From a bacterium (lineage in GTDB: Bacteria; 4484-113): a stretch of DNA of 64,000 bases. The stretch is taken from positions 8,017-72,016 of the forward strand of contig JAGGTK010000053.1 in assembly GCA_021163765.1 (NCBI GenBank), written 5' to 3'. The stretch's first letter is position 1; each line of letters begins with the position of its first letter. Under the pieces are notes generated by a model that did not search any database, was not told the origin of the DNA, and worked only from the letters and a program-made list of their open reading frames with translations. This document shows, piece after piece, positions 1-64,000 of the stretch. The translations under genes and the position numbers were made by a program.

Positions 1-900
1 AGCACGCTGAACGACAGCTACCTATATTCCTCGTTCCACGGCGTTGGCGCAGGTTGGCTTGACGAATACTTGCGGCGATACGGAGTGAAGGTTGACTCGC
101 GCTTTACCGAGCGGGACGTGCTCTTCGGCGGTCTGCTGCCCGACCCGTCACCGGCCAACCTTGAATCCCTGCAGCCTGACGTTGCCGAGGGGGATTATGC
201 CCTTCTGCTCGCCACAGACGGGGACGCTGATCGCTTTGGCCTGATGACCGCTGACGGTGAATATTTCGGATGCAACAGGGTGCTGCCGCTTCTGGCTGAG
301 TTCCTCCTCACGACAAAGGAACGGACTGGCTCTCTCGTTCGCACGGTCGCCACGTCTCACATGCTGGACGCGGTTGCCGTCGCGCACGGGATGGAATTGA
401 AAGAAACTCCAGTAGGCTTTAAATACGTCGGCCGGGAGTTGAGGGAAGGCGCTCTGATTGGAGGCGAGGAATCGGGCGGCTTGTCTGTGGAGGGGCACGT
501 GCCGGAAAAAGACGCCATTCTCTCTATATTGCTGCTGCTCGATATGCTCGCCACCAAGGGAGCCCGGCTTTCAGACATCTGGCAGGAATTCGGGCAGCAA
601 TACGGCCAGACCGTTTTCGCGCGGCTGGACGTGGAACTGCCGAGTGAGATGATTGCCGAGCTAATGAGTGATGTCGAAGCCCTGGCCCAGACCAGCACTT
701 TTCTTGATCATCCTGTTTCGGAGGTCATATCGATTGACGGGGTAAAGCTCGTTCTGGAAGATGGCTCGTGGGTCCTTCTCCGGCCGTCGGGAACCGAGGC
801 GGTTGTGCGCGCGTACCTGGAAGCCCCTGACGAGCGTGGATTCAACTTGCTGCGTAAAGCCCTTGTGAACTATCTGCATGACTACACCGTCCAACCATAA
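1..900 (+). CDS. phosphoglucomutase/phosphomannomutase family protein, C-terminal part (5' end lies outside window)
   Basis: ORF open from position 1 in same frame as 70..900; HGVG, GEESGG and RPSGTE motifs typical of alpha-D-phosphohexomutase domains II-IV. Confidence 0.8.
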   Translation, partial: STLNDSYLYSSFHGVGAGWLDEYLRRYGVKVDSRFTERDVLFGGLLPDPSPANLESLQPDVAEGDYALLLATDGDADRFGLMTADGEYFGCNRVLPLLAEFLLTTKERTGSLVRTVATSHMLDAVAVAHGMELKETPVGFKYVGRELREGALIGGEESGGLSVEGHVPEKDAILSILLLLDMLATKGARLSDIWQEFGQQYGQTVFARLDVELPSEMIAELMSDVEALAQTSTFLDHPVSEVISIDGVKLVLEDGSWVLLRPSGTEAVVRAYLEAPDERGFNLLRKALVNYLHDYTVQP

Positions 901-1885
901 CGGCCGTTTGCTCGTCGTGGACGATCTAAAGGTGGACATTGCCCTCGACCGGGGCGTTGTGCACGCTGTCCGGGGCATTAGCTTCGAAATCTCACCCGGC
1001 GAGATGGTCGGCCTCCTGGGTGAATCCGGCTGCGGCAAAACTATAACAGCGCTGTCTATTCCCGGCCTAACACGCGAGATTCCGGGGGCTCACATTCAGG
1101 GGCGCATTTTGTTTCGTCCGTCCAAACCGGAGGCTGATACCGAATTGGATGTCGTTACTGCATCAAGGGCTGAACTCAGGAGCATTCGGGGCAACGAGAT
1201 CGGTATGGTCTTTCAGGACCCGATGTCGTCGCTCAACCCGGTTTTCACCATAGGCTTTCAGGTGATGGAACCTTTGATGCTCCACCGCGGTATGTCAAAG
1301 GAAGATGCGCGGCGCGAGAGCATTAATCTCCTTAGAACCGTGGGCATCCCCGATCCTGACCAGCGATTCAACCACTATCCGCATCAGCTATCTGGAGGAA
1401 TGCGACAGCGAGTTATGATAGCCATGTCACTGTCCTGCCGGCCCTCGCTCTTATTGGCCGATGAGCCTACCACAGCTCTTGATGTAACGATTCAGGCTCA
1501 GATCCTGAGCCTGCTACTGAGGTTAAAGGACGAGTTCGGCGCATCAATCATCCTAATCACGCATGATATGTCCATCGTCGCTGGGACCTGTAGCCGCATA
1601 CTGGTAATGTATGCTGGCAGGATAGTAGAGGAGACTACCGATAAGGAATTCTTTTCGGCACCACACCATCCCTATTCCAGGGCTTTGCTGGACTCACTTC
1701 CTCGAGTGGACGCCAGGCGAAGGCTCAGGCCTGTTCCGGGGCAGCCACCGGACCTTTTAGCCCCTCCTGAGGGATGCGCTTACGCAGAACGCTGTCAGCG
1801 GGCAACCGGCGAGTGCTTTAAAACTCACCCAGAGATGACTGCACTCGGCCCTGGGCGTGTTTCCTGCTACCATCCCCTGGCTTAA
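878..1885 (+). CDS. oligopeptide/dipeptide ABC transporter ATP-binding protein (OppD/DppD family)
   Basis: Walker A GESGCGKT, ABC signature LSGGMRQR, Walker B LLLADEPTTALD, C-terminal oligopeptide-transporter ATPase extension; overlaps upstream gene by 23 nt. Confidence 0.85.
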   Translation: MTTPSNHNGRLLVVDDLKVDIALDRGVVHAVRGISFEISPGEMVGLLGESGCGKTITALSIPGLTREIPGAHIQGRILFRPSKPEADTELDVVTASRAELRSIRGNEIGMVFQDPMSSLNPVFTIGFQVMEPLMLHRGMSKEDARRESINLLRTVGIPDPDQRFNHYPHQLSGGMRQRVMIAMSLSCRPSLLLADEPTTALDVTIQAQILSLLLRLKDEFGASIILITHDMSIVAGTCSRILVMYAGRIVEETTDKEFFSAPHHPYSRALLDSLPRVDARRRLRPVPGQPPDLLAPPEGCAYAERCQRATGECFKTHPEMTALGPGRVSCYHPLA

Positions 1886-1940
1886 CCTGTTCTCGTTTGC
1901 AGTGAGCCTGAACCTAATTGCGTTGTGATAGCAGAAATCC

Positions 1941-1970
1941 TTGTGAAAATATTCTCTAGTGTGATATAAT
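1941..1970 (+). promoter_or_regulatory. candidate sigma70-type promoter (TTGTGA -35, 18-nt spacer, perfect TATAAT -10) upstream of OFOR-1 operon
   Basis: TTGTGA at 1941-1946, TATAAT at 1965-1970 in a 210-bp intergenic region before the delta-subunit gene. Confidence 0.35.
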
Positions 1971-2097
1971 TCAGCGACAAGTTATCTTCGGCCTAACTTG
2001 GGTATCATATGCGGTAGTCGCGGCGTAGCGTTGCGAACCGCCCCAGAAATGGGTGTTCCGATATACATTGCATCTCGCTTTAAGAGGTTTAAGCTCA

Positions 2098-2328
2098 ATG
2101 CCAATGATAGAAATCCTTGATGATACCTGCAAAGGGTGCTTGCTTTGCATTCCGGCATGTCCGCACGAGTTGATTCACAACACGAAGGCCAAACTCAATA
2201 AGCGCGGGCTCTATCCTGTTGAGTACGTAGATCCTGACGGCAAGTGCACAGGTTGCCGCCTTTGCTCAATAGTGTGCCCGGACGCGGCTATCCGCGTTTA
2301 CAAGGAAGTGAAGAAAAAGAGCGCTTAA
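2098..2328 (+). CDS. 2-oxoacid:ferredoxin oxidoreductase delta subunit (2x[4Fe-4S] ferredoxin)
   Basis: two CxxCxxCxxxCP motifs (CKGCLLCIPACP, CTGCRLCSIVCP); AAGAGG RBS 10 nt before ATG 2098 (ORF open from 2053). Confidence 0.8.
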   Translation: MPMIEILDDTCKGCLLCIPACPHELIHNTKAKLNKRGLYPVEYVDPDGKCTGCRLCSIVCPDAAIRVYKEVKKKSA

Positions 2329-2361
2329 CCTCCAATCGATTCCCAGGAGGGTAAATCAAGT

Positions 2362-3465
2362 ATGTCTGACGAACGCGTATTTATGAAGGGAAACCACGCA
2401 GCCTGTGAAGGCGCCTACCGCGCTGGCTGCAAAGGCTACTTTGGCTATCCAATCACACCCCAGAACGAAGTTACCGAGTACATGAGCGCCCACATCTGGG
2501 AGCACGGGGGGACATTTATCCAGTCTGAGAGCGAAGTGGCCGCGATCAACATGGTAATGGGCGCTTCGGCTACCGGCACGCGCGCCATGACAAGTTCCAG
2601 CTCCCCCGGCATATCGCTAAAGCAGGAGGGCCTGTCGTACATTGCCATGATGGAGCTTCCAATGGTGGTCATGAACGTGGTGCGCTGCGGCCCCGGACTG
2701 GGGAACATCGCGCCGCACCAGGGAGACTATTTCCAGGCCACTAAAGGAGGCGGGCACGGTGACTACCGGCTGATCACTCTCGCCCCCAACTCGGTGCAGG
2801 AAATGGCGCAATTCGTCTACGATGCGTTCAACCTGGCGGATAAGTGGCGAAATCCGGCAATGGTTCTCACTGATGGCACAATCGGCCAGATGATGGAGCC
2901 TGTGGATTACACAACAATGCCCTGGATGGACCCGCCAGACAAGAGCGAGTGGCAACTCGACGAGTTCCAGGAAGGACGGGAACGCCACGTGCTTACATCT
3001 ATCTGGCTAGATCCTGCTGACATGGCTGTAGCTCACGAGAAGCTCATAGAAAAATATGAAAGGCTAAAAAGGGAGGAAGTGCGATACACCGAGTATCTCA
3101 CTGACGACGCGGAAGTTCTGGTAGTGGCCATCGGGTCTCCCAGCCGCGTCACCCACAGCGCAATCCGCATTCTTCGCCAGGAAGGCTTGAAGGTTGGCCT
3201 GCTTAGGCCCATAACCGTATGGCCGTTCCCATACAGCGCCATAAGAGAATACGCTGACAGCAAGCACGTTAAGGCTATCCTTGTCGCGGAGATGAACTGG
3301 GGCCAGATGGTTGAGGACGTTAAACTAAGCGTTCTTGGCAAGAAGCCCTTGCACTTTGTACCAAAGCACGGGGGACTGACTTTCACGCCTGAGGATCTGA
3401 CCGAGCCCATACGCGAAATTCTCAAGAATCCGGAGAGCCCTAACACCCTCTGGCATGTATCATAG
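2362..3465 (+). CDS. 2-oxoacid:ferredoxin oxidoreductase alpha subunit
   Basis: pyruvate/ketoisovalerate oxidoreductase alpha-domain homology (GYPITPQNEV, GASATGTRAMTSSS), GGAGGG RBS. Confidence 0.88.
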   Translation: MSDERVFMKGNHAACEGAYRAGCKGYFGYPITPQNEVTEYMSAHIWEHGGTFIQSESEVAAINMVMGASATGTRAMTSSSSPGISLKQEGLSYIAMMELPMVVMNVVRCGPGLGNIAPHQGDYFQATKGGGHGDYRLITLAPNSVQEMAQFVYDAFNLADKWRNPAMVLTDGTIGQMMEPVDYTTMPWMDPPDKSEWQLDEFQEGRERHVLTSIWLDPADMAVAHEKLIEKYERLKREEVRYTEYLTDDAEVLVVAIGSPSRVTHSAIRILRQEGLKVGLLRPITVWPFPYSAIREYADSKHVKAILVAEMNWGQMVEDVKLSVLGKKPLHFVPKHGGLTFTPEDLTEPIREILKNPESPNTLWHVS

Positions 3466-3475
3466 GAGGACAGCG

Positions 3476-4285
3476 ATGGATGTCGTAACTATTGAAGGAA
3501 ATGAATACAAGGTTGTCGCCCAACGACCTAAATCGCTTACCGATAAGCCATTCACCTATTGCCCGGGCTGCAATCACGGGACGACACACAAAATTATCGC
3601 TGAGGTAATTGACGAGCTGGGCATACAGCACCGCTGCATTGGAATCGCGTCTGTTGGGTGCAGCGTGTTCAGCTACGAATTCTTCGACTTCGATTTCATC
3701 AGCGTGCCACACGGCAGGGCATTGGCGGTTGCCACCGGCGCTAAGCGTATGCGGCCCAATTCAGTGTTGATGACATACCAGGGAGATGGAGACCTGGCGG
3801 CCATCGGCATCGCCGAGACAATCCACGCTTGTAACCGTGGTGAACGCGTCACCTGCATTTTCGTCAACAACGCCATCTACGGTATGACCGGCGGGCAAAT
3901 GGCGCCGACGACGCTTCTGGGCATGAAAACCACGACCTCACCGCTTGGGCGCGACGCCAAGCGAATAGGCTGGCCTATTAAAATGAGTGAGATGCTCGCA
4001 CCCCTTCCGGGTGCGGCTTACATTGCCCGTGTGAGCATGCACGATGCAAAGCACATCCTCAAGGCCAAAGCAGCCATCAAGAAGGCTTTCAGGGCACAGC
4101 TTGAGGATAAGGGCTTCTCAATGGTTGAGGTGCTGAGCAACTGCAATGTCAACTGGCACGTGACGCCCCAGGAGGGAGTGAAGTTCGTCGAGGAGCACAT
4201 GACGAAGAATTTCCCTCTCGGCGTATACAAGGATGTCTGGGAAGACGAAAAAGCTGCCAAACAAACCGATAAGGAGAAGGGCTAA
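3476..4285 (+). CDS. 2-oxoacid:ferredoxin oxidoreductase beta subunit (TPP-binding)
   Basis: CPGCNHG Cys motif, TPP-binding GDGD region; AGGAGG RBS 6 nt upstream of ATG 3476 (ORF open from 3455). Confidence 0.88.
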   Translation: MDVVTIEGNEYKVVAQRPKSLTDKPFTYCPGCNHGTTHKIIAEVIDELGIQHRCIGIASVGCSVFSYEFFDFDFISVPHGRALAVATGAKRMRPNSVLMTYQGDGDLAAIGIAETIHACNRGERVTCIFVNNAIYGMTGGQMAPTTLLGMKTTTSPLGRDAKRIGWPIKMSEMLAPLPGAAYIARVSMHDAKHILKAKAAIKKAFRAQLEDKGFSMVEVLSNCNVNWHVTPQEGVKFVEEHMTKNFPLGVYKDVWEDEKAAKQTDKEKG

Positions 4286-4288
4286 ACG

Positions 4289-4852
4289 ATGCTACTGGAA
4301 GAGTATATTTTTGCTGGTTTCGGCGGACAGGGCATCATGACCATCGGCCAGATCATCGCTTACGCCGGGATGCTCCAGGATTTCTACACTGCCTGGATTC
4401 CCAGCTACGGACCTGAGAGCCGCGGAGGCACCGCTAACTGCAACGTGGTTATCAGCGACGAGATTATTGGCAGCCCCCACACGCATCATCCCAACGGCGT
4501 TATCGTTATGAATGCGCCCAGTTTCGACAAATTCGAGCCGATGATGGCATCCGGTGGCGTTCTGGTCGTGAACACTAACCTATCTCCAAAGCGCAGCGAA
4601 CGCGACGACCTGTCGGTAGTCTACATTCCCACTGCGGACATCGCAATGGAGATTGGACACCCGGTGCTCGCTTCCGTTACAGCACTTGGAGCTTTTGCGG
4701 CAGCGCGTGGGGTTTTTGACGATGCGCACGTAGAGAAGGGCATCGATTGGGCACTTCCCGCGCGCCACAAGGATATGCTCGAAATGAACATCAAGGCATA
4801 TCAAGAGGGTAAGAAGGCTGCCGAAGCTCAACTCAAAACCGCGACCAAATAA
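4289..4852 (+). CDS. 2-oxoacid:ferredoxin oxidoreductase gamma subunit
   Basis: FAGFGGQG motif of Por/Kor gamma family; AAGGAG RBS. Confidence 0.88.
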   Translation: MLLEEYIFAGFGGQGIMTIGQIIAYAGMLQDFYTAWIPSYGPESRGGTANCNVVISDEIIGSPHTHHPNGVIVMNAPSFDKFEPMMASGGVLVVNTNLSPKRSERDDLSVVYIPTADIAMEIGHPVLASVTALGAFAAARGVFDDAHVEKGIDWALPARHKDMLEMNIKAYQEGKKAAEAQLKTATK

Positions 4853-4961
4853 TATCGGCTGTTCCTTCAACTATGGTGGCGAACGAAGTGGAACAGCCTT
4901 GTTGGGGCACTTTGCCAGTTTCTGCTAAATCACAAAGCGCGCCCACGCAGAAAACCGGCAG

Positions 4962-6191
4962 TTACACGCGCAGCGCTTTTCCTTTGAAAATGCCCTGTTT
5001 AAGCCCGTCCAGGCTCACATTTATCAGTCCGGTTTCAGCCGGCGATGGTTCAACGCAGACACGCTGATAGGCTTCGCCGTAACCGCAACCGCTGTCCTCT
5101 AGAGCTACTTCACACTCCGAACCGACGAATCTGGCAAGCGCCTTTTGAGATACACTCTTGGATAACGCCAGAAGCTTGTCCTGTCGCCTGCTGACAACAG
5201 AGCTTGGCAGCAGCCCCATTTCACTCGCGGCAGTGTTGGGCCTTGTACTGAACCGGAAGATATGGACTCGCTCAAATGCACATGCGCTAACCATCTCACC
5301 TGTTAGTTCGAAATCCTCATCCGTTTCTGCAGGGAAACCAACCATCAGGTCTGTTGTCACTGCCGCATCAGGGTGCAACTTGCGGAACTTCTTAACTAAG
5401 TCCCTGTAGTACGTGCTGTCGTAATTCCGCCGCATCGCGGCCAGTACAGAGTCGCTGCCCGATTGCAGTGGAAGGTGCAAATGCGGGCAGAGACGCGGAT
5501 GTGAGAATAGCTCCAGCATCTCGTCAGTTACATGCTCCGGCTCAATGGAGGACAACCGCAATCTGGACGACTCCGGCAATATCGCAAGGGCCCGCCTCAG
5601 CAGCGACATAAGACCGTAGCCTTCATCCGGGTCGGTGTAAAGCCCAAGGTTTATCCCGCACAGGACTATCTCCGGTGTTCCGGTGTTCACGCTCTCCATC
5701 ATCTCATCTATCACCTGTTCTCCACGCTTGCACTCCATGGACCGAACGTAAGGGATGATACAGTAAGTGCAGTAGCTGTTACAGCCGTCCTGTATCTTAA
5801 TGAAGCGCCTTGTGCGCGTGTCTTCTGGAGCGGGAACAGGCAATCCGTCTTTCCCGAGCGCCTCAGAAACCAGGTTGGGATTTCCGATTATTGTTGCGCC
5901 AAGCGATTCAAACTGAGAGGCTATTTTTTCCTCGCGCGCCGCACAGCCAGTGACGATGAGTCTGGCTCGCGGGAATTCACGCAGGCAGCGTCGCGCATAC
6001 TGCCTTGCCTTCTTCACTGCGCCAGCCGTCACGGCACACGTGTTCACGACAACAGCGTCAGGCGGTGCAGCCTTGCCCCACCCGCTTGAAATATGGCTGC
6101 ATTGATGACCGAGCTTAGCCAGAGCAGAAACAAGTGCTTCTGTATCGGCGTAGTTAACTTTGCAGCCGAAGGTCTTTATGAACACACGCAC
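4962..6191 (-). CDS. MiaB/RimO-family radical SAM methylthiotransferase (MtaB-like)
   Basis: N-terminal MTTase domain (IKTFGCKVNYADTE), radical SAM CxxxCxxC (CNSYCTYC), C-terminal TRAM-like region. Confidence 0.85.
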   Translation of the reverse strand: MRVFIKTFGCKVNYADTEALVSALAKLGHQCSHISSGWGKAAPPDAVVVNTCAVTAGAVKKARQYARRCLREFPRARLIVTGCAAREEKIASQFESLGATIIGNPNLVSEALGKDGLPVPAPEDTRTRRFIKIQDGCNSYCTYCIIPYVRSMECKRGEQVIDEMMESVNTGTPEIVLCGINLGLYTDPDEGYGLMSLLRRALAILPESSRLRLSSIEPEHVTDEMLELFSHPRLCPHLHLPLQSGSDSVLAAMRRNYDSTYYRDLVKKFRKLHPDAAVTTDLMVGFPAETDEDFELTGEMVSACAFERVHIFRFSTRPNTAASEMGLLPSSVVSRRQDKLLALSKSVSQKALARFVGSECEVALEDSGCGYGEAYQRVCVEPSPAETGLINVSLDGLKQGIFKGKALRV

Positions 6192-6208
6192 AAAGATATT
6201 GTAGCCCA

Positions 6209-6330
6209 GCGCAGATAGAATGGCGCTTAGTTATCGGAACCTGCTGCTTTCATCGCATAGAGCGCTGCGCCCAGCGCCCAAACCGACGCTGGCTCATCGG
6301 GCACTATGATCTCACAGGCAACCTCTTCGG
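6209..6330 (-). pseudogene. possible gene remnant: C-terminal approx. 40 aa resembling BcrAD/HgdC-type activase (ASKHA ATPase) tail
   Basis: minus-strand translation IIVPDEPASVWALGAALYAMKAAGSDN* with no intact upstream domain; preceded by short out-of-frame ORF MKKGIEITDNRSRPEPMSS*. Confidence 0.3.
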
Positions 6331-6394
6331 CAAGCAGCTCACGAACTCATGGGTTCAGGGCGACTCCTGTTGTCGGTAATCTCGATTCCCTTCT

Positions 6395-7279
6395 TCATCC
6401 GTGCCGCACCATCTCCCCTACAAAAAGCCGGTAGTGTGCTGGCAGAGTCCGCTTTTTGTGCGAAATGACGAAGAACTTCCGCTTCATTCTGAGACCTTCC
6501 ATTCTGGCCACTGCCAGCCTTCCAGCAGATATCTCATCTGTAAGCGCAAACTTCGACAGAATCGATGCCCCGAGGCCCGCCTTGATTGCTTCTCTCACTG
6601 CGCCCGTCGAGCCGAGCACCGCCACTACGTTGAGGTCTTTGACGCCAAATCCCTTCTCCGCAAGGTACTCCTCCATTACCTTCCTCGTGCCTGAGCCTTC
6701 CTCTCTCAATAAAAACGGGATTGAACCGAGCAGCTTCAGCGAGACGCTGCGACGTCCAATCAACTGCGGAGAACCAGCTAGAACCAGTTCGTCTTCTACG
6801 AAAGGCGTGTAATCCAGTTTGCCGTTAACGGTCTTCGCCCCAACGGTGCCCAGCAGTATTTCGTGGTTCAGCACCAGGTTGGCTATTTCCTCTGTATCCC
6901 CAAGCCGGATTTCGAACGAAACGCCAGGATATTGCTTCACGAAGTCCGCGGCGATTGCCGGAAGGATATATGTCCCGGGAATAGTGCTCGCTCCGATAAC
7001 AAGCTCGCCCGCAACGTCGCGGTTTACACCCCGGATGGCATCCGGTATCCCGTCAAGTTTCTCTGTCAGGTCCAGAGCGTGAAGATAGAGCACTTCCGCT
7101 TCTTTAGTGGGGATCACCCTGCGCCCCGTCCGGTCGAAGAGCTTGCAGCCAAGTTCCTTCTCCAGGCTCATCACGTGATTGCTGACTGTCGGTTGCGTGA
7201 GCTTCAGTTCTCTGGACGCCTTCGAGAAGCTCTTTTGCCTGAATACAGAGGCGAATACGCGCAGTTGATGAACATCCAT
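6395..7279 (-). CDS. LysR-family transcriptional regulator
   Basis: N-terminal HTH MDVHQLRVFASVFRQKSFSKASRELKLTQPTVSNHV, LysR substrate-binding domain; likely start ATG at 7279 rather than ORF start 7432. Confidence 0.85.
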   Translation of the reverse strand: MDVHQLRVFASVFRQKSFSKASRELKLTQPTVSNHVMSLEKELGCKLFDRTGRRVIPTKEAEVLYLHALDLTEKLDGIPDAIRGVNRDVAGELVIGASTIPGTYILPAIAADFVKQYPGVSFEIRLGDTEEIANLVLNHEILLGTVGAKTVNGKLDYTPFVEDELVLAGSPQLIGRRSVSLKLLGSIPFLLREEGSGTRKVMEEYLAEKGFGVKDLNVVAVLGSTGAVREAIKAGLGASILSKFALTDEISAGRLAVARMEGLRMKRKFFVISHKKRTLPAHYRLFVGEMVRHG

Positions 7280-7285
7280 TATATA

Positions 7286-7295
7286 TAGAATTCTA
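7286..7295. promoter_or_regulatory. perfect 10-bp palindrome TAGAATTCTA (candidate LysR operator) in divergent intergenic region
   Basis: palindrome 7 bp upstream of LysR start; second inverted repeat ATAGTTTCTAT at 7306-7316. Confidence 0.35.
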
Positions 7296-7356
7296 GCATA
7301 ACCATGATAGTTTCTATGAAACAATGCGGATTGCACTGTGCTAATATTCTGGTATC

Positions 7357-8706
7357 GTGCGCTCCACGAAGGAATACAGGATTGACCCTTTGTCCTGCGC
7401 CTACTGCGCAAAGTGCCACTCCGTATGCCCAACCTACGAGGCTACCGGCAATGAGGGCTTTGCCGCCAGAGGAAAAATCCTCCTTGCAAGCGCTATGCGT
7501 GGAGACTTCTCCGCGCTGCCAGCGGGCCTTTTAGGCGACCCACGCGACAACGGCGCTGTCGACTGGCATGGCAACCGCGAACTTAACGAGTACCTCGACT
7601 TCTGCCTGCGATGCTACCGCTGCCTTGAGGTATGCCCATCAATGATGGCAACAGTGCCAATATTCGAAGCCATGCGCTTTGAAATCGCCCGTGAGCATCC
7701 TCCCCCGTTGCCTATGCAATGGCTGATGAGGTCGGTACTTGCAGAGCGGGGAAATACGCGCCTTCTTGCCGGGATTGGAGCCCTTCCGTTCTCATTGTTG
7801 CCGTGGGCTGCAAAGCGGGTACGGGCCAGCGATAAGCTACGGTCAGTGGCCAGCAAGCTCCACGTCGATATTCCTGCATCCACTCTCAGCGCTCGTTCCC
7901 CCACTGTATTCCTCGGCAAAATGGAATTTCCCCTGCCCGCTTCAGTACTGTCGCGGGGGCGCGTGTACGACTTCATCCGGAATCATCAAAACGTTGCCCA
8001 GCCTGAGCGCGGCACAATCGGCTATTTTCTCGATTGCCTGACCGACATTCATTTCCCAGGAGCGTTCTCAGGCACCGTAAGGCTGCTGAACTCGCTGGGC
8101 TTTCGCCTGGAGGCCGAGTTCAATTCGCCCTGCTGCGGAGCCAGCGCGCTTAATACCGGCGACGAGCAGGCGTTCGAGAAGATGGCAAGAAGCTACGCGA
8201 AGACCTTCGCGGATGCCCCTTTCGACCGGATTCTGTTCACAAATCCAACCTGCTATAAAACAGTTAAGGAACGATATCCGGAAATTTTAGGAGACAAGGA
8301 ACTTGCAGCCCTGCCCGAACCCGTGCTCGACGTGGAGCTATACAGCGAACTTCCCGCGCCGCCGATTCATCCGGCCTGGTCTGACCTGAACATCGCATGG
8401 CACAATCCCTGCACTCTGGGATACGCCCTAGGAGACAAGACAACTGCGCCATCAATCCTGCGGAAATGGGGACTGAAAATCAGCGAGTTCCCGGATGTCG
8501 AGGGATGCTGCGGCTATGGGGGCATGTTCTACCTGCGCTATCCTGAGTTTGCTGCGGAGCAGAGCGCCCGCAAACTAAAAGCCTGGCAGGACGCGGGGAT
8601 TGACCTGGCTATAACCTGCTCGGCGGGATGCATCGGCCATATCAACGCCACTGCCATCCGAGAGAATATCCCGATTCCCACAATTCACTGGGGCGAGCTG
8701 GGCTAG
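7357..8706 (+). CDS. (Fe-S)-binding oxidoreductase, GlcF/HdrD-like: 4Fe-4S dicluster domain plus two CCG domains
   Basis: CAYCAKCHSVCP and CLRCYRCLEVCP ferredoxin motifs; CCG motifs SPCCGASA and GCCGYGGM; GTG start. Confidence 0.8.
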   Translation: MRSTKEYRIDPLSCAYCAKCHSVCPTYEATGNEGFAARGKILLASAMRGDFSALPAGLLGDPRDNGAVDWHGNRELNEYLDFCLRCYRCLEVCPSMMATVPIFEAMRFEIAREHPPPLPMQWLMRSVLAERGNTRLLAGIGALPFSLLPWAAKRVRASDKLRSVASKLHVDIPASTLSARSPTVFLGKMEFPLPASVLSRGRVYDFIRNHQNVAQPERGTIGYFLDCLTDIHFPGAFSGTVRLLNSLGFRLEAEFNSPCCGASALNTGDEQAFEKMARSYAKTFADAPFDRILFTNPTCYKTVKERYPEILGDKELAALPEPVLDVELYSELPAPPIHPAWSDLNIAWHNPCTLGYALGDKTTAPSILRKWGLKISEFPDVEGCCGYGGMFYLRYPEFAAEQSARKLKAWQDAGIDLAITCSAGCIGHINATAIRENIPIPTIHWGELG

Positions 8707-9791
8707 GCAATCTTGCGCTCCATCTCCCAGACGTAAATGCGCTGCCATTTACGCTTCTTTCGATGCGTCTGCACGCGAACCGAACGCTCTTTAATCACTC
8801 GCAGCCCGGCTTTCTCCGCCAGCTCCAGCACCCTAGCGACAGCCTTCTGGCCGCTGTTATCGGCGTAGCCTAGCACCAGCCTGCCCTCACGCTCTAGGTG
8901 TCGCGGTATCTCTTCTAAGAAACGTGCAATCGTTTTCTGCTTCGGGTCGTTAAGTGAGATGTCAGCACGTGAGCCTACCGGGGCCACCACCCATGGAGCG
9001 TTGAAGATGATCAGGTCAAAGCTAGCGTTTCCAACCGGGGCAAACAGGTCTCCTGCTTTCAGAAGCTCTACGGAATCGGGCGCAATCAGGCCCTCGTCTG
9101 CGAAACGTGTCGCATTCAGGCGTGTTGACGCAGTAGCCTCCGGCATCACATCCGTTGCAGTGATTCTCGGCTTCAGGCTATCTAGTAACACCGCTGCGAG
9201 GAGCGTGAGAACCCCGCTGCCACAGCCCATATCCAGAACCTGCGCGTTATTTGGCAGACTCGAGGTCTGCGCGGCTATCGCCTCCCGGAAAAGCCCTACC
9301 GTCTCCTGTGACTTAGGTGGAATCACATCATCACCCGCCATAATCCAGCTACTCAGGGTCTCCACCTGCCATTTCTGCGCGAGAGCATCCTGAAGCTTTC
9401 GCAGCTTAACTAGCGGGATCAGGAACATCTTGTCCCTAGTCAGTGAAGCCTCGCCGCAGAATTTGGATAGATGCGGGATATGTACTGGAGGCTCAATACC
9501 CTCACAGATATCATTCTTTGCCAAGACCATCAGCCGGCCGATAATCGATTCCGAACGAGGTTTGAGATCGGTGCTTCTGCGCTGAACGTATACCGCAAGC
9601 TCGTTCAGTGCAGTTACAGGCCCTGAGATCACAGCGATGCCACCAGATGCCAGATGGTTGAATATGCGGTCGTGACGTGCGAGGTCTCGCCCGGCAAAGG
9701 CTTTTACCGGGCAGTTGTCTTCCAGCCCACCGGCGTATTTCCCCGGAATGACCGCTTCCTCGCCATCGACTCTCATTGAAAATTGAGGCAT
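8703..9791 (-). CDS. SAM-dependent methyltransferase (MTS/small-domain type) with uncharacterised approx. 170-aa N-terminal domain
   Basis: VLDMGCGSGVL motif I and FDLIIFNAPW (NPPY-like) motif IV in C-terminal half. Confidence 0.65.
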   Translation of the reverse strand: MPQFSMRVDGEEAVIPGKYAGGLEDNCPVKAFAGRDLARHDRIFNHLASGGIAVISGPVTALNELAVYVQRRSTDLKPRSESIIGRLMVLAKNDICEGIEPPVHIPHLSKFCGEASLTRDKMFLIPLVKLRKLQDALAQKWQVETLSSWIMAGDDVIPPKSQETVGLFREAIAAQTSSLPNNAQVLDMGCGSGVLTLLAAVLLDSLKPRITATDVMPEATASTRLNATRFADEGLIAPDSVELLKAGDLFAPVGNASFDLIIFNAPWVVAPVGSRADISLNDPKQKTIARFLEEIPRHLEREGRLVLGYADNSGQKAVARVLELAEKAGLRVIKERSVRVQTHRKKRKWQRIYVWEMERKIA

Positions 9792-9863
9792 CCGATTCGC
9801 ACCGATTATAGTCCAAGATAAAGCTAAGACCCCTGCAATCTAGGTATTCAAGAATAGCCGGGT

Positions 9864-10796
9864 ATGTCTCCTCAACGTAAAACCCATATTTACGGGCCGG
9901 TACCTTCACGGCGTCTAGGCCTTTCTCTAGGCGTCGACCTGGTGCCTTATAAAACCTGCTCCTATGATTGCATTTACTGCCAGCTCGGCGCGACAACTAA
10001 AAAGACCGTCGAGCTTAAGGAATATGTGCCTACTGAGGAAGTCCTAGCTGATTTCGCGAACTGGCTTGAGCTGGATGGCAATGCGGATTACATTACGATG
10101 TCCGGATCCGGCGAGCCAACACTCCATTCGGGGCTAGCGGAAATTATAATCCGCATTAAAGAACTTACGGAAATCCCCGTCGCAGTTATCACCAATGGTT
10201 CTCTTATGTGGTCAGAGAGCGTTGCTGAAGCCTGCGCACTGGCGGACCTTGTTGTACCGTCGCTGGATGCAGGCAGCGCGGAAGTTTTTGCTCAAGTTAA
10301 CCGTCCACACCCAGACATCACTTTCGACCTTATGTTGAAAGGCTTACAGGCCTTCAGAGAGCGATATGACGGTGTTATCTGGCTAGAGGTGATGCTAGTC
10401 GGGGGGGTGAACGACAGCCCGGGGCAAATCTCCGCTATGGCAGGTCTCATAGAGACCATCCGACCGGAACGAATACAGGTCAACACGGTCGTGCGCCCAC
10501 CGACAGAGAAATATGCGGAATGCATCTCTCCAGACAGATTACGGCACCTGGCAGCTACGCTTGGCGGCGAGGCCATTGCTTCTTTTGACGCAAGCCATAT
10601 GCACGAAGCCAAGTCAAGCCACGCCGGAAGTATCGTGGAACTGCTCAAACGGCGGCCATGCACTGTCCTGGACATTGCATCGGGCCTTGGCATTCATGAA
10701 AATGAAGTGGTGAAGCAGCTAAACAGGATGCTTGAAGAAGGCACTGTGGTAGCCGAGAGGCGCGGCGACAACGTGTTATATAGAGTGGCCGGCTAG
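9864..10796 (+). CDS. radical SAM protein with C-terminal winged-helix-like domain
   Basis: CSYDCIYC CxxxCxxC motif preceded by YGPVPSRRLG segment; C-terminal VVKQLNRMLEEGTVVAERRGDNVLYRV resembles wHTH. Confidence 0.75.
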   Translation: MSPQRKTHIYGPVPSRRLGLSLGVDLVPYKTCSYDCIYCQLGATTKKTVELKEYVPTEEVLADFANWLELDGNADYITMSGSGEPTLHSGLAEIIIRIKELTEIPVAVITNGSLMWSESVAEACALADLVVPSLDAGSAEVFAQVNRPHPDITFDLMLKGLQAFRERYDGVIWLEVMLVGGVNDSPGQISAMAGLIETIRPERIQVNTVVRPPTEKYAECISPDRLRHLAATLGGEAIASFDASHMHEAKSSHAGSIVELLKRRPCTVLDIASGLGIHENEVVKQLNRMLEEGTVVAERRGDNVLYRVAG

Positions 10797-10884
10797 GCGA
10801 AAGGTTCTCTCACACCCGGATTTCCGCTACAATGGTGGGGGCGCAACGGGCGCTTAGGAGGAAGGTCTGGCACAACGGATTACT

Positions 10885-11736
10885 GTGGCTTGCTGCGTGC
10901 TTGGTGTCATTCTGGTTCTGGCTGCTTTCATGGCATTACCGGGCCAGGCGGGGAATGGTGCAAGTCTCACAGTTGAAACTGAACTCGCCCTCGCGGGAAA
11001 GGGCTACTATTACCGGGCATGGGGAGACAGCTGCTACTCGTGCATATATTGCCACGCCAATATCGATGAGGACAAGCTGGACGATGGCTACTGGCGTCCA
11101 GGCAGCTCGCTCTGGAACAGCGCCGCTAGAACTTCTTATTACAACGGAGCATATTCGGGTGAAGGCATCCTTCCGCTCGCACGTTCGGTGAACACCTGCG
11201 TCGTGGCTTTTCTCCAGACGGATGCCTTAAATCTCGGCGATGAGAGAATGCAGGCGCTGCTGGCGTATATCCGCTCCATATCACCTGATGACACAGCATC
11301 GCCGGTTAAAATCACCCGCGCAACCAAAGCTCCGGAAATGGATGGCGACCCCCGCAGAGGGGAGAAACTGTTCGCGGCATCCTGTGTTCTGTGTCATCGT
11401 GATAAGGGAATTCTTCCCAAACTCGGTTTTAAGGCGGATAGCGCCCTGGTTCTTGCTAAAATCCGCGGAATGAAGGTGCCCGACAACGCCAAGGGGGAGT
11501 TTGAAGACGGCTACCCGCCAATGCCATTTTTCTCTATGGAACGTCTTTCCGACCAACAAGTGGCTGATATCCTTGCGCACTGGGATTACATGAGCTTTAT
11601 TCAGGAACAGGCCATTCAAGGGGAAATCGCACCTGAGGAAAGCGCCGTTGAAATGCTCATTGATACAACAGATGCGGAAGCTGAAAGCCACAAAGATACC
11701 CCGGCCGAAGCAGAGCCTGCCGCAAAAGACCATTAG
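10885..11736 (+). CDS. secreted diheme c-type cytochrome
   Basis: hydrophobic signal-like N-terminus; two CxxCH heme-binding motifs (CIYCH, CVLCH); start codon uncertain (GTG 10885 or ATG 10930). Confidence 0.65.
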   Translation: MACCVLGVILVLAAFMALPGQAGNGASLTVETELALAGKGYYYRAWGDSCYSCIYCHANIDEDKLDDGYWRPGSSLWNSAARTSYYNGAYSGEGILPLARSVNTCVVAFLQTDALNLGDERMQALLAYIRSISPDDTASPVKITRATKAPEMDGDPRRGEKLFAASCVLCHRDKGILPKLGFKADSALVLAKIRGMKVPDNAKGEFEDGYPPMPFFSMERLSDQQVADILAHWDYMSFIQEQAIQGEIAPEESAVEMLIDTTDAEAESHKDTPAEAEPAAKDH

Positions 11737-11807
11737 CGGTTAAGGCTCGGCGCGCTGGAGCATTAATACACATTCGTAGCGGTAATTAGGTTTTAGGAGG
11801 AGATACT

Positions 11808-12590
11808 ATGGAATTCAACAATCTCTTGCTGGAAGTAAAAGACGGGCTGGCGGTTCTCACGATTAACCGACCGGACAAGCTCAATGCACTAAACAACGAA
11901 GTGATGAGGGAGATCAAGGCTGCATTCGAGCACATCCGGGACAATGACGAGATCAAGGCTGTCGTCGTCACCGGAGCAGGCGATAAGGCCTTTGTTGCTG
12001 GAGCTGACATCACCGAGATTCACACGCTGGACCAGAGCTCGGGCGCGCATTTTGCGCAGCAAGGCCATGACATCTTCACGCTCATAGAAAAGCTACCCAA
12101 GCCTGTCATCGCAGCAGTGAACGGATTCGCCTTGGGAGGCGGCTGCGAGCTGGCTATGGCCTGCCATGTCCGCCTTGCCAACGAGAATGCCCGCTTTGGC
12201 CAGCCGGAGGTAGGGTTGGGAATCACCCCGGGCTATGGCGGCACACAGCGGCTTCCCCGGCTCGTCGGAAAGGGACGCGCGCTGGAGATGATACTGAGCG
12301 GCAACATGGTTCGGGCGAACGAAGCCCACGCTATGGGACTGGTCAACCACGTGTATCCTGCTGACGAGCTGATGGACAAAGCTGAGGAACTTGCGCGTGG
12401 CATTATGTCTAAAGGACCTGCCGCCGTGGCTATGTGTATCCGGCTGGTGAACGAAGGGCTTGACATGCCGCTTGACGACGCGAAAGCTCACGAGGCGAAG
12501 CTCTTCGGCGAAATCTGCGCCACTGGCGATATGAAGGAAGGGACCAAAGCCTTCATGGAAAAGCGAAAGCCCAATTTCACCGGCAAGTAA
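11808..12590 (+). CDS. enoyl-CoA hydratase/crotonase family protein
   Basis: crotonase fold motifs (VVTGAGDKAFVAGADI, ALGGGCELAMACH); strong AGGAGG RBS. Confidence 0.88.
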   Translation: MEFNNLLLEVKDGLAVLTINRPDKLNALNNEVMREIKAAFEHIRDNDEIKAVVVTGAGDKAFVAGADITEIHTLDQSSGAHFAQQGHDIFTLIEKLPKPVIAAVNGFALGGGCELAMACHVRLANENARFGQPEVGLGITPGYGGTQRLPRLVGKGRALEMILSGNMVRANEAHAMGLVNHVYPADELMDKAEELARGIMSKGPAAVAMCIRLVNEGLDMPLDDAKAHEAKLFGEICATGDMKEGTKAFMEKRKPNFTGK

Positions 12591-12597
12591 CCAGACG

Positions 12598-15500
12598 CTA
12601 ACGAAGTTCGTCCAGGGCGACCTCCACAGCTTTTCGGAGCTGCGGATCGTCCTCTGCCGCGACCACACCCAGGGGAGCCTCTACCACGACGTCCGGCTCG
12701 ACCGGATTGTTCTCCATGTTAGTGCCGTCCAGCCTGTAACGTCCTGTTAGCGGGATCCGGAACATTGTTCCATCGAGCAACTGGTAGTTGCGTGTGCCGA
12801 TAACCCCGCCGTTCGTGGGCATCCCCACGACCTTCCCTAAGCCAAGAACTCTAAACCCGTAGGCGAACATCTCGGCGTTGGAGAAGCTGTGCTGGTTGAT
12901 CAGGCACACCTTTACGCCCCGATACATCTTTGCCGGAGTAATATGCTTAGGTCCCGTGCGCCGCTGCATCATCCCGCTCGGCCGGCGGCCAAGTATCTCA
13001 AAGAGCTGCTCTGCGATGTATCCGCCGCCGTTGTATCTCACGTCAATTATTACTGCGTCATAATCCATTCCGTAGCCGAAAAGGTCGCGCTCGAAACGAT
13101 AAAGGCAATCGTCGTACATCCGCTGGATATGCAGATAGGTGACACGCCCGTCTGAAATCTCCTCCACATATTCCCGATTGTCCCGAACCCACTGCTCGTA
13201 CTCGAGATTCCTTTGTGCCGTGCGTGAGATAGGTCGCGTTCGAACTTCCTCGATATCCCCTTCTGCTCGTTTTACTTTCAGATGGACGGTTCTGCCGATA
13301 GTCCCGTCAAGGGCGCTGAAGAAATCCTCGCTGAAACCCGCAGATTTATCGTTTACCTCAAGAATTACGTCGCCCACGGATAGGCGGCTTTCGTCACGGT
13401 CGCTGGGCCCCATTTCAAGAACTTTCGCCACTTCCAGCCCGCGACCTTCGTAATCCGGATTGAAGTGGACACCGAGCATCCCTACGCTCGCGCCGATACC
13501 CTCAAAGCTCGTGTCTCCCCAGATACCGAGGTGGCTTGCGTTGAGTTCACCCAGCAGGAGTGTCGTGAATATGTTGAACTCCTCGTGAGTAACCGCGTGC
13601 TCTATCATACGGCGGTACTTACGGTATGCAGCATCCATATCCCGCCCGTGTAGCTTCGGGTCATAGAAGCCGTACTTCAGGTTGCGGTAAGCCTCATCGT
13701 ACATCGCGAGCAGTTCTGCCGGACGGTCCAGGAGAGTTCTCGCAGTAACCGCAACAGGAGACACTCCCTTCACCTTCGAGCCGCCCATTTCAATCTTTAC
13801 CAAACGACCGCCTTCGTAGATGCCATACGGGCCAGCGTCTGAAGTCCAGGTCAGCCAGTTCAGCGGCGCAGAGACCCCGACATAGTTGCTCTCACCCGTG
13901 AGAAGGTCAACCGCCCATAGCTTGTAGTCATTGGCGGTGGTGGATGCCTGATAGATGCAGGTTTTTCCATCAGGTGATACAGCGATGTTGTTTATGACAT
14001 CAAGGGCTTCGCTGATGACACGCGACCGGTGTTCGATGTTCCTGAAGTCGATCTCAACGAGCTGCTCATCTTCCTCTGGCGGCGCTTCATCACCTGTATC
14101 CTCGTCATCATCTCCCTCATCTTCAGCTTCGTCCCTGGCTTCAGGCTGTCCAAATTCCATTTCGTCTGTGAACAAAATCCCAGGTGGCTTCAGCGGCAGG
14201 AGATACACCCGCGAGTATTCGCCTTCACGGTAGCTCACGAACACGATGTTCTTACAGTCACCGGTCCACATCGGCCCCCAATTGGTAGTGGGATACTGTG
14301 TGATATTATGCGGCTCCCCACTGCCGTCCGGTTTAACCAGCCAGATGTCCCTGTCATACGCAGGCGTAATCTGCGTATAAGCCAGCCACTCGCTGTCCGG
14401 CGACCACTCCAGCGCCGTGTACCATACGCCACGACGGGTTACACCGTGCGCGACTCGCCGCTCACGCATCGTCTCCAGGTCAAGCACCATCAGGTCGCCT
14501 TCTCCTCGGTAAAAGGCTACTTTCGCGCCGTCAGGCGACAGTCGTGGATTGATGTCCACTTCATGCGTGTTCGTAAGGCGCTTCCATTCGCGCGTATTGA
14601 GGTCCAGTTCGTAGATATTCTGGTCGCCGTCCTTATCTGAAACGAATATAAGGCTGTCGCAGTCCGGATGCCACTGGACCATCCACTCACGACCGGGCGT
14701 ATTTGTGAAGTTCACCGCATCCCCACCATGTGGCGCATCCACTTCTTCCTCCGGCGTGCGCGAAACCGGCTGGATGTAGATATCCCCCCGGATGACCAGC
14801 GCTAGCCATTTGCCGTCAGGCGACGCAACAACCTCATCGGCAGTGCTGTAGACTTCGCGCGTTACATACTGAAACTTGCTGTCACCGCCTGCGAATATGC
14901 TCACACGCTTCGGCTCGCGAACCAGACCTTGAGGGCTGACCTTGCCCACATACAAGCTTCCGTCAGCCCAGACCGCAGCCGTTCCGTCAGTAGCAATGCT
15001 GGGATAGAAAATATCCTTTCCGGTGATCTTCAGGATCTCTCGCGGCCTGCCACCGTTAGCGTCGATCGCGAACACGCTCCTGCGGCCGTTTCGGTCGGCC
15101 GCGTAATAGACATAATTCCCGTCCACGGACCACTGCGCCCAGAACTGTCCGCCGTCCCAGCCGTCCAGGCGCCTGCCATCTTTCCCGTCAGCGTCCATCA
15201 CCCAGACCTGGGAGTTACCCGCACCACGATAGCCAAGCCTGGTGTACGAACTCGGGCCGCGGCCAAACGCAATCTGCGTGCCATCCGGGCTGTACCGCGG
15301 ATAGCGCAGCGACGTGTTGTCCCAGAGAATCAGCCGCTCCTCAAGCGTCTCGACGTCAACCTCCATCATCTGGCTGCCAGGGAAGTTCCTGTAGGTTGTA
15401 AACAGCACTCGCCTGCCGTCCGGCGACCAATCACCCGGATAGTCATTTGCGTCGCTGTATGTCAGCCTTTTCGCATCGCCGCCGGTGGAAGGAATCACGT

Positions 15501-15786
15501 AGATGTCGTAGTTCCCGTCGCGGTTGCTGCAAAACGCCAGCCTGGAGCCGTCAGGAGACCAGCGGGGGCTCCGGTCGAATGCCACGCTGACCGTAAGCCG
15601 TAAGGCTTGCCCACCAGCGGAAGGTGCAACCCATATGTCCCCCTGATACGAGAATGCAATCCGTCTGCCATCAGGTGAAATCCACGGGTATAGCAATCCG
15701 TGAGCTTCGTCGGCAGCGCTTACTGAAAGTGCAGCACAGAAGATGACTGCAAAGAAAGCTAAAAGAAAACGGGCAAGATATCGCAT
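12598..15786 (-). CDS. tricorn protease homolog (PD40/TolB-like beta-propellers + PDZ + S41 peptidase), secreted
   Basis: signal peptide MRYLARFLLAFFAVIFCAALSVSA; multiple beta-propeller repeats (SPDG..AF.S.RDG); C-terminal S41/tricorn core; AGGAGG RBS before ATG 15786; acidic insert DEAEDEGDDDEDTGDEAPPEEDEQ. Confidence 0.8.
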   Translation of the reverse strand: MRYLARFLLAFFAVIFCAALSVSAADEAHGLLYPWISPDGRRIAFSYQGDIWVAPSAGGQALRLTVSVAFDRSPRWSPDGSRLAFCSNRDGNYDIYVIPSTGGDAKRLTYSDANDYPGDWSPDGRRVLFTTYRNFPGSQMMEVDVETLEERLILWDNTSLRYPRYSPDGTQIAFGRGPSSYTRLGYRGAGNSQVWVMDADGKDGRRLDGWDGGQFWAQWSVDGNYVYYAADRNGRRSVFAIDANGGRPREILKITGKDIFYPSIATDGTAAVWADGSLYVGKVSPQGLVREPKRVSIFAGGDSKFQYVTREVYSTADEVVASPDGKWLALVIRGDIYIQPVSRTPEEEVDAPHGGDAVNFTNTPGREWMVQWHPDCDSLIFVSDKDGDQNIYELDLNTREWKRLTNTHEVDINPRLSPDGAKVAFYRGEGDLMVLDLETMRERRVAHGVTRRGVWYTALEWSPDSEWLAYTQITPAYDRDIWLVKPDGSGEPHNITQYPTTNWGPMWTGDCKNIVFVSYREGEYSRVYLLPLKPPGILFTDEMEFGQPEARDEAEDEGDDDEDTGDEAPPEEDEQLVEIDFRNIEHRSRVISEALDVINNIAVSPDGKTCIYQASTTANDYKLWAVDLLTGESNYVGVSAPLNWLTWTSDAGPYGIYEGGRLVKIEMGGSKVKGVSPVAVTARTLLDRPAELLAMYDEAYRNLKYGFYDPKLHGRDMDAAYRKYRRMIEHAVTHEEFNIFTTLLLGELNASHLGIWGDTSFEGIGASVGMLGVHFNPDYEGRGLEVAKVLEMGPSDRDESRLSVGDVILEVNDKSAGFSEDFFSALDGTIGRTVHLKVKRAEGDIEEVRTRPISRTAQRNLEYEQWVRDNREYVEEISDGRVTYLHIQRMYDDCLYRFERDLFGYGMDYDAVIIDVRYNGGGYIAEQLFEILGRRPSGMMQRRTGPKHITPAKMYRGVKVCLINQHSFSNAEMFAYGFRVLGLGKVVGMPTNGGVIGTRNYQLLDGTMFRIPLTGRYRLDGTNMENNPVEPDVVVEAPLGVVAAEDDPQLRKAVEVALDELR

Positions 15787-15833
15787 TGTGTAGGGCCTCC
15801 TAAGTGCCTGCCGAGCGATTATATCATCGCAGC

Positions 15834-16939
15834 TTAGATGGCTGCTGAGTCTTCCATCGGCAAACGCAGCAGCGCGCAAATCGTTGCGTTGACGGGCATC
15901 GGGATGCCATATCGTTGTGCGATGCCAAGCAGCAGCCTATTAAGATGCTTTGTTTCGCTTCTGCGACCCTTTATGCGGTCAATCAATTGCGAACTGAAGT
16001 TGCCCGCTGTGTCGCAACATATGCGCTCGAAGTCGCTAATGAGAGATTTAACACTGATACTCTCATCGCCCTTCTGCACAAAGCTTGCTGCCACCAGCAC
16101 ATCAACAATTTCCCTTGCCAGCTTGCCGGCTATTGGGCGCACTTCATCCATTAGCAGAGCCCCGTTGGGGTGCCCTGAAAGCGCCGCAAGGGGATTTACC
16201 AGGCAGTTCAAAGCAGCCTTGCGCAACATTGTCATATAGATGTCCGGCTGCACCTCGACGCGCAAAACGTTATCGTCAACCTGATTAGCCAGGCTCTCCA
16301 GCATCTCGATTTCTTCAAGGCGATATATGAGAGTCCCCGCGCCCGCTTCCGGCTCCACCGTAAGAAAGTCCGCATGCGGGGATTTCACGCGCCCAAGCAT
16401 CAGCCTTCCCCTCGGAATTAGCGAGAGCCTCGTTCCCTGACTGAATCCTCCGCCAAACATCACTCCGAGATCAAGCCCCGGATGCAGCCAGAACCCGTTT
16501 ACCACAAAAAAGCAAAGCCCCTTCAATCTGGATGCTATCTGTGAGCGCACTGTAAACAGTGAATCCGCCTTGGTGCAGGAAAAACTCACGTCCGGCTGGG
16601 TTTCAATAAATAGCTCCGCCTTTGAAATCAGCTCCTCGTCCGTGAAACTCAAATCAAGGTCGGGTTCGGTCTCTTCCAGCATCTTTAGGGAGGTTGCAGG
16701 CCTAACGGCTGGCTCAAGTCCCTCCGTTGAGATGTTATCCGGATCGCCAGGCACGAATGCCCGCAGGTCAAACTCAGAGCCAGGAGCCTGAAAGCTCACC
16801 CGCAGCCCCTCCTCTCGAAGTTTAGTGCGGATGGCCTCGTTGCGCACGTACCATCTAAGTTCGGTCTCGCCGCCGCGCTTCAGGGCAGTCACGAGCGCCA
16901 TTCCGACAGGCCCGGCTCCTATAACCCCCACACGCACTA
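15834..16939 (-). CDS. ketopantoate reductase (ApbA/PanE) family oxidoreductase
   Basis: N-terminal Rossmann VGVIGAGPVG; PanE C-terminal domain; GTG start overlapping upstream stop (TAGTG). Confidence 0.7.
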
Positions 16940-19741
16940 GCGGTCCTCCTTCACTGTGGACAGGAAGCTGCGCATCTGCTCACTGAGCTTATGCTTCGGC
17001 AGTTTTTTCATCGCAGGCCCAGGCAGGTTGCGCAGGAATTGCGCCCCGTAGTTCTTCGACAGTGCCCTGCGGTCAAGCAGTAACACGCAGCCGTAATCGT
17101 CAGTGCTACGTATTAGCCTGCCGAAGCCTTGCGTGAACTTCATTATCGCAGAGGGCAGCATATAGTCCCGGAACGAATTCCCGCCGTTGCGGTCAATATA
17201 GCGCACCTTCCCCGCAGTAAGCGGGTCGTGCAAATTGGGAAAGGGAAAGCGGCTGATAATCACACACTGCAAGTCCTCCCCGCGTATGTCAAAGCCCTCC
17301 CAGAAGCTGCGGGTTCCGAAGAGAATCGCCCTATCCTCTTTCCGGAAATCGCTGGCGAGCTGGAACCGCGACACGCCGCGTTCCTGCACCAACAGGTTGA
17401 AACCTGCTTCCTTCAGCTTCTCGCCCAGCCCCACGACGGCCAGCAAGTCACTATACGAGTTGAAAAGCACCAGAGTCGCACCGTTAAATACCTGGGCTGT
17501 TTCGTTCACAATCTCAGCCAGCGCCTCAAGGTACCTGTTGTGGGCTTTCTGGTCTCGAAAGTCCGGCTCTGGCACATCGCTTGGCACGAGCACAAGAGAC
17601 CGCCGCGCGTAGTCAAAGGGAGACGCCATAATGCTTTCTTCAAGGGCATCCTGCGGGAGTCTGTTCAGCCCCAGAATCCGCTTCACATAGTCGAACCTGC
17701 CGCCAATTGCGAGCGTGCCCGACACAATCACCGTTGACTTACGACTCTCCAGAAGGTCAGTGAAGTAATCGCCCACAACCACCGGGCACGCTGCGAGCTG
17801 CCAGAATATATCCCGCCTGCGGCCGGCAGCAGACGCTTCTATCCACCTGACCCAGGTTTCGTCCTCCGACAGGAGCTTCCCACATGCTTGCTTCAGTTGC
17901 TCATAAAGATTCACCGATTCACGAAGCTGTATCTGATACCTGTTGTCGTCGAGATAGAAAAATCCCTCCGTGTCACCGCCTGTCTGTTCCGCAAGCTGTG
18001 TTAGACCATCGTTGAGGTCTAGCAGGCGGTCATAGAGAACCGCAACCTCCTCCAGAAGGTTGTCGCGCAGCTCGATTACTTCTTTCTGCTGTGGCTCAGT
18101 CAGGTCCAGCCGCAGCATATCACGCGCGCGCTCATCCCTTAATTCATCAAAGGCCTGCTGCGCTATTTCGCTGAGAGCGGTGAAGCTCTCGTATATGCTT
18201 TCCGCAGCGCCGGGAGCCGCTGCCTGCATCTCCTTGAGCTGCATGTAGTTATCGCGCTTCTCTAACGGTACCTCATATTCGGGAAACGCCAGGCGTGATA
18301 CAAGAACGCGGTTTGAGATCAGACGCTGCAGGCTGTTAGAAAACTCGATTAGCTCAACAGATGCTACACTCGCCCCAAGCGCGTCCAGCAGAACCTCTTC
18401 CAGGTTATGGCCTTCGTCAAGTATCCAGTAAGGGCTGCTGTCCACAAAGGACGCTAGCGGGTCGGTCGCCGCATCCGTGCCCGGATGAGCCAGTGCAAAT
18501 AGAAGCGCATGGTTTACAATGACCACGGGTGAGCGTTCTGCCGCATCGCGCTGCGAATAGAAGTAACACTGCCCAAGCAGAGGGCACTTCTCTCGCAGGC
18601 ACCCCCGGAAGGCTGCGCTCAGCCGTCTTTTCAGTTTCGTCGCCGAATCCGCCGCAATCCCCTCCGGCATCCCGACATACTCGAAATCACCTGTCGCAGA
18701 GCTTGTCGCGTGCAGCGCAAGGCGCATTAGCGCCAGTGCCGCAGCGCGTGTGCTTCCCGGTTCTCCCGAACTGCTGAGCAGGTCACGCAAGTCTGAGCGC
18801 GAAGTCAGAGCGTTCAGCCGAAGTTTCTCCAGACAAAGGTAGTTCTCCCTGCCCTTGAGCACGACCGGAGGCGGGAGGGGCACTCCAAGCAGCTCTACAA
18901 GCTTTGGGTAATCGCTGGTGAGAAGCTGGTCCTGGAGTATTTTCGTGTTCGTTGAAATCAGAACCGGCTCGCCCGACGCAAGCGAATGCCGCACAACCGG
19001 TATGAGATACCCCAGCGACTTTCCCACGCCGGTGCCTGCCTCAATGAGCAGATTGCCCTCGTCAGCGAGAGTCTTTTGCACCCGCTTTGCAAACTGCTCC
19101 TGCTCAGCGCGGTACTCGTATCCCTGCTCGCCGAAATCCCCGTGGCGCAGGCGCGAGAAGACCTCGCCTGGCTGCGGCAACTGCTTCAGCATATCGAGCG
19201 GCGTTTCTTCCCTTGTTTTCGTGCGAGGCGGCAAGTCCGCACGCATATCCTCAGGGAAGTACGGATTCTCTCCAAGTAAAATTTCAGCCGCTTGCAGCGT
19301 GAACAGCGCAGGCGGGAGGCCGCCTTCGTCGGCAATCATCGCCAGCGAAGTTCGTAATCCCTCCGAGATGCCATTCAGCCGCTCAATGAGAATCGCCAGA
19401 GCCCCCAGCGTTTCCACGCCTTCGTCAGGAAGCCCTTCCGGCAGAACCGCATCCCACGTCGGCACGCGCTCTTTCAGCTCAGTTATCGTTCGGCAGGACG
19501 CTTTCTGGCCGCTCAGGTAGGCCACTTCGCCTGAAGTCGCGCACCTGTTTTCAGAAATGCCGAGAGCTTTAGGCTCAAGGGATGATTGGAGAATGTAACA
19601 ATCGGGCTTGAGGCCCTTCAGTGCGCTTGCGGCAATATGCTCAGGGGAAGCCACCGCGAGCTTACGTGCGACCGGGTCAACTTTCAGCGCGGTGTGCCAT
19701 AAATCCTCCGCAACGCCCGCGATAACCGCAATCCTCAACAT
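16937..19741 (-). CDS. DinG/Rad3-family ATP-dependent helicase with approx. 200-aa N-terminal extension
   Basis: Walker A AGTGVGKS, DEGH box (WILDEGHNLEEV), C-terminal helicase domain (VLLLDRR). Confidence 0.8.
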   Translation of the reverse strand: MLRIAVIAGVAEDLWHTALKVDPVARKLAVASPEHIAASALKGLKPDCYILQSSLEPKALGISENRCATSGEVAYLSGQKASCRTITELKERVPTWDAVLPEGLPDEGVETLGALAILIERLNGISEGLRTSLAMIADEGGLPPALFTLQAAEILLGENPYFPEDMRADLPPRTKTREETPLDMLKQLPQPGEVFSRLRHGDFGEQGYEYRAEQEQFAKRVQKTLADEGNLLIEAGTGVGKSLGYLIPVVRHSLASGEPVLISTNTKILQDQLLTSDYPKLVELLGVPLPPPVVLKGRENYLCLEKLRLNALTSRSDLRDLLSSSGEPGSTRAAALALMRLALHATSSATGDFEYVGMPEGIAADSATKLKRRLSAAFRGCLREKCPLLGQCYFYSQRDAAERSPVVIVNHALLFALAHPGTDAATDPLASFVDSSPYWILDEGHNLEEVLLDALGASVASVELIEFSNSLQRLISNRVLVSRLAFPEYEVPLEKRDNYMQLKEMQAAAPGAAESIYESFTALSEIAQQAFDELRDERARDMLRLDLTEPQQKEVIELRDNLLEEVAVLYDRLLDLNDGLTQLAEQTGGDTEGFFYLDDNRYQIQLRESVNLYEQLKQACGKLLSEDETWVRWIEASAAGRRRDIFWQLAACPVVVGDYFTDLLESRKSTVIVSGTLAIGGRFDYVKRILGLNRLPQDALEESIMASPFDYARRSLVLVPSDVPEPDFRDQKAHNRYLEALAEIVNETAQVFNGATLVLFNSYSDLLAVVGLGEKLKEAGFNLLVQERGVSRFQLASDFRKEDRAILFGTRSFWEGFDIRGEDLQCVIISRFPFPNLHDPLTAGKVRYIDRNGGNSFRDYMLPSAIMKFTQGFGRLIRSTDDYGCVLLLDRRALSKNYGAQFLRNLPGPAMKKLPKHKLSEQMRSFLSTVKEDR

Positions 19742-19800
19742 TGGTGTTCATTTTAGCACCGGCGCCATCAGGAACGCGTATGTGCTAGAATCTAGTTAGA

Positions 19801-20511
19801 ATGCGCTGTCCGCGATGTAAAGGTGAGCTTACGGTACCTGAGCTGTACTGCCCGCTCTGCGGAATCCGCTTCCAGGGATGCGCCTACTGCCACGAGCTGT
19901 TTGACGCCAGCGAGCGTTTCTGCCCCTTCTGCGGTCGTCCGGCCACACGCTCTTATTCCTTCGACGATATGGATGACGATTCCGTCGATAACCCCGGTGA
20001 CGAGCGGCTAAGCAGATTGGAGATTGGAGACGAGACCCCTGTTTTGCCAGCGTCCGATGAGCGCTTCACAGTAGAGGCGCTCTCAGAGGAACACGCTAAA
20101 GCTGCACAGGAAACCGCGAGAAGATCCGATGCACTAAAGAATCTGGAAGCCAGGAAAGCCAATCTTGCCAGGGGGAAAGGGGTCGTGCCACGGGAGGATG
20201 GCCCATGGGAACCCAGCGATTGGTGGTTCTGGTGGTTTCCCTGGCCATGGTGGGCCACATGGGGTTATCATCCCTACTACTATCATCCAGCTTTCTACTT
20301 GATGCGCATCTTCGCGGCACTAATCATACTGGCATTCTTTTTTATCTACACATATCCTCAGTTCGTCGCCTATCGCGCCGCAGCTTATCCAGGAACATTC
20401 CCTTCCTGGATGTTGACCTGGCCTTTCTTGATACTGGCGGGAACCATACTTATGGGAATTATTTATGGCCTATTTACGTGGCTAATGTTCCGTGCGAGGA
20501 AGCGGCGGTGA
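19801..20511 (+). CDS. double zinc-ribbon membrane protein (paralog A) with Trp-rich segment
   Basis: four CxxC pairs in first 50 aa; WWFWWFPWPWWATWGYHPYYYHP; two C-terminal TM helices. Confidence 0.6.
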   Translation: MRCPRCKGELTVPELYCPLCGIRFQGCAYCHELFDASERFCPFCGRPATRSYSFDDMDDDSVDNPGDERLSRLEIGDETPVLPASDERFTVEALSEEHAKAAQETARRSDALKNLEARKANLARGKGVVPREDGPWEPSDWWFWWFPWPWWATWGYHPYYYHPAFYLMRIFAALIILAFFFIYTYPQFVAYRAAAYPGTFPSWMLTWPFLILAGTILMGIIYGLFTWLMFRARKRR

Positions 20512-20515
20512 CGGG

Positions 20516-21007
20516 ATGGAGAACGAAGTACCACGATGCCCCTATTGCGCCGAGCCACTAAGCGAGAACCTTGTCTGCAAGAGCTGCAACTTTGCATTCC
20601 AACGTTGCTCGCGCTGTGGGGCTTTAGTCGTTGCGGGCGTTAATAAGTGCCCGCAATGCGGTGAGCCCATCGTCCCCCTGAAATCCCCTGAACCTGGCAC
20701 GCCGGCATCCGGGCGCAGAGGCGACTTGCCCGTCTGGTTTGACCCTCTAGGCATTGGTTCAAAACTGCTTCTTGCGTACTTCACGCTTGGCGCGATTTTC
20801 GCCGCGATAATTACGGTTTTCATGTACCGAGCACGTATCCGATTTATAAATGAGTTCAGTGACCTGTTTTCCCAACTCGGGCTAAGCAGCGGCACCGGAT
20901 ACTACTATGACATTGGGCTAGCGATAGGCTTGACCTCTTTTACGCTCTTTACCATCGGTGCAGTCTCACTCATCATCCTGCGTGTGCAGCGAGGTAAGCG
21001 GCAGTGA
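20516..21007 (+). CDS. double zinc-ribbon membrane protein (paralog B)
   Basis: CPYC..CKSC..CSRC..CPQC then two TM helices; ATG 20516 just after paralog A stop. Confidence 0.6.
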   Translation: MENEVPRCPYCAEPLSENLVCKSCNFAFQRCSRCGALVVAGVNKCPQCGEPIVPLKSPEPGTPASGRRGDLPVWFDPLGIGSKLLLAYFTLGAIFAAIITVFMYRARIRFINEFSDLFSQLGLSSGTGYYYDIGLAIGLTSFTLFTIGAVSLIILRVQRGKRQ

Positions 21008-21714
21008 GAACAGAACTTAAATGCCCCAATTGCGGCACAGAGCTTGGCGCGGCGACGCTTCGCTGCGAGCATTGCGAGATCACGTTCGTCAGGTGCGAAG
21101 GCTGCGGCAGGCTTCAACCGGAATGGGTGAGCATTTGCGCGTATTGCGGCTCGCCGGTGCATGGCGGTATCTCGGTAGACGCTGGGAAAAAGCGGGCAAT
21201 TGAAGTTGATGACGAATCAGCGCAAGCGGTTCCCTCGCCTTTAAGTAAGCCAAGAAAGCCTACAATTCGCGAGCGCCTTCACCGGTTGGACACAAAGGCG
21301 CGAGAGAAGATACGGTCAAAAATGCCCCATACGAAACCTCCGCGCCGGCAGATTACGGGTCCCCTCACCGGGGACGAGCCAGTTCCGAGCATAACGACCA
21401 AGCGAGCGCGCCATGTTACGCACGACTTTGACCCGCTGGTTGCGCAAGAGGAGCTCCGAAAAGAAGAGCAAAAGCGGATGAAGCGCTGGCGGGAAACCGA
21501 GCGGCTAAATCCGAATTGGTTCTATAAGCAGTCTGCCGTGCCGGCTATGCTTGTTCTTCTCGGGCTAATGTGGGCATATGGGAGCTTCCGGTATTCAGCC
21601 AGGAGCTATGGTGAGCCCGATATTACTTGCTACATTCCGCACATACTGATTGGCGTGGGGTTTCTGTGGATAGTAATCCTGGCTCTAATCGACCGCATCC
21701 GGCCGATCAGATAG
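21004..21714 (+). CDS. double zinc-ribbon membrane protein (paralog C)
   Basis: CPNC..CEHC..CEGC..CAYC then basic linker and two TM helices; GTG start overlapping stop of paralog B (GTGA). Confidence 0.6.
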   Translation: MRTELKCPNCGTELGAATLRCEHCEITFVRCEGCGRLQPEWVSICAYCGSPVHGGISVDAGKKRAIEVDDESAQAVPSPLSKPRKPTIRERLHRLDTKAREKIRSKMPHTKPPRRQITGPLTGDEPVPSITTKRARHVTHDFDPLVAQEELRKEEQKRMKRWRETERLNPNWFYKQSAVPAMLVLLGLMWAYGSFRYSARSYGEPDITCYIPHILIGVGFLWIVILALIDRIRPIR

Positions 21715-21863
21715 AGCAAGCCATCCCAACGGCAGCAGAGACGAGACGCACAGCCAGCGAGGATTATTAAGCCGCAAAGGAACCGAGCAAGTTCACGCAA
21801 GGCCCCCTGGTGCCGCTGCTGCAATACCAAAGGGGGCCGGAGTGTGTGTGTCACCGCTGGCGA

Positions 21864-23102
21864 CTAGTTGTCCGATGGAGTATTTTGGCTGATGATCCCA
21901 GGATGCCCGGTGCCGTCCGACGCGTTTTCGGAATCGTGGCCTCTTGACAGATTCACGCCACCGCTGTCCGCTTCGTGCGGCTGCCAGCTGCTGGTGACAA
22001 TCATACTCTTGTCCCGACGCTGCGCCAGAAGGTCGTCATACCAGAACGCCTCGTCGTCACGGTAAAAGACAAGGAACTTTCCCTCCCTGCTGGCATCTCT
22101 GGCGCGGTGATACTTCACGTAGATATGCTTGCCGGTCACCCCAACAACCTCTATTTTGCCACGCTCGTGGCTCATCACATATCGCACTCGCCGGGCCAGC
22201 CCGGATACCCGGTACTTGGCATATTCGATGAGGAAGTAGCATCTGGTGATGGGCACAGCATAAGGGAAGTTGCCAGTGGTTGGCCTGCACTGGAAGAAAT
22301 AATAGGGGACCGCGCCGCAGGCCATGAGCTCGTTCATCAGTTCAACGAGCACGTCCACGTCATCATTTACCCCCTGTATGATGGGTGTCTGGTTACATAC
22401 AACTGCACCTGTTCGAAGCAGCGCGCCTATTGAAGCCCTTGCGACATCAGTTAGCTCACGCGGGTGATTGAAGTGAGACATCACATATATGCGCTGGCGC
22501 CCGGTGTTGTAGCGTTCCAGGAGATTGAGAAGCTCGCGGTCGTTGATAATCCTCTGAGGGAAATAAGCAGGCAGCTTGCTGCCTAGCCGTATTGCGCGAA
22601 CATGGTCTATTGCAGACAGCCCTTCTATTATCTCTGTAAGCCGACGAGTGCTTAACATCAGGGCATCGCCGCCGGTTACCAGCACATTCGAAATCTCAGG
22701 ATGTCGCCGAACATATTGCAGCGCCGCTGGCAGGTTAAGAGCGGTCTCTCTTTTCTCCTTGTCCACAAACAACCGCTTGCGGAAACAGAAGCGGCACTGC
22801 CCACCGCACACTTCACTGGCAAGAAAGAGTGCGGTGTCAGAGTATTTATGCTGAACTCCCGGCATTACCGTGCTTAAGGCCTCGTTACTGGGGTCCCTGC
22901 GACCCCATGAGAGTGTTTCCTCCTCGGTCGGCACTACAATTCGACGGATAGGATCATAGGGGTCTTCCCAATTAATCAATCCCAGGTAATAGTCTGTGGC
23001 CAGGAAACGATACTTATCCTGCACGCGAAGCAGCCGCGCTTGCTCGTCTTCGGGCATTTGCGCGACTTTACGAATGTCTTTCAGAAACTTCACTTTTACC
23101 AT
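21864..23102 (-). CDS. KamA-family radical SAM protein (lysine 2,3-aminomutase-like)
   Basis: CGGQCRFCFR motif diagnostic of KamA/EpmB family; GGAGGAGG RBS before ATG 23102 (ORF open from 23270). Confidence 0.82.
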   Translation of the reverse strand: MVKVKFLKDIRKVAQMPEDEQARLLRVQDKYRFLATDYYLGLINWEDPYDPIRRIVVPTEEETLSWGRRDPSNEALSTVMPGVQHKYSDTALFLASEVCGGQCRFCFRKRLFVDKEKRETALNLPAALQYVRRHPEISNVLVTGGDALMLSTRRLTEIIEGLSAIDHVRAIRLGSKLPAYFPQRIINDRELLNLLERYNTGRQRIYVMSHFNHPRELTDVARASIGALLRTGAVVCNQTPIIQGVNDDVDVLVELMNELMACGAVPYYFFQCRPTTGNFPYAVPITRCYFLIEYAKYRVSGLARRVRYVMSHERGKIEVVGVTGKHIYVKYHRARDASREGKFLVFYRDDEAFWYDDLLAQRRDKSMIVTSSWQPHEADSGGVNLSRGHDSENASDGTGHPGIISQNTPSDN

Positions 23103-23428
23103 AGGCCCCTCCTTCCAGCCATACACGAGCTGGCTCAAGACCACCCGGCGTCGTGCCGAATCCTGGGCGGTTTCTCGCCGCAGCGCACGCGCCGCATTTC
23201 GACGATCGGTCGCCTTGCCTGCGAATACGCAACTAAAGCGCCCGCACATCACTTCGTCGAACTCGTTCAAGCCCTACCGCAGAAACAAGCAGGTACCAGG
23301 CATTTAGTAACCGAGCCTTTGTTCGCCCATCGTTCGTTCGACGGCCTGATTTAATTATAACTCAGAATACGCTTCTATTTCAAGGCTCGCTTGAAATGCC
23401 TCTGGTGTTCTATCATACTTAATCCTTG

Positions 23429-24301
23429 ATGAGCAGCAACAATGCGCTATGCATAAATGAAGAATTCCAGGCCTTGCTCTCCGACTATACACACGGCGCA
23501 GCAGTACTCACGCGCCATCTGTTACAGTTGATAATAAACCTGAGCGGCAGTGTGAACATTGTGCAGAACGACCTTGAGCAAGCCCTCGGGCTGCTTCGAA
23601 AGGCGCATCCTGAAATGGTCTCGCTCAGACAGGCCATTGCGCTAATTCTGAAGCGCGTAGAAGAAGGAACAGATGCGGGCAATGCATCCCAGGAGCTTGA
23701 GCACAAGTGGAATGCGCACCTGGAACGTGTAACTGAGATAGCTGCCGCATATCTGGCGCAGCATAAGCGAGTCCTCACCATAAGCTACTCAGGATTAGTG
23801 CGCGATGCGATTCTGAAGGCAACAGCCCAGGGCAGCATTATAGAAGCCTATTTGGGTGAAGGTCGCCCTAAGTATGAAGGCCTGACTTTCGCTCGTGAGT
23901 TAGCCAATAAAGGCGTCCCCTGCACGGTCTTCGCGGACGCAGCATTTTCCAGCTTTTATAATGAAATAGACTGCGTTCTAGTCGGCGCAGATGCGGTTGG
24001 CCCAAGCTCACTGCTCAACAAGATCGGCACCACGGCGATACTCCGTGAAGCGCGGGCGCGTGATATCCCTTCGGCAGTGGCATACGATTTCCTGAAGGTA
24101 GTTGAGGACGGCGGATTCCCGGACTTAATCGCCGAGTATCCGGCTGAAGAGCTGCTTGCAGGCGGATTGGCTCCACAGGGGGCTGACGGCGATGCAGGCC
24201 CAATCCGGCTTCCAAACTGTTTGCGCGCTGTCAACCGCTACTTTGAGGAGGTACCGCTCCACCTGATCGATGTGGAGCTTACAGATTCACAGCAAGAATA
24301 A
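23429..24301 (+). CDS. eIF-2B alpha/beta/delta-like family protein (ribose-1,5-bisphosphate / MTR-1-P isomerase family)
   Basis: IF-2B family core (ISYSGLV, GEGRP, VLVGADAV). Confidence 0.7.
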   Translation: MSSNNALCINEEFQALLSDYTHGAAVLTRHLLQLIINLSGSVNIVQNDLEQALGLLRKAHPEMVSLRQAIALILKRVEEGTDAGNASQELEHKWNAHLERVTEIAAAYLAQHKRVLTISYSGLVRDAILKATAQGSIIEAYLGEGRPKYEGLTFARELANKGVPCTVFADAAFSSFYNEIDCVLVGADAVGPSSLLNKIGTTAILREARARDIPSAVAYDFLKVVEDGGFPDLIAEYPAEELLAGGLAPQGADGDAGPIRLPNCLRAVNRYFEEVPLHLIDVELTDSQQE

Positions 24302-24306
24302 AAAAA

Positions 24307-24327
24307 GTGCCGCGACTTGCGCGGCAC
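24307..24327 (-). terminator. intrinsic terminator hairpin GTGCCGCG-n5-CGCGGCAC followed by U7 on the minus strand
   Basis: 8-bp GC-rich stem, 5-nt loop, A7 on plus strand = T7 on minus strand immediately after the hairpin. Confidence 0.6.
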
Positions 24328-24890
24328 ATCTACCCCAGACCTCCTGGCGGAGGCCCCACAATTAACAAATATACCGACCACGCCTCAACAGGCGAATTCC
24401 CCGAAGGATGTATAGATGACTCCTAAGAACCGCCTACACCTTCCTCCTAAATACAGGCTCTGATGTCTCCCCGGAACGCTTTGTAGCAGCATTGCTGAAC
24501 CTTGCGGAACAGCATTGTTGCCCCGAGACGTTCCCTTTGACACGGCGAAGTCTTCCTCCCGAAGGAGGAAGCTGATTACGCCGGCTCTCCGCAGTTATCA
24601 GCAGCCACCGCATTTGCACCGAAGCGCGAATGCCTGTGATGTCGACGCCCTGCTGGGATACACCGTGGCCTTTCTTTCAAAGAACTCACCCTCCGCGTGG
24701 TCGGGGTATACCGAATTAAATAATACCGGACAGGGGGACGGGTTACAAGGGGTTAGCACGTTAAATACGCTGGGCAACTTATCAACACCTTCTGCCACAG
24801 TCATTATTTTCTTCGCAACCGCAACGAATCGCTCCCTGCTGTCCCCCTTGGACTACCTTTTATTGGCTACGCCGCCACGCCGTGCCCGTA

Positions 24891-26285
24891 TCAGCCGATT
24901 TTGTGGATTGCGTGCCCGTTGACGTCCAAGGCCGCTTCGCCGATAGCTTCGGCAAGTGTTGGATGCGCACGCACAAGCTGCTGGTATTCAGCCAGCTTCA
25001 TGCGTGCGGCGAGTGCCACCTCAGCCTCGTGTATCAATTCGCCCGCCATCGGCCCGACCATATGCATACCGAGCATCTCATCGCTGTCTTCATCCGCTAC
25101 GACGATCACGAGGCCAACCGCCTGGTTCATAGCCATGGCTCTGCCATTCGCGCCAAAGAAGAACCTGCCTGTCTTCACCTTGTGACCTTTCTCTGCTGCC
25201 TGCTGCTCCGTCAATCCGATGCTGGCCACTTCCGGCGACGTGTAGACCACTGCGGGAACGAGCCGCGACTTGGGATGCGGGAAACCCGCAAGCACCTCAG
25301 CGGCCGCCACACCCTCGTGGCTTGCTTTATGCGCCAGCATCAATCCGCCTATTACATCTCCTATCGCCATCACGTTGGGCACGGCTGTGCGATACTCGTC
25401 GTTGACCTTTATAAAGCCTTTCCTGTCGGTTTCAACGCCTATTGCGCCAAGGTTTAGAGTATCTGTAACTGGTGCCCGCCCTACTGAAAGCAAAACGAGT
25501 TCGGCATCGATTGTGCCGGTGAACTTGCCCTCCACAGATAGCGCAACGCCCTCCCCGGAAATCTCCAGCGAGGTCACTTTGCTCTCCAGGTGAATCGCAA
25601 TCTTATCCTTTTTCAACTGCCGCACGAGCGTTTTCGCCAGCTCAACGTCCATCCCAGGCAGCGCCTGCGGCATAATCTCCACAAAGCAAACCTCCGTCCC
25701 CAGCCGTGCATAGACGCTGCCAAGCTCCAGGCCAATAGCGCCTGCTCCGATGACAGCCAGCGACTTGGGAATACCGGGCAGCGAAAGCGCCTCTGTGGAG
25801 GTAATCACGCGTTCCCCGTCCGGTTTGATGTGCGGGAGCGTTGCAGAACGGGAGCCTGTAGCGATTATGAAGTTATCCGCGATTATCTCGGATTTTTGCC
25901 CATCCGCATATGAGACTCCAAGTGCACGTTCATCCTTGAATTGCGCATCACCGAAATACAGGGCCACGCCGTTCTTCTTGAGAAGAACCTCGACACCGCG
26001 CGTAAGCTGATGCACGACCTTCTCTTTGCGTGACTGCATCGCTTGCCAATCGTGGGTCACACCCGTGGCATTCACTCCCCGCAAGGCCCCGTGCTTCACA
26101 ACTTCGTAATAGAGATGCGTGTCTTCAAGCAAGCACTTGCTGGGGATGCATCCCACATTTAGACACACACCACCCCAGTACCGGCGCTCGATAATAGCCA
26201 CACTGAGACCAAGTTGGGCAGCGCGGATTGCCGCGACATACCCACCGGGACCGGCGCCGATGACCGCTACATCGTATCGTTCCAT
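24891..26285 (-). CDS. lpdA: dihydrolipoyl dehydrogenase
   Basis: FAD-binding VIGAGPGGY, redox-active disulfide GGVCLNVGCIPSK, C-terminal dimerisation domain. Confidence 0.9.
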   Translation of the reverse strand: MERYDVAVIGAGPGGYVAAIRAAQLGLSVAIIERRYWGGVCLNVGCIPSKCLLEDTHLYYEVVKHGALRGVNATGVTHDWQAMQSRKEKVVHQLTRGVEVLLKKNGVALYFGDAQFKDERALGVSYADGQKSEIIADNFIIATGSRSATLPHIKPDGERVITSTEALSLPGIPKSLAVIGAGAIGLELGSVYARLGTEVCFVEIMPQALPGMDVELAKTLVRQLKKDKIAIHLESKVTSLEISGEGVALSVEGKFTGTIDAELVLLSVGRAPVTDTLNLGAIGVETDRKGFIKVNDEYRTAVPNVMAIGDVIGGLMLAHKASHEGVAAAEVLAGFPHPKSRLVPAVVYTSPEVASIGLTEQQAAEKGHKVKTGRFFFGANGRAMAMNQAVGLVIVVADEDSDEMLGMHMVGPMAGELIHEAEVALAARMKLAEYQQLVRAHPTLAEAIGEAALDVNGHAIHKIG

Positions 26286-26575
26286 AAGTCAGTATCTCCT
26301 TGATACTTGTAGATACAGGATAATTCTAGCATCCTATCAATCAGGCTCTAACTGACCTCTGGTTAAGTAAGCCTGGCCGGGCGCTCTTTCGCCATCAATC
26401 GAAAACCGGCTGGCGGCTCAGCCGATTTGGGCTTTACTAGCATCATTGGCGCTAAAGCGGTAGAATAAATAGGAGAGGATTAATCAGGACGCCAAGGAGC
26501 AGTTTGTGGCCGTTTTGGTGTCCTGAGTGAAATCCACCGGTCCGGCTTTATCTTTTCAGGGAGGACTCGCTGGGA

Positions 26576-27517
26576 ATGGCCGAAAAGTCGCCTGCTGACC
26601 TGATTCGGGAAGCAATGGAGCATCTTGATCAACCCACCACTCCTTCGGAGATCGTTCGATACGTCAGCAAAAGGTATCCGAAAATCGATGAATCCAAGAT
26701 ACGCTCGCAGGTAACTATCTGTTGCGTGAACATGCCTACACGCGTCAGCTTCCCGGAAAACCACAAGCCGCGCGTAGCCGACAACCCTGAACTAGACTGC
26801 CTTTACCGCGTAGACTTCGGGCAATATGTCTCGTATGACCCGGAGCAACACGGCTATTGGGAGATATCGGAGGTTAATGGTGAGCTTGCTGTACGTAAAA
26901 CGGAAGCTAAACCTTCCGGAGCCAAGCCTGATAAGGACAAGGCTGCGCCCGTCAAGGAGAAGGCACCCGAGCCGAAGATAAGCTCCAAGGCCGAACCTGT
27001 AGCCGCGCCAGGCGAAAAGGCCGAAGCTGAGCCTGCGCAAGCTGCGGCCCCTCGGGAGCCTGCCAAGCCTCACCCGCCTGCGAAGGCCAGGCCAGCGCAG
27101 GCGCCTGAGAAGGAGAAAATCGCTCGCAAACAAGACAAGGAGGCGGAACCCGAAATGGATATTCATAAAGCCCTGGCATCAAACCTCAGTGAGGTCGAGG
27201 ACGGCCTTAAACCTCTGACCGGTGATCCGGTTGCTGGTAAGTTCCCTGCAAAGCTCACCGATGCTGACTTTCTCGCTCAAGGACGAGACGGAGCCCTGGT
27301 CATTGTCAAGGTCTTTGACAGCCCGCCTGGACAGCAGGTGGTTACTGACCTGCTCGTCAACCTGGGCTGGGCTCACGAGCAGATGAAGGAACGCAAGGTG
27401 CGCGCAATTATCCTGTCGCCTGAGATTCCTGACGAACTCCGCTTCGCTACCAGAACCGTTCCCGACATCAAGATAATGACGTACGAGTACAAGCTGGTAT
27501 TCTCCGCTGTGGGGTAA
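26576..27517 (+). CDS. HARE-HTH domain protein with Lys/Pro/Ala/Glu-rich linker and NucS/PD-(D/E)xK-like C-terminal domain
   Basis: N-terminal DLIREAMEHLDQPTTPSEIVRYVSKRYP resembles HARE-HTH; C-terminal DFLAQGRDGALVIVKVF..AIILSPE resembles NucS/DUF91 nuclease core (catalytic E replaced by V). Confidence 0.55.
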   Translation: MAEKSPADLIREAMEHLDQPTTPSEIVRYVSKRYPKIDESKIRSQVTICCVNMPTRVSFPENHKPRVADNPELDCLYRVDFGQYVSYDPEQHGYWEISEVNGELAVRKTEAKPSGAKPDKDKAAPVKEKAPEPKISSKAEPVAAPGEKAEAEPAQAAAPREPAKPHPPAKARPAQAPEKEKIARKQDKEAEPEMDIHKALASNLSEVEDGLKPLTGDPVAGKFPAKLTDADFLAQGRDGALVIVKVFDSPPGQQVVTDLLVNLGWAHEQMKERKVRAIILSPEIPDELRFATRTVPDIKIMTYEYKLVFSAVG

Positions 27518-27539
27518 GCGCACAGCGCAAGCAGCGCCT

Positions 27540-28526
27540 TTATTCAAACCTCAGCGTCTTACGGAGCTCCTGGTTGTAGGCTTGTGCCTGCGTAAGGCTG
27601 GCTTTCCAGAATTCTTCTCCTCTCTTCTCTTGTGCGATGTCCGAGTTAGCATAAGCGTATAGCAATGCCCTGCTCGCGGGAAACAACGCCCAGTTTCGTC
27701 CCCCGGTGAACGCCGAAGCATTAGCCATTGTTCCGCCCTGGGCTCCCACTCCCGGCACGAGGAAAAGCGCGCCGGGAAACACTTCCCTTATGCGCTCACC
27801 CATTACCGGGCGGAGAGCACCTGCAACCAAACCGAGATTCGCAGGCTCGGCTTCAAGACCGTTAGCCATAACAATGTCGTTGGCAGCCCTGGCCAGAAAC
27901 CTCCATAACGGCTCACCGGCCACCTGCGACTCCATTATCTGCTCGGCACCTGGCGCGGTCGGGTAAGTCAGCAGGAATATTCCCTTGCCTTGCTTCAGAT
28001 ACGGCAGGAACAGCTCCCAGGTGTCAGTGCCAACGAGCGGATTGACCGTCATCGCATCCGCCTCCATCGAAAGAGGATTCCCGGTATCCGTTAGGTAGGT
28101 GTTCAGGTAGCGCGTGAAAGTCGAGCCGATATCCCCGCGCTTCGCGTCCATTATCACAATCAGGTCCAGCTCTCTGCACAGACCAATCAGCGTGGACAGA
28201 ATATGGAGACCAAAGGGTCCCACCTCCTCGAAGTATGCAATCTGGAATTTTACGCCCAGCACTTCGTTGCGCAGAGCGAATATCGTTTGAGCGGCGAAGT
28301 TGAGCAACAATAAGTAGGCCTGCTTAAAATCATCAGGAAGTGGCATAGCCTCGTGCATCCTCGGAAAGGGCAGCGATTCCAGTATGCGAGCCGGCTCGTT
28401 GTCCAGCTTGATCCTCTGCCCTGAGAAATCATCCCTTAGTCGACCGAAATCCGGGTCCATTCCCAAAAGCAGAAGTGTGCGCCTGCTTCTGGATGCCGAG
28501 ACAGCTCTTTGAGCAAAGGACATCAT
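27540..28526 (-). CDS. pyrF: orotidine 5'-phosphate decarboxylase (type 2)
   Basis: DAKRGDIGST active-site motif; GGGAGGA RBS before ATG 28526. Confidence 0.85.
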   Translation of the reverse strand: MMSFAQRAVSASRSRRTLLLLGMDPDFGRLRDDFSGQRIKLDNEPARILESLPFPRMHEAMPLPDDFKQAYLLLLNFAAQTIFALRNEVLGVKFQIAYFEEVGPFGLHILSTLIGLCRELDLIVIMDAKRGDIGSTFTRYLNTYLTDTGNPLSMEADAMTVNPLVGTDTWELFLPYLKQGKGIFLLTYPTAPGAEQIMESQVAGEPLWRFLARAANDIVMANGLEAEPANLGLVAGALRPVMGERIREVFPGALFLVPGVGAQGGTMANASAFTGGRNWALFPASRALLYAYANSDIAQEKRGEEFWKASLTQAQAYNQELRKTLRFE

Positions 28527-28545
28527 CACATCCTCCCGGTAGTAA

Positions 28546-29235
28546 CTACAAAACGGCAGGGCGCAGGTAAGCGACATCCGCCCAGGGCCGAGCCCGCCCC
28601 GCAGAAACCTCCTGCACCATCATTGCCGCCATTCCCCGAATATCCACAACGTTCTCTCGCAGCACTGCATCAACGCGTGCCGGCGTTTCGCCCTTATTTA
28701 GTGTAGCAAAGACCTGATCAGAGTCAGTCACAACAAGCACGTTTGAACTGAGTGCGACTCCGGCAAGGCGTTCGAACAATCCCGGTATTTCCGCCGCAGA
28801 TAGCTCGCGCTCAGGCTCCACGGAGATGGCGGCTGTCCCATCAGGACTGCGTTCAAAAACACCCACGAAGTACGCCTTCCGCCTGCCGCAGCGAACCACA
28901 GAAACGTTCGGAGTCTCAAGTATCGCTATTGCTGCCGCAGTCTGAAGGCTGCTAACCGCTATTACAGGCAACGAAAGAGCCACTGCCATCCCGTTCGCAA
29001 AGGCCACTCCCGTCCGAGTGCCAATAAACGAGCCAGGGCCAATCCCAACGCCCAGATGAGTTATGTCACCGCGCTCAGCGCCAGCGTCGCCCAGACATTC
29101 CGTTAAAAGATTAGACAGCCGAGAAGCGTTGTCCGGTGTGTGCTCAAGAACTCCAGCGCTCAGAATGCGGCCCTCACCGTCCGCGAGGGCTACCAGCAAA
29201 CTGTTTCCCGAAGTATCAATCAGCGCGTAGAGCAT
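28546..29235 (-). CDS. tsaB: tRNA threonylcarbamoyladenosine biosynthesis protein TsaB
   Basis: MLYALIDTSGNSLLVAL start, GVGIGPGSFIGTRTGVAFANG motif; longer ORF to 29454 overlaps tsaE and is unlikely. Confidence 0.82.
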   Translation of the reverse strand: MLYALIDTSGNSLLVALADGEGRILSAGVLEHTPDNASRLSNLLTECLGDAGAERGDITHLGVGIGPGSFIGTRTGVAFANGMAVALSLPVIAVSSLQTAAAIAILETPNVSVVRCGRRKAYFVGVFERSPDGTAAISVEPERELSAAEIPGLFERLAGVALSSNVLVVTDSDQVFATLNKGETPARVDAVLRENVVDIRGMAAMMVQEVSAGRARPWADVAYLRPAVL

Positions 29236-29698
29236 TAAGCATCTCCGACGGAAATACTCCCGTTTCAGCCGAGATTGTAAGGCTGCGCTCGCACTCATCC
29301 GCCCCTTGTCCGAAGCGAATGGTAATTCTGGGCGCTGAGACCTGCAAGCCAAAACGGTCCGCCCATTCGACAGCCACCACAGCATCATCGGGCAGGTCCT
29401 CGGCCAGGCCCAAAGGGACCGTCTCAACCAGGGAGGAGAGGCGAAACAGGTCAACGTGGCGCAGTGGCCTGTCCCCCTCAGAATAGTCCTTCATAAGCAA
29501 GAATGAGGGGCTGGTAACGACGCTGTTTATTCCTAATCCCTGTGCAAGTCCTTGAACAAATGTAGTCTTGCCTGAACCGAGCGGCCCAATCAGCAGTAAA
29601 ACCACCAAGGACACAGGGAGTTGAGCAACCAGGCGCGCTGCCACAGCTCGTGTTTCGTCCGCTGACCTGGTTGTGAGCACGATGTCCCTCGAGCACAT
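29216..29698 (-). CDS. tsaE: tRNA threonylcarbamoyladenosine biosynthesis ATPase TsaE
   Basis: P-loop GPLGSGKTTF, YjeE family size (160 aa). Confidence 0.85.
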   Translation of the reverse strand: MCSRDIVLTTRSADETRAVAARLVAQLPVSLVVLLLIGPLGSGKTTFVQGLAQGLGINSVVTSPSFLLMKDYSEGDRPLRHVDLFRLSSLVETVPLGLAEDLPDDAVVAVEWADRFGLQVSAPRITIRFGQGADECERSLTISAETGVFPSEMLNALRAD

Positions 29699-29703
29699 AT
29701 TAA

Positions 29704-30582
29704 CTACCCGAATCGAACCCGCCGCAAATCGAAGACCGGCCCGTCGCGGCAGACGAGTTTCATTGACTCATACCCAAGACCATCTGTGCGCACAGCGCAA
29801 CCGTAACATGCACCTATTCCGCAGGCCATAACCTCTTCCAGGCTGGCCTCTACGTGAACCGCCTGAGGCAGCATTTCGGCGAGGGCCTTCAGCATGGGCA
29901 CAGGGCCGCACGCGTATACCCGGGTATCTTCAGCCACGCCCTCGGACGCAACCGTCTCGACTATATTCCCGTGAAACCCAAAGCTACCGTCGTCGGTGGC
30001 TGGATGGACTTCTACCGGGAGTTTTGACACGTAATCAAGGGTAAGGTCTCCTGACGTGCTGCCACCGAAGTAAAGGCGGGGACGTGGCAGCTTTGCGGCA
30101 GCAAGTTCTCTGGCCATAAGCAGTAAAGGCGCGACGCCTACGCCGCCAGCCACCAGGACAGTTGGCGTGCCCGGCGGTGGCATCGTGAAAGCGTTGCCAA
30201 GCGGCAATACCCCGCTCAATTGCGCACCAGGAGTGCTATCTGCGAGCCTGCGAGTCTGCTCTCCCACGACCTTAAAGTAGATGTCAAATGAGCCAGCTTC
30301 GACGTCCACGGAGGCAAAGGAAAACGGGCGCCGGAACCTGTAAGGTTCAGATTCGTCACAACGTAACATCATAAATCTCCCCGCGTGCACGTGTTCAAGC
30401 AGGGGGAGGCTCTCATGCGGGACTTTAAGCGTCAACAGGCGAATTTCGCCACCCAGCGACCGGTTTGCGGCAACAGTCAGCTCTGAGAGTGCTTTCACCG
30501 CCGCAGATTTTATCACGGCCAGCCTGTTCCTGATAGGATACGAAGTCACAACAATGGTTGAAAGTCGCAAATCCCGCTGCAC
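29704..30582 (-). CDS. pyrK: dihydroorotate dehydrogenase electron transfer subunit
   Basis: FAD/NAD ferredoxin-reductase fold with C-terminal 2Fe-2S motif CGIGACYGC. Confidence 0.8.
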   Translation of the reverse strand: MQRDLRLSTIVVTSYPIRNRLAVIKSAAVKALSELTVAANRSLGGEIRLLTLKVPHESLPLLEHVHAGRFMMLRCDESEPYRFRRPFSFASVDVEAGSFDIYFKVVGEQTRRLADSTPGAQLSGVLPLGNAFTMPPPGTPTVLVAGGVGVAPLLLMARELAAAKLPRPRLYFGGSTSGDLTLDYVSKLPVEVHPATDDGSFGFHGNIVETVASEGVAEDTRVYACGPVPMLKALAEMLPQAVHVEASLEEVMACGIGACYGCAVRTDGLGYESMKLVCRDGPVFDLRRVRFG

Positions 30583-30588
30583 AGCGAT

Positions 30589-31626
30589 TCAGTTAGCCTT
30601 GGAACCGGGACGTTCCGGGAAATGTCCTTTCGCATACTCGCTGGCGTGCTCCAGCTCATCCACGCGCTTCAGATAGGCAGCATATGTGCTGCTGCCTTCA
30701 GCATCTCGCGCCCTGGTGCAATACGCAATCATGCCACGCGCATAATCCCGGGCATCCTCAAAACGCTTCTCATCAATGAGCTGACGCAAGTAATAATCGT
30801 GACGCCTACACTCCTTCTGCCCTGCCTCAAGCTTCTCACGATGTTCCGTATACGCCGCGTGCTGCTGCTGATAGGACAAGTCCCCGGCGAAGCTGTGCTT
30901 AGCCATTACACTAGAAAGGCGAAGATTGGTTAACATGGTTCCCAGCATGACCCAGCCACCGAATATGGCGGCAATCAGCACTGCTATAGTCACAAGCGAC
31001 TTGAGCGCGCCACTGAAAGCTGTTTCTGAGCTGGAGAAAAGACCCCCAATGACCGGCAGGTCGTCAAGACCGGAAAAGAACTCACCCAGCTTCCGTATGC
31101 GAGGATCGCGCATGCCCATCGCGGAGCCCTTAGGATCCGATAGCGTCATCCCTTCAATCCCGGTGATTAGGCCGTCCTTAAACGTGAACTGGATAGTCTC
31201 GACCCGGTCGACGGCTTGCACTGCTCCGCCCTCTTCTTCCAGCGAGCCAAATATTTCGCTTTCCTCAGCGCCTTCGATACTTGTATCGCTGGCTGCCATT
31301 CCCAACAACCAGTTCCTCTGGAACGCTCCTGATATCTGAATGCCGGCCTCGGAACTTGTTTCCTGAAGCCCCGCCGCTTCAAAGTGATAATCATCACACC
31401 ACTCAAACCACTTCTCAACCCAGCCAGAGAAAGCATTCCGGTCCATCCCTCCGGCTTCGAATTCAGGATGAATTGTGGCTAGGACAGCGCTTGCATCGCC
31501 CGTCACGAAACCGGATGTAAAGCTCCTTACAGCTTCAGCCTCCTTACTAGCCAGCGCAGGCGATCCTGACACTCCTAGGATTACACTGGCAAGAACAGCG
31601 AGTTTCTTCCCGTGTTTGCCGAACAT
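30589..31626 (-). CDS. hypothetical secreted/membrane protein (signal peptide, one C-proximal TM helix)
   Basis: MFGKHGKKLAVLASVILGVSGSPALA signal peptide; TM LVTIAVLIAAIFGGWVMLGTML; no recognised domain. Confidence 0.5.
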   Translation of the reverse strand: MFGKHGKKLAVLASVILGVSGSPALASKEAEAVRSFTSGFVTGDASAVLATIHPEFEAGGMDRNAFSGWVEKWFEWCDDYHFEAAGLQETSSEAGIQISGAFQRNWLLGMAASDTSIEGAEESEIFGSLEEEGGAVQAVDRVETIQFTFKDGLITGIEGMTLSDPKGSAMGMRDPRIRKLGEFFSGLDDLPVIGGLFSSSETAFSGALKSLVTIAVLIAAIFGGWVMLGTMLTNLRLSSVMAKHSFAGDLSYQQQHAAYTEHREKLEAGQKECRRHDYYLRQLIDEKRFEDARDYARGMIAYCTRARDAEGSSTYAAYLKRVDELEHASEYAKGHFPERPGSKAN

Positions 31627-31736
31627 ACATCAAGTATGACTTGAGCGATTTGCTGTGTCAAGATTGAGCCTGGAACTTTTCCTGGCGACGGCAGGGCGGA
31701 ATTCCAAAGGATATTAGTGATTATCCTCACGAAATG

Positions 31737-31765
31737 TTGAAAGCTCTAAACAGGTATGGTATGCT
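31737..31765 (+). promoter_or_regulatory. candidate sigma70-type promoter (TTGAAA -35, 17-nt spacer, TATGCT -10) upstream of OFOR-2/Hdr gene string
   Basis: hexamers at 31737-31742 and 31760-31765 in the divergent intergenic region. Confidence 0.35.
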
Positions 31766-31836
31766 CCTATCAGGTGTAAGGCTCGTGGGCACCGCTGCCT
31801 CGCAGTTGGACGGCGAGGCTAATTCTATCGGAGTGT

Positions 31837-32133
31837 GTGGCTAACGCCGTGAAATATTGGCGAAAACCTTTGGACTTTGATGAGCTCACGATCCCCCACG
31901 GTATCGTGCATATCATCGTTGACCGCTGCAAAGGCTGCGGTTTCTGCGTGGAGTACTGCCCCAAAGGCGTGCTAGAAATGTCGGAGGAGTTTAACGCTAA
32001 GGGCTACCATCCGCCCAAAGTGGTCAAAGAAGGCGAGTGCGTGAACTGCAACCTGTGCGAGATGATATGCCCTGAGTTTGCGATATTCAGCGCCGACGCC
32101 TCCGATAATGGATCGGGCACGCATTCTAAGTAA
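31837..32133 (+). CDS. 2-oxoacid:ferredoxin oxidoreductase delta subunit (second copy)
   Basis: CKGCGFCVEYCP and CVNCNLCEMICP motifs; GTG start. Confidence 0.78.
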   Translation: MANAVKYWRKPLDFDELTIPHGIVHIIVDRCKGCGFCVEYCPKGVLEMSEEFNAKGYHPPKVVKEGECVNCNLCEMICPEFAIFSADASDNGSGTHSK

Positions 32134-32172
32134 TTTTTCTCCTTACAATGGTGAAGTAAAGGAGGACGACCA

Positions 32173-33330
32173 GTGAAAACAGACCCTTCAGGGGTGCTGA
32201 CTGGCCAACATTATCTTGATGGCGACCATGCCTGCGGAGAGGGCGCTATGGCCGCTGGCTGCAGATTCGTTGCCGGCTACCCCATCACTCCTTCAACAGA
32301 AGTCGTAGAGCGCATCTCGCGCAGATTCCCCATGATGGGAGGCACGTTCATCCAGATGGAGGATGAGATGGCCAGCATGGCGGCAATCATTGGCGCATCG
32401 TGGACTGGAACTAAATCAATGACCGTTACCAGTGGCCCCGGATTCTCCCTGATGATGGAGAATATCGGCCTCGCCGCGATGATGGAAACACCATGCGTCA
32501 TTGTGAACGTGCAACGTGGCGGGCCGTCCACGGGGCTACCAACAAATGTAGGCCAAGCGGATATGATGCAGGCGCGATGGGGTTCGCACGGTGACTACGA
32601 AATCATCGCTTTGAGCCCTCAGTCACCACAGGAGGCTTTTGACGTCATGATTGACGCCTTCAATCTCTCGGAGATTTACCGCGTGCCGGTAATGGTCATG
32701 ACGGACGAATGCGTAGGGCATATGACCGAAAAGGTCGTAATCCCCAAGGCTGAAGACATAGAAATAGTGCCACGCAAGCTTACTGATAAGCCGCCAGGCG
32801 AATTCTGGCCTTACGTTGCTGACAGGAACATGATACCGGAATTCGCGCGCGCAGGAGATGGTTACAGGTTCCATAGCACCGGCCTGACGCACAACGAGCG
32901 TGGATATCCGGTAATGAGCGCGGAGTGCCAGCAGGAATGCGTAACCCGGCTGGTAGACAAAATCCGCCTTAACGCTGAAGACATAGTCCGTTTCGAGGAA
33001 GAGGATATTGACGGCGCTGACGTTGTCCTCGTGACTTACGGTATCACCGCGCGTGTTGCGCGACGCGGCATCGATATCGCCAGGAATAAGGGCGTCAAGG
33101 TTGGCGTCATCAGGCTCATTGTTGTATGGCCGTTCCCCGAACGTCACATTCGCGAACTTGCACCCAAGATCAAGGCATTCGTGGTGCCTGAAATCAACTA
33201 CGGACAGATTGTGCTGGAAGTTGAACGCTGTGCGGCCGGGCAGACTCTTACCGTCCTTGTCCCCCATATGGGGGGCACGGTACATGACCCAGAAGACATC
33301 GCAAACGCTATTTTGGAGGCTGCCAAATGA
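32173..33330 (+). CDS. 2-oxoacid:ferredoxin oxidoreductase alpha subunit (second copy)
   Basis: paralogous to 2362..3465 (GYPITPSTEV, GASWTGTKSMT). Confidence 0.88.
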   Translation: MKTDPSGVLTGQHYLDGDHACGEGAMAAGCRFVAGYPITPSTEVVERISRRFPMMGGTFIQMEDEMASMAAIIGASWTGTKSMTVTSGPGFSLMMENIGLAAMMETPCVIVNVQRGGPSTGLPTNVGQADMMQARWGSHGDYEIIALSPQSPQEAFDVMIDAFNLSEIYRVPVMVMTDECVGHMTEKVVIPKAEDIEIVPRKLTDKPPGEFWPYVADRNMIPEFARAGDGYRFHSTGLTHNERGYPVMSAECQQECVTRLVDKIRLNAEDIVRFEEEDIDGADVVLVTYGITARVARRGIDIARNKGVKVGVIRLIVVWPFPERHIRELAPKIKAFVVPEINYGQIVLEVERCAAGQTLTVLVPHMGGTVHDPEDIANAILEAAK

Positions 33331-34307
33331 GCAAGGTCGCGGAGCAAATACCTACAGAAGAAATGGAACACCCAGTAGCGCCGTACTTGCGCATGGATCG
33401 CATCCCGCATATCTGGTGCCCCACCTGCGGCATCGGAACGGTTGTCAGATGCTACGCTGACGCGCTTGAGCATTCCAAAATCGACCTGGACAAGGTGGCT
33501 ATTGTTTCGGGCATTGGGTGCACAGGACGTGTTGCGGGATATATGAGGCTTGATGCCTTTCACACCACCCACGGTCGTGCTATACCGTTTGCAACCGGCC
33601 TGAAGCTGGGCCGGCCTGAGTTGTTGGTTACTGTTTTCTCCGGCGACGGAGACCTGGTTGGCATCGGTGGTAATCACTTCATCCACGCTGCTCGTCGTAA
33701 TCTGGACATACTCGTTATCCTTGTAAACAACTTCATTTATGGAATGACCGGCGGCCAGAACGCTCCAACAACCCCGACGACTGCCAGAACATCTACCATG
33801 CCTTTTGGCAATTTCGAAAGGCCATTCAACCTGCCTCACCTGGCGGAGAGCTGTGGCGCTACATACGTGGCACGCTGGACTAGCCTGCATATTCGCAGGC
33901 TGACCAAGTCGTTCAGAGAGGCGATTAGCCGCAAGGGCTTCCGCTTCGTTGAGGTTATTGCTCCTTGCGCCACTCTGTATGCCCGCCTGAACAAGCTGGG
34001 GACCGGCTTCAACCTGATGCGGTTCTATCACGACAATGCGGTCATTGACCACGGAGCCGATACTCGCGACCTCGACATCAGCTTCCAGGACAGGATTATT
34101 TGTGGGAAGTTCGTGGACAAAGAGCGTCCGACATATAGTGAAATGATGCACGAGCACTATAGAAATGCCCTCGGCGACAAATTCGTGCCTTTACCTGAGG
34201 AAGGTGGAATGATACGCGATACTGGGGAAAAACCAGATTCCAAGGGCAAGAAGCCGGCTAAAAGCCAAAAGCGCAAGGCTTCGGCATCTAAATCCAGTAG
34301 AAAATAA
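33327..34307 (+). CDS. 2-oxoacid:ferredoxin oxidoreductase beta subunit (second copy) with Lys-rich C-terminal tail
   Basis: CPTCGIG, GIGCTGR, TPP-binding GDGD; stop overlaps next start (TAATG). Confidence 0.88.
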
Positions 34308-35539
34308 TGGAAGCGGCGCCAAATAAAAGAGCCCTCGTGATCGGCGGTGGCATCGCAGGCATTCAGGCGGCCTTGGACCTAGCCAACGCTCGCATTCCAG
34401 TAACACTGGTGGAGAAGTCCCCTACCCTGGGTGGGCGAATGGCCCAGCTCGACAAGACGTTCCCCACCATGGATTGCAGCATTTGAATCCTCGGCCCAAG
34501 AATGCTGGATGCCGGTCGGCATCCCCTGATAGATGTGATCTCCAACGCCGAGGTTATCGGTTGCGAAGGCAAGCCAGGTGACTTCAGCGTCCGTGTGCGT
34601 AAAAACAAGCGGTACGTACGGGAAGACCTCTGCGTCGCCTGTGGATTATGCACCGATGCCTGTCCGGTCATCGCGGGCAACGAGTTCGATGTAGGACTGA
34701 AAGCCCGCAAGGCAATCTACCGCCCGTTCCCGCAGTCCGTACCTGCGGCATACGTAATAGACCCTGAGTTCTGCATTAACCTTCTGGGACACCTCAGCGA
34801 GAAGCAAATTCGCAGGTTGGAGAAAATCCAGAAGGTCAAACAGCGCAAGAATCTGGACTACAGCTCCAACATCCTTCCCTGTGGGCACTGTACTGAAGCC
34901 TGCGAAGTCAATGCTATCGACTTTGATATGCAGATAGAGGAAAAGGACCTGAATGTCGGGGCGATATTGGTCGCTGTGGGATTTCAGGAATTCGATGCCC
35001 GCAAGCTGGGCAACTACGGCTACGGCCGCTTCCCTAATGTGGTCACCAGCCTTGAATTAGAGCGGATGCTGAACGCCTCCGGAGTGACCCAGGGCCATGT
35101 CGTGCGGCCGTCCGATATGAAGACCCCAAAGCGGTTAGTGTTTATCCAGTGTGTGGGCGCCCGCGGCGAAGGCGGGCGACCGTATTGCAGCCGCTTTTGC
35201 TGTATGAACGCTGTAAAAGATTCTATGCTGGTGCGGCAGCACGATCCGGAAGTTGAGGATGTCACCATCCTCTATACCGACCTCCGCGCTTTCGGCAAAG
35301 GATTCGACGACTTCGTGCAGCGGTCACGTGACGAAAAGAGCGCCACTTACGTACGAGGACGCCCCGCAAAGGTGGATATCGTTCCTGAGAATGACACGCT
35401 GGAAGTGTTCGTTGAGGACACGCTGGGGCATGAGCAGAAACGCATCCCCGCAGACCTGGTCGTGCTTTCGGTTGCTGCCGCGCCAAACGACGGTGCGGCA
35501 GATCTCTTTGATATCTTAGGGATTAACAGGGTGGAGTAG
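34307..35539 (+). CDS. HdrA-like flavoprotein module 1 (FAD domain + inserted 2x[4Fe-4S] ferredoxin), probable selenoprotein (UGA 34484-34486); ends at in-frame TAG 35537-35539
   Basis: [17 protein letters not shown] motif; [15 protein letters not shown] aligns with conserved DCSMCIL of HdrA; [13 protein letters not shown] and [12 protein letters not shown]; reading frame continues into next ORF. Confidence 0.75.
34507..34524 (+). promoter_or_regulatory. bacterial SECIS-like hairpin GGATGCC-GGTC-GGCATCC starting 20 nt after the UGA codon
   Basis: perfect 7-bp stem with GGUC apical loop (same loop as E. coli fdhF SECIS). Confidence 0.65.
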
Positions 35540-35542
35540 GGT

Positions 35543-37459
35543 TTGGGCCCCGAAGGAATTGCCGAGGCCCCCGCGGGGGAGAGCACCCGCGACGGTATCT
35601 TCGTGTGTGGCAGCGCGGTCGGCCCCCAGATAATTCCTGATTGTGTCGCGCAAGCATCGGCGGTCGCAGCCAGAGCACAACTGTTTTTAACCGGTCATCG
35701 AGTTGAGAAGCACGAGGAGCCCGTTGAGCTCCTGGACGTCACCGGTAAGCCGCGGATAGGAATCCTCGTCTGCCATTGCGGCATTAACATCGCGGGCGTA
35801 TTAGACATTGACGACCTCGTGCAGTACGCAACCGCTTTGCCGGATGTGGTGGCGGCTGCTGGCAGCACATTTGCCTGCTCTACAACAGGGCAGGACGAGC
35901 TGGTAGAGCTGATACGCGAACATAATCTGAATCGCCTTGTCATCGCCGCCTGCACCCCGCGCACTCACGAGCCTATATTCCGCGAAACCTGCACCCACAT
36001 TGGCTTCAACCCATACCTTATCGAGATGGTGAATATCCGTGACCAGTGCTCATGGGTGCATACCGGACAACCCGTCGAGGCGCAGGAAAAGGCACGTACG
36101 CTTATAAGGATGGGTGTTGCCCGGGCCCGGCAACTGGAGCCGCTGTTCGAAGGCGAAGTCCCGATGATGCACTCGGCTCTCGTAATTGGCGGTGGAATCG
36201 CCGGTATCCAGGCTGCAACAGACCTGGCAGTGCAGGGGTTCCCCGTTACGCTCGTTGAAAAGGAAGGGCAACTCGGAGGTCGCCTTGCGAAGCCACACCT
36301 GAAATACCTGTATCCCAATATGCGGCCGGCGACTGAGGTACTGGAAGCAAAACTCAAGCTACTTGAGGAAAGCGGCGCCAGAGTCCTGCTTAACACTGAT
36401 GTTGAGAGCATTACCGGATATGTGGGCAACTTCGAGGCTAATCTGACAGGGGAAACTGAAGAGCTCCTCCAGGTTGGCGCCATTATTTTAGCTGTCGGGG
36501 CGGATCTCTACGATCCTGAGGAAGAATATGGCTATTCGAAGTTTCCCAACGTAATCACAAGCCAAGAGCTGGAAACGATGCTGGTGGAGGACGACAAGAA
36601 CGTCGAGATTGCCGGCAGCCGTCCCAGGAGCGCGTCCTTTGTGCTGTGCGTTGGGTCGCGGGATCCGGAGCATTTCCCCGGCTGTTCGCGCTACTGCTGC
36701 CCTACCGCGATAAAGCAAGCTATCCTGCTGCGACGCATGGGGATGGATATAACCATCTTCTACCGCGATATCCGCACGATTTCGACCGGTGCGGAGGAAA
36801 TGTACCGCGAGGCCAGAGGTTTGGGAGTTCTGTTCATCCGGATCCCTGAAGGCGACAAAGTCCAGGTAAGCGGGACAGACCACGCTGAATCGGTGCGATG
36901 CTTCGACGACCTTCTCGGCCGACACCTCGAAGTGCCCACTGACCTGGTCGTGTTAAGCGTGGGCATGCAGCCCAAGCAACCTGAAACATCAAAGTTCCAT
37001 GACATCCTGAAGGTTAGCGTCGGGCTTGACGGCTTCTTCATGGAGCTGCACCCGGAGCTCGGCCCGGTGGAAACCCCCGTGGAGGGCGTGCTTCTTGCGG
37101 GAACGGCTCAGGGGCCGAAAGATATTGTGGATACCGTCGCCCAAGCTTCCGCTGCCGCTGCGAAGGCCTCTATATTCCTGGCGCATGACACCGTTAGCCT
37201 CAATCCAGCGGTATCTGAGGTGATTGAGGAAAAATGCCGGGGCTGCGGCACCTGCGCGGAAATCTGCGAATTCCATGCACCCGCACTCGTCGAGATCGAG
37301 CCTGGCACCTTCGTCGCGCGTATCAACGCCAGTCTTTGCAAGGGTTGCGGCACGTGCACCAGTTGGTGCCCCTCCGGCGCGATTGTCTCCAAGCATTTCA
37401 CCGACCGGCAGGTCCACGCGATGATTGATGCTCTGTTCACAACTGAAACATCGAAATGA
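35543..37459 (+). CDS. HdrA-like flavoprotein module 2, preceded in-frame by the C-terminal FAD-domain strands of module 1
   Basis: first approx. 50 aa (DGIFVCGSAVGPQIIPDCVAQASAVAA) complete module-1 FAD domain; then HdrA N-domain GILVCHCGINIAG, FAD motif [15 protein letters not shown]-terminal CRGCGTCAEICE/CKGCGTCTSWCP; TTG start with GGTGGAG RBS if TAG is a real stop. Confidence 0.7.
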   Translation: MGPEGIAEAPAGESTRDGIFVCGSAVGPQIIPDCVAQASAVAARAQLFLTGHRVEKHEEPVELLDVTGKPRIGILVCHCGINIAGVLDIDDLVQYATALPDVVAAAGSTFACSTTGQDELVELIREHNLNRLVIAACTPRTHEPIFRETCTHIGFNPYLIEMVNIRDQCSWVHTGQPVEAQEKARTLIRMGVARARQLEPLFEGEVPMMHSALVIGGGIAGIQAATDLAVQGFPVTLVEKEGQLGGRLAKPHLKYLYPNMRPATEVLEAKLKLLEESGARVLLNTDVESITGYVGNFEANLTGETEELLQVGAIILAVGADLYDPEEEYGYSKFPNVITSQELETMLVEDDKNVEIAGSRPRSASFVLCVGSRDPEHFPGCSRYCCPTAIKQAILLRRMGMDITIFYRDIRTISTGAEEMYREARGLGVLFIRIPEGDKVQVSGTDHAESVRCFDDLLGRHLEVPTDLVVLSVGMQPKQPETSKFHDILKVSVGLDGFFMELHPELGPVETPVEGVLLAGTAQGPKDIVDTVAQASAAAAKASIFLAHDTVSLNPAVSEVIEEKCRGCGTCAEICEFHAPALVEIEPGTFVARINASLCKGCGTCTSWCPSGAIVSKHFTDRQVHAMIDALFTTETSK

Positions 37460-37920
37460 CTCCGACCAAAACCAAACGCAAGGCAAAGTCCGGTTCCACA
37501 AAGTGGAACCCCAACATCGTGGTTTTTGCGTGCAACTGGTGTTCATACGCGGGTGCGGATACCGCCGGAGTTTCGCGAATCCAGCATGAACCGCACTTCA
37601 GGATGATCCGCGTAATGTGCTCCGGTCGCATCCAGCCAGGCTTCGTTCTCAAGGCTTTTGAGAGGGGAGCGGACGGCGTTCTGGTCTCTGGCTGCCACAT
37701 CGGCGACTGCCACTACATCTTTGGAAACGAGCGCGCACTGGAGCAGTTCGAGAAGACTAAGAATATGGTCAGGCTCCTCGGCCTGGAGGAAGGGCGGCTT
37801 CGTTTGGAATGGATAAGCGCCGCTGAGGGCGCACGATTTGCCGAGGTTATCAACGATTTCACTGCCCAGGTGCGGAAACTGGGGCCGAGCCCACTCAACA
37901 CCGGCAATGGGGAACGCTAA
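37456..37920 (+). CDS. methyl-viologen-reducing hydrogenase delta subunit homolog (MvhD/FlpD)
   Basis: VVFACNWCSYAGAD and VSGCHIGDCHY motifs; start overlaps upstream stop (ATGA). Confidence 0.85.
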   Translation: MTPTKTKRKAKSGSTKWNPNIVVFACNWCSYAGADTAGVSRIQHEPHFRMIRVMCSGRIQPGFVLKAFERGADGVLVSGCHIGDCHYIFGNERALEQFEKTKNMVRLLGLEEGRLRLEWISAAEGARFAEVINDFTAQVRKLGPSPLNTGNGER

Positions 37921-37926
37921 AGGGAT

Positions 37927-39087
37927 ATGAAAACGACTTCAACCCCTGAAATTGCGGAAATCGCCGATAAGGCCAGAGCGTGGGCCTGCTACGACTGCGG
38001 GAAATGCACGGCGACCTGCCCCATTGCCCGGGTTGGCGGCGCTCTCAGCCCCCGGCGGCAGGTGCTGGCAGCCAATCTCGGTCACCGCGAGGACATTATT
38101 ACCAATAATGCCCTTTTCGCCTGTCTTACCTGCGGGTTGTGCAGCTCACGTTGCCCTGCCGGAGTGGTTTACTGCGAGCTGGTTCTAAACCTGCGCCAGC
38201 TCGCATTCCACGACGGCGTTGAGCCTGAGTGCCCGCACGGCGGCGCACTTCAATCAATGATGCGAATGATGGCCAAGGGTAAAACAAAGCAAGACCGCCT
38301 AAGCTGGCTGACCAAAGATTTGAAGGTTCAGCACAAGAAGGGAGATGTTTTCTACTGGACCGGTTGCACGATGTACTACGATGCGTTCTTCCCCGACTTC
38401 AATATCACGACTCTGGACGCTACACGGGCTGCCATTCGCGTACTGAACCGACTGGGCGTGACGCCGGTAGTTTCACCGGACGAGCGATGCTGCGGGCATG
38501 ACCTTCTGTGGAACGGTGACCGGGCGAATTTTGAGCTCCTCGCAAGGCATAACGTTAAACTCGTTGAATCCAGCGGCGCAAAAACGCTTGTCATCTCCTG
38601 TGCTGAGTGCCTGCGAACATGGAATATCGACTACCAGCCATTCTTTGAGACTAGCCCTCCAAAGATTATGCATATAACCGAGTTTATGCAAGAAAATCTG
38701 GATAATCTGAAGTTCAAAGCCAACAAGGAGCATACGGTCACTTATCAGGACCCCTGCCGGCTGGGCAGGCACCTAGGGATCTTCGATCCGCCGCGCGCTA
38801 TACTAGAAGCACTGCCTGATATCACCCTGGCGGAAATGCCCCGCTCCGGAAAAAACTCCATATGCTGCGCTGGGGGGACTTGGTCTAACTGCGACCGCTA
38901 CGCCAAGCACATCCAGGTAGACCGCCTGCGCGAGGCAAAGTCAACAGGTGCTGAGTTCCTTGTTACGTCCTGCCCTAAATGCCAGATACATTTCGCATGC
39001 GCTATGAAAGACCCGAATTTACACGAGGAGATTGAAATCCCGATGCGCGATATCGCCACGCTGGTTGCAGACGCGCTGGCGGATTGA
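37927..39087 (+). CDS. HdrD-like subunit (HdrC-type 4Fe-4S dicluster domain fused to HdrB-type double CCG domain)
   Basis: CYDCGKCTATCP and CLTCGLCSSRCP; CCG motifs ERCCGHD and SICCAGG. Confidence 0.82.
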   Translation: MKTTSTPEIAEIADKARAWACYDCGKCTATCPIARVGGALSPRRQVLAANLGHREDIITNNALFACLTCGLCSSRCPAGVVYCELVLNLRQLAFHDGVEPECPHGGALQSMMRMMAKGKTKQDRLSWLTKDLKVQHKKGDVFYWTGCTMYYDAFFPDFNITTLDATRAAIRVLNRLGVTPVVSPDERCCGHDLLWNGDRANFELLARHNVKLVESSGAKTLVISCAECLRTWNIDYQPFFETSPPKIMHITEFMQENLDNLKFKANKEHTVTYQDPCRLGRHLGIFDPPRAILEALPDITLAEMPRSGKNSICCAGGTWSNCDRYAKHIQVDRLREAKSTGAEFLVTSCPKCQIHFACAMKDPNLHEEIEIPMRDIATLVADALAD

Positions 39088-39131
39088 CCCAATAATGATG
39101 AATTTGATGGAACCTGTAGGGACTCTCTCAA

Positions 39132-41597
39132 ATGGGAGGAGAATTAATGGACAGTGACCCGAAAGGTGACGGACTGCGAGTAGGCGTCTTCGTATGTGAT
39201 TGCGGCCTTAACATCGCGGGGACGGTCGACACCCAGGCAGTGACAGATTACGCGGCAACTCTTCCAGACGTCGTGTGCGCCATCCGGAACCGCTACACCT
39301 GTGCTGATCCGGGGCAGAACGAAATCAAGAAAGCCATTGCCGAGCACCGCCTGAACCGAGTAGTTATCGCTTCCTGCACCCCGTTACAGCACGAGCCCAC
39401 ATTCCGGACCTGCGTCGCTGAGGCAGGCCTTAATCGTTACCTCATGGAAATGGCCAACCTGAGGGAACAATGCTCCTGGGTACATCCCAGCGACATGGAG
39501 GGCGCTACCAGAAAGGCGAAAGACCTGGTAGCAGGCGCAGTGGCACGGGCACGAAATCTGCAGCCGCATGACGACCTGTCGGTTCCTGTCACCAAGCGCG
39601 CGCTTGTCATCGGGGGAGGTATAGCCGGCATGGAAGCTGCGCTCGAGCTGGCCGACTCGGGGCATCAAGTGGTACTGGTTGAAAAGGAGGCATCCATCGG
39701 TGGGATTATGGCTCAACTGGACAAAACATACCCCACCATGGATTGCTCCATATGAATTCTCGGCCCTAAGGCCATAGATGTCGGTCGACATCCAAACATA
39801 GAACTCCTAACCTACAGCGAGGTAGTGAATGTATCGGGCTACATCGGTAACTTTACGGCGGAAATCCGCCGGAAGGCGCGCTATGTGGACCCGGAGGCAT
39901 GCACCGCATGTGCGGAGTGCGCCCAGGTGTGCCCGGTGGTGAAACCCGACGAGTATCAGATGGGGCTATCCTCCCGGAAAGCCATCTACATTCCCTACCC
40001 CCAGGCGGTGCCATCCTCCTACATCCTTAATATGGAAGATTGCCTGGGAACCAATCCCATCGCCTGTGGAAAGTGTGCCGAAGTATGCGAGCCGGACTGT
40101 ATCAATTATGATGACCGCGACATAATCGTCAAGCGTGATGTGGGTGCGGTAATCGTGGCAATCGGCGCTGACGTGTATGACCCCACCGAGATGGATGAAT
40201 ACGGCTACACGCGCTTCGACAATGTGATCACTTCCATGGAATTCGAGCGCCTAATATGCGCTGGTGGGCCGACGCTGGGCCACTTTGTGCGACCGAGTGA
40301 CCATGAGCGTCCGAAGCGCATCGGCTTCATACAATGTGTTGGATCCCGAAATCCTAGCATTGGGAGGCCCTACTGCTCCAATATCTGCTGCATGAACACC
40401 ATCAAGGACACTCTCCTGTTGGCTGACCATTACCCGGACGTAGAGTGCACCGTGTTTTACCAGGACATTAGAGCTTTCGGGAAGTCGTTTGAGGACATGT
40501 TCCAGCGCTCTAAGGAGGCTGGCACCCGTTATATCAGAGGAATACCGGGTGATATTGAAGAGGATACTGAAACCGGCAACCTCACCCTCATAGCAGAAAA
40601 CACCACTAGCGGCAAGATAGAGCGTCATGAGTTTGACATGGTTATCCTATCCGTTGGGGTCGGACCGCCCAAGGATCTTGCTAAAATCTCCAGTCTGCTA
40701 ACACTCTCCAAGACCTCGGATGGCTTCTTCATGGAGTCCCATCCGAAACTGAAGCCTGTTGATGCCCCCACGCGCGGAGTTTTCTTCTCTGGCTTTTGCG
40801 AATCCCCCAAAGACATCAAGGATTCTGTATGTCAGGCCGGTGCAGCTGCTTCACGCGCTGGCGCGCTGCTTAACGCGGGCCAGGTCCATATTGAGGCGAT
40901 TACCAGCGTGATTGACGCGGATGCCTGCAAGAAGTGCGGTGTATGTGCGAGCGTTTGCCCCTATGGCGCAATCACATGGAAGAAGGGCGAAGTGGCCGTT
41001 GTCATCGACGCCGCGTGCGCGGGCTGCGGAAACTGCGGCGCCGCCTGCAAATTCGACGCGATTACGATGCGCCACTTCACAGACGCGCAGTATATGGCTC
41101 AGATTCGCGCCATCCTGGCCGAAGACCCGCAGGACAAAGTCTTCGTGTTTGCGTGTAACTGGTGCTCATACAGCGGCGCGGATATGGCTGGCATTTCACG
41201 AATGCAATATCCGGCCTCCAATCGAATCGTAAGGACTATGTGCTCAGCGCGTGTCTCCGAGGATATGGTGCTTGAAGCGTTCCGTTGCGGCGCACCGGTG
41301 GTTCTCGTTTCCGGCTGCCATTACGCTGACTGCCACTATATCACTGCAAACAGGCAAACCGTTCAGCGCGTCCAGCGCCTGTGGAACAAGCTGGAGAAAG
41401 CCGGTGTCAGGCCGGAACGGCTGCAGCTCGAGTGGATTAGCGCCGCCGAGGGCCAGAAGTTCGCCAAGGTGATGGCCCAGATGGAGGAATTGCGAAAAAC
41501 GGTGACGGAGGAGGAAATCGAGTACACGATTGAGGCTCTAAAGCCAAAACCCAGGAAGCCTAAGAAGGAGAAGGAAGCTGCCGCAGTGGCCGGGTAG
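39132..41597 (+). CDS. HdrA-MvhD fusion flavoprotein, probable selenoprotein (in-frame UGA 39753-39755)
   Basis: single frame through 39132..39755 and 39825..41597; N-domain VFVCDCGLNIAG; [14 protein letters not shown]; YPTMDCSI-TGA-ILGP; inserted and C-terminal ferredoxin motifs; C-terminal MvhD domain (VFVFACNWCSYSGAD, VSGCHYADCHY). Confidence 0.78.
39777..39792 (+). promoter_or_regulatory. bacterial SECIS-like hairpin GATGTC-GGTC-GACATC starting 21 nt after the UGA codon
   Basis: perfect 6-bp stem with GGUC loop; same spacing and loop as the element at 34507. Confidence 0.65.
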
Positions 41598-41621
41598 CGG
41601 CTGACGGCCCGGAGGTCTCAT

Positions 41622-41798
41622 ATGGCAACAATGGAGAACTTCAAATGTATGTTGTGCGGTCACGAGTACCAGGAACTCGTTGAAGAAGGCGAGGACAAGG
41701 AACGCTCCTGTCCCAAGTGCCGTTCCAACAGCATTCGACATCTTAAGAAACGCGCCTCGCAGGGTGATTCCGATGACAAAGGCAAGAAAACCGAATAA
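41622..41798 (+). CDS. FmdB-family zinc-ribbon protein (58 aa), below the 60-aa ORF-track threshold
   Basis: MATMENFKCMLCGHEYQELVEEGEDKERSCPKCRS (CxxC-n17-CxxC); GGAGG RBS 6 nt upstream; overlaps hdrC start by 26 nt in another frame. Confidence 0.6.
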   Translation: MATMENFKCMLCGHEYQELVEEGEDKERSCPKCRSNSIRHLKKRASQGDSDDKGKKTE

Positions 41799-42294
41799 CG
41801 ACGATGTCGTAAAGGTAGACTTCGACTTCAGGCGCCAGCTCGCCAAGAAAGTCGAGGGCAACCTGGCCAGCTTTTGTTATCAGTGCGGGGCCTGCGTGGG
41901 CGATTGCCCTGCCGCAACCTACAGTGACGAGTTCAACCCCCGGGAGATAATGCTCAAAGTGTTATACGGACTTGGCGAGGAACTGCTGGTGGAGAACTCA
42001 GTATTGTGGCAGTGCACCAACTGCTACAACTGCGCAGAGCGATGCCCCCAGGACGTTAAGCCGGTCGAGGTCATCATCTCGCTGAAGAATATGCTCGCGG
42101 ACCTGAATATCTATCCCCCTACCGTGGAAAAGATCATCGGCACATTTGAGAAAACCGGCCGTACAACTCCCCTAAGCCCTGCGGTGGACCGGCAGCGCGA
42201 GCGGTTTGGGCTGCCACCGATGAAGCCTGTCCCCATGGACGAGATCAGCAAGCTTCTTGAGCCTGCATCCGATGAGGAGGATGATGCAGAGTGA
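41773..42294 (+). CDS. hdrC: heterodisulfide reductase subunit C-like (2x[4Fe-4S])
   Basis: CYQCGACVGDCP and CTNCYNCAERCP; likely start ATG 41773 (ORF open from 41680). Confidence 0.8.
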   Translation: MTKARKPNNDDVVKVDFDFRRQLAKKVEGNLASFCYQCGACVGDCPAATYSDEFNPREIMLKVLYGLGEELLVENSVLWQCTNCYNCAERCPQDVKPVEVIISLKNMLADLNIYPPTVEKIIGTFEKTGRTTPLSPAVDRQRERFGLPPMKPVPMDEISKLLEPASDEEDDAE

Positions 42295-43181
42295 AGCCCT
42301 TTGCATTTTTCCCCGGCTGCCTGATTCCTGTTCGCTATCCGGCGATGGAGTTCGCCATCCGCCAGACCTTGCCCAAGCTGGGCATCGAAATAGTTGACCT
42401 TGAAGGCGCGTCCTGCTGCCCTGACCCAATCTACTTCAAGTCCAAGGACAAGGTCGCGTGGCTCTCCGTTGCTGCGCGCAACCTTACGCTGGCCGAAGAT
42501 CTGGGCCTAGATGTGTTCACTAACTGCTCCGGTTGCACTGCAACGCTTTCGGAGGCTTACCACCTTCTGAAGAACGACGAACTCAGAGAAAAGGTCAACA
42601 GGCGACTTAAAAAGATTGGCCGCAAGTACAAGGGCACGAGCAGAGTCCGGCACGTTGCGACCCTTGTTCGTGATGAAGCAGGCTACGACGCGGTGCGTGA
42701 ATCGGTCGTGCGCCCGCTGGACGGTATGAAAATGGCCATTCACTACGGCTGCCACCTGCTGAAGCCGAGCAAGATTATGAACGTAGACGACCCCAACAAC
42801 CCTGAAGTCCTGGAAAAAATGGTAGAAGCTATTGGCGCCACTCCGGTGCGCCATCGCAACTGGTATCTCTGTTGCGGAAAGGCCTGCCAGCATGAGGCTA
42901 TTCCCCTGAATATGATGCATGCCCTGCTGGGCACGGTGAAGGACGTGGAAGCGGAAATCCTGTGCCTAATCTGTCCAACCTGCTTCAGCCAATTCGATCA
43001 CGGCCAGATGAAGGTCGCCAAGCACTTCAACGACGATTACCACATCCCGCCGGTATACTACTTCCAATTGCTAGCTTACGCACAGGGCATTCCCTATGAT
43101 AAGCTTGGGTTTGACCGCCAGCGGTTCAAGCCTGAAAGCCTGCAACGCTTTGCAACCTCATCGGCACAGGTGGAAAATTGA
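42291..43181 (+). CDS. hdrB: heterodisulfide reductase subunit B-like (two CCG domains)
   Basis: GASCCPDP and YLCCGKAC CCG motifs; GTG start overlapping hdrC stop (GTGA). Confidence 0.82.
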   Translation: MKPFAFFPGCLIPVRYPAMEFAIRQTLPKLGIEIVDLEGASCCPDPIYFKSKDKVAWLSVAARNLTLAEDLGLDVFTNCSGCTATLSEAYHLLKNDELREKVNRRLKKIGRKYKGTSRVRHVATLVRDEAGYDAVRESVVRPLDGMKMAIHYGCHLLKPSKIMNVDDPNNPEVLEKMVEAIGATPVRHRNWYLCCGKACQHEAIPLNMMHALLGTVKDVEAEILCLICPTCFSQFDHGQMKVAKHFNDDYHIPPVYYFQLLAYAQGIPYDKLGFDRQRFKPESLQRFATSSAQVEN

Positions 43182-43215
43182 TCAGTGATATCTGTCAATC
43201 CTGGAGAGTAACGAA

Positions 43216-43776
43216 ATGAGCACTACTGAACTTCGAGTCAGCGGCTTTGGCGGCCAGGGCGTGATTCTCTGCGCCTATATCATCGGCCGCGCTGCGGCGC
43301 TACATGACGGGAGACATGCCACGCTTACCCAGAGCTTTGGCCCTGAGGCCCGCGGCAGCGCGTGTAGCGCCCAGGTAATCCTGTCCGATGACCCTGTTCT
43401 ATATCCGTACGTGCAGCATCAGAATGCCCTTGTCTGCATGTCCCAAGAGGCTTATGACAAGTTCGAGCCGGAGACAGACACCGACGGCATCCTGCTTTAC
43501 GAGGAGGAGCTTGTCACGCCCCACGAACCGCGCGCCGACATGAAAGTGTACGGTATTCCAGCCACCCGAATCGCTGAGGAACTCGGGCGAATAATCGTGG
43601 TTAATATCGTGATGCTCGGCTTCTTTACAGCGACTACAGGTCTGCTCCCAATGGAGGCGGCCCGCAAAGCGGTTGAAGAATCTGTTCCTGAAGGCACCGA
43701 GAAACTCAACCTGGCCGCTTTCGACCGTGGCTATGAATACGGAATTAAGCTGGTTGAAGAAAAAGCAGCGAAGTGA
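43216..43776 (+). CDS. 2-oxoacid:ferredoxin oxidoreductase gamma subunit (second copy, separated from D-A-B by the Hdr module)
   Basis: VSGFGGQGVIL gamma-family motif, paralog of 4289..4852. Confidence 0.85.
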   Translation: MSTTELRVSGFGGQGVILCAYIIGRAAALHDGRHATLTQSFGPEARGSACSAQVILSDDPVLYPYVQHQNALVCMSQEAYDKFEPETDTDGILLYEEELVTPHEPRADMKVYGIPATRIAEELGRIIVVNIVMLGFFTATTGLLPMEAARKAVEESVPEGTEKLNLAAFDRGYEYGIKLVEEKAAK

Positions 43777-43846
43777 ACAAATCAGCTATCCGTTTTTATA
43801 GTTGACGCTGGCGGAATCCCTAAGCCTCTATGCTATTCTAGATTAC

Positions 43847-44692
43847 ATGCCACAGAAGGTTACCAGGCTGTCCGCTACGAAAATATCCACTTTCGAACAG
43901 TGTGCTAAATACTATGAGTTTCAGTATGTGCACCGGGCCAAAAGGTCGTTCACGCCCATCGAATGGGAAGTTGGCAGCATTGTCCACGATATTATCGCCA
44001 GGCTGTTCAGGCAAATCAGGGATAAGCAACGTGGCACAATCCCCAAGCTCGGCAATGCGGAATGGTACCGCCCGCTTCTGGCCGACGCCACCTCGAATCT
44101 GCGGAACCAGGTAGACGAGGGAATTGTGCGCATTGTTAGGCCCGATGAAAGGATGCAATCATACGAGGAGCAGATGGACAACGCGCTAGGCACGTTCACT
44201 GCCAAGGCCCTGCCCTTGCTTCATGACCACAAGATTGTGGGCGTGGAAGCAGACCTAGGGCGGTTTAATCTGGATGGGATTCAGATAGATGGACGACTTG
44301 ACCTTATAACTCAATCTGGCGGCAACCTTTACGTGCACGACTGGAAGACCGGCGGTCGCCGCGACGAGGATGCGCGCCAGGCTAAAATATACTACTTCGC
44401 ATCCAAGGACAAGTACCGCCAACCAGCTACGACATTCACGCTCTACTACCTGGCAGAAGCAGGTGATATCGTCACATCTTATACCTTCAGCCAGGAACAG
44501 CGGGCGCTGCTTAGCGCCGAGATTGCTGACATCGCTGCGCGGATAAACGCTCTTGAAACATATCAGGCCCGAGTTTCGGTCTTATGCCACTGGTGCCCCT
44601 ACGGGCCCCAATGCGACGAAGGAAACGCGTATATGTCCGCCCATCCTCCACCAGTGAAGAAAGACCAGATAGACCTGGGCCTGGTAACGTGA
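43847..44692 (+). CDS. Cas4-like / RecB-family PD-(D/E)xK nuclease with Fe-S cysteine cluster (no adjacent cas genes)
   Basis: N-terminal Cys (FEQCAKYY), DGRLDLI..LYVHDWKTG core, C-terminal CHWCPYGPQC (CX2CX5C); ATG 43847 preferred over 43802. Confidence 0.65.
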   Translation: MPQKVTRLSATKISTFEQCAKYYEFQYVHRAKRSFTPIEWEVGSIVHDIIARLFRQIRDKQRGTIPKLGNAEWYRPLLADATSNLRNQVDEGIVRIVRPDERMQSYEEQMDNALGTFTAKALPLLHDHKIVGVEADLGRFNLDGIQIDGRLDLITQSGGNLYVHDWKTGGRRDEDARQAKIYYFASKDKYRQPATTFTLYYLAEAGDIVTSYTFSQEQRALLSAEIADIAARINALETYQARVSVLCHWCPYGPQCDEGNAYMSAHPPPVKKDQIDLGLVT

Positions 44693-44693
44693 G

Positions 44694-45620
44694 TTACGCT
44701 GGCTGGCTCACCAGGTAGTTAAAACTGTGAGCCTCGGTGATGGGATGGCTGAAGCTACGGCTTCTACGGTTCATTGCCTCGAGCATCTTTCCCAGTCCTT
44801 TTAGCATCGCAACGTCACGCACAATGAGAAGCCATAGGTGCATATGCTGGCAATGGCTAAGAAACTCGCTCATCCAGTCGATGTAGTCATCCTCGCTATC
44901 GAAATGGGAGCCGAAGAAATATCCCGAAGGCAGGATACCAGGCAGACTGAACTGCTCATTTACCAATACTTCGCGCACCTGAATAAAAGGCGGCAGCGCC
45001 CCGTAACCTTGCGCAGGGGGGACATCTACGATAAGTACACGCGCCGCTATGTTCTCAAGGGTTTCCCGGTCAATACGCTGATAGGATTCATTAACCTCAC
45101 GATTCGATCTGAAGGGTCGCTTTATTTCGCGCAGGTAGAATCTCACAGCTTCAGACAAACGAAGTCCTCGGTCATTCGGGCCGCTATTTATGAGGTAATA
45201 CTTGGCCAGGTGCCACAGGAAGTAATGCAGCGTTGCGCGATGGTAACGCGTACGGTCGAAAACTGGGAGCTTCTTAATCTCTCTTTCATACTCGCAGAAT
45301 CCAGATGGAAGCATAACGCCGTTACGCTTTACCGCTTCGCTCTGCGACGCGTCAAAGTCCATTACGTCAGCCAGCTGCTGAATCCGCCTCAAATCGACGT
45401 TTGAGAGGAGGAACCTGTCATTCTCTATCAGCGCCAAATCGTACTCGTAAGCCCCCGGTAACACGGTATTGGTGATGACACGAACCCGGAAGTTGCGTTT
45501 GATGAACTGCTCGGTGTTTCCCACAACAGTATTTAGATAGACGACGTTGGTGTGGCGGTAGAATCTCAGCGTATCGCTGAAGAAATGCGGGAACGTCGCA
45601 AACTCAATAGAGTTGCACAT
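44694..45620 (-). CDS. hypothetical protein (308 aa), convergent with and abutting the nuclease gene
   Basis: long ORF without recognisable motifs apart from a VDVPPAQGYG segment. Confidence 0.45.
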   Translation of the reverse strand: MCNSIEFATFPHFFSDTLRFYRHTNVVYLNTVVGNTEQFIKRNFRVRVITNTVLPGAYEYDLALIENDRFLLSNVDLRRIQQLADVMDFDASQSEAVKRNGVMLPSGFCEYEREIKKLPVFDRTRYHRATLHYFLWHLAKYYLINSGPNDRGLRLSEAVRFYLREIKRPFRSNREVNESYQRIDRETLENIAARVLIVDVPPAQGYGALPPFIQVREVLVNEQFSLPGILPSGYFFGSHFDSEDDYIDWMSEFLSHCQHMHLWLLIVRDVAMLKGLGKMLEAMNRRSRSFSHPITEAHSFNYLVSQPA

Positions 45621-46888
45621 CAGGCATCATCCTCCAGCTTCTCCACCTCTAAAGCGTCTTCTTCAAAGAACCGGGAAATGTCCGGGTCGAAGTAGCTGCC
45701 AAACCCATCCTCAATCACGTAACGAACCTGCTCGGCAGCAAAGTGCTTAGGTACAGATCGCAAATGCGTCAGCGCATCCGCAAGGTCACAAAGATGAAGA
45801 ACACGTGCGAGCAGCGGGATATCGTCCCCTTTTAGGCCGCCCGGGTAGCCGCATCCATTCCATCTCTCGTGGTGGTGGAGCACAGCCGCGACCACCTCGC
45901 TGAATCCGCTCAGTGGTTCAAGTATGGTCGCCGCATACTGAGGATGTTTCTGTATCACTTTGTACTCCATGTCGTTCAGCATACCTGGCTTATCCAGAAT
46001 CGAGTTCGGGATGCCGACTTTGCCGATATCGTGCAGGTTCCCTGCGATGACCAGAGTCTGCAACTCCTGCTCGGACAGCTTCATCTGCTCGCCCACTCGC
46101 TGGCACAAGCGCGCCACCCTTTTGCTGTGTAGCGCTGATTCCTTGTGCTTCGCTTCAAGCAAAGCGAGAAGAAAGTTCACGATGATACTGACATAGTCCT
46201 CACGCAACTGCGCAATGACGTCTTCCTGCAGTTCCATCGCGTTTAGAACCTCTTCATCTTCCGGTGAGCACTCGGTATCGTCGGCAAGCCCCTCTTCCGT
46301 CAGCTCTATCAACGGGCGAACAAGTGAAGGGTTAAACTGGATGCCCGCGAAGCGCATCAGTTCGCTATCCCAGTCTTCCGGCTTGCTGAAAAGACCACCC
46401 CGGCGTATGTTATCGAATGCATCGCAAAGCGAAACGATCTGGGCCAGCATCGGCGTCTCATCCATAGTCAGGCCCTCCGGATAGCCGGTGCCATCCCAGC
46501 GCTCGTGGTGCCACAGGATGAGACGCGCCGCAGTTGCAAGCACGGGGATCTGGCTGGCTATCTGCTGTCCGACAGCAGTGTGCGTAGTAAGGACCTGGAA
46601 CTCCTCCTCGCTCAGCTTCCCCTTCTTGTATAAAAGGCTGTCGGGAACACCTATCTCGCCGATATCGTGCAGCAATCCCGCGAAGTAGACCTGAGCCAGC
46701 GTTATCTGGTCGCTTATGCCGACTCTGCGCGCAAGCCGCAGGCAGTTCAGCGCCACACGGTCACTGTGTTGCGCATCCTTTTGCTCTACTAAATTCACTA
46801 CCCGCGATGTCGCCTCAAGAAGCTCGTGGAAAAGCCGCGCGTTCGGGTTGCGCCTGCCGTATTGCTCACTGAAGAATTCGTTAAACAT
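45620..46888 (-). CDS. tandem HD-GYP domain protein (putative c-di-GMP phosphodiesterase)
   Basis: two HD domains, each with HHERW(D/N)G(T/C)GYP motif. Confidence 0.82.
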   Translation of the reverse strand: MFNEFFSEQYGRRNPNARLFHELLEATSRVVNLVEQKDAQHSDRVALNCLRLARRVGISDQITLAQVYFAGLLHDIGEIGVPDSLLYKKGKLSEEEFQVLTTHTAVGQQIASQIPVLATAARLILWHHERWDGTGYPEGLTMDETPMLAQIVSLCDAFDNIRRGGLFSKPEDWDSELMRFAGIQFNPSLVRPLIELTEEGLADDTECSPEDEEVLNAMELQEDVIAQLREDYVSIIVNFLLALLEAKHKESALHSKRVARLCQRVGEQMKLSEQELQTLVIAGNLHDIGKVGIPNSILDKPGMLNDMEYKVIQKHPQYAATILEPLSGFSEVVAAVLHHHERWNGCGYPGGLKGDDIPLLARVLHLCDLADALTHLRSVPKHFAAEQVRYVIEDGFGSYFDPDISRFFEEDALEVEKLEDDA

Positions 46889-46894
46889 ACGGCC

Positions 46895-48469
46895 TTAGTT
46901 CTCCTCCACCGCTGCCATGCAAACTCGATTGCGCCCGCTGCGCTTGGCCTTATAGAGCGCCTTGTCCGCCATCTCCACGAGGCTGTTTCTGTTAACAGCC
47001 ATCTGCGGGAAAAGCGCAACACCCACACTGACAGTCACCGGCAACTTCAAGCCGTTGTATTCGAAATCGTGCTCCTCAACGAGTGACCTGATCTTCTCGC
47101 CAACCACCAGCGTCACGTCATAGTCAGCCTGCGGGATGATGATTGCAAACTCCTCCCCGCCGTACCGTGAAATGATTTCAGTCGCGCGCAAGCCTTCATT
47201 TAGCACCTTGCAGAGCTCCACGAGCACATAGTCGCCGACCTGATGCCCGTACGAGTCGTTTATCTGTTTAAAATGGTCGATATCGACCATAGCCAGCCCG
47301 ACCGAATGGCTGTAGCGCGACGCCCTCGTGAGCTCTATCTCCATGAATGTCTCGAACTGGCGCCGGTTATTTACCCCTGTGAGAGGGTCAGTTGTGGCCA
47401 TTTCCTTCAGCCGGTTCGTAAGAATAACATTCCCCACTATCTGGCGCAGCGTTCCTCCGAAAGTGGTCAGAAACCTGAAGTCCTCCTCTGTGAAGTCTGG
47501 CGGGTCGGTACGGTTCACAAATATAAGACCGTAATTCTCATCGTCAATATGGAGGTCGTAAGTCATATACGAGTGAGCCGCGCAGATCTTGGTCAGCGGG
47601 TTATCGAGGTCGAAATCAAGGATACGCTGGACCTTGGGGGTCGGTGGGTTAGCGTGGAAGCGCGGATAGTAATCCTCCAGCATCTCGTTTATCTCGCGCT
47701 CCTTGTGCTGGACACCCCAGTAAAAGCCTTGCTTTATGACGCTTTCAAAAGCGCTCAGCACCTGTGGGTCCAGGCTGGGATGCATTTTTTCTCCAAATAT
47801 CTCAAGAATATGTGCGGGTTCCTGCCTTGTACGCTCCTGCCCGCTAAGCTTGCTGTAGATCACGCGGAAGAACTGCGAGTGGAAAAAAGCCACACCGTCA
47901 TCGGCTTGCAGAATCGTCATTAGCTTCGCCAGAAGCCTCTCCGGAATCTGTGCATCCCGCACGAGATTCGATTCGCTCATCTGCGACACTTGTCCCAGCA
48001 GTGAGAGTTCCTCAACCTGCCTGAAGAGAACGTTCTCCTGAAGACGCATGTAATCCTGAAAGAGCTTGACCCGCACTTCGTCACTCGTGAACTTCAGGTA
48101 AGTCTCCTCTACTAAGTCACGAGACCTCTCCGGGCTGGGGTTCGCGGTTACGTATTCCACAAGCGTAATGAAGGTGTGCTCCCCGAGAAGCGACACTTCA
48201 TTTATTCGTAGCTGCAAATGCAGGTTCCTTGTAGCGAGCCGTATTAGCGTTAGCAGGAAATAGCCAAGGTCTCCTTCTCCCAGTGATTTAACCGCGGATG
48301 AGACCAATTGGCGAAGCACTCTGATTGATTCCTCTTTCTCCAAAAACTCCAGCAACTCACCGCAACGCTGGCAGATTTGTTCGGTTATTTCCCCCTCATG
48401 GGTCTTGAGATGAAGCGCTACCTCCAGGCGTTCATCGCGTCCAAATGTAGCTATTTCAACAGCAGTCAT
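46895..48469 (-). CDS. GGDEF-domain diguanylate cyclase with N-terminal sensory region
   Basis: DPLTGVNNRRQFE and RYGGEEFAII (GGEEF) motifs. Confidence 0.82.
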   Translation of the reverse strand: MTAVEIATFGRDERLEVALHLKTHEGEITEQICQRCGELLEFLEKEESIRVLRQLVSSAVKSLGEGDLGYFLLTLIRLATRNLHLQLRINEVSLLGEHTFITLVEYVTANPSPERSRDLVEETYLKFTSDEVRVKLFQDYMRLQENVLFRQVEELSLLGQVSQMSESNLVRDAQIPERLLAKLMTILQADDGVAFFHSQFFRVIYSKLSGQERTRQEPAHILEIFGEKMHPSLDPQVLSAFESVIKQGFYWGVQHKEREINEMLEDYYPRFHANPPTPKVQRILDFDLDNPLTKICAAHSYMTYDLHIDDENYGLIFVNRTDPPDFTEEDFRFLTTFGGTLRQIVGNVILTNRLKEMATTDPLTGVNNRRQFETFMEIELTRASRYSHSVGLAMVDIDHFKQINDSYGHQVGDYVLVELCKVLNEGLRATEIISRYGGEEFAIIIPQADYDVTLVVGEKIRSLVEEHDFEYNGLKLPVTVSVGVALFPQMAVNRNSLVEMADKALYKAKRSGRNRVCMAAVEEN

Positions 48470-48477
48470 AATTCACC

Positions 48478-50154
48478 TTATGCGAAGCGACGCAGGAACT
48501 CCTCAGCCAGAGCACGGCCCTCCCTGTGTTCTGCATCTCCAAGCATTCTGGCTACAGCGCGGACTCTGCTGGCGCCTGATAGCTCGTTGACGGCAATGCT
48601 GGTCTTCCTGGTCCCGGAGGTCTTTACCACGTCCAGATGCCGATGCCCGGCTGCCGCGACCGCAGCAAGATGTGTGACGGCTATCACCTGGTGTTCCTTG
48701 GAAAGGTCTCTTAGGACACTTGCGACATTAAACGCTGCGTCCCCTCCAACGCCCGCTTCTATTTCGTCGAACACAATAGTAGTATACGACAGTTGCCTTT
48801 GAAGCGCTGCTTTCACAGCCAGAAGCAGCCGTGCAGCTTCTCCCCCTGACGCCACCTCCGCCAGCGGCCGGGCGGGCTGTCCGGGATTCAGGCAGACGAT
48901 GAACTCCACGTGACCCAACCCGTGCTCCCTCAGATCGTCAAGCTCCGGCTCGTCCGGCTCACTTATCTCCACAATAAATTGAGCGGTGGGGAATCCCAGT
49001 CGCTCCAGGTACTGTTGAACGGCCTTTTCCAGTTTCCGTGAGATTTCGCGCCTTCTCTGATTAATGCCAACGGCAGCATGGAGAAGCTTCTCGCCGAGCG
49101 CGTCAACACGCACCTGAAGTGCCTCCACCTGCTCGGGTGTAGCACTTAGAGCCTCCAGTTTCGCGCGAGAATCCGCCAGAAGCTTTGGTAGCTCATCCGC
49201 TGACACCCTATACTTGTGTTCCAGCCGCTGAATTTCATCCAGCCGCCGTCGCAGCTTATCCGTCTCGTCCGCGCTGTGCTCCTGGATCTCCGCAATCTCA
49301 CCGAGCAGTTGACTGGCTTCTGTAATTCCTTCCATCAAGGATGTGAGCGTTTGAATTACTCCTTCCAGCCGCGCTTCCAGACGCGCATCATTGACCAGAG
49401 CAGATAGCTCATCTTTTGCCCGGGCGATGAGGTCAAACGCGGAAGAAGCGTCATCTTCATCCTCGAATAGCAGATGCGAGGCTCTTGAAACCCGCTGAAG
49501 GATTTCTTCCGCATGCTCCTGCACGTAGAGTTCTGTGGAAACCTGCTCCTTTTCACCCGCGCTTACGTTAGCCTCTGCAAGTTCAGAGACCTGAAACTCC
49601 AGGTAATTGCGCTCGTCTTCGCCTCTGCGCACAGCTTCCCGGCACAGAGCGAGTTCCTTGCGGCTGGAATTCAACTCAGAATATCGGGCACGGAAAGCTG
49701 ATACGCTTTTTTTGAAATCAGAATCACCAAAGGCATCGAGAAGCTCACGGTGGAAGCCTGTCCGGAATATCTCCTGTTGTGAGAACTGGCTGCTGATGTC
49801 GATGAGCGGGGCGACAATCTCGCGAAGGGCGGCAACTTTGACGGGTTTGCCGTTCAGGGTCAAGCTGCCGCGTCCGCTCCGGCTGAATGTCCGCATCAGC
49901 GTGAGCTTCCGGGGCACTCCCGTCTGACTTGCGATTGGTGGCGTAAACTGGAATTCCGCGCGCACGGAGCACCTGTCACCATACTGCCCAATGATTGTCT
50001 GGTTAGGACGTTTGCCCAACGCAAACGATATGGCATCAAGCACGAGTGTCTTTCCTGCACCGCTCTGGCCTGTGAGAACATTCAATCCCGGGGTGAATTC
50101 CACACTCAGGTCCCGCAGAAGTGAGAAGTTCGCAACGTGAAGCTCGGTAAGCAC
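48478..50154 (-). CDS. recN: DNA repair protein RecN
   Basis: SMC-like N-terminus LNVLTGQSGAGKT, long coiled coil, C-terminal signature/Walker B; GTG start at 50154 avoids overlap with nadK. Confidence 0.85.
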   Translation of the reverse strand: MLTELHVANFSLLRDLSVEFTPGLNVLTGQSGAGKTLVLDAISFALGKRPNQTIIGQYGDRCSVRAEFQFTPPIASQTGVPRKLTLMRTFSRSGRGSLTLNGKPVKVAALREIVAPLIDISSQFSQQEIFRTGFHRELLDAFGDSDFKKSVSAFRARYSELNSSRKELALCREAVRRGEDERNYLEFQVSELAEANVSAGEKEQVSTELYVQEHAEEILQRVSRASHLLFEDEDDASSAFDLIARAKDELSALVNDARLEARLEGVIQTLTSLMEGITEASQLLGEIAEIQEHSADETDKLRRRLDEIQRLEHKYRVSADELPKLLADSRAKLEALSATPEQVEALQVRVDALGEKLLHAAVGINQRRREISRKLEKAVQQYLERLGFPTAQFIVEISEPDEPELDDLREHGLGHVEFIVCLNPGQPARPLAEVASGGEAARLLLAVKAALQRQLSYTTIVFDEIEAGVGGDAAFNVASVLRDLSKEHQVIAVTHLAAVAAAGHRHLDVVKTSGTRKTSIAVNELSGASRVRAVARMLGDAEHREGRALAEEFLRRFA

Positions 50155-50161
50155 GTGGTTT

Positions 50162-51004
50162 TCAGCCGTTCTCCCGTTTGAACTCAAACCCCCAGCCGAA
50201 CTTCTCACGCAACACTGAGAAGAACCTGGGCAGCGCCAGCCGGGCTACCTTTAACGGTGGCTTGTGCAGAGTTACGCTGACGGTGTCACCGGGGACCAAT
50301 TGCCCGATTTTCCGTCCATCCATGGACATAAACGTATCCGGCGTTTCCTTCTCAACCCTTAGGCCGATAGTTCTAGCGCCATCTACGACATAGGGCTTTG
50401 CGTACAGAGTATGAGCGCAGATAGGCGTTATCACCATGCTCTCCATCGTGGGCTCCAGCAATGGTCCCCCGGCGGACAGGGAGTAAGCAGTGGAGCCAGT
50501 TGCTGATGCCACAATAATCCCGTCAGCCTTGAAATTGGCGAGAACTTCCCCGTCAATCGACACGGTGACTACCACCAGTTGGGTGATCTCGGACTTTCCA
50601 ACGACCACGTCATTGACTGCAATGTGAGTCCTTGCAGGAACACCGTCCTTGACAATGGTGCACTCCAGAATGTGCCTCAGCTCGGTCTCGTATCGTTCGT
50701 TACGAATGCAGTCAAGGACCTCCGGTAGCTTTTCGATGGGCTGCTGGCAGAGAAACCCTAGATGGCCCATCTCCACGCCGATGATGGGAATACCAAGCTG
50801 CACTGCAACCATAGCGCCCGCGAGGAAAGTGCCATCGCCCCCGATTACAAGGACAAACTCCCCTTCCGGCAGCTTATCGCGGGATGCCGGGAGAAAATGC
50901 GGCAGAACCTCGAAACCGATGTCTTCGTGGGCGAGATGAGGGAATACCTCATCGTTCAAGAATTCCTGGCTAAGGTCAGGATGAACTTGAAGCAGCACAC
51001 GCAT
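50162..51004 (-). CDS. nadK: NAD+ kinase
   Basis: GGDGT motif; conserved nadK-recN order. Confidence 0.85.
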   Translation of the reverse strand: MRVLLQVHPDLSQEFLNDEVFPHLAHEDIGFEVLPHFLPASRDKLPEGEFVLVIGGDGTFLAGAMVAVQLGIPIIGVEMGHLGFLCQQPIEKLPEVLDCIRNERYETELRHILECTIVKDGVPARTHIAVNDVVVGKSEITQLVVVTVSIDGEVLANFKADGIIVASATGSTAYSLSAGGPLLEPTMESMVITPICAHTLYAKPYVVDGARTIGLRVEKETPDTFMSMDGRKIGQLVPGDTVSVTLHKPPLKVARLALPRFFSVLREKFGWGFEFKRENG

Positions 51005-51129
51005 CGTATGGATGATTCTACTGTAACGCTAGCTACAAGTAAACATTTATCGCCCTGCCCTTCACCAGTTGCGCAGTGTTTCACCAGCAGGTATAATAAG
51101 GTATTCGGCTTTGAGACTGGGCATAGGGG

Positions 51130-51672
51130 ATGTACGGCACAAAGGTACTGATAGGACTACTCATAGCCACAACGGTGGCAATTACGGTCGCACTGCTCAC
51201 GCCGGTTATCGGTGCCTTTGGCAGGCAAGGCACGTCTTTCGCCTGGGACAGCCACAGGGTCGAATTCTGGGAGGTTGTGGACTACCGAGTTGTTAAAAGG
51301 GAGCCGAGCGAGGAAAACGGCCAGAAAAAACTCATAGTTCGCATCACTATGCTGCCAGGGCCTACCACAGATCAAGTGAGGAACACTCTCCTTAAGGTTT
51401 TGAAAGACGAAGCCGAGAATGACAGTGGCCTAGGGGCGATCATGGTGCTCGCATACACGACTGAAGACCTGCAATATATTGGCTACGACGGCACTCTCGG
51501 TAAGGCTATCTGGGGACCATGCGGCAGATTCTATTACCTGCCTGACAGTAACGAGCCATACCGCATCGACTATTATCCGGGCAAGGAGATACCGAAATTC
51601 AAGCGTCCGAAACGCCGCAGCTCAGGCGGAGGAGGCGGCGGCAGCAGCGGGGGCGGAGGATGCGGCGGATGA
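51130..51672 (+). CDS. membrane-anchored hypothetical protein with Gly-rich C-terminal tail (paralog 1)
   Basis: N-terminal TM helix; AIWGPCGRFYY motif; tail SGGGGGGSSGGGGCGG. Confidence 0.5.
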   Translation: MYGTKVLIGLLIATTVAITVALLTPVIGAFGRQGTSFAWDSHRVEFWEVVDYRVVKREPSEENGQKKLIVRITMLPGPTTDQVRNTLLKVLKDEAENDSGLGAIMVLAYTTEDLQYIGYDGTLGKAIWGPCGRFYYLPDSNEPYRIDYYPGKEIPKFKRPKRRSSGGGGGGSSGGGGCGG

Positions 51673-51727
51673 TAACCGCGATGCCCCAGGTGCTGGGGCG
51701 TCCTTACAGGACTGGGGATTAACAATA

Positions 51728-52276
51728 ATGCCACATGTCGGATCAGGCGGCGGTCTCTCGTTTCGCACAGGCTGGCAGCTTGCTGTCTTCTATGTTCTCC
51801 TGCTGGTAGCAGTCATAGTCTTCGGCATACTTCTATATGGTTATCTGACTACACCGGTGGTGCGTTTCCAGGATTACGGCTATGCACTGGAATGCGCGGT
51901 TCAGCCATTGAAATACGACGAGACCATCCAGACGGAACCAAAGGGCAAAGCCGCAACGGTCAATATCGCATTGCCCAACAATGTAGCGCTTGAGGAAGCC
52001 CAGGCCAGCATGGTTGTCGCTATGCGCGAGATTTACCGGCGCCGGCCCGATCTGGACGTGATAGTCGTATACGCGTATCACGAGCTTAACTTCGGCAAGG
52101 GCTCGTACTTCTCGCTTGGCCACGCCATATGGGGCCCTAAAGGCCGGGCAGCCCCGGTTGTCCATCGTCGGAGAAAGGACGATTACGAGATTTCCTTCCA
52201 CTGGACAACAAGCCTGCCGACACTTGCCGACCGCCGGCTTGAAGAAGCCAGGCGAAAAAAGCAGCAACCCGGCTAG
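51728..52276 (+). CDS. membrane-anchored hypothetical protein (paralog 2)
   Basis: ATG 51728 (MPHVGSGGG) followed by TM helix; AIWGPKGRA motif; longer ORF from 51479 would overlap paralog 1. Confidence 0.5.
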   Translation: MPHVGSGGGLSFRTGWQLAVFYVLLLVAVIVFGILLYGYLTTPVVRFQDYGYALECAVQPLKYDETIQTEPKGKAATVNIALPNNVALEEAQASMVVAMREIYRRRPDLDVIVVYAYHELNFGKGSYFSLGHAIWGPKGRAAPVVHRRRKDDYEISFHWTTSLPTLADRRLEEARRKKQQPG

Positions 52277-52320
52277 GCTCCTCGCCGTATTCCGCTGCAC
52301 AGCGGCAACACGCCTGAGGC

Positions 52321-53661
52321 TTAGAGCACCGAGAAGTACCGCTTCAGCTCCCACTCGCTGACATGCATCTGGTAATCCGACCATTCTCGGTACTTTAGTT
52401 CAAGAAACTGCTCGGTTACCTCATCGCCGAGAACCTCCCGGACGAACTCGCTGCGCTTGATACAGTGCAAAGCTTCGTGCAGGTTGCTCGGCAGGCTCTT
52501 TATCCCTCTTTTCTCTCGTTCGAGCTCGGTTAGGCCGTAAAGGTTCTCCAGAACGGGAGTTTCCAGCTCTAATTCGTCTTCTATCCCCTTCAGCCCCGCC
52601 GCCAGCATTAGCGCAAACGCGAAGTAGAAATTGCACGACGGGTCCGCACACCTGAGTTCACAGCGCACGCTAGAAGTCTTGCCTGGCACAAACGCCGGAA
52701 CTCTAATCAAAGCTGACCGGTTCACCGGGCTCCAGGAGATATATACAGGCGCTTCGTAACCGGGGATCAGCCGCTTGTACGAGTTGACATACTGGGCGAG
52801 GAAACCGGTAATTTCCCGCGCGTACTTAAGCAAGCCTGCTATGAAGCTTTTAGCGCAATCAGACAGCTTGAACTCGTCCTCAGAATCGTAAAAGGCGTTC
52901 TCGCCTTTCTTAAACAACGACTGGTGAATATGCATTCCGCTGCCGTTAACACCGAAAAGCGGCTTTGGCATGAACGTTATATAGTGCCCGCGACTGTGGG
53001 CCACTTGCTTGGCGATGTACTTGTAAGTGATTGCTGAGTCTGCCATTCGGAGCGCTTCAGTGAACCGCAGGTCGATTTCATGCTGTGATGGCGCAACCTC
53101 GTGATGATGGTACTCCACGTCAATGCCCATGGCGCTTAGGCGGGTCATAATTTCCGTTCGAAGGCTGCTGCCCATATCTACCGGCGGGCTGGTAAAGTAG
53201 GTTCCATCGTCCAGAGGTTGCGGCGGTGGCTCTATAGACTTGAACACGAAAAACTCCAGCTCAGGCCCAACGTAATACGTGAATCCCATTTTCTCTGCTC
53301 GCGCCAACTGACGGCGCAATACATGTCTCGGGTCGTGAGCGAACGGCTTCCCGCCCGGTGTCATAATGTCGGCAAACAACCGAGCTTCGGGATTCCCGCC
53401 ATCCATCACCGGTATCAGCGAGAATGTCTCGATATCCGGGAAAGCTGTCAGGTCGCTCTCCTCAATAGCATTGAAGCCCGTTATTGAGGAGCCGTCGAAG
53501 TTCATCCCGACTTCCAGCGCGCGATCCAGCTCTGAAGGCGCCATGGCGAAGCCCTTCAGATGGCCTTCTAGGTCAACGAACCACAGCCAGACCGTCCTTA
53601 CCTTTTCCCGGGCTACAATGTCACGTATCTCATCGGCACTCAGTTTCTTCTGTTTGGTCAC
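52321..53661 (-). CDS. glnA: glutamine synthetase (type I)
   Basis: GS beta-grasp and catalytic domains (GPELEFFVF, NGSGMHIHQS, NSYKRLIPGYEAP). Confidence 0.88.
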   Translation of the reverse strand: MTKQKKLSADEIRDIVAREKVRTVWLWFVDLEGHLKGFAMAPSELDRALEVGMNFDGSSITGFNAIEESDLTAFPDIETFSLIPVMDGGNPEARLFADIMTPGGKPFAHDPRHVLRRQLARAEKMGFTYYVGPELEFFVFKSIEPPPQPLDDGTYFTSPPVDMGSSLRTEIMTRLSAMGIDVEYHHHEVAPSQHEIDLRFTEALRMADSAITYKYIAKQVAHSRGHYITFMPKPLFGVNGSGMHIHQSLFKKGENAFYDSEDEFKLSDCAKSFIAGLLKYAREITGFLAQYVNSYKRLIPGYEAPVYISWSPVNRSALIRVPAFVPGKTSSVRCELRCADPSCNFYFAFALMLAAGLKGIEDELELETPVLENLYGLTELEREKRGIKSLPSNLHEALHCIKRSEFVREVLGDEVTEQFLELKYREWSDYQMHVSEWELKRYFSVL

Positions 53662-53851
53662 ATATCCCCCACATTTTACAGGTTAGTTAGCTATACTAGT
53701 CAGGCTATCTGAGCAGGTCAATGTAGAAATTCACCCGACAAGCTAATGTCCTGCTTTGCACGGCGTCTTAATTGTGCTAAAGTAACCTTCCCGCCTTGAA
53801 TCCGGCGGGTTTGTTGTTTATGCAGAACGGAGAACTCATTGTGGCGATAAT

Positions 53852-54313
53852 ATGGGTAGCGGGACAATCAATATCACCAACCGGAAGGCCCGCTTCAAGT
53901 ACGAGATCCTCGACAGATATGAAGCGGGGCTAGCGCTCAAGGGAAGCGAGGTGAAATCCGTGCGCGCAGGAGGAATCTCACTTGCCGAAGCTTACTGCAG
54001 GTTCGTGCAGAATGAACTCTTCCTGTTTGACTGCCATATCGCACCCTACCCCCAGGCCGGCAGGCACGGAGTGCTGCCTCCAACACGCCCGAGAAAACTC
54101 CTGCTGCATCGGTCGCAGCTTAAACGGCTTCAGGGACAGGTCGCCACACGCGGTTTAACGATAGTTCCCCTTCGTGTTTATGATAAGGAAGGCCGGGTAA
54201 AGGTCGAAATCGGGCTTGCGCGTGGCAAGAAGGCGGTTGATAAGCGCCGGACAATCAAAAAACGCGACATTGAACGAGAAGAACGCACTCACAGGAGGAA
54301 ACTCAGGCTATGA
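53852..54313 (+). CDS. smpB: SsrA-binding protein
   Basis: SmpB family homology incl. basic C-terminal tail. Confidence 0.88.
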   Translation: MGSGTINITNRKARFKYEILDRYEAGLALKGSEVKSVRAGGISLAEAYCRFVQNELFLFDCHIAPYPQAGRHGVLPPTRPRKLLLHRSQLKRLQGQVATRGLTIVPLRVYDKEGRVKVEIGLARGKKAVDKRRTIKKRDIEREERTHRRKLRL

Positions 54314-55164
54314 GTGCGCCTCCGCTGAATCAGCCTTTATCCAGGCCGGACCCCACCCTGCCGGTGGGGATGTTCGACTCAGGCGTAGGCGGCTTTACAG
54401 TATTTCGGGAATTGAAGAAGGTGCTGCCTAACGAGCCGGTAGTTTACTACGGCGATACAGCCAATATCCCTTATGGAGACAGGGATCCACAGCTCATACG
54501 AAAATGGGCGAAGAATATACTGGCGTTTCTGCTTCAGAAGAACGTGAAGGCTATCGCAATTGCATGTAACATAAGTTCAAGCGTCCTCACAGCCGAAGAC
54601 CTTGCTCAAGTCCCGGTGCCTGTATTCGGCCTGGTCTACAACGGTGCTGCGGCAGCGCTTCAAGCCACTAAGAACTCGCGCATTGGCGTTATTGCCACAG
54701 CAGCAACAGTTGAGACAGGCTCATACGTAAGAACCATCCGCAGTTTCAATCCGCGCGCTGAGGTGACACAGAGCGCCTGCCCGAAATTCGTGCCTTTTAC
54801 AGAAAGTGGTGTTTTTAACGGAAACGAGGTCGATAAAGCGGTGCGAGAGTATATTGCGCCACTTAAAGAGAAGGGCGTTGACACTGTCATCTATGGCTGC
54901 ACCCATTATCCTTTGCTGGAGCAGGCCATTACGAAGCATCTCGATGGCGTCCAGATGATTGATCCTGCTGTCGAAATCGTGGAGGAACTTGCGGCATACC
55001 TGCATACGAACGACCTGCTTCATTCCGCCACGCGGCAGGATGACATGATCTACGCCAGCGACCTCAACGAGCACTTCTTCTCAACCGCTGAACTCTTCCT
55101 GAACCGCGACATCCGCCCACTGACACAAGAAGTGAAGCTAAACCTTCCTGAGCAAAAGGCTTAG
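54310..55164 (+). CDS. murI: glutamate racemase
   Basis: VGMFDSGVGG N-terminus and Asp/Glu racemase motifs. Confidence 0.85.
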   Translation: MSAPPLNQPLSRPDPTLPVGMFDSGVGGFTVFRELKKVLPNEPVVYYGDTANIPYGDRDPQLIRKWAKNILAFLLQKNVKAIAIACNISSSVLTAEDLAQVPVPVFGLVYNGAAAALQATKNSRIGVIATAATVETGSYVRTIRSFNPRAEVTQSACPKFVPFTESGVFNGNEVDKAVREYIAPLKEKGVDTVIYGCTHYPLLEQAITKHLDGVQMIDPAVEIVEELAAYLHTNDLLHSATRQDDMIYASDLNEHFFSTAELFLNRDIRPLTQEVKLNLPEQKA

Positions 55165-55191
55165 CGCTGGTCACCTGCTATACTCTAAGTT

Positions 55192-55917
55192 ATGCCGGTG
55201 AAGCGCACAGATGGACGAAGGACGGACGAACTGCGCCCTGTATCTTTTGAGGCTAACTACTTCCGCGACCACGCCACACTCGTCTCCTACGGCGAGACGC
55301 GCGTCCTGTGCTACGCGAGCATCGATGAACGCGTTCCTGGCTGGCTTCTCGGCTCAGGGCACGGCTGGATCACTGCGGAATACAACATGCTCCCGACGGC
55401 CTCCTACCCGCGACAGAACCGCGAGCGAAACGCGACCGGCGGGCGCACCAGTGAGATCCAGCGTCTGATTGGACGCGCGCTGCGGGCGTCCTCTCATCTC
55501 AGTCTTCTTCCCCCCCTGACCATCAAGATCGACTGCGATGTCATCATTGCAGACGGCGGCACGAGAACGGCGGCAATAACCGGCGCATTTGTCAGCCTGG
55601 CCTCGCTGATCTATGCCGAGCGCCACCGGTTCGCCAAATCCCCACTGAAGGCCCAGGTGGCAGCAGTGTCTGTCGGCCTTCGAAACGGCGAGCCACTGCT
55701 GGATCTGGACTACAAGGAGGACAGCTCCTGCGAAGTGGACGGCAATGTTGTGAAAACGAGCACCGGCGAACTGGTTGACCTTAGCTTCACCGCAGAGCAC
55801 CGCTGCTTCAGCCAGGACGAGCTTTCGGCCCTGCTGAAGCTTGCGGATGTGGGCTTGGCCTCGATATTCGCCGAGCAGGCAAAACTCCTTCCTGAACGGC
55901 TTGAGTACAGCCCCTGA
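55192..55917 (+). CDS. rph: ribonuclease PH
   Basis: RNase PH family (GETRVLC, TGGRTSEIQRLIGRALRA). Confidence 0.88.
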   Translation: MPVKRTDGRRTDELRPVSFEANYFRDHATLVSYGETRVLCYASIDERVPGWLLGSGHGWITAEYNMLPTASYPRQNRERNATGGRTSEIQRLIGRALRASSHLSLLPPLTIKIDCDVIIADGGTRTAAITGAFVSLASLIYAERHRFAKSPLKAQVAAVSVGLRNGEPLLDLDYKEDSSCEVDGNVVKTSTGELVDLSFTAEHRCFSQDELSALLKLADVGLASIFAEQAKLLPERLEYSP

Positions 55918-55978
55918 GCGCCACAGACGGCGAGGATTACCCCGCCGTCTCTGGAATAAGTCTGATTATATGCCGCTG

Positions 55979-56161
55979 CTACTCGTCTTTGAGCACAGGC
56001 GCGTCAACCGGGCAAACCTCGGCGCACTCGCCGCACTCTGTGCAGAGGTCTTCGTCAATCTCCGCCTTGGTAGCGCCCTCAGGCACAGAGATTGCCTCAA
56101 CCGGGCAAACGTCAATACACTCTTTGTGTAACGCGCACTTGTCCGTAATCACATATGTCAT
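55979..56161 (-). CDS. small 2x[4Fe-4S] ferredoxin
   Basis: 60 aa with two cluster-binding motifs (CIDVCP, CTECGECAEVCP). Confidence 0.8.
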   Translation of the reverse strand: MTYVITDKCALHKECIDVCPVEAISVPEGATKAEIDEDLCTECGECAEVCPVDAPVLKDE

Positions 56162-56273
56162 CGAGTTACCTCCGAAAAAAAAGAGTGTTCAGCAGGCGGG
56201 GGACACCCATCCTGCCGCGTATCAAGTATTACAGTATGCACACACATAGATTCTCGCGGCGCAGGCCACTCAG

Positions 56274-57404
56274 TTACTTCTCCATCTCGCGGATAATCGC
56301 CGCAGCGTATTCGCTGCACTTAGCCGCAGTCGGGTCATCCCGGTTTTCACGCATGTCGTAGGTAGTGTATTTGCCTTCCTTAATGACCGCCGCAACCGCG
56401 TTCTCCAGCCGGTCGGCGGCTTCCGTCTCACCCAGATGCCTTAGCATCAGCATCCCGGAGAGAATCATAGCGCTTGGATTCACCTTGTCCATACCTTTGT
56501 ACTTCGGAGCGCTGCCGTGAGTCGCCTCGAACACAGCGTACTCATCCCCTATATTCGCACCTGGAGCAACACCCAGGCCGCCGACAAGCCCCGCAGACAA
56601 ATCACTCAGGATATCTCCGTAGAAGTTGGGGAGCACCAGAATATCGTAGAGCTCCGGCTTCTGCACCAGTTGCATGCACATGTTATCTACGATGCGGTCC
56701 TCGAACTCCACGTCCCCACCTTCGTATACCACCCATCCCTCAGCTTTATGGACCACTTTCACGCCGTTTTCTTCCGCAACCTCCCGCCCGACCTTGAGCC
56801 ACAGGCCGTCGCTGTATTTCATAATATTCGCCTTGTGGACGATTGTGACCTTTTTGCGGTTGTACTTGCGTGCGTAGTCGAACGCCCACTGCACAATGCG
56901 ACGTGTGCCGGAAACGGAAATCGGTTTCAGGGATATCCCGGAATCCTCACGGATTTTCCCGGCGCCAGATTCCTCCGCGAACTTGATAAGCTGCGCCGTT
57001 TCGGGCTTTCCCTGCTCGAATTCCACACCAGCATAGAGGTCCTCCGTGTTCTCACGGACGATTATAATGTCGACATTATCGTAGCGGCTGCGCACGCCCG
57101 GATAGTACTTGCACGGGCGCAGGCAGACGTACAGGTTGAGCATCTTGCGAAGCGCGACGTTCACGCTGCGGAATCCGTGGCCAACGGGGGTGGTAATAGG
57201 CCCTTTCAACGCGACCTTCGTTTCACGGATCGAATCGACAACGTGGTCTGGCAGTGGAGATCCGTATTTCTCCATCACGTCAACGCCGGCTTCCATCTCG
57301 ACCCAGTCGAATTCGACGCCGGTGGCGTCAAGCACCTTTTTTGTGACGGCAACAATCTCCGGACCTGTGCCGTCGCCTGAAATAAGTGTTACAGGATACG
57401 CCAT
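56274..57404 (-). CDS. icd: isocitrate dehydrogenase (isocitrate/isopropylmalate dehydrogenase family)
   Basis: [28 protein letters not shown] resembles IDH substrate-binding region. Confidence 0.78.
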
Positions 57405-57577
57405 GCACTACTCCTCGCTAATGGGATTGGCAGCGCCATATCTTATTAGATTGTGCGCGTTTTTACAAGGTGGCAGAGAGGAATATGGCAAGATTCCTCC
57501 CCCATGCAAGGGCGAGCGAATGGATGGCTGCGGATGCAGCAAAAGGCCGGAATTAGCGTCAGCGGATTACTTTGCGG

Positions 57578-58027
57578 CTAGCCGGACGGGAAAGCGCCTT
57601 CCAGCCCCCCGGCACCTGCCATGCCTGCAGCGAACATCGCTGCAAACATCGTGAACCACAGGATGACGAACACGACGGTTCCAATCAGCCAGATGAAGAA
57701 CATCACCTTGCCCATCGTGTTGAGCACACGCTGGGTAGCCTGATACTCCTCGGCGTTTTTGAAAGTGCCGGAATTCCATGCGTACTCGTGTCCTTTGATG
57801 GCCACGAATAGCATAACGCCCAAGAATACGAGGAAGTTCAGGAATGGAATCCATCCAAGAACTACCATTCCTACCAGAAGACCTACACCTAGCCCGACGT
57901 TGTTGTGTCCGATGAGATAAAGCCAGTTAAACATGAAGCCTGCCCAGCTCCACTGGCCAACCAGCTCGGGCGCACCCGAAGACGGCGGTGTCATCTGAGC
58001 TTCAGGTTGAGTACCCATATCATCCAT
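57578..58027 (-). CDS. hypothetical integral membrane protein (3-4 TM)
   Basis: hydrophobic segments, no motif. Confidence 0.5.
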   Translation of the reverse strand: MDDMGTQPEAQMTPPSSGAPELVGQWSWAGFMFNWLYLIGHNNVGLGVGLLVGMVVLGWIPFLNFLVFLGVMLFVAIKGHEYAWNSGTFKNAEEYQATQRVLNTMGKVMFFIWLIGTVVFVILWFTMFAAMFAAGMAGAGGLEGAFPSG

Positions 58028-58118
58028 GTAAAAGCCCTCCCCTCTGAATTGATGCTCATCATTCTAAGTGAATGACGCCTTGCCGGTCAAGCGTTCAGCT
58101 GGAGAATTAGGCGATATA

Positions 58119-58799
58119 ATGACGCCCGTGACACTGGTTAGATGCTACTGGCTCGGACGCGCAGGATATAAACAGGTATGGGACCTGCAGCTCGCGCTGC
58201 ATTCCCGCATAATCGCCGGCAATCAGCCACCGACACTCCTCCTGCTGGAGCATAAGCCTGTTATCACTGTCGGGCGGCACGGCGATACATCCAATGTATA
58301 CCTTTCAGAGAACGAGCTTTCTGCAAAGGGCGTGGAACTGCACCGCATCGAGCGCGGGGGGGATGTAACCTACCATGGCCCAGGGCAGCTCATCGGCTAC
58401 CCGCTGCTAAACCTCAAGGAGCTTGGCCTGAGCGTGGCTGATTACCTGCGCAGCCTGGAGGAAAGCCTGATTGCGCTGCTCATTGAGCACGGCCTTGTCG
58501 CCAACCGTGAGCCAGGTTTCACCGGCGTATGGCACAAGGAAGGCAAGCTCACCGCAATCGGCATCGCTGTGAAGCGATGGGTGACTTTCCACGGTTTCGC
58601 GCTCAACGTCACAACAGACCTCAGCTATTTCGAGCTCATCAACCCTTGCGGGCTCTCCAGGCCGGTTACAAGCATCCAGCAACTAACTGGACTGTCGCCT
58701 GACTGCAAGCGGATGGCCCAGGAGTACCTGAAGGCGTTCAAGACGGCGTTCGGGGTGGAAACATCCGAGCTTATTTCAAGCTGGCCATCGCTGGAATAG
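58119..58799 (+). CDS. lipB: lipoyl(octanoyl) transferase
   Basis: LipB family (RGGDVTYHGPGQL, AIGIAVKRWVTFHGFALNV); ORF open from 58068. Confidence 0.85.
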   Translation: MTPVTLVRCYWLGRAGYKQVWDLQLALHSRIIAGNQPPTLLLLEHKPVITVGRHGDTSNVYLSENELSAKGVELHRIERGGDVTYHGPGQLIGYPLLNLKELGLSVADYLRSLEESLIALLIEHGLVANREPGFTGVWHKEGKLTAIGIAVKRWVTFHGFALNVTTDLSYFELINPCGLSRPVTSIQQLTGLSPDCKRMAQEYLKAFKTAFGVETSELISSWPSLE

Positions 58800-58821
58800 G
58801 ACTGGGACGGATTTGACCGCC

Positions 58822-59661
58822 CTATGCCACTTTGTAAGTGCCCGCGCCGATACCGATGAGATCGCCCTGGGCTATCGTGCTCTCGGCAGTCCTCTGTCCG
58901 CCGACATAGGTACCGTTAGTGCTTCCCAGGTCGCGCACCTTCAGCGAATCCTCAGCCCATGTGACGACACAGTGGCGCCGGGAAACCTGCCTGTCTTCCG
59001 AAAGCACAATGTCGCCCTCAGAGCGGCCAATGAAATTATCACCTTGCTTCAGCGGGAAGCGCTGTCCAAGGTATGGCCCGGCGACACCAACCAGCGCCGG
59101 CTCGCCGGCTCCTTCTTGCCCGGCGGACGCGCCTACTGCGGCTGTGTCACGCGTAGCAGCAGGCTCGGCTGTGGCAATGGCTTCTGATACTGGGCGGCTT
59201 GGCGCAGGCCCCCGCTCATCGTGCACCGCAGCCATTCGTGTGGCCTGAACCTTATCGTAAACTAGTCGCCCTACGACAAGCGCAAGATAAACCAGGGCGA
59301 GAGCCATTCCCAGTATAAACGTGATAAAGGCGACACCCATCGGCCCTGATTCGAGATGAGGTGCGTCCAGAACGAAAATAAAGCGCGTACCCACCGCGCA
59401 GCCCACAAGCGTGCCGAGCGCACCCATCGCGCGCAGATAGTGCGAATCGCCCACCTCGGCAACGAGAATCAGCAGGTAGGCGGCAATGATAAACGAATAG
59501 ACTGCCAGCGCATCCAGCAATCCCTGGGTGCCCAGCTTGGCGGCAGACTGTGTGAGATATATATAGCCGGGAAGCCCGAGCGTTATCAGGAGGAGGAACA
59601 CGAACAAGCGCAGGAGCGGCTTGTTGTAGAGCATATTCGCAATTCCGCCTGCTGGCAGCAT
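58822..59661 (-). CDS. membrane protein with C-terminal FHA domain
   Basis: about five TM helices then FHA signature (GR..DIVLS...VSRRH, GSTNGTYV). Confidence 0.7.
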   Translation of the reverse strand: MLPAGGIANMLYNKPLLRLFVFLLLITLGLPGYIYLTQSAAKLGTQGLLDALAVYSFIIAAYLLILVAEVGDSHYLRAMGALGTLVGCAVGTRFIFVLDAPHLESGPMGVAFITFILGMALALVYLALVVGRLVYDKVQATRMAAVHDERGPAPSRPVSEAIATAEPAATRDTAAVGASAGQEGAGEPALVGVAGPYLGQRFPLKQGDNFIGRSEGDIVLSEDRQVSRRHCVVTWAEDSLKVRDLGSTNGTYVGGQRTAESTIAQGDLIGIGAGTYKVA

Positions 59662-59680
59662 ATCGTCAAACGCCCCAGTG

Positions 59681-61399
59681 TTACTCGAGCGTTACCGTGA
59701 TCATATTGCTGTTAGCACGATAACCTTCGCCGATGGTTGGCTCAACCGCCTCAGGCGGGAAAACTGCCGTTACAAACGCACGGAATCCCGCTTCAAGATT
59801 TGGATCGTCCGTGTAGAGCATGCCGGTGCCCGTATCAATACTGAATGTGCCGGCTTCGTAAACCACAGGCGGCCCTTCGTCAGCCACTGGCCTGCCTATG
59901 GCCCAGCTAACATAGGGCGTGATGTCAATTTCCATATAGTCCTCAGCATCCCCGTCGTTATCGTCGAAAATGCCAATTGCCTCAAAATCGACCGGCGTGC
60001 CCAGGCTGACCGAGACATCCTCCGGCTCCTCCTGGCCCTCAACGCGCAGCGTTATGTCTAGAATGGAATAGATGGGTATCTCTACAACCGCGGACATAGC
60101 GAAGTTCTTTGCATCGTGCGCCACCACTCGCGCAACACCTACATCCGTCGCCGTCAACAGCCCCTTGTCGACTTCCGGTGTATCTCCTAAGGTAGCAGAG
60201 TTGCCGCCACTCTCAAGCATCCAGTCCACGAGTTCTGTGACATCCACCATCTCATCCTTGCCTTCGACCATAGCCCAGGCTTCGAGCTGGATAGAGATGT
60301 TTACGAACGGTTGCTCGTTATCTTCGATATCGTCCAGTGCTTCCTCGGTTATCACAAATGGTGCAGGGTCGGACGGACGGATCTCCAGCGACAGGATTTC
60401 AGTGATACCCTCGAACGTAAGTACGTTTGCCGACTCCACTCCTTCGTTGCCCTCAGCATCCTTTGGCACCACACGGTAGGAGTAGCGTCCGTCGATGGGC
60501 TCTGTGCTGTAAACATACTCCAGCGGCCCGTCGGCAGCTCTGGGATTCGGGTTTATATCTTCGCGCAGAACCATCCCCCCCGGGATATCGGTAAAGTCCT
60601 CGGAAGGCGGCACCGCAATCTGAACCTGGTATCCTGCAATGTCAACCCCGTAGAACATCGCCATCGGCGTGATATCTGAAATTCCAACCGTGCCGTTACG
60701 GTCATAGTCGGCAAGGAAATCCTCGTCATCATCAATGCCATCCGTCGATGAGTCGCCGTAGTTCATCGCGATAGGGCTTATATCAGCGATACTCACTTCG
60801 CCGCTGTTGTCGCCGTCGCCACTGTTGAGCTCATCCCATTGCAAAGTTACTACGTTGTTCGCGTCCATCGAGCCGGTAAGATGGACCGCGTTGTAATTGG
60901 GGTCCCGCGGAGCATCACATACCACGCGAGAGAGCGTCTCCGCTCCCGGACGGAATACGAGCCGGAAAAGGTCACAGTCGCCGCTCACTCCGGGGCGTTC
61001 GCCGAAATGAATGATTGCCGCGCCAAGAAACACCTGCGGTGCGCGCGGGATTACAGCGGAGATAGCATCTTGCCCCCCCAGCCCGTCGGCATACTCCGCC
61101 TCAACGAGCCGGTAGGAATCTGCGGGATACGTGAGTGAAAGCGCCGCAGCCTTCAGGTCTCTCGCGTCTCGCGCCCATACCCTGACCTCAAGTTCCCCTG
61201 TCATTGCGTCCAGACGCTGCTCAATCACGAAAGGAGTCGTCTCGCCTGTATAGACGCTGCCTTCGTCGCTGAGAATGAACGCGGGGACCCTGTCCGATGA
61301 CAGGGAAGAACTCTGAGTGAGCGACAGGCGTTCTCCTCCGGAACAGCCTACTACCAAAACCAGAAGAGCCGCAAATGCCGAATATTTGAGCATGTTCAT
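59681..61399 (-). CDS. lipoprotein with dockerin-type (Ca-binding) repeat pair
   Basis: lipobox LVLVVGCSGG; repeats DGDNSGEVSIADISPIAMNYG and DRNGTVGISDITPMAMFYG. Confidence 0.65.
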   Translation of the reverse strand: MNMLKYSAFAALLVLVVGCSGGERLSLTQSSSLSSDRVPAFILSDEGSVYTGETTPFVIEQRLDAMTGELEVRVWARDARDLKAAALSLTYPADSYRLVEAEYADGLGGQDAISAVIPRAPQVFLGAAIIHFGERPGVSGDCDLFRLVFRPGAETLSRVVCDAPRDPNYNAVHLTGSMDANNVVTLQWDELNSGDGDNSGEVSIADISPIAMNYGDSSTDGIDDDEDFLADYDRNGTVGISDITPMAMFYGVDIAGYQVQIAVPPSEDFTDIPGGMVLREDINPNPRAADGPLEYVYSTEPIDGRYSYRVVPKDAEGNEGVESANVLTFEGITEILSLEIRPSDPAPFVITEEALDDIEDNEQPFVNISIQLEAWAMVEGKDEMVDVTELVDWMLESGGNSATLGDTPEVDKGLLTATDVGVARVVAHDAKNFAMSAVVEIPIYSILDITLRVEGQEEPEDVSVSLGTPVDFEAIGIFDDNDGDAEDYMEIDITPYVSWAIGRPVADEGPPVVYEAGTFSIDTGTGMLYTDDPNLEAGFRAFVTAVFPPEAVEPTIGEGYRANSNMITVTLE

Positions 61400-61554
61400 G
61401 CGCAAGCCCCCACAGCACAATCGTTTCTTACAGATGTTCTATTTTACCACGAAAAAGCTTAAGAGCATCTTATACCCGCACTCAATGCAAGGACGCCCGC
61501 AATCTGGCAATAAGCCCAACAGCACGCCTGGATAATAAGGCAGATACTTGTGCC

Positions 61555-62100
61555 TTAGTCGCCTTCGTCCGGTACAAGCAGCCCGTAGCCGCTACTGCGG
61601 CGACGGTATACGACATTGATACTGTCGTTGTTGGAATTACGGAAGATGAAGAAGTCGTGCCCCGATAGCTCCATCTGAAGAACCGCCTCTTCAGGGCTCA
61701 TCGGTTTTACGGTGAACTTCTTCACACGGACAATCGCGCTATCTGAATCACCCGGCGCGAATGTTTCATCCGCACTTCCTTCATCCCCGTTTGTCCGGCG
61801 GCTGTCAATCATCCGCGTTTTGAACTTGCGGAGTTGCCTTTCCAGCTTCTCAACCACCGAATCGACGCCAGCGTAGAAAGAACTCCCCATCTCTTCAGCG
61901 CGAAGCAAATTGCCGGCAGCGTTGAGAGTAACCTCGACCTTCCGTGCGTTTTGTTTCTTTCCCCCGGCCTCGTCCACAAATTCAATATCGGCCGAGATGA
62001 TGTGATTGAAATACCTCTCCAGCCTTGTGACCTTACGCTCCCCATACTCTCTTAGCCTGCCGGATACCTCGAAATTCTTTCCCTTAGTGGTTAGCTGCAC
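61555..62100 (-). CDS. hpf: ribosome hibernation promoting factor (long form)
   Basis: RaiA/HPF N-domain plus C-terminal dimerisation domain. Confidence 0.85.
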   Translation of the reverse strand: MQLTTKGKNFEVSGRLREYGERKVTRLERYFNHIISADIEFVDEAGGKKQNARKVEVTLNAAGNLLRAEEMGSSFYAGVDSVVEKLERQLRKFKTRMIDSRRTNGDEGSADETFAPGDSDSAIVRVKKFTVKPMSPEEAVLQMELSGHDFFIFRNSNNDSINVVYRRRSSGYGLLVPDEGD

Positions 62101-62281
62101 CGATCACGCCTCCTTTTTCAGAGTACCAAGCCCTCAACACACATTATACACTACCGTTGATTGGGCGACAATCGTTTGTCCGCATCATTCCGGCTGCCGA
62201 AAACAATCCGCTGCAACTTAGCCAAACACCAAAACATCCTTGTGCAACCCCACTCTTGTGCTAGAGTATTGACCTGTCGAA

Positions 62282-63109
62282 ATGGCTTTCCAGAAAACAC
62301 TACTTGCCAAGTGCGAAGTTCAAGGGCCCGGGTTCATCCACAACCAAGACACGCGCGCGATATTCCTGCCAGCCAAACCCGACAGCGGTATCGTCTTCGT
62401 CCGCTCAGACCTCAGCGATAAGCCCGTCATACACTGCGGGCCCGGCAGCCAGGAGCCGAGCGGGAGCTGCACGACGCTTAGGTCCGGCGATGCAACCATA
62501 GCCGTAATTGAACACCTTCTGGCAGCCTGCGCCGCTCTTGGCATCACCAACCTTTTAGTCGAGGTAAACGGCCCTGAAATGCCGATTCTGGACGGTAGCG
62601 CCAGGATTTACGCCGATACTTTTCTCGGAGTTGGCATTAAGGAGCAGCCCTCAACCTACCGGGAGTTGCCGCTGAACCGTCCGTTGCTCTTGGAAGACGG
62701 GGACTCAGCGATTATCGCCCTGCCCTGTGAGACCCTGCGCTTCTCGTATATGCTTGATTACTCTAAGTATCCAGAGATTGGCTGCGATTTCGTAACGGTT
62801 GATCCGGGATCGGATGACCTGCTAACAAACCTGCTTCCGGCTCGCACGTTTATCGCCGAACCAGACGCGCTGGCAGCAGTCCGGAGCGGGTCAATCAGGT
62901 CGACAGACGAAAATATGGGCCTGATAATCCGTTCAGGAGTTAAGCCGGAACTTAGAATGAGCGGCGAGTTCGCCCGTCACAAGATTCTTGACCTGATCGG
63001 CGACCTGCACGTCCTGGGCAAGACTGTTCGCGCCCATTACATCGGGATCAGGAGCGGCCACAAGCTGAACTCACAACTGGTGCGAGAGCTAGCCGCCCGA
63101 TTCCCCTAG
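62282..63109 (+). CDS. lpxC: UDP-3-O-acyl-N-acetylglucosamine deacetylase
   Basis: LpxC family (TLRSGDATIAVIEHLLAA). Confidence 0.85.
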   Translation: MAFQKTLLAKCEVQGPGFIHNQDTRAIFLPAKPDSGIVFVRSDLSDKPVIHCGPGSQEPSGSCTTLRSGDATIAVIEHLLAACAALGITNLLVEVNGPEMPILDGSARIYADTFLGVGIKEQPSTYRELPLNRPLLLEDGDSAIIALPCETLRFSYMLDYSKYPEIGCDFVTVDPGSDDLLTNLLPARTFIAEPDALAAVRSGSIRSTDENMGLIIRSGVKPELRMSGEFARHKILDLIGDLHVLGKTVRAHYIGIRSGHKLNSQLVRELAARFP

Positions 63110-63133
63110 AAGCTTCTCCCGGCCGGTGTATTC

Positions 63134-63637
63134 CTACTCCGCGGTCGCTGCCGGTTTCTCTTTGCGCTTGACGGCGAAGCCCACATCCAGGGAGTAATTG
63201 CCGGCTCCGGTCAAGAACAAGCCAAACAATACGGCTCCCAGCACCAGAGTATATTCTATACCCCCCTGGTAAACCGTTTCACCATGCTCGCCCCAGCCGT
63301 ACAGGACCATAAAGAATCCGCCGGTATACTCCACCATGGTCAGAAGCATAAGCATAACCAGCGCGTTCAGCAAAGCCGACAGGCGGGTCATAAGTCCGAA
63401 AATGATTAAGATGCCGCCGACGAACTGAACCAGGCCGAAAACCCATGCCCATCCGTGTGAGCCGATGAGGAAGTTAAGGCCGTGGAGATCCAGGTAAGCA
63501 GCATAATCCTCCATCCCAATGCCTGTCCACCAGTAGAAGAGAATCTGGCTGCCACGTGCGAAAAGCACTACACCAATAACCAGCCGTATGAGGAATAGCC
63601 CCGCGCTAAATGCGACGATCCGCCCATCCTCTTTCAT
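63134..63637 (-). CDS. DoxX-family membrane protein
   Basis: four TM helices with DoxX-like pattern. Confidence 0.7.
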   Translation of the reverse strand: MKEDGRIVAFSAGLFLIRLVIGVVLFARGSQILFYWWTGIGMEDYAAYLDLHGLNFLIGSHGWAWVFGLVQFVGGILIIFGLMTRLSALLNALVMLMLLTMVEYTGGFFMVLYGWGEHGETVYQGGIEYTLVLGAVLFGLFLTGAGNYSLDVGFAVKRKEKPAATAE

Positions 63638-63822
63638 ATTTCGCCCCTCCTCGCGTTATGAGCTGATGAGCTATTTTAGCACATCCGAGTTGCAGCCTTT
63701 GCCGTGCCCGGTTACTGCAAGCCGCCAGGACTTCTCTGTCTCCGGGAATCTCCGCTGTTAAAACAGGTGGGGCCCACCCAAGCAGGCCCCGCCTGTTACG
63801 CACACAGAATGAATCAGCTAAT

Positions 63823-64000
63823 ATTCGTTCGGCCAGATCCAGACGTGGAGCTCTTTAAACTCGTTATCTCCCAGGTAAGTATCCTCCAGCCCGTAGTAGT
63901 AAACCTCCTGGATCCACTTATGAGCGACCACGACATACGGGACGTCTCCGCTCGGCGGCAGGTCAAAGAAGTGGTAAAGGCCCTGCTCGTTGCTTTCGGC
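63823..64000 (-). CDS. hypothetical protein, C-terminal fragment (gene continues beyond window end)
   Basis: minus-strand ORF open to window edge ending ...HVWIWPNEY*. Confidence 0.4.

Follow-up and report, generated by a model that had tools for sequence, protein, structure and literature searches.

Translationally coupled double-zinc-ribbon membrane proteins of a very rare family: a possible heteromeric membrane platform

Genes A, B, and C lie back to back on the plus strand at 19801-21714 of the stretch of DNA analyzed here (64 kb, hereafter the window); each encodes a small protein in which an N-terminal double zinc ribbon is followed by two C-terminal transmembrane (TM) helices. Our leading interpretation, which we hold tentatively, is that the three products are co-translated and form a heteromeric membrane platform to which a cytoplasmic partner is tethered. 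This family is very rare and previously undescribed; apart from a few distant relatives, a profile search of 1.84 billion representatives yielded only a single further A-type cluster of full length. It is known solely from metagenome assemblies, and the host is an uncultured planctomycete-like bacterium.

A sequence-only reading of this DNA had described three coupled paralogs combining a double zinc ribbon with two TM helices, and our analysis supports that description. It had also assigned them no function, in agreement with our searches of Pfam, NCBIfam, PADLOC, PHROGs, PDB sequences, and Foldseek, which gave no match to a characterized family beyond the zinc ribbon. PADLOC returned no families for A, B, or C; PHROGs returned weak matches to the zinc-ribbon region alone, all to families of unknown function; and viral contigs contained no relatives of the three proteins.

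Gene organization and a putative promoter

19801..20511, plus strand: gene A, from ATG at 19801 to TGA at 20509-20511, 236 amino acids (aa)
20516..21007, plus strand: gene B, ATG at 20516-20518, 163 aa
21004..21714, plus strand: gene C, GTG at 21004-21006, 236 aa
19783..19791, plus strand: extended −10-like box TGCTAGAAT, 9 nt upstream of the ATG of A

Four nucleotides (CGGG) separate the stop codon of A from the ATG of B, which begins at the fifth base after that stop, just as the earlier reading had it. The GTGA overlap reported for the third gene is equally real: the GTG of C shares bases with the TGA of B (21005-21007), so that B and C overlap by 4 nt. The 4-nt A-B spacing is also found in loci L001, L002, and L003, and the combination of a 4-nt A-B gap with a 4-nt B-C overlap occurs in the window, L003, and L001/L004/L005. 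L085 keeps the 4-nt A-B gap, yet its B/C overlap is 11 nt. In L006, L008, and L011, the two genes of the A-C pair share 4 nt (ATGA in L006 and L011).

No match to a σ70-type promoter or a terminator was found between A, B, and C. The TGCTAGAAT box upstream of A is unchanged across four orthologous loci despite near-saturated synonymous sites (dS about 1), and it is probably the promoter of the A-B-C transcript; if so, that transcript would be leaderless or nearly so. TGCTANAAT is present in seven copies in the window versus about two expected. Rfam searches returned nothing at E ≤ 1 for 19000-24500 and nothing at gathering score for the whole window, and we therefore rejected a riboswitch or other RNA element around A-B-C. 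A hairpin at 21801-21838 was likewise rejected as a terminator: its stem is stable, but its z score is only −1.4 and it has no T-tract.

Double zinc ribbons and linker motifs

19807..19932, plus strand: double zinc ribbon of A, aa 3-44, four CxxC pairs
20002..20028, plus strand: linker motif ERLSRLEIG of A, aa 68-76

The four CxxC pairs attributed to each protein are present: C3/C6, C17/C20, C27/C30, and C41/C44 in A; CPYC, CKSC, CSRC, and CPQC in B; and CPNC, CEHC, CEGC, and CAYC in C. This 4xCxxC pattern is not due to chance, since a six-frame search of the 64-kb window for ORFs of 50 aa or more finds it in A, B, and C alone. The cysteines of the A ribbon are invariant in aligned A orthologs. 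Matches to PF12773 (DZR) cover the whole model (positions 1-45 of 45) in all three proteins, with scores under the gathering threshold of 27.3 (A, 25.8 bits, E = 1.2e-5; B, 20.3 bits; C, 19.9 bits). B passes PF13248 (Zn_ribbon_3) with 33.8 bits against a threshold of 27, and orthologs bear precomputed PF12773 or PF13248 labels. The ribbons of all three proteins are predicted to bind zinc, two ions each in the case of a DZR domain.

AlphaFold2 (AF2) models were made of monomers only and are of low confidence (pLDDT 54.5 and 59.4); the zinc-ribbon region of A reaches about 70. Each half of this region superposes on RanBP2/NZF-type zinc ribbons with an rmsd of 0.5-0.8 Å at E-values that are not significant; such superposition on single ribbons suggests, within a low-confidence model, sequential rather than cross-braced sites. 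As for the cross-braced C4HC3 site of RING-CH/MARCH-type membrane E3 ligases, which are analogous in architecture, the pattern has no His ligand, and the RING model gave only E = 0.087 (with B). Foldseek found no match at E ≤ 0.001 with the A model, whose confidence is too low for whole-chain conclusions.

In A, the double ribbon is followed by an acidic linker carrying ERLSRLEIG, a helix, a Trp-rich segment, the TM hairpin, and a basic tail; in C, by a basic linker, a charged helix, an LNPNW motif, the TM hairpin, and a basic tail. Throughout the A orthogroup, down to relatives at 22-30% identity, residues R69, S71, R72, E74, and G76 are invariant. The C linker holds the related motifs KRAIEVDD and ERLHRLDT, and L009 encodes DRLSRLEIG in its gene 1 and GRIGRLETG in its genes 2 and 3. 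Thus, a short motif, R-L-x-R-L-E-x-G, recurs in linkers amid otherwise variable Pro-rich sequence. Its codons vary synonymously in orthologs, arguing that selection acts on the protein. A 7-nt repeat, AGATTGG (20014-20030), was dismissed because it is not conserved in orthologs at the DNA level; it is incidental to the RLEIG codons.

In the window, linker charge is −9 for A and +11 for C. We rejected charge complementarity between A and C as a family feature: the acidic-A/basic-C pairing fails in L085, L006, and L011, which counts against the platform reading.

Neighboring genes

23426..24301, plus strand: IF-2B-like gene (PF01008, E = 6.5e-34)
16937..19741, minus strand: DinG/YoaA-like helicase gene, divergent from A (Helicase_C_2, E = 8.5e-43)

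In L006, L008, and L011 the IF-2B-like gene comes immediately downstream of the A-C pair; in the window clade and L085, a single gene intervenes. The three gene contexts that combine A-C with an IF-2B-like gene are otherwise unrelated, and their IF-2B proteins are just 37-55% identical between contexts; all of the lineages may belong to one phylum, however, in which case shared descent rather than selection could account for part of the synteny. We consider the IF-2B-like protein a candidate functional partner of the A-C pair. It scores 84 bits where the NCBIfam equivalog cutoff is 314, and it falls far under every equivalog cutoff. In the window protein, T-I-S-Y-S aligns to T-H-C-H-S, which puts Ser at the position of the ribose-1,5-bisphosphate (R15P) isomerase catalytic Cys, while the Asp of GAD is retained; the ISYSGL motif, with its Ser for Cys, is conserved in the IF-2B-like proteins. 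Given this Ser, the protein is more probably a sugar-phosphate-binding protein than an isomerase. Our literature searches brought up no bacterial PF01008 members beside zinc-ribbon membrane proteins.

A convergent KamA-like gene sits between C and the IF-2B-like gene in the window clade, where the two therefore cannot be cotranscribed; this weighs against the platform reading. A shared radical-SAM partner was also considered, but the KamA-like gene in the window is no ortholog (E = 0.028) of the radical-SAM gene found beside the pair in L008, so a radical-SAM gene does not belong to a conserved module.

The helicase matches NCBIfam DinG/YoaA models with E of about 1e-120, below equivalog cutoffs. 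Its matches to type IV CRISPR DinG do not argue for a defense system: housekeeping DinG/YoaA models score equally, and A, B, and C have no PADLOC match. No σ factor, kinase, or response regulator is adjacent to A-B-C, and the link to signaling and stress systems drawn in the sequence-only reading thus finds no support here.

It is possible, if unlikely, that A, B, and C are membrane-tethered nucleic-acid binders, acting either as transcription factors or as anchors for DNA transactions tied to the DinG-like helicase. Nucleic-acid binding is frequent among zinc ribbons, and the strongly basic C linker of the window would suit such a role. In the window clade, L085, L009, and the P0042 contig, the helicase gene also sits next to the A-type gene and diverges from it. 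Moreover, a role as membrane-tethered transcription factors has been proposed for proteins that combine paired N-terminal zinc ribbons (PF12773, PF13240, and PF13248) with a TM helix and an extracellular domain (PMC3355149, PMC3581485). Yet the helicase is not a neighbor in L006, L008, or L011; acidic linkers prevail in A and most C orthologs; A, B, and C have no extracytoplasmic sensor domain that could gate release; and the ribbon halves resemble, albeit not significantly, RanBP2/NZF domains that bind protein or RNA.

Selection, orthology, and distribution

A, B, and C are under purifying selection. Their dN/dS values (0.07-0.14, 0.12-0.24, and 0.10-0.17, respectively) are comparable to those of housekeeping neighbors (helicase, 0.10-0.13; lipoamide dehydrogenase, 0.07-0.12). 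A orthologs are 75-87% identical, and C has eight orthologs at 61-99% identity; in L006, L008, and L011, the second member of each pair is likewise a C ortholog (E = 4e-22). Between clades C evolves much faster than A: the window and L085 proteins are 25% identical for C and 50% for A.

The term "paralogous" holds for the zinc-ribbon domain alone (31-41% identity, E of 1e-8 to 6e-8); beyond it, A, B, and C share architecture and short motifs, but nothing is alignable. Whether the triplication is conserved had been raised as a check: it is in the clade loci (L001, L002, L003, L005, and L085) and in L009, but not beyond. A metagenome scan based on generic zinc-ribbon patterns returned 74 loci, 73 of which had unrelated DZR architectures; L011 was the sole family locus. 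Across deep lineages A and C can each be followed as an orthogroup of its own, and the two are always found together; these distributions suggest that the ancestral unit was an overlapping A+C pair beside an IF-2B-like gene. B has no clear ortholog outside the window clade and L085 and looks like a later or fast-evolving addition; its absence, as a clear ortholog, from pair-only lineages argues that B is not essential to the core.

These data bear on a further alternative, namely, that A, B, and C are independent, partly redundant paralogs that work alone or as homo-oligomers, with the tandem arrangement being the record of a recent duplication. Consistent with this, only the zinc-ribbon domain can be aligned between paralogs, gene number is two or three depending on lineage, and C has diverged so much faster than A. 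We think it quite unlikely, because A and C are ancient, distinct orthogroups that stay together with overlapping stop and start codons, and because purifying selection acts on all copies, none of which is decaying; the divergence between paralogs is far older than that of the clade, so the duplication was not recent.

Membrane hairpins and the Trp-rich segment of A

20290..20490, plus strand: TM hairpin of A by hydropathy; TM1 at about aa 164-188, loop, TM2 at about aa 203-230
20221..20289, plus strand: Trp/Tyr/Pro-rich juxtamembrane segment WWFWWFPWPWWATWGYHPYYYHP of A, aa 141-163

Each protein has two C-terminal hydrophobic segments, in line with the two TM helices claimed for it, followed by a basic tail (RARKRR, RVQRGKRQ, or DRIRPIR). 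The AF2 helices of A span residues 163-193 and 203-235, and R169, F179, G214, and Y222 of its hairpin are invariant across the orthogroup. B consists of the double zinc ribbon, a 29-aa linker, TM segments at 84-104 and 133-155 separated by a 26-aa loop, and a basic tail; in the C model, helices span 88-106, 144-167, 171-198, and 211-232. Loops between TM helices are about 12-26 residues long, only the basic tail follows TM2, and none of the three proteins has an extracytoplasmic sensor or ligand-binding domain. All copies are alike in having an N-terminal 4xCxxC domain, no signal peptide, two C-terminal hydrophobic helices, and a basic tail, a layout that fits an N-in/C-in orientation by the positive-inside rule. 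A, B, and C thus appear to be small inner-membrane proteins whose double zinc module would face the cytoplasm.

The unusual Trp-rich stretch pointed out in A is present at residues 141-163. WWFWWFPWPWWATWGYHPYYYHP contains 8 Trp within 15 residues; the maximum in other window ORFs of at least 100 aa is 4. Its Wimley-White interfacial free energy, about −16 kcal/mol for residues 141-159, exceeds that of either TM helix in favorability. AF2 predicts no regular structure for the segment (pLDDT below 50). WFPWPWW is invariant in close A orthologs and LPWPWW is retained in P0013, at 51% identity; more distant A orthologs have no Trp-rich segment. In this clade the stretch takes the place of a juxtamembrane patch that is basic or Tyr/Pro-rich in relatives.

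Could the hairpins themselves be a membrane-active device, such as a small channel or pore or a Trp-wedge element for curvature or remodeling, with the ribbons being regulatory? We consider this improbable. The layout resembles that of CorA (cytoplasmic N-terminal domain, two C-terminal TM helices, and basic tail), the Trp/Pro-rich segment is similar to sequences that perturb membranes, among them indolicidin (PMC12421676) and the aromatic juxtamembrane stretches of viral fusion proteins (PMC4521866, PMC2805634), and planctomycetes are described as having heavily invaginated membranes (PMC8567305). However, one Arg at the cytoplasmic end of TM1 of A is the only conserved polar or charged residue that could line the TM helices; there is no transporter family match, with CorA/ZntB channels giving none in Pfam or NCBIfam; and the loops, YPQFVAYRAAAYPGTFPSW in A and FRYSARSYGEPDITCY in C, contain no GMN-type motif. 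The Trp-rich segment is missing from most of the family and so cannot be its core function.

Zinc-binding anti-σ factors have a cytoplasmic zinc-binding N-terminal domain followed by a membrane anchor, a layout that A, B, and C share, but it is highly improbable that they likewise keep a transcription factor sequestered at the membrane: searches gave no zf-HC2 or other anti-σ match, the HxxxCxxC motif is absent, and no σ factor gene is among the neighbors in any locus or lineage examined.

A tentative model

The platform reading would make A, B, and C subunits of one inner-membrane assembly, produced in fixed proportion from a single transcript. Each subunit would be anchored by its C-terminal two-helix hairpin, with both ends in the cytoplasm, and its double zinc ribbon, about 45 residues in size, would sit in the cell interior at the end of a long tether that is disordered for the most part. 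Ribbons and R-L-x-R-L-E-x-G linker motifs might together bind a partner from the cytoplasm and keep it membrane-bound; gene neighborhood makes the adjacent IF-2B-like protein the most likely one. The Trp-rich stretch of A could act as an interfacial wedge in the cytoplasmic leaflet just before TM1. Membrane topology, zinc binding, hetero-oligomerization, which protein is the partner, and what the system does are all inferred.

A more specific version, speculative and distinctly unlikely as it stands, is that A-C (with B where present) and the Ser-variant IF-2B-like protein constitute a previously undescribed bacterial membrane switch. A cytosolic eIF2B-like sugar-phosphate sensor would dock on, or come off, a heteromeric zinc-ribbon platform via R-L-x-R-L-E-x-G, passing a metabolite signal to a membrane-proximal process. 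In the window clade, the Trp wedge would in addition give the cytoplasmic leaflet its shape or a mark.

Bacterial genomes very commonly encode membrane-anchored proteins with N-terminal zinc ribbons, and almost none has a known role. The A/B/C family offers an unusually clean case: two or three coupled paralogs, a conserved short docking-type motif, and a conserved soluble neighbor as a possible partner. It also contains a natural swap of the juxtamembrane patch, which may be basic, Tyr/Pro-rich, or extremely Trp-rich. If the partner hypothesis is true, two kinds of protein would receive a first function, namely, membrane-tethered double zinc ribbons and bacterial eIF2B-like proteins without the isomerase Cys; otherwise, this is a lineage-restricted family whose metagenome-only record limits immediate impact.

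Comparison with known systems

The best Pfam matches of A, B, and C are DZR and Zn_ribbon_3, with which they share four CxxC pairs in about 45 residues. A and C fall under curated thresholds, B alone passing, on PF13248. PF12773 and PF13248 have no assigned function, and the linker, its motifs, and the TM hairpin lie outside these models.

The IF-2B-like protein is a clear PF01008 member; among solved structures, archaeal R15P isomerases and eIF2B alpha/delta are closest to it. It differs from R15P and methylthioribose-1-phosphate isomerases in that the catalytic Cys of T-H-C-x-S is replaced by Ser.

The Trp-rich segment of A is like indolicidin, the HIV gp41 MPER, and coronavirus spike aromatic regions in composition and W-P-W spacing. 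In the viral cases the position right before a TM helix also matches, and strong interfacial partitioning is predicted for A. The analogy is one of composition only, with no homology; unlike these sequences, the segment of A is uncharged, clade-specific, and probably located on the cytoplasmic side of a bacterial inner membrane.

Gram-positive ribbon/TM proteins (for example, those associated with YARHG or SHOCT) similarly have N-terminal cytoplasmic paired ribbons and then a membrane anchor, and two relatives with the ribbon/TM/extracellular layout, P0036 and P0039, surfaced in our profile search. Proteins of the Gram-positive type, however, are single-pass, have a sizeable extracellular domain, and are encoded by single genes, whereas A, B, and C have no outside domain, cross the membrane as a hairpin whose two helices are joined by about 12-26 residues, and are encoded as two or three coupled paralogs.

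Gene layout, coding status, and expression signals

The sequence-only reading described three consecutive, closely coupled same-strand genes, each encoding four CxxC pairs and two C-terminal hydrophobic helices, the first with an extreme Trp-rich stretch. All of these features were found, and we regard the A-B-C finding as genuine.

19801-20511, + strand: gene A, 236 aa; ATG start, TGA stop at 20509-20511
20221-20289, + strand: Trp-rich stretch WWFWWFPWPWWATWGYHPYYYHP, A residues 141-163, with 8 Trp within 15 residues
20516-21007, + strand: gene B, 163 aa; ATG at 20516 is the likely start
21004-21714, + strand: gene C, 236 aa; GTG start

Four bases lie between the A TGA and the B ATG, as they do in the orthologous loci L001, L002, and L003, and the C GTG overlaps the B TGA as GTGA. 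In each protein the CxxC pairs are N-terminal and the helices are followed by a basic tail; among six-frame ORFs of ≥50 aa anywhere in the window, a regular-expression search matched the 4×CxxC pattern in A, B, and C only.

The best Pfam matches of all three proteins are zinc-ribbon models. Against PF12773 (DZR), A (25.8 bits; E = 1.2e-5) and C (19.9 bits; E = 8e-4) fall under the 27.3-bit curated threshold; B scores 20.3 bits (E = 6e-4) but clears PF13248 (Zn_ribbon_3) with 33.8 bits versus 27. Orthologues are known at 61 to 99% identity. Nei-Gojobori dN/dS estimates for the window genes versus L001, L002, and L003 were 0.07 to 0.14 (A), 0.12 to 0.24 (B), and 0.10 to 0.17 (C), with 0.10 to 0.13 for the neighboring helicase and 0.07 to 0.12 for the neighboring lipoamide dehydrogenase. 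Because these ratios are low at a synonymous divergence of about 0.6 to 2, A, B, and C are, on substitution patterns, functional coding genes, none a decaying copy.

The 59-nt divergent intergenic region (19742-19800) contains two mirror-image extended −10-like boxes, both invariant across four orthologous loci.

19783-19791, + strand: extended −10-like box TGCTAGAAT, 9 nt ahead of the A ATG
19758-19750, − strand: extended −10-like box TGCTAAAAT, 8 nt ahead of the helicase ATG

Their position and invariance, together with the overrepresentation of TGCTANAAT (7 occurrences in the window versus about 2 expected), suggest that transcripts in the source organism may be leaderless or nearly so. A consensus scan with a required −35 element matched no promoter or terminator between A, B, and C, which fits a putative single transcript. 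A GC-rich hairpin (GGCCCCCTGGT...ACCAAAGGGGGCC, 21801-21838) lies between the convergent ends of C and a KamA-like gene; it lacks a T-tract and folds with a z-score of only −1.4. Base composition across the A-B-C region is not unusual.

Conserved motifs and predicted structure

Apart from the Cys ligands, the invariant positions of the A orthogroup are five in the linker (R69, S71, R72, E74, and G76, in the motif ERLSRLEIG) as well as P138, R169 (at the cytoplasmic end of TM1), F179, and G214 and Y222 (both within TM2). Protein C carries related motifs, KRAIEVDD straight after the ribbon and ERLHRLDT; the counterpart of the latter in other lineages is RFHKVELE or RLDRLETG. Locus L009, which has three zinc-ribbon genes, has DRLSRLEIG in gene 1 and GRIGRLETG in genes 2 and 3. 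These motifs are embedded in otherwise variable, Pro-rich linkers of low AF2 confidence and show synonymous variation among orthologues, a pattern typical of what would be a short docking motif. The RLEIG codons contain a 7-nt tandem repeat (AGATTGG ×2.4; 20014-20030, + strand) that is not kept at the DNA level in orthologues and is probably incidental. An L-N-P-x-W motif just ahead of TM1 is common to C orthologues, and a V-V-x-x-E/D...P-W-E segment is common to A orthologues.

The AF2 models of the A and C monomers are of low confidence overall (pLDDT 54.5 and 59.4, respectively). In both, a folded ribbon domain (pLDDT about 70) is accompanied by one or two long helices in the cytoplasm and by two TM helices. 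Foldseek gave no significant match in the PDB, and a profile search of PDB sequences gave nothing under E = 0.004. The sole Foldseek local superpositions were on single RanBP2/NZF-type zinc ribbons of 24 to 29 residues (rmsd 0.5 to 0.8 Å), which fits two predicted ribbons placed one after the other better than a cross-braced, RING-like site.

The Trp density of A is double that of the runner-up in the window. Summed over residues 141-159, the Wimley-White interfacial free energy comes to about −16 kcal/mol, better than for either TM helix; the segment has negative Kyte-Doolittle hydropathy, interspersed prolines, and no regular structure in the AF2 model. WFPWPWW is invariant among close A orthologues, and LPWPWW is retained in the P0013 cluster at 51% identity. 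Elsewhere the counterpart is RYRRRYETHLW (L009 type), a Tyr/Pro-rich run (P0042 type), or PWELSRRK or PWELGAPKK (L006/L011 types). The WWF-WWF codons form a 9-nt direct duplication (TGGTGGTTC TGGTGGTTT; 20221-20238, + strand); the orthologue P0003 lacks one unit, and a further orthologue, P0002, has WWFKWF. We read the segment as a putative interfacial anchor that is specific to this clade, sits on the cytoplasmic leaflet, and replaces a basic juxtamembrane patch.

Distribution and neighboring genes

The A/C zinc-ribbon family is very rare and restricted to a few uncultured genomes. In a word-indexed search of 5.8 billion proteins, A had 4 relatives and C had 8. When 1.84 billion cluster representatives were searched exhaustively with a HMMER profile, 38 matches at E ≤ 0.001 emerged, including one full-length A-type cluster (P0013) and the distant full-architecture relatives P0015, P0016, P0029, and P0042, and in the remainder the zinc ribbon alone aligned. 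A WFPWPWW-type A occurs in 1 of 185,579 species-representative genomes (MAG JAUWGS01, labeled "Planctomycetales bacterium"), and no relatives were found on viral contigs. A metagenome scan also returned L060-type and similar loci (e.g., L016, L019, L039, and L048), with two unrelated kinds of protein: many of about 375 aa whose double zinc ribbon is C-terminal and others of about 1100 aa with an N-terminal ribbon. P0055 to P0057, which carry precomputed TPR and zinc-ribbon Pfam labels and the JGI name "RPABC4/Spt4," may be of the ∼375-aa kind.

In the window clade and the more distant L085 (whose A is 51% identical to window A), gene order is helicase (divergent), A, B, C, convergent radical-SAM gene, and IF-2B-like gene. 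L009 has the divergent helicase (56% identical to that of the window) followed by three zinc-ribbon genes up to the contig end, its A-type protein being about 27 to 30% identical; the P0042 contig reads tricorn, ApbA_C, helicase, A-type gene. L006/L007, L008, and L011 have only two zinc-ribbon genes, with a 4-nt stop/start overlap and an IF-2B-like gene 100 to 122 nt downstream, and the flanking genes of L006/L008 are unlike those of L011. An all-against-all BLAST matrix grouped window A with L085, L009_1, L006_1, L008_1, and L011_1, and window C with L085_C, L006_2 (E = 4e-22), L008_2, and L011_2. Because B has no clear orthologue beyond the window clade and L085 in this matrix, and L009 genes 2 and 3 are no closer to any one of A, B, and C than to the others, the ancestral unit was probably an A+C pair, the third gene having joined later or evolved fast.

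12598-15879, − strand: tricorn-protease-like gene (PD40 repeats, Tricorn_C1, PDZ, Peptidase_S41)
16937-19741, − strand: DinG/YoaA-like helicase, 934 aa, divergent from A
21864-23270, − strand: KamA-family radical SAM aminomutase-like gene, convergent with C
23426-24301, + strand: IF-2B-like gene, a clear PF01008 member
L006 10538-11356, L008 1883-2701, and L011 9573-10409: IF-2B-like genes elsewhere

At most one gene separates the IF-2B-like gene from the A-C pair in every lineage with a visible downstream region, and the IF-2B-like proteins are only 37 to 55% identical between the window, L006/L008, and L011 amid different surrounding genes. This persistence is the strongest contextual clue, weakened because the convergent KamA-like gene intervenes in the window clade. 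The protein scores far under every NCBIfam equivalog cutoff; among solved structures, archaeal ribose-1,5-bisphosphate isomerases come closest (E = 4e-15). Window T-I-S-Y-S aligns to isomerase T-H-C-H-S, placing Ser at the catalytic Cys position, the residue mutated to Ser in a deposited isomerase chain; ISYSGL is kept in the L008 and L011 proteins.

Models of EpmB and of the glutamate, lysine, and arginine 2,3-aminomutases match the KamA-like protein with similar strength (E = 1e-52 to 1e-64), and none reaches its equivalog cutoff. Counted from a TTG, the KamA-like ORF of the window has 468 aa; since orthologues are called at 407 to 412 aa, translation probably begins further downstream. The helicase falls short of the NCBIfam equivalog cutoffs for DinG and YoaA, and its N-terminal extension of about 200 residues, without a Pfam match, is alignable in the L009 homologue, the 56% identity spanning the full-length alignment. 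The tricorn-like/ApbA_C/helicase block is shared by the window clade and the P0042 contig, and the neighbors are of a chromosomal housekeeping type (tricorn-like protease, ApbA_C protein, DinG-like helicase, lipoamide dehydrogenase, OMP decarboxylase, and TsaD/TsaE).

Interpretation and comparison with known systems

The best-supported composite reading, which we hold tentatively and at somewhat under even chances, is a cotranslated heteromeric inner-membrane assembly with the Ser-variant IF-2B-like protein as its likeliest client, a choice made on context. Helical hairpins would hold two or three tethered double zinc ribbons and the docking motifs at the membrane, leaving the mass of the assembly almost wholly cytoplasmic. 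Our confidence in the structural description alone is much higher.

Membrane-tethered nucleic-acid binding is a rival, already proposed in print for zinc-ribbon/TM/sensor proteins (PMC3355149); the helicase adjoins the zinc-ribbon genes in part of the family only. A, B, and C might instead be independent paralogues: their pairwise BLASTP similarity is restricted to the zinc-ribbon domain (31 to 41% identity; E about 1e-8), but their coupling speaks against this reading. A membrane-active device would draw on the interfacial affinity of the Trp-rich segment, a feature of one clade. An anti-sigma-like role would suit a tethered cytoplasmic domain, but no sigma-factor gene is adjacent to A-B-C. 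No kinase or defense gene adjoins A-B-C either, and PADLOC gave no match for A, B, or C.

Already known are the zinc-ribbon domain and the layout of cytoplasmic ribbon and membrane anchor, though functionally uncharacterized: of the few papers found to mention the domain, those consulted assign it no function. The A/C orthogroups and their coupling, the linker motif, the IF-2B-like neighbor of the zinc-ribbon pair, and the extreme Trp-rich variant appear undescribed. The Trp-rich segment of A resembles indolicidin, a Trp/Pro-rich membrane-interface peptide, and the juxtamembrane aromatic regions of viral fusion proteins in composition only, without homology (PMC12421676, PMC4521866, PMC2805634).

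What the first reader, a model, noticed from the sequence alone, without database searches (positions are those of the whole stretch)
26576..27517. HARE-HTH N-terminal domain fused through a low-complexity K/P/A/E linker to a NucS/PD-(D/E)xK-like domain
The N-terminal approx. 60 aa look like a HARE-HTH DNA-binding domain. The C-terminal approx. 90 aa resemble the NucS/DUF91 nuclease core, but the catalytic E of the (D/E)xK triad appears replaced by V. This suggests a DNA-binding, possibly catalytically inactive, regulator. The gene lies divergent from lpdA, which leaves a 290-bp shared control region.
Basis: partly seen in the sequence, partly recalled or inferred. Interest (0 to 1): 0.55.

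Follow-up and report, generated by a model that had tools for sequence, protein, structure and literature searches.

The report
Nuclease-dead NucS-like protein with winged-helix domain
This gene encodes a conserved protein of an uncultivated bacterial lineage that descends from a family of DNA-cutting enzymes but has lost the residues needed for cutting, so it most likely now only binds DNA; it is a tidy but not surprising case of an enzyme turned into a binding protein.

Summary

- **N-terminal domain (residues 1-110).** This is Pfam DUF7669, a winged-helix-like domain. It is not a detectable HARE-HTH member.
- **Linker (residues 111-194).** It is K/P/A/E-rich and predicted to be disordered.
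- **C-terminal domain (residues 195-313).** It has a NucS C-terminal (PD-(D/E)xK) fold. NucS and EndoMS are the top PDB matches by both sequence profile and structure (TM 0.72).
- **Catalytic residues.** The catalytic signature is gone. D231 is kept, but the E of ExK is K245 (not V), the K is F247, and the QxxxY motif is now DxxxN.
- **Relatives.** Hundreds of shorter DUF7669+NucS_C proteins keep D...ExK...QxxxY and sit in variable contexts, with restriction-modification, toxin-antitoxin and recombinase-type genes among their scattered neighbours. The window's clade, about 20 proteins from one uncultivated lineage, is the nuclease-dead, long-linker branch. It sits at a fixed housekeeping locus, divergent from lpdA in 9 of 9 core loci.

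Best reading: a former nuclease that now binds DNA without cleaving it, as a regulator or chromosome-associated factor. Specific control of lpdA is possible but has no operator evidence. I rate it a new variant of a known kind, of moderate-to-low interest.

The parts
26576..27517 (+). CDS, 313 aa (stop codon 27515-27517): DUF7669 domain, disordered linker, degenerate NucS_C-like domain
   Evidence: ORF list. There are 21 homologs, all carrying DUF7669. dN/dS is 0.04-0.14 in the folded domains. It is the only copy in the window.
26576..26905 (+). N-terminal domain, residues 1-110: winged-helix-like. The Pfam DUF7669 match covers residues 8-85 (nt 26597-26830).
   Evidence: Pfam PF24706 E 2.2e-12. 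The AF2 model has pLDDT about 92 with helices 6-16, 23-33 and 39-49, a conserved insertion at 50-75, a beta-hairpin at 76-86 and a second hairpin at 94-109. There are 35 invariant residues, including R28, R43, N52, R56, R66 and R78. Only weak matches to winged-helix proteins were found.
26906..27157 (+). Low-complexity K/P/A/E linker, residues 111-194, predicted to be disordered
   Evidence: pLDDT is below 50 for residues 114-193. The linker is 76% K/P/A/E, its length ranges from 52 to 110 aa across the family and its net charge from -15 to +6. dN/dS is 0.2-0.34.
26972..26995 (+). Short conserved motif inside the linker, residues 133-140 (PKISSKAE; family pattern [PA]K[IV]x[AGS][KRS]A)
   Evidence: I135 and A139 are nearly invariant in an otherwise variable linker. 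The motif is absent from outgroup P0020.
27158..27514 (+). C-terminal domain, residues 195-313: NucS C-terminal (PD-(D/E)xK, RecB-like) fold
   Evidence: A profile search against PDB ranks NucS 2vld first (E 0.0085) and EndoMS 5gke second. The domain model has pLDDT 86.9. Foldseek gives 2vld TM 0.72 with E 1e-5 and 5gke E 7e-6. Of 58 profile relatives, 56 match Pfam NucS_C.
27266..27316 (+). Degenerate catalytic hairpin: D231 (27266-27268) is retained. K245-V246-F247 (27308-27316) replaces the E-x-K of active relatives.
   Evidence: Alignment to NucS D160, E174 and K176. Column counts in 149 relatives are D 147, E 104 and K 106. In the family they are D 21/21, K 21/21 and F 20/21. The codons were read directly from the sequence.
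27347..27361 (+). Degenerate QxxxY motif: D258 to N262
   Evidence: Relatives have Q in 110 of 149 and Y in 106 of 149 at these columns. The family has D in 18 of 21 and N in 19 of 21.
26286..26575 (.). 290-bp intergenic region between the divergent lpdA-type gene and this gene
   Evidence: The alignment of 9 orthologous intergenic regions conserves only -10-like boxes and the ribosome-binding sites. There is no Rfam match.
26461..26466 (+). -10-like TAGAAT hexamer upstream of this gene (inferred promoter element)
   Evidence: 'GCGGTAGAAT' is conserved in the window, L007, L008, L005, L010 and L011. The consensus promoter scan did not flag it.
26323..26328 (-). -10-like TAGAAT (extended TGCTAGAAT) on the minus strand upstream of lpdA (inferred)
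   Evidence: 'ATTCTAGCA' is conserved next to lpdA in most orthologous loci.
26484..26526 (+). Inverted repeat / 5'-leader hairpin (12-nt arms, 19-nt spacer), about 50 nt upstream of the ATG
   Evidence: Repeat I1. It forms the dominant stem in the leader fold. The stem is kept in L007 and L008, with 4 of 17 pairs changed on both sides.
24891..26285 (-). Divergent neighbour: lpdA-type FAD/NAD disulphide oxidoreductase (context, not part of the protein)
   Evidence: Pfam Pyr_redox_2 and Pyr_redox_dim. It is adjacent and divergent in all 9 core loci.

Best explanation
The gene encodes a vertically inherited, lineage-specific protein derived from the DUF7669+NucS_C family of two-domain nucleases.

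**Shown**
- It keeps the N-terminal DUF7669 winged-helix-like domain and the NucS-type PD-(D/E)xK fold.
- The metal-binding E is K245, the catalytic K is F247, and QxxxY is DxxxN.
- The inter-domain linker has grown from about 25 aa to about 85 disordered residues.
- Both folded domains are under strong purifying selection.
- The gene sits at a fixed housekeeping locus.

**Inferred**
- The protein no longer cleaves DNA. It works as a non-catalytic nucleic-acid-binding factor.
- The DUF7669 domain provides recognition through the third helix (the position of a winged-helix recognition helix), the invariant N52/R56/R66 insertion and the wing.
- The dead NucS-like domain provides a second DNA-contact or oligomerisation surface. 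K245 probably pairs with D231 in place of the lost metal ion.
- The flexible linker lets the two modules engage separated sites or partners.
- The likely cellular role is a transcription regulator or chromosome-associated protein, possibly acting at its own bidirectional promoter region shared with lpdA.
For: **Architecture and fold**
- DUF7669 matches at E 2e-12.
- AF2 gives two confident domains and a disordered linker.
- NucS and EndoMS are the top PDB matches by profile and by fold, with TM 0.66-0.72 and E 7e-6 to 1e-4.
- 56 of 58 profile relatives match Pfam NucS_C, and 16 of 58 also carry DUF7669.

**Loss of the active site**
- Column statistics show the loss is fixed in the family while relatives keep the motif.
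- In a neighbour-joining tree, KxF forms one clade with P0020 (KxE) and P0023 (ExE) at its base. Every other DUF7669+NucS_C protein in the tree but one (P0046, ExS) has ExK.

**The domains are still functional**
- dN/dS is 0.04-0.06 for the N-terminal domain and 0.06-0.14 for the C-terminal domain, against 0.2-0.34 for the linker.
- 51 columns are invariant across proteins that are 38-82% identical.

**Housekeeping rather than mobile context**
- The order lpdA | gene | pyrF-tsaB-tsaE-pyrK is conserved.
- Active relatives sit in variable neighbourhoods where methyltransferase, ResIII, HNH, resolvase, Xre-HTH and antitoxin genes recur among otherwise unrelated neighbours. Their nuclease domain matches the PADLOC defence candidate PDC-S02.

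**Precedent**
Against: - No DNA-binding experiment exists, and no conserved operator was found.
- All three segments are net acidic or neutral, with the N-terminal domain at pI about 5 and the C-terminal domain at pI 5-7. That is unusual for a general DNA-coating protein and also fits a protein-protein role.
- D231, E208, E268 and E304 stay invariant, so a rearranged active site cannot be excluded from sequence alone.
- The N-terminal domain has no significant match to any experimentally characterised DNA-binding domain.
- Whether the dead domain contacts DNA or dimerises could not be modelled.
Confidence: 0.55

Rival explanations
1. It is a dedicated transcriptional regulator of the divergent lpdA-type gene, and of itself, acting on the 290-bp shared region.
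For: - The divergent lpdA|gene adjacency is kept in all 9 core loci across 46-77% protein identity. That includes L005 and L010, where the downstream neighbour changed from pyrF to tyrS.
- Both genes have conserved -10-like TAGAAT boxes in the region.
- An 8-nt direct repeat, CTAGCATC, overlaps both promoter regions in the window.
Against: - The intergenic alignment shows no conserved palindrome or operator across the family. CTAGCATC is not conserved beyond the closest relatives.
- Outgroups P0020 and P0023 sit next to gdh or hemC instead, with an HD-GYP-type gene downstream.
- Adjacency within one lineage can simply be inherited synteny.
Confidence: 0.15
2. It is a protein-protein adaptor rather than a DNA binder. 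For example, it could be an RNA-polymerase-associated factor analogous to the Firmicute delta subunit (a winged-helix domain plus a disordered tail), with the dead nuclease fold acting as an interaction module like the Rpb5 N-terminal domain.
For: - The folded domains are acidic, and the long disordered linker carries a conserved short motif.
- Rpb5-type inactive restriction-fold domains of RNA polymerases appear among the weaker fold matches.
- The helix 1 to helix 2 segment aligns in register with delta HARE-HTH, although not significantly.
Against: - There is no significant similarity to delta or HARE-HTH: probability 1% and no PF05066 hit.
- The linker is not the strongly acidic tail typical of delta, since its net charge runs from -15 to +6.
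- The invariant arginines lie in the third helix, the insertion and the wing (R43, R56, R66, R78), which suits nucleic-acid contact.
- There is no partner gene in the neighbourhood.
Confidence: 0.17
3. It is still an active nuclease with a rearranged catalytic centre (for example D231, K245 and an acidic residue recruited from a helix, as in some type II restriction enzymes). In that case it would work in repair or restriction.
For: - D231 and K245 are invariant and face the same pocket according to the alignment.
- E208, E268 and E304 are invariant.
- From my own knowledge of the superfamily: PD-(D/E)xK enzymes are known in which catalytic residues have migrated to other positions.
Against: - Four of the five signature positions changed together: E to K, K to F, Q to D and Y to N.
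- D258 and N262 are not invariant in the family.
- E208 is equally conserved in active relatives, so it is not a newly recruited residue.
- The NucS N-terminal mismatch-binding domain is absent.
- The context is housekeeping, with no methyltransferase or defence genes.
Confidence: 0.1
4. It is an anti-phage or restriction-type defence gene, such as a type IV-like winged-helix-nuclease fusion or PADLOC PDC-S02.
For: - The architecture (winged helix plus PD-(D/E)xK) resembles winged-helix-nuclease type IV enzymes (PMC11037411).
- Active relatives hit PDC-S02 at E 1e-23 to 1e-32. One of them sits next to a methyltransferase and an AbiEii gene.
Against: - The window protein hits PDC-S02 only at E 0.003, and only over the C-terminal domain.
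- The catalytic residues are lost.
- The locus is a fixed, syntenic housekeeping locus in every genome examined.
- There is no PHROG match.
Confidence: 0.03

Closest known systems
DUF7669 + NucS_C two-domain proteins (annotated 'endonuclease NucS domain-containing protein' or 'DUF91 domain-containing protein', e.g. HEX4211915.1, MBI4174011.1); uncharacterised
   Same: - The same two domains occur in the same order.
- The N-terminal domains are recognisably homologous: the window-family HMM hits P0155, P0054, P0060 and P0095 at E 1e-19 to 1e-24.
- The signature 'VNxPSRxxYPEN..PR' is shared.
- The C-terminal motifs E.GL, GW and VRGI are shared.
   Different: - The relatives are about 240-265 aa with a linker of about 25 aa. 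They keep D...ExK...QxxxY in 71 of 77 cases.
- They occur in many phyla, with at least 447 metagenome hits, and in variable neighbourhoods.
- The window clade has KxF and DxxxN, a linker of 52-110 aa, and a fixed housekeeping locus in a single lineage.
EndoMS/NucS mismatch endonuclease (PDB 2VLD, 5GKE; Pfam NucS_C PF01939)
   Same: The C-terminal domain fold matches, with TM 0.66-0.72 over 113-117 of 124 residues. The alignment runs in register through the D...ExK hairpin and the VRGI strand.
   Different: - The NucS N-terminal dimerisation and mismatch-binding domain is absent and is replaced by DUF7669.
- The catalytic E and K and the QxxxY motif are lost.
- Pfam NucS_C does not hit the window protein, and the NCBIfam NucS equivalog scores 15 bits against a cut-off of 216.
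- The actinobacterial clamp motif [EK][LY][TR]LF (PMC8228993) is only approximated by E304-YKLVF, which has one extra residue, and that segment is conserved in all relatives.
HARE-HTH domain (Pfam PF05066; RNA polymerase delta subunit, ASXL, restriction enzymes)
   Same: Both are short N-terminal helical modules of the winged-helix type fused to, among other things, restriction-fold nucleases. The helix 1 to helix 2 sequence pattern aligns in the same register.
   Different: - No PF05066 hit at E<=10 in 19 of 19 members.
- hhalign probability is 0.3-3%.
- HARE-HTH is described as having an extra helix inside the HTH (PMC11037411). The model here joins helices 2 and 3 by a 5-residue turn and instead has a 25-residue insertion after helix 3.
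Winged-helix-nuclease fusion type IV restriction enzymes and Mrr-type enzymes
   Same: The modular logic is the same: an N-terminal winged-helix DNA or modification sensor is tethered to a nuclease domain (PMC11037411).
   Different: Those enzymes are active and modification-dependent, and they are defence genes. This protein lacks the catalytic residues and sits in a housekeeping context. No homology of the winged-helix domains was shown.
Catalytically inactive PD-(D/E)xK domains (e.g. the Rpb5 N-terminal domain)
   Same: A restriction-endonuclease fold is retained without the catalytic motif and reused as a structural or binding module. PMC3424549 states this for the superfamily. Rpb5-type proteins appear among the weak fold hits.
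   Different: These are different families with no specific homology. The partner or ligand of the window protein is unknown.
PADLOC phage-defence candidate PDC-S02
   Same: The nuclease domain of active relatives matches models PDLC04824 and PDLC04799 at E 1e-23 to 1e-32.
   Different: Only the C-terminal 130 positions of the 308-position model match. The window protein scores E 0.003. PDC-S02 is itself only a candidate system, and I found no functional characterisation of it in the hit list from the held library, which I judged from titles and abstracts only.

Membership tests
Pfam DUF7669 (PF24706) | Match to the family HMM above the gathering score | tested here: met
   47.5 bits against a cut-off of 23, E 2.2e-12, residues 8-85 covering model positions 4-74 of 75. 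All 21 homologs carry it, and 19 of 19 diverse N-terminal domains match, with a best E of 1e-21.
HARE-HTH (PF05066) | Match to the family HMM | tested here: not met
   No hit at E<=10 for the window protein or for 19 diverse DUF7669 domains. The positive control, B. subtilis delta residues 1-90, gives E 2.9e-18.
HARE-HTH (PF05066) | Profile-profile similarity to bona fide HARE-HTH domains | tested here: not met
   hhalign of A6 (19 sequences) against 47 delta-subunit HARE-HTH domains gives probability 1.1% and P 0.049 over 40 columns. A3 gives 3.4%. Against a single delta sequence the probability is 0.3%. Only the delta-type branch of HARE-HTH was available as a profile.
HARE-HTH (PF05066) | Winged-helix core with an extra helix inserted in the HTH (as described in PMC11037411) | tested here: inconclusive
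   The AF2 model shows three helices plus a beta-hairpin wing, with a short turn between helices 2 and 3 and an insertion after helix 3. No structure search on the N-terminal domain alone was possible. Weak winged-helix matches only: I73R and the Fur family.
NucS_C / PD-(D/E)xK nuclease fold (PF01939) | Core alpha-beta-beta-beta-alpha-beta fold similar to the NucS C-terminal domain | tested here: met
   Foldseek against PDB gives 2vld TM 0.72 with E 1.3e-5, and 5gke E 6.8e-6, both at probability 1.00. The model pLDDT is 86.9.
NucS_C / PD-(D/E)xK nuclease fold (PF01939) | Sequence homology to the family | tested here: met
   There is no direct Pfam hit. However, the family profile ranks NucS first in PDB at E 0.0085. 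Its relatives at E down to 1e-26 are NucS_C-positive in 56 of 58 cases. The homology is therefore transitive.
NucS_C / PD-(D/E)xK nuclease fold (PF01939) | Catalytic D...(D/E)xK triad | tested here: not met
   D231 is present. The E position holds K245 in 21 of 21 members and the K position holds F247 in 20 of 21. Relatives have E in 104 of 149 and K in 106 of 149 at these columns.
NucS_C / PD-(D/E)xK nuclease fold (PF01939) | RecB-like QxxxY motif | tested here: not met
   The family has D258 and N262. Relatives have Q in 110 of 149 and Y in 106 of 149.
EndoMS/NucS mismatch-repair endonuclease (orthologue) | N-terminal NucS dimerisation / mismatch-binding domain | tested here: not met
   The N-terminal domain is DUF7669. 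The NucS equivalog NF003270 scores 15.1 bits against a cut-off of 216 and matches only residues 191-287. PDB matches cover only NucS residues from about 127 to 219.
EndoMS/NucS mismatch-repair endonuclease (orthologue) | C-terminal sliding-clamp-binding motif ([EK][LY][TR]LF in Actinobacteria; PIP box in Archaea; PMC8228993) | tested here: inconclusive
   The tail E304-Y-K-L-V-F309 resembles the motif but has one extra residue and lies 4 residues from the C-terminus. The segment is conserved as 'YE.xFxF' in all relatives, so it may simply be part of the fold.
Restriction / anti-phage defence gene (type IV winged-helix-nuclease fusions; PADLOC PDC-S02) | Active nuclease in a variable defence-island or restriction-modification context; match to defence models | tested here: not met
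   PADLOC PDC-S02 matches only at E 0.003 over the C-terminal domain. The catalytic residues are lost. The context is a syntenic housekeeping one. There is no PHROG hit.

The most novel reading that the evidence does not exclude
A restriction-type enzyme (a DUF7669 sequence or modification reader fused to a NucS-like nuclease) was domesticated at the base of an uncultivated bacterial lineage. It became a non-cutting 'reader' protein that recognises a specific DNA sequence, structure or modification and controls transcription or chromosome organisation. In that reading the disordered linker and its conserved KIxxKA motif recruit a partner, for example RNA polymerase or the replisome.
Probability: 0.2. 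Interest if true: 0.55.

Novelty: new variant of a known kind. Interest (0 to 1): 0.35.

Why it matters
If correct, this is a clean and datable example of a nuclease module being turned into a binding protein. Intermediates are still visible along the path ExK, then ExE or KxE, then KxF. It also gives a first functional handle on Pfam DUF7669, which has no literature. The protein appears to be a conserved, lineage-restricted component of an uncultivated group, so it could serve as a marker and as a candidate lineage-specific regulator. It does not bear on a long-standing open question, and loss of activity in PD-(D/E)xK domains is a known theme (PMC3424549).

Tried and rejected
- **Direct searches with the protein.** phmmer against PDB found only low-complexity noise from the linker. 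N-terminal domain profiles against PDB gave nothing significant.
- **Word-indexed search with the N-terminal profile (A3).** It returned only one truncated variant, P0022, so it gave no census of DUF7669 architectures.
- **Literature.** The Aravind and Iyer 2012 HARE-HTH paper is not in the held library. 'DUF7669' occurs in no paper.
- **RNA and promoter scans.** Rfam found nothing in the whole window. The consensus promoter and terminator scan found nothing relevant in the intergenic region.
- **Leader structure.** The alignment of all 8 leaders gave no consensus structure because the alignment was poor. Only the three closest loci share an alignable hairpin. Single-sequence z-scores were mostly unremarkable, apart from L008 at -3.8 and the window at -2.0.
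- **Metagenome scan.** It was repeated with 4 sequences.
- **Ideas considered and dropped.** I dropped the histone-like nucleoid protein idea because the linker and both domains are not basic. I dropped the mobile or defence gene idea because of the context and the dead active site.
- **Minus-strand ORFs.** The ORFs overlapping the gene on the minus strand (26480-26764, 26792-27166 and others) are not supported. Conservation and dN/dS follow the plus-strand frame.
Full report
**1. Observation**

The ORF 26576..27517 (+) is present exactly as reported: 313 aa, ATG start, with a GGAGG about 11 nt upstream. It has 21 homologs among 5.8 billion proteins, all from uncultivated bacteria and all with the same N-terminus, 'MAEKSP'. 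Submitters label these MAGs inconsistently, as 'Planctomycetales bacterium', 'Candidatus Riflebacteria' or 'bacterium'. Codon-level comparison of orthologs gives dN/dS of 0.04-0.06 for residues 1-110, 0.06-0.14 for residues 195-313 and 0.2-0.34 for the linker. So this is a real gene in the plus-strand frame, and both ends are constrained. The overlapping minus-strand ORFs are not genes.

**2. N-terminal domain**

Pfam assigns residues 8-85 to DUF7669 (PF24706; E 2.2e-12, 47.5 bits against a cut-off of 23). The AF2 model (pLDDT about 92) shows three helices (6-16, 23-33, 39-49). These are followed by a 25-residue, almost invariant insertion (C50-V-N-M-P-x-R-x-x-F-P-E-N...R66), a beta-hairpin 'wing' (76-86) and a further hairpin (94-109). 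That is a winged-helix-type layout.

The HARE-HTH label did not pass any test I could run:
- No PF05066 hit at E<=10 for this protein, or for 19 diverse DUF7669 domains.
- The control, the B. subtilis RNAP-delta N-terminal domain, hits PF05066 at E 2.9e-18.
- A profile of 19 DUF7669 domains against a profile of 47 delta-type HARE-HTH domains gives hhalign probability 1.1% (P 0.049). The window-family profile gives 3.4%.

**3. Linker**

Residues 114-193 have pLDDT below 50. The segment is 76% K/P/A/E in the window protein. Across the family its length varies from 52 to 110 aa and its net charge from -15 to +6. One short motif, [PA]K[IV]x[AGS][KRS]A (residues 133-140), is conserved within it. 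The linker is not consistently basic, and both folded domains are acidic (pI about 5-6). That argues against a histone-like coating role.

**4. C-terminal domain**

The evidence for a NucS-type fold is as follows:
- NCBIfam gives a weak NucS hit over residues 191-287 (E 0.009).
- A profile of the family's C-terminal domains ranks P. abyssi NucS (2vld, E 0.0085) and T. kodakarensis EndoMS (5gke) first in PDB.
- The full model and the separately predicted domain (pLDDT 86.9, pTM 0.81) both hit EndoMS and NucS first, at Foldseek probability 1.00. For the domain model the E-values are 7e-6 to 1e-4 and TM is 0.66-0.72.
- These are followed by other PD-(D/E)xK proteins: XisH, N.BspD6I, Card1 and EcoO109I.
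- An exhaustive profile search of 1.84 billion representatives finds 1579 relatives, 329 of them at E<=1e-10. Of the best 58, 56 match Pfam NucS_C and 16 also carry DUF7669.

So the NucS relationship is real.

**5. Catalytic residues**

In the alignment to NucS the hairpin is gapless. D231 aligns with D160, K245 with E174, F247 with K176, D258 with Q187 and N262 with Y191 (the NucS residue numbers are from my own knowledge of the P. abyssi enzyme). Column counts agree with this:

| Window residue | 149 relatives outside the family | 21 family members |
|---|---|---|
| D231 | D in 147 | D in 21 |
| K245 | E in 104 | K in 21 |
| F247 | K in 106 | F in 20 |
| D258 | Q in 110 | D in 18 |
| N262 | Y in 106 | N in 19 |

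I infer that K245 pairs with the retained D231 and fills the former metal site.

**6. Evolutionary setting**

The closest non-family relatives with both domains (P0155, P0054, P0060, P0095 and others) are 240-265 aa, have a linker of about 25 aa and keep E...D...ExK...QxxxY. A metagenome scan found at least 447 such proteins. Of 77 full-length examples, 71 have the DUF7669 domain and 71 have the D...ExK motif. Sources name them 'endonuclease NucS domain-containing protein' or 'DUF91 domain-containing protein'.

In a neighbour-joining tree the window family (KxF) is one clade. P0020 (KxE) and P0023 (ExE; 'Planctomycetales bacterium 4484_113') branch at its base. Every other DUF7669+NucS_C protein in the tree but one (P0046, ExS) has ExK. 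Since ExK is also the state in NucS itself, the loss is derived.

The active relatives have no conserved partner gene. Their 96 immediate neighbours are scattered, with these Pfam matches recurring:

| Neighbour family | Count |
|---|---|
| Xre-type HTH | 5 |
| Eco57I methylase | 2 |
| N6 methylase | 2 |
| ResIII | 2 |
| HNH | 2 |
| Resolvase | 2 |
| CopG antitoxin | 1 |
| Uma2 | 1 |

One relative follows a methyltransferase near an AbiEii gene. Their nuclease domain matches the PADLOC defence candidate PDC-S02 at E 1e-23 to 1e-32, against 0.003 for the window protein. This pattern suggests accessory, restriction-like genes, but it does not prove that.

**7. Genomic context of the window gene**

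The order is: IF-2B-family gene (+), lpdA-type oxidoreductase (-), this gene (+), then pyrF, tsaB, tsaE and pyrK (all -), followed by 2-oxoacid:ferredoxin oxidoreductase genes. The divergent lpdA|gene pair is kept in all 9 core loci, with protein identity of 46-77%. That includes two loci where tyrS has replaced pyrF downstream. The basal members P0020 and P0023 sit between gdh or hemC and an HD-GYP-type gene instead.

The 290-bp spacer (26286-26575) contains conserved -10-like TAGAAT boxes for both genes (26461-26466 on the plus strand; 26328-26323 on the minus strand) and the two ribosome-binding sites. It has no operator-like element conserved across the family. The roughly 100-nt leader carries a 12-bp-arm inverted repeat (26484-26526). 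This is retained, with some compensatory changes, in the two closest loci, and hairpins of different sequence occupy the same place in more distant ones. Rfam finds nothing.

**8. Mechanism**

The best-supported account is a nuclease-derived, nuclease-dead protein that binds nucleic acid without cutting it.

Shown:
- The domain identities.
- The loss of four of the five signature residues.
- Strong constraint on both domains.
- Expansion of the linker.
- The fixed housekeeping locus.

Inferred:
- DNA recognition by the DUF7669 domain. The invariant arginines R43, R56, R66 and R78 and the residue N52 lie on the third helix (the position of a winged-helix recognition helix), the insertion and the wing.
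- A DNA-contact or oligomerisation role for the dead NucS-like domain.
- A regulatory or chromosome-associated function.

Rivals, with my estimates:

| Rival | Estimate |
|---|---|
| Dedicated lpdA/self regulator | 0.15 |
| Protein-protein adaptor such as a delta-like RNAP factor | 0.17 |
| Still-active nuclease with a rearranged site | 0.10 |
| Defence gene | 0.03 |

**9. Comparison with known systems**

[quoted passage not shown] In modular logic it resembles winged-helix-nuclease fusions (PMC11037411). It is a member of Pfam DUF7669 and a divergent homolog of NucS_C.

It is not an EndoMS/NucS orthologue, because it has no NucS N-terminal domain and no catalytic triad. The clamp motif of PMC8228993 is only approximated by E304-YKLVF. 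It is not a demonstrable HARE-HTH protein, and it is not a PADLOC system.

**10. Verdict**

The finding is real and largely well observed, with two mislabelled details. I rate it a new variant (a catalytically dead, long-linker, domesticated clade) of a known but uncharacterised two-domain family. Interest is moderate to low (0.35). Pseudo-nucleases are a familiar theme and no mechanism is demonstrated. However, the visible stepwise decay (ExK, then ExE or KxE, then KxF) and the contrast between fixed and variable genomic context make it a neat test case.

Noticed in passing
window 26484-26526 (+), 5' leader of the gene: There is an inverted repeat, TCAGGACGCCAA...TTGGTGTCCTGA (12-nt arms, 19-nt spacer), which forms the dominant hairpin of the roughly 100-nt leader. 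The stem is kept in L007 and L008, with 4 of 17 pairs changed on both sides. Hairpins of unrelated sequence occupy the same position in L001, L005 and L010. It could be an RNA stability or regulatory element, or a DNA palindrome.
   Followed up: partly
window 26323-26333 (minus strand) and 26437-26466 (plus strand): -10-like TAGAAT boxes are conserved for both divergent genes (TGCTAGAAT for lpdA, GCGGTAGAAT for this gene). The octamer CTAGCATC is repeated at 26326 and 26437, overlapping both putative promoters. The repeat is not conserved beyond the closest relatives.
   Followed up: partly
window 26972-26995 (residues 133-140): A short conserved motif, [PA]K[IV]x[AGS][KRS]A, lies inside an otherwise fast-evolving disordered linker. 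It is absent from the basal member P0020. It may be a partner-binding peptide.
   Followed up: no
window 27485-27502 (residues 304-309, EYKLVF): The nearly invariant C-terminal tail resembles the actinobacterial NucS clamp-binding motif [EK][LY][TR]LF and the QxxLxF type of beta-clamp motif, but with one extra residue and E in place of Q. Active relatives have 'YEVxFxF' here, so it may simply be the last strand of the fold.
   Followed up: partly
L003 7057-8802 and L013 7078-8856 (loci of P0020 and P0023): In both basal, partly degenerate members (KxE and ExE), the gene is followed on the same strand by a large HD / HD_5 (HD-GYP-type) protein, which has a dCache sensor domain in L013. This neighbour is absent from the core family.
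   Followed up: no
relatives P0033, P0040, P0044, P0058, P0059, P0063, P0038, P0053 and others: 47 of the 149 best NucS_C relatives lack D/ExK. One recurring pattern is E to M/L, K to A/S/V and Y to R ('DV[ML].[AVS]...R..GWK'). This suggests that this nuclease domain has been inactivated independently in other lineages.
   Followed up: no
L015 4585-5490 / 6001-6792 and L016 347-1360 / 1871-2662: The active relative P0095 (Dormibacteraeota) is preceded in two independent contigs by a Methyltransf_11/25 (faint UPF0020) gene, with an AbiEii-like gene nearby in L015. This may be a restriction-modification-like pair.
   Followed up: no
P0022 (157 aa) and L002 6001-6039: P0022 is a variant of P0019 with an internal deletion of most of the N-terminal domain and a truncated end, which is probably an assembly or frameshift artefact. 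The gene call for P0018 carries a 13-residue 5' extension (MHSELSLCSLGKL) not shared by any homolog.
   Followed up: partly
window 28546-29454 (minus strand): The listed 302-aa ORF for tsaB overlaps tsaE (29216-29698) by about 240 nt. Homologs are about 222-225 aa, so the real start is probably downstream of the listed TTG.
   Followed up: no
records of L007, L009, L010 and L011 ('Planctomycetales bacterium'), P0007 ('Candidatus Riflebacteria'), P0001 ('bacterium'): MAGs carrying this syntenic gene are filed under different phyla by their submitters, so the lineage is probably misclassified or unnamed in NCBI taxonomy.
   Followed up: partly

Follow-up and report, generated by a model that had tools for sequence, protein, structure and literature searches.

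Why genes of a 2-oxoacid:ferredoxin oxidoreductase (OFOR) should be wrapped around a large Hdr-like module, and what such an arrangement could do, is the question raised by this locus. In the 64-kb stretch of bacterial DNA analysed here (the window), the + strand from 31870 to 43776 carries korD, korA, korB, a double HdrA (HdrA-HdrA), MvhD, an HdrD-like protein, an HdrA-MvhD fusion, a zinc-ribbon ORF, HdrC, HdrB and, last, korC. All the genes claimed in the earlier note were found, on this same strand and with the domains ascribed to them, by Pfam and NCBIfam profile searches. The tiny intergenic distances and start/stop overlaps were also borne out by reading the sequence: korB and HdrA meet in a TAATG (34305-34309), 4-nt overlaps occur at 33327, 37456 and 42291, and the remaining gaps are of 6 to at most 44 nt. 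A promoter-like site (31737-31765) lies ahead of korD; terminator-like sites showed no excess (14 found, 14.0 expected in shuffled sequence). From gene spacing and conserved order, we infer that 31870-43776 is co-transcribed as a single ~12-kb operon.

The OFOR is encoded by korD (delta, 31870-32133; 2x[4Fe-4S], Pfam Fer4/Fer4_7), korA (alpha, 32173-33330; KOR/OGOR-type, POR_N and PFOR_II), korB (beta, 33327-34307; TPP-binding, TPP_enzyme_C) and korC (gamma, 43216-43776; PF01558). The longest ORF for korD opens at a GTG at 31837; the start at 31870 was adopted from the gene call in a related locus (L001). KorA passes NF006412 (565.8, cut-off 411), and its top PDB matches are the alpha subunits of a 2-keto acid:ferredoxin oxidoreductase (1YD7) and of a 2-oxoglutarate synthase (8YS5). 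The best NCBIfam matches were OGOR_delta and OorD for KorD, both under cut-off, the 2-oxoglutarate ferredoxin oxidoreductase beta subunit for KorB (232 bits, under the cut-off of 364) and NF006323 for KorC (205.9 bits, under the cut-off of 235). Family similarity, with the beta, gamma and delta subunits under the NCBIfam equivalog cut-offs, suggests a substrate class of the 2-oxoglutarate type. The canonical contiguous OFOR described at 2098-4852 was confirmed and has a VorB-type alpha subunit; the split enzyme differs from it in type (39% identity for KorA, 30% for KorC), in line with the proposal that the split copy is specialised. A small 2x[4Fe-4S] ferredoxin gene is also present elsewhere in the window.

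Among the Hdr-module proteins, MvhD (37456-37920; FlpD, E = 4.7e-52) is a free-standing [2Fe-2S] adaptor. The HdrD-like protein (37927-39087; Pfam Fer4_8 and CCG x2) is the equivalent of an HdrC-HdrB fusion, with a 2x[4Fe-4S] domain and two intact CCG motifs; its cysteines are invariant in 20 homologues, it has thousands of homologues at ~65-70% identity, and its best NCBIfam match is TfrB (152 bits; the cut-off of 385 is not reached). The HdrA-MvhD fusion (39132-41597), of the HdrA2 type, passes NF040770 (HdrA2; 1136.6, cut-off 1100) and matches PDB 5ODC_A, the solved HdrA structure, from end to end (646 aa, E = 4e-234), as well as 5ODC_D (MvhD). The FmdB-type zinc-ribbon ORF of 58 aa (41622-41798) has a GGAGG upstream of its ATG, scores 26.8 bits against TIGR02605, under the cut-off of 31.3, and shows a weak Zn_ribbon_8 match in the gene call; tblastn finds it conserved at this position, behind hdrA-mvhD and ahead of hdrC, in most loci. 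HdrC (41773-42294; Fer4_8) scores 97.8 bits against TIGR03290, under the cut-off of 160, and HdrB (42291-43181; two Pfam CCG domains) 295.6 against TIGR03288, under the cut-off of 345; the latter is close to methanogen HdrB (253 bits with PDB 8RVU_b).

Three features overlooked by the earlier note were read from the sequence: selenocysteine codons, a fusion of HdrA units and an in-frame TAG. HdrA unit 1 (34307-35539; sequence, translation and match to PDB 5ODC_A) starts not at 34502 but at the ATG at 34307, with an in-frame TGA at 34484-34486. What had been taken for two adjacent HdrA genes are segments in the same frame, parted only by a TAG (35537-35539) at which unit 1 ends here, and forming one fused gene in relatives; the second segment (35543-37459) holds the remainder of the unit 1 FAD domain (to ~35716) and then unit 2. 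In two near-identical metagenome contigs the HdrA gene is single and uninterrupted; its called ORF, which lies past the Sec TGA, has 985 aa, and the gene measures 1050 residues when read from the ATG at 34307 through Sec. Unit 1 is without the N-terminal domain and has Sec at the Cys197 position, the inserted ferredoxin domain and a CSRFCC cluster motif; unit 2 combines the FAD site with an N-terminal Fe-S domain and a C-terminal 2x[4Fe-4S] domain, and is without Cys197 and the inserted ferredoxin domain. This complementarity agrees with the heterodimer pattern, in which Cys197 and the N-domain are lost in complementary fashion between paired HdrAs (PMC9012536).

The TAG is created by an aberrant 54-nt patch (35525-35578), with 21 substitutions relative to otherwise identical contigs, which also scrambles 18 codons and ruins a conserved HdrA motif. 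The TAG and the scrambled codons may mean a defective HdrA copy or an error in the assembly. Decay of the fused HdrA to a pseudogene, leaving the system non-functional in this genome, seems improbable to us: the TAG falls within a motif kept in ~80 loci, but both independent contigs, which come from the same population and are identical to the window over 21 kb save for this patch and one of 6 nt, keep HdrA intact, as is every other gene of the operon, and an artefact of assembly or consensus, or a rare variant strain, would explain clustered substitutions without indels at least equally well.

In-frame TGA (selenocysteine) codons occur in both Cys197-type HdrA units, that of unit 1 and, at 39753-39755, that of the HdrA-MvhD fusion, and the TGA is kept in 141 of 143 instances of the motif across homologues. 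Folding revealed a SECIS-like hairpin on the + strand after each: GGAUGCCGGUCGGCAUCC (34507-34524), 21 nt after UGA 34484, and AGAUGUCGGUCGACAUCC (39776-39793), after UGA 39753. Across 132 aligned hairpin sequences, pairing holds in 94.6% of cells, and the pair 29-36 covaries (CG 90, UA 22, UG 19); the AGAUGUCGGUCGACAUCC copy keeps 6 of the 7 pairs of the consensus stem, its outermost A-C being unpaired.

The association of kor with hdr was compared across 80 loci, each on its own genome contig of a GTDB species representative and all from MAGs or metagenomes, with ~60 evaluable for the position of kor. With a single exception, every evaluable locus has kor immediately upstream of hdr and on the same strand. 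The pairing spans more than 10 phyla of uncultured anaerobic bacteria (the hosts are Planctomycetota, Acidobacteriota, Gemmatimonadota, Zixibacteria, KSB1, WOR-3, Eisenbacteria, Deltaproteobacteria and Cytophagia MAGs) and persists down to 45% identity of the HdrD-like protein. Near relatives of korC, checked independently, also adjoin HdrA-type genes, and no other dehydrogenase is found among the conserved neighbours of the compared loci. Other modules are present at some loci. Fourteen of the related loci, about one sixth, have a GltD-like NAD(P)H module. Some relatives show a TCA-cycle setting: L064 includes a citrate synthase, and kor-hdr adjoins a fumarase and a TfrA-like flavoprotein in L087 and an FrdA/TfrA-like flavoprotein in L088. 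Near-universal adjacency over such a range strongly supports the view that the Kor and Hdr genes form a functional unit, and the link proposed earlier thus holds as one conserved unit. That they are neighbours by chance, with no functional link, has almost no probability left; the comparative data effectively refute it, since the same-strand neighbourhood is kept across phyla and survives module swaps.

The gamma-last order is another matter. The earlier note saw meaning in the wrapping of the OFOR genes around the Hdr module, and had held beforehand that separation of korDAB from korC by unrelated genes would speak against a link; no unrelated genes lie between them, and this test does not refute the link. 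However, the usual order in the compared loci is korDABC followed by hdr, and gamma-last is limited to a small clade of four lineages. KorA shares 81% identity with the common type and 68% with L088, whereas for KorC the values are 58-59% and 79%; in NJ trees, the KorC of the gamma-last clade groups with L088 and its KorA falls inside the common-type clade, both with 100% bootstrap. L088, a sister lineage, has a korDABC-hdrCBA-mvhD-FeS-FrdA-like cassette at the same chromosomal locus, and the genes flanking the operon are syntenic with it. By these affinities, korDAB belongs with this Hdr module to the type prevalent in Phycisphaerae and Acidobacteriota, and korC is of the resident type, common to L088 and differing in origin from korDAB. 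Given the tree conflict and the cassette of L088 at the same locus, the gamma-last order is best read as the scar of a cassette swap by recombination and not as a functional design; a chimeric OFOR, with korC of other descent, explains it, and the wrap has no special meaning.

On balance, and with moderate confidence, we propose that the operon is a member of a widespread Kor-Hdr cluster with a predicted exchange of electrons between 2-oxoglutarate and Hdr, its gamma-last order stemming from the cassette swap. Its products would be a four-subunit 2-oxoglutarate-type OFOR (KorDAB and KorC), a single-chain asymmetric HdrA pseudo-dimer with MvhD and the HdrD-like CCG protein, and the HdrA2-type Sec-HdrA-MvhD fusion with the zinc-ribbon protein, HdrC and HdrB. 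Low-potential electrons, at about -500 mV, would pass between the Fe-S chain of KorD and the flavins of HdrA, either directly, by way of MvhD or the ferredoxin domains of HdrA, or else through a ferredoxin. The CCG subunits would reduce, or in reverse oxidise, some thiol/disulfide couple; CoM/CoB is unlikely as the disulfide in bacteria. The HdrA flavin would then be a bifurcating/confurcating node between the 2-oxoglutarate/succinyl-CoA and thiol/disulfide couples, joined in addition to NAD(P)H in the loci with a GltD-like module. Physical association in a complex, bifurcation and the way the electrons run are all three points that we infer. As the genome is apparently heterotrophic, we favour the oxidative direction here, in which 2-oxoglutarate oxidation would feed Hdr. 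With a donor at -500 mV, plain disulfide reduction would waste energy, and a further partner, encoded outside the operon, probably enters into the true stoichiometry; the Kor-Hdr cluster of the window includes no module for NAD(P)H, hydrogenase or formate dehydrogenase.

Electrons could also run the other way, with flavin bifurcation at Hdr passing low-potential electrons straight to the OFOR and driving it as a 2-oxoglutarate synthase in the reductive carboxylation of succinyl-CoA, a possible reading that we hold only tentatively. The donor would be mid-potential NAD(P)H where a GltD-like module exists and, here, one encoded elsewhere and docking on MvhD, and the exergonic branch would be reduction of a disulfide, possibly one regenerated by thiol:fumarate reductase. 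It is consistent with the methanogen Hdr-Fmd/Fwd supercomplex, in which HdrA feeds a CO2-fixing enzyme (the PDB 7BKB, 8RVU and 9SFI families were matched), with the published korABCD-tfrAB-flxABCD-hdrABC proposal (PMC6315080), with the 14 GltD-like modules, with the fumarase and FrdA/TfrA-like flavoproteins of L087 and L088, and with TfrB as the top NCBIfam match of the HdrD-like protein. However, that match is far under cut-off and reflects generic HdrD architecture, the window holds neither a donor module nor a TfrA/FrdA gene, and ATP-citrate lyase or other autotrophy markers were not seen; moreover, the host lineages are generally held to be heterotrophic, and for Zixibacteria RBG-1 the TCA cycle was described as oxidative, with OGOR but lacking citrate lyase (PMC3903129). 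We hold just as tentatively a looser coupling in which Kor reduces free ferredoxin and HdrA2B2C2-like units re-oxidise it, co-regulated but with neither complex nor bifurcation. Soluble ferredoxins are the normal partners of OFORs, the window has a ferredoxin gene outside the operon, and HdrA2B2C2 of Methanosarcina acetivorans uses free ferredoxin (PMC5296606); yet the cluster itself contains no ferredoxin gene, the synteny is tight and deeply conserved, the korB-hdrA junction is translationally coupled, and the two MvhD adaptor domains have no other donor module to dock.

The earlier note did not recognise the arrangement as a described system. It is, however, described in part, in that a related kor-tfr-flx-hdr proposal exists: in tubeworm symbionts, korABCD and tfrAB are interspersed with flxABCD-hdrABC in a conserved cluster proposed to encode a complex feeding OGOR (PMC6315080). 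In Zixibacteria RBG-1, Mvh/Hdr genes are co-located with OGOR and POR (PMC3903129), and the HdrA2B2C2 of M. acetivorans has ferredoxin:heterodisulfide activity (PMC5296606). The nearest precedents for the Kor-Hdr operon are HdrA2B2C2 and the proposed tubeworm-symbiont cluster.

The kor and hdr genes of the window form one co-oriented string on the + strand, as the earlier note had proposed and as ORF listing and profile searches bore out. The string opens with korD (31837/31870-32133; 2x[4Fe-4S]), korA (32173-33330; POR_N and PFOR_II domains) and korB (33327-34307; TPP-binding), continues with two HdrA units (34307-37459), MvhD (37456-37920), an HdrD-like protein with Fer4_8 and two CCG domains (37927-39087), an HdrA-MvhD fusion (39132-41597), a 58-aa FmdB-type zinc-ribbon ORF (41622-41798), HdrC (41773-42294) and HdrB (42291-43181), and closes with korC (43216-43776; PF01558). 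The korB/hdrA junction is a TAATG at 34305-34309; overlaps of 4 nt occur at 33327, 37456 and 42291, the zinc-ribbon ORF and hdrC overlap by 26 nt, and the remaining junctions are gaps of 6 to 44 nt. Terminator-like sites were no more frequent in the string than in shuffled sequence, and a single promoter-like site was found within the 243-nt divergent region upstream of korD. The proteins on record for the source MAG are MCD6282773-87. A PD-(D/E)XK nuclease gene (43802-44692, + strand) lies 25 nt downstream of korC and may be co-transcribed with it; since it also follows the cassette in the homologous loci L003 and L088, we take it as flank and not as a member of the cluster.

Beta (TPP), gamma (PF01558) and delta (2x[4Fe-4S]) subunits of the split OFOR are all encoded, as judged from Pfam, and KorA is an alpha subunit with POR_N and domain II that passes NF006412 (565.8 vs a cut-off of 411) and matches PDB entries 1YD7, 8YS5 and 6N2N. 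Because beta, gamma and delta all score under their NCBIfam equivalog cut-offs, their KOR/OGOR membership holds at the domain or family level only. The substrate is probably 2-oxoglutarate, to judge from the best matches (OGOR_delta, OorD, 2-oxoglutarate synthase alpha and JGI names) and from TCA-cycle genes at related loci. The canonical OFOR at 2098-4852 is present as described; its alpha subunit is VorB-type (NF005507, 487 vs a cut-off of 399), and identity between the split and the canonical enzyme is only 39% for alpha and 30% for gamma. About 2.5 kb from the VorB-type OFOR, and beside a LysR regulator, a stand-alone HdrD-like protein is encoded (7357-8706; Fer4_8 and two CCG domains, 438-449 aa).

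The two HdrA ORFs noted at first are indeed present, but the start of HdrA unit 1 is the ATG at 34307, overlapping the korB stop, and the reading frame from this ATG contains an in-frame TGA at 34484. The HdrA-MvhD gene likewise reads ...TYPTMDCSI-TGA-ILGP..., with the TGA at 39753. This site corresponds to Cys197 in methanogen HdrA (PMC9012536). Across about 80 homologous loci, the motif DCS[IV]-x-ILxP carries TGA at that position in 141 of 143 instances and Cys (TGT) in the other two; an in-frame UGA at the Cys197 position is thus followed by conserved coding sequence, as in a selenoprotein. At 21 nt downstream of the UGA lies a SECIS-like hairpin, GGAUGYCGGUCGRCAUCC, with a 7-bp stem and a GGUC loop; in 132 distinct sequences, 94.6% of cells are paired, one pair is compensatory (CG 90, UA 22, UG 19), and none of 500 shuffles equalled the observed pairing. 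The conserved TGA and the covarying hairpin downstream identify the HdrA unit 1 protein and HdrA-MvhD as selenoproteins. No genes for the Sec machinery were found in the window, where the tRNA scan was negative. Gene callers cut both Sec-HdrA genes at the UGA (gene calls in loci L001, L002 and L083), leaving an N-terminal ORF of 55-70 aa or of about 200 aa and a large C-terminal ORF, so that automatic annotation conceals the real architecture in public records.

The HdrA units at 34307-37459, which had been read as two separate genes, proved to be in the same frame and parted only by a TAG at 35537-35539; in relatives they are one gene. Two metagenome contigs, from JGI 3300016457 and ENA ERZ23499370, differ from the window at only 25-27 positions across 21 kb. 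Of these differences, 21 fall in 35525-35578, a patch of 54 nt with 21 substitutions and no indel, and four in 47141-47146. This second, smaller patch, in which four of six nt differ from the near-identical contigs, is inside a GGDEF gene on the - strand. In both contigs HdrA1A2 is unbroken, with TAC where the window has TAG, and a single 985-aa ORF is called after the Sec codon, or 1050 residues from the ATG at 34307 with Sec read-through. All homologues have GI[DE]TD.YGF[IV]AR.D.A[IV]SAVE at the patch; the window has GINRVE*GLGPEGIAEAPAGE, a scrambled version of this conserved HdrA motif. Pyrrolysine, or programmed read-through of the TAG at 35537, was considered and rejected, since the near-identical contigs have TAC and the entire conserved motif of 18 codons is scrambled, and a diversity-generating retroelement was rejected as the source of the patch because no template of either version occurs elsewhere in the 64 kb (k >= 12). 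Intact near-identical contigs together with the scrambled motif instead argue for a local lesion or an assembly artefact as the origin of the TAG; for the patch as a whole, the candidate explanations are strain variation, an error of consensus or assembly, and a lesion. An exact look-up of the 345-aa truncated ORF of the window returned no match on record.

The encoded Hdr proteins have the architecture of two complete HdrA/MvhD/CCG units. The HdrA-MvhD fusion aligns over 646 residues with Methanothermococcus HdrA (5ODC_A; E = 4e-234), aligns also with MvhD (5ODC_D) and, with U replaced by C in the query, passes the HdrA2 profile NF040770 (1136.6 bits vs a cut-off of 1100; profile positions 1-776 of 777). 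HdrA unit 1 has Sec197, an inserted ferredoxin domain and CSRFCC, and lacks the N-terminal and C-terminal Fe-S domains; HdrA unit 2 has the N-terminal CHCG domain, the FAD site, CSRYCC and a C-terminal 2x[4Fe-4S], and lacks Cys197 and the insert. The pair is thus an asymmetric fused HdrA as defined previously (PMC9012536), its fusion interrupted by the TAG in the window. In the tandem or fused HdrA of ANME archaea and Moorella, such complementary loss has been read as an intramolecular heterodimer (PMC9012536). Both CCG cysteine sets of the HdrD-like protein are invariant. HdrB resembles methanogen HdrB (253 bits to 8RVU_b), but HdrB and HdrC score under the CoB-CoM equivalog cut-offs (TIGR03288, 295.6 vs 345, and TIGR03290, 97.8 vs 160, respectively), despite having the architecture and the CCG motifs. 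The 64 kb showed no CoM/CoB genes, and CoM-S-S-CoB is an unlikely substrate in bacteria, as has also been argued in the literature (PMC3903129).

Homologues of the HdrD-like protein at 65-70% identity number in the thousands. The protein was used in a scan of one genome per species, the best 80 of 586 confirmed hits were taken as loci, and all window proteins were mapped onto these. Except in L080, every locus with enough flank has its kor genes upstream, on the strand of the hdr genes, and the usual order is korD-A-B-C, hdrA1A2, mvhD, hdrD-like, hdrA3-mvhD, zinc ribbon, hdrC, hdrB. The hosts are Planctomycetota/Phycisphaerae, Acidobacteriota, Gemmatimonadota, Zixibacteria and KSB1 MAGs, as well as WOR-3, Eisenbacteria, Deltaproteobacteria and Cytophagia MAGs. 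The OFOR, of KOR/OGOR type, and the two Sec-containing Hdr units are co-inherited as a single unit. All-against-all clustering of the flank ORFs revealed no hydrogenase, formate dehydrogenase or other dehydrogenase as a conserved neighbor, and no hydrogenase domains, as would be expected of an MvhADG partner, were found in the cluster or elsewhere in the window. In 25 loci (e.g., L021, 2099-3163), though not in the window, korD is directly preceded on its strand by the gene for a MarR-family regulator; an ORF with a GNAT acetyltransferase domain occurs in the flanks of 17 loci (on the strand of the cluster in 11, on the opposite strand in 6).

Alternative redox cassettes (Hdr/HdrD, Hdr/FrdA-like, GltD-MvhD) are swapped beside the same OFOR. 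A GltD/NfnB-like NAD(P)H module, found in 14 related loci, is placed inside a second, HdrL-like HdrA1A2 copy of 1425 aa in L006 (5196-9473), L008, L025, L031 and L074, or is fused to MvhD and replaces HdrA1A2 in the KSB1-type loci L061, L064 (5413-7752), L066, L069 and L075. Genes of the TCA cycle occasionally form part of the cluster: a citrate synthase gene (8422-9726) lies inside that of L064, and was rejected as a general member because it is inside the cluster in that locus only. The window encodes neither a Flx-like NADH module nor a TfrA/FrdA flavoprotein, and TfrA-like genes were found, among the related loci, only in L087 and L088.

The earlier note had suggested a search for neighborhoods in which the OFOR gamma gene is apart from korDAB; these exist, but only in the window and in L003, L004 and L005 (the gamma-last clade), the usual order being korDABC followed by hdr (the common type). 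KorA, KorB and KorD of the window are 76-81% identical to the common type, and KorC only 58-59%. With L088 and L089, in which we see this chromosomal locus as it is in a related organism, the relation is reversed: KorC is 79% identical, KorA 68%, and KorB and KorD 63% each. The flanking genes there are syntenic with those of the window (a 345-aa unknown protein, the PD-(D/E)XK nuclease, a 307-aa unknown protein, an HD-HD protein and a GGDEF protein), and the cassette (L088, 7722-16706; also L089) consists of korDABC, hdrC, an SdhE/HdrB-like gene, hdrA, mvhD, an FeS protein and a 551-aa FrdA/TfrA-like flavoprotein, an indication that a fumarate reductase or succinate dehydrogenase linked to Hdr adjoins the same OFOR. 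In NJ trees (22 taxa, 20 for KorB; 50 bootstraps), KorA of the gamma-last clade is nested in that of the common type (100%), to the exclusion of L088, whereas KorC groups with L088 (100%). These discordant placements point to a chimeric split OFOR, and the gamma-last order is best read, from the sequences, as the probable scar of a cassette replacement. That KorC is intact in all four gamma-last lineages, at 81-91% identity, speaks for a functional protein. HdrA-type genes are neighbors of further close relatives of KorC in L086 and L087; the latter (434-11202) has the order hdrC, hdrB, hdrA, mvhD, FeS protein, TfrA-like (frameshifted), korDABC and class I fumarase, followed by a second, two-subunit OFOR and a dicarboxylate symporter.

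With the OFOR as the putative sole dehydrogenase partner of the MvhD/HdrA modules, electrons would pass between KorD and the HdrA flavins, directly or through ferredoxin, and the CCG subunits would handle a thiol/disulfide couple. The couples would lie at about -500 mV (2-oxoglutarate/succinyl-CoA), about -320 mV (NAD(P)H, in the variants) and higher (thiol/disulfide or fumarate), and the three together would fit a reversible bifurcation/confurcation scheme. In this genome the oxidative direction is favored, as we find no donor module and no marker of autotrophy, and an oxidative TCA cycle using OGOR has been described for related Zixibacteria (PMC3903129). A serious rival is electron flow in the anabolic direction, which has been proposed for the kor-tfr-flx-hdr cluster (PMC6315080). 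A more general reading, which we hold to be unlikely, sees the Kor-Hdr clusters as a family of bifurcating/confurcating complexes that link the two redox extremes of the TCA cycle: the low one would be 2-oxoglutarate/succinyl-CoA (about -500 mV), the high one fumarate/succinate, via the FrdA/TfrA-like flavoprotein of L087 and L088, or, in the type of the window, a thiol/disulfide relay via the CCG sites of HdrB and the HdrD-like protein, and the intermediate one NAD(P)H in the GltD-module variants. Both extreme steps occur 1:1 in the cycle; if such complexes exist, anaerobes could oxidize succinate without reverse electron transport and, in reverse, fumarate reduction would power 2-oxoglutarate synthase.

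Elsewhere, the window encodes a dihydrolipoyl dehydrogenase (24891-26285, - strand; TIGR01350, 534 bits), a lipoate-protein ligase (58068-58799, + strand), an isocitrate dehydrogenase (56274-57404, - strand) and a 60-aa 2x[4Fe-4S] ferredoxin (about 55979-56161, - strand). Lipoyl proteins are substrates of sulfur-oxidizing Hdr-like systems.

Little is known about what HdrABC/MvhD homologues do in non-methanogenic bacteria or which substrates they act on, and metabolic reconstructions of uncultured phyla repeatedly leave a gap at the supply or disposal of OFOR electrons (-500 mV) in anaerobes. The operon and its approximately 80 related loci form a compact, self-contained candidate system, with an OFOR, Hdr units and no other dehydrogenase, that suits heterologous expression and tests of direct electron transfer and bifurcation; being compact, widespread and testable, it should interest specialists in electron bifurcation.

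The arrangement had been put forward as an undescribed system. This stands for the operon of an OFOR with a double Hdr and for its wide distribution, of which we found no description in the literature, although subscription journals may hold one; it does not stand for electron exchange between Hdr and OGOR, which has a published precedent with another module set (PMC6315080), along with a remark on co-location in Zixibacteria (PMC3903129). That precedent is the korABCD-tfrAB-flxABCD-hdrABC cluster of tubeworm symbionts and Thioflavicoccus mobilis (Rubin-Blum et al. 2019, PMC6315080), for which a complex channeling electrons between an Hdr bifurcating module and OGOR was proposed. The two share a conserved four-subunit OGOR interspersed with Hdr genes and a TCA-cycle context. 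However, the published cluster, which is gammaproteobacterial and set in an rTCA/ACL context, combines TfrAB and one HdrABC with the NADH-dehydrogenase module FlxABCD. The window derives from an unclassified bacterium of sediment type; it lacks Flx and TfrA, and its three HdrA units, of which two contain Sec, are accompanied by two MvhD domains and by the HdrD-like and zinc-ribbon proteins.

HdrA2B2C2 of Methanosarcina acetivorans (Yan et al. 2017, PMC5296606) resembles the window in an HdrA fused to MvhD, with HdrB and HdrC, and accepts electrons from reduced ferredoxin, the product of OFOR; unlike the window's system, it reduces CoM-S-S-CoB, uses F420H2, is not encoded with an OFOR and has Cys, not Sec (PMC5296606). 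The HdrA/HdrB/HdrC/MvhD architecture is also that of methanogen MvhAGD-HdrABC and of the Fdh/Mvh-Hdr-Fmd/Fwd supercomplexes (PDB 5ODC, 7BKB, 8RVU, 9SFI), a precedent for wiring a CO2-converting, low-potential enzyme directly to HdrA. The window differs in being bacterial, in lacking hydrogenase and formate dehydrogenase, and in having an OFOR, not formylmethanofuran dehydrogenase, as the partner. Complementary loss with two HdrA units per polypeptide is shared with the fused or tandem HdrA of ANME archaea and with Moorella MetFV-HdrABC-MvhD (Chadwick et al. 2022, PMC9012536), but the order is reversed here, with the Cys197(Sec) unit first, and the partner enzymes are others. Sec in HdrA, and hdrA followed by mvhD, are features of HdrL/Sec-Hdr of Desulfobacterium autotrophicum (Strittmatter et al. 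2009, PMC2702500), the main text of which mentions no OFOR linkage of Hdr under the terms oxoglutarate or oxoacid. The HdrA/GltD-like fusion with an NAD(P)H site in that organism (PMC2702500) resembles L006, L008, L025, L031 and L074; unlike D. autotrophicum HdrL, the window has no GltD-like insert. The components are all of known kinds: an OFOR, an HdrA2-type fusion, an asymmetric fused HdrA, Sec-HdrA and HdrD.
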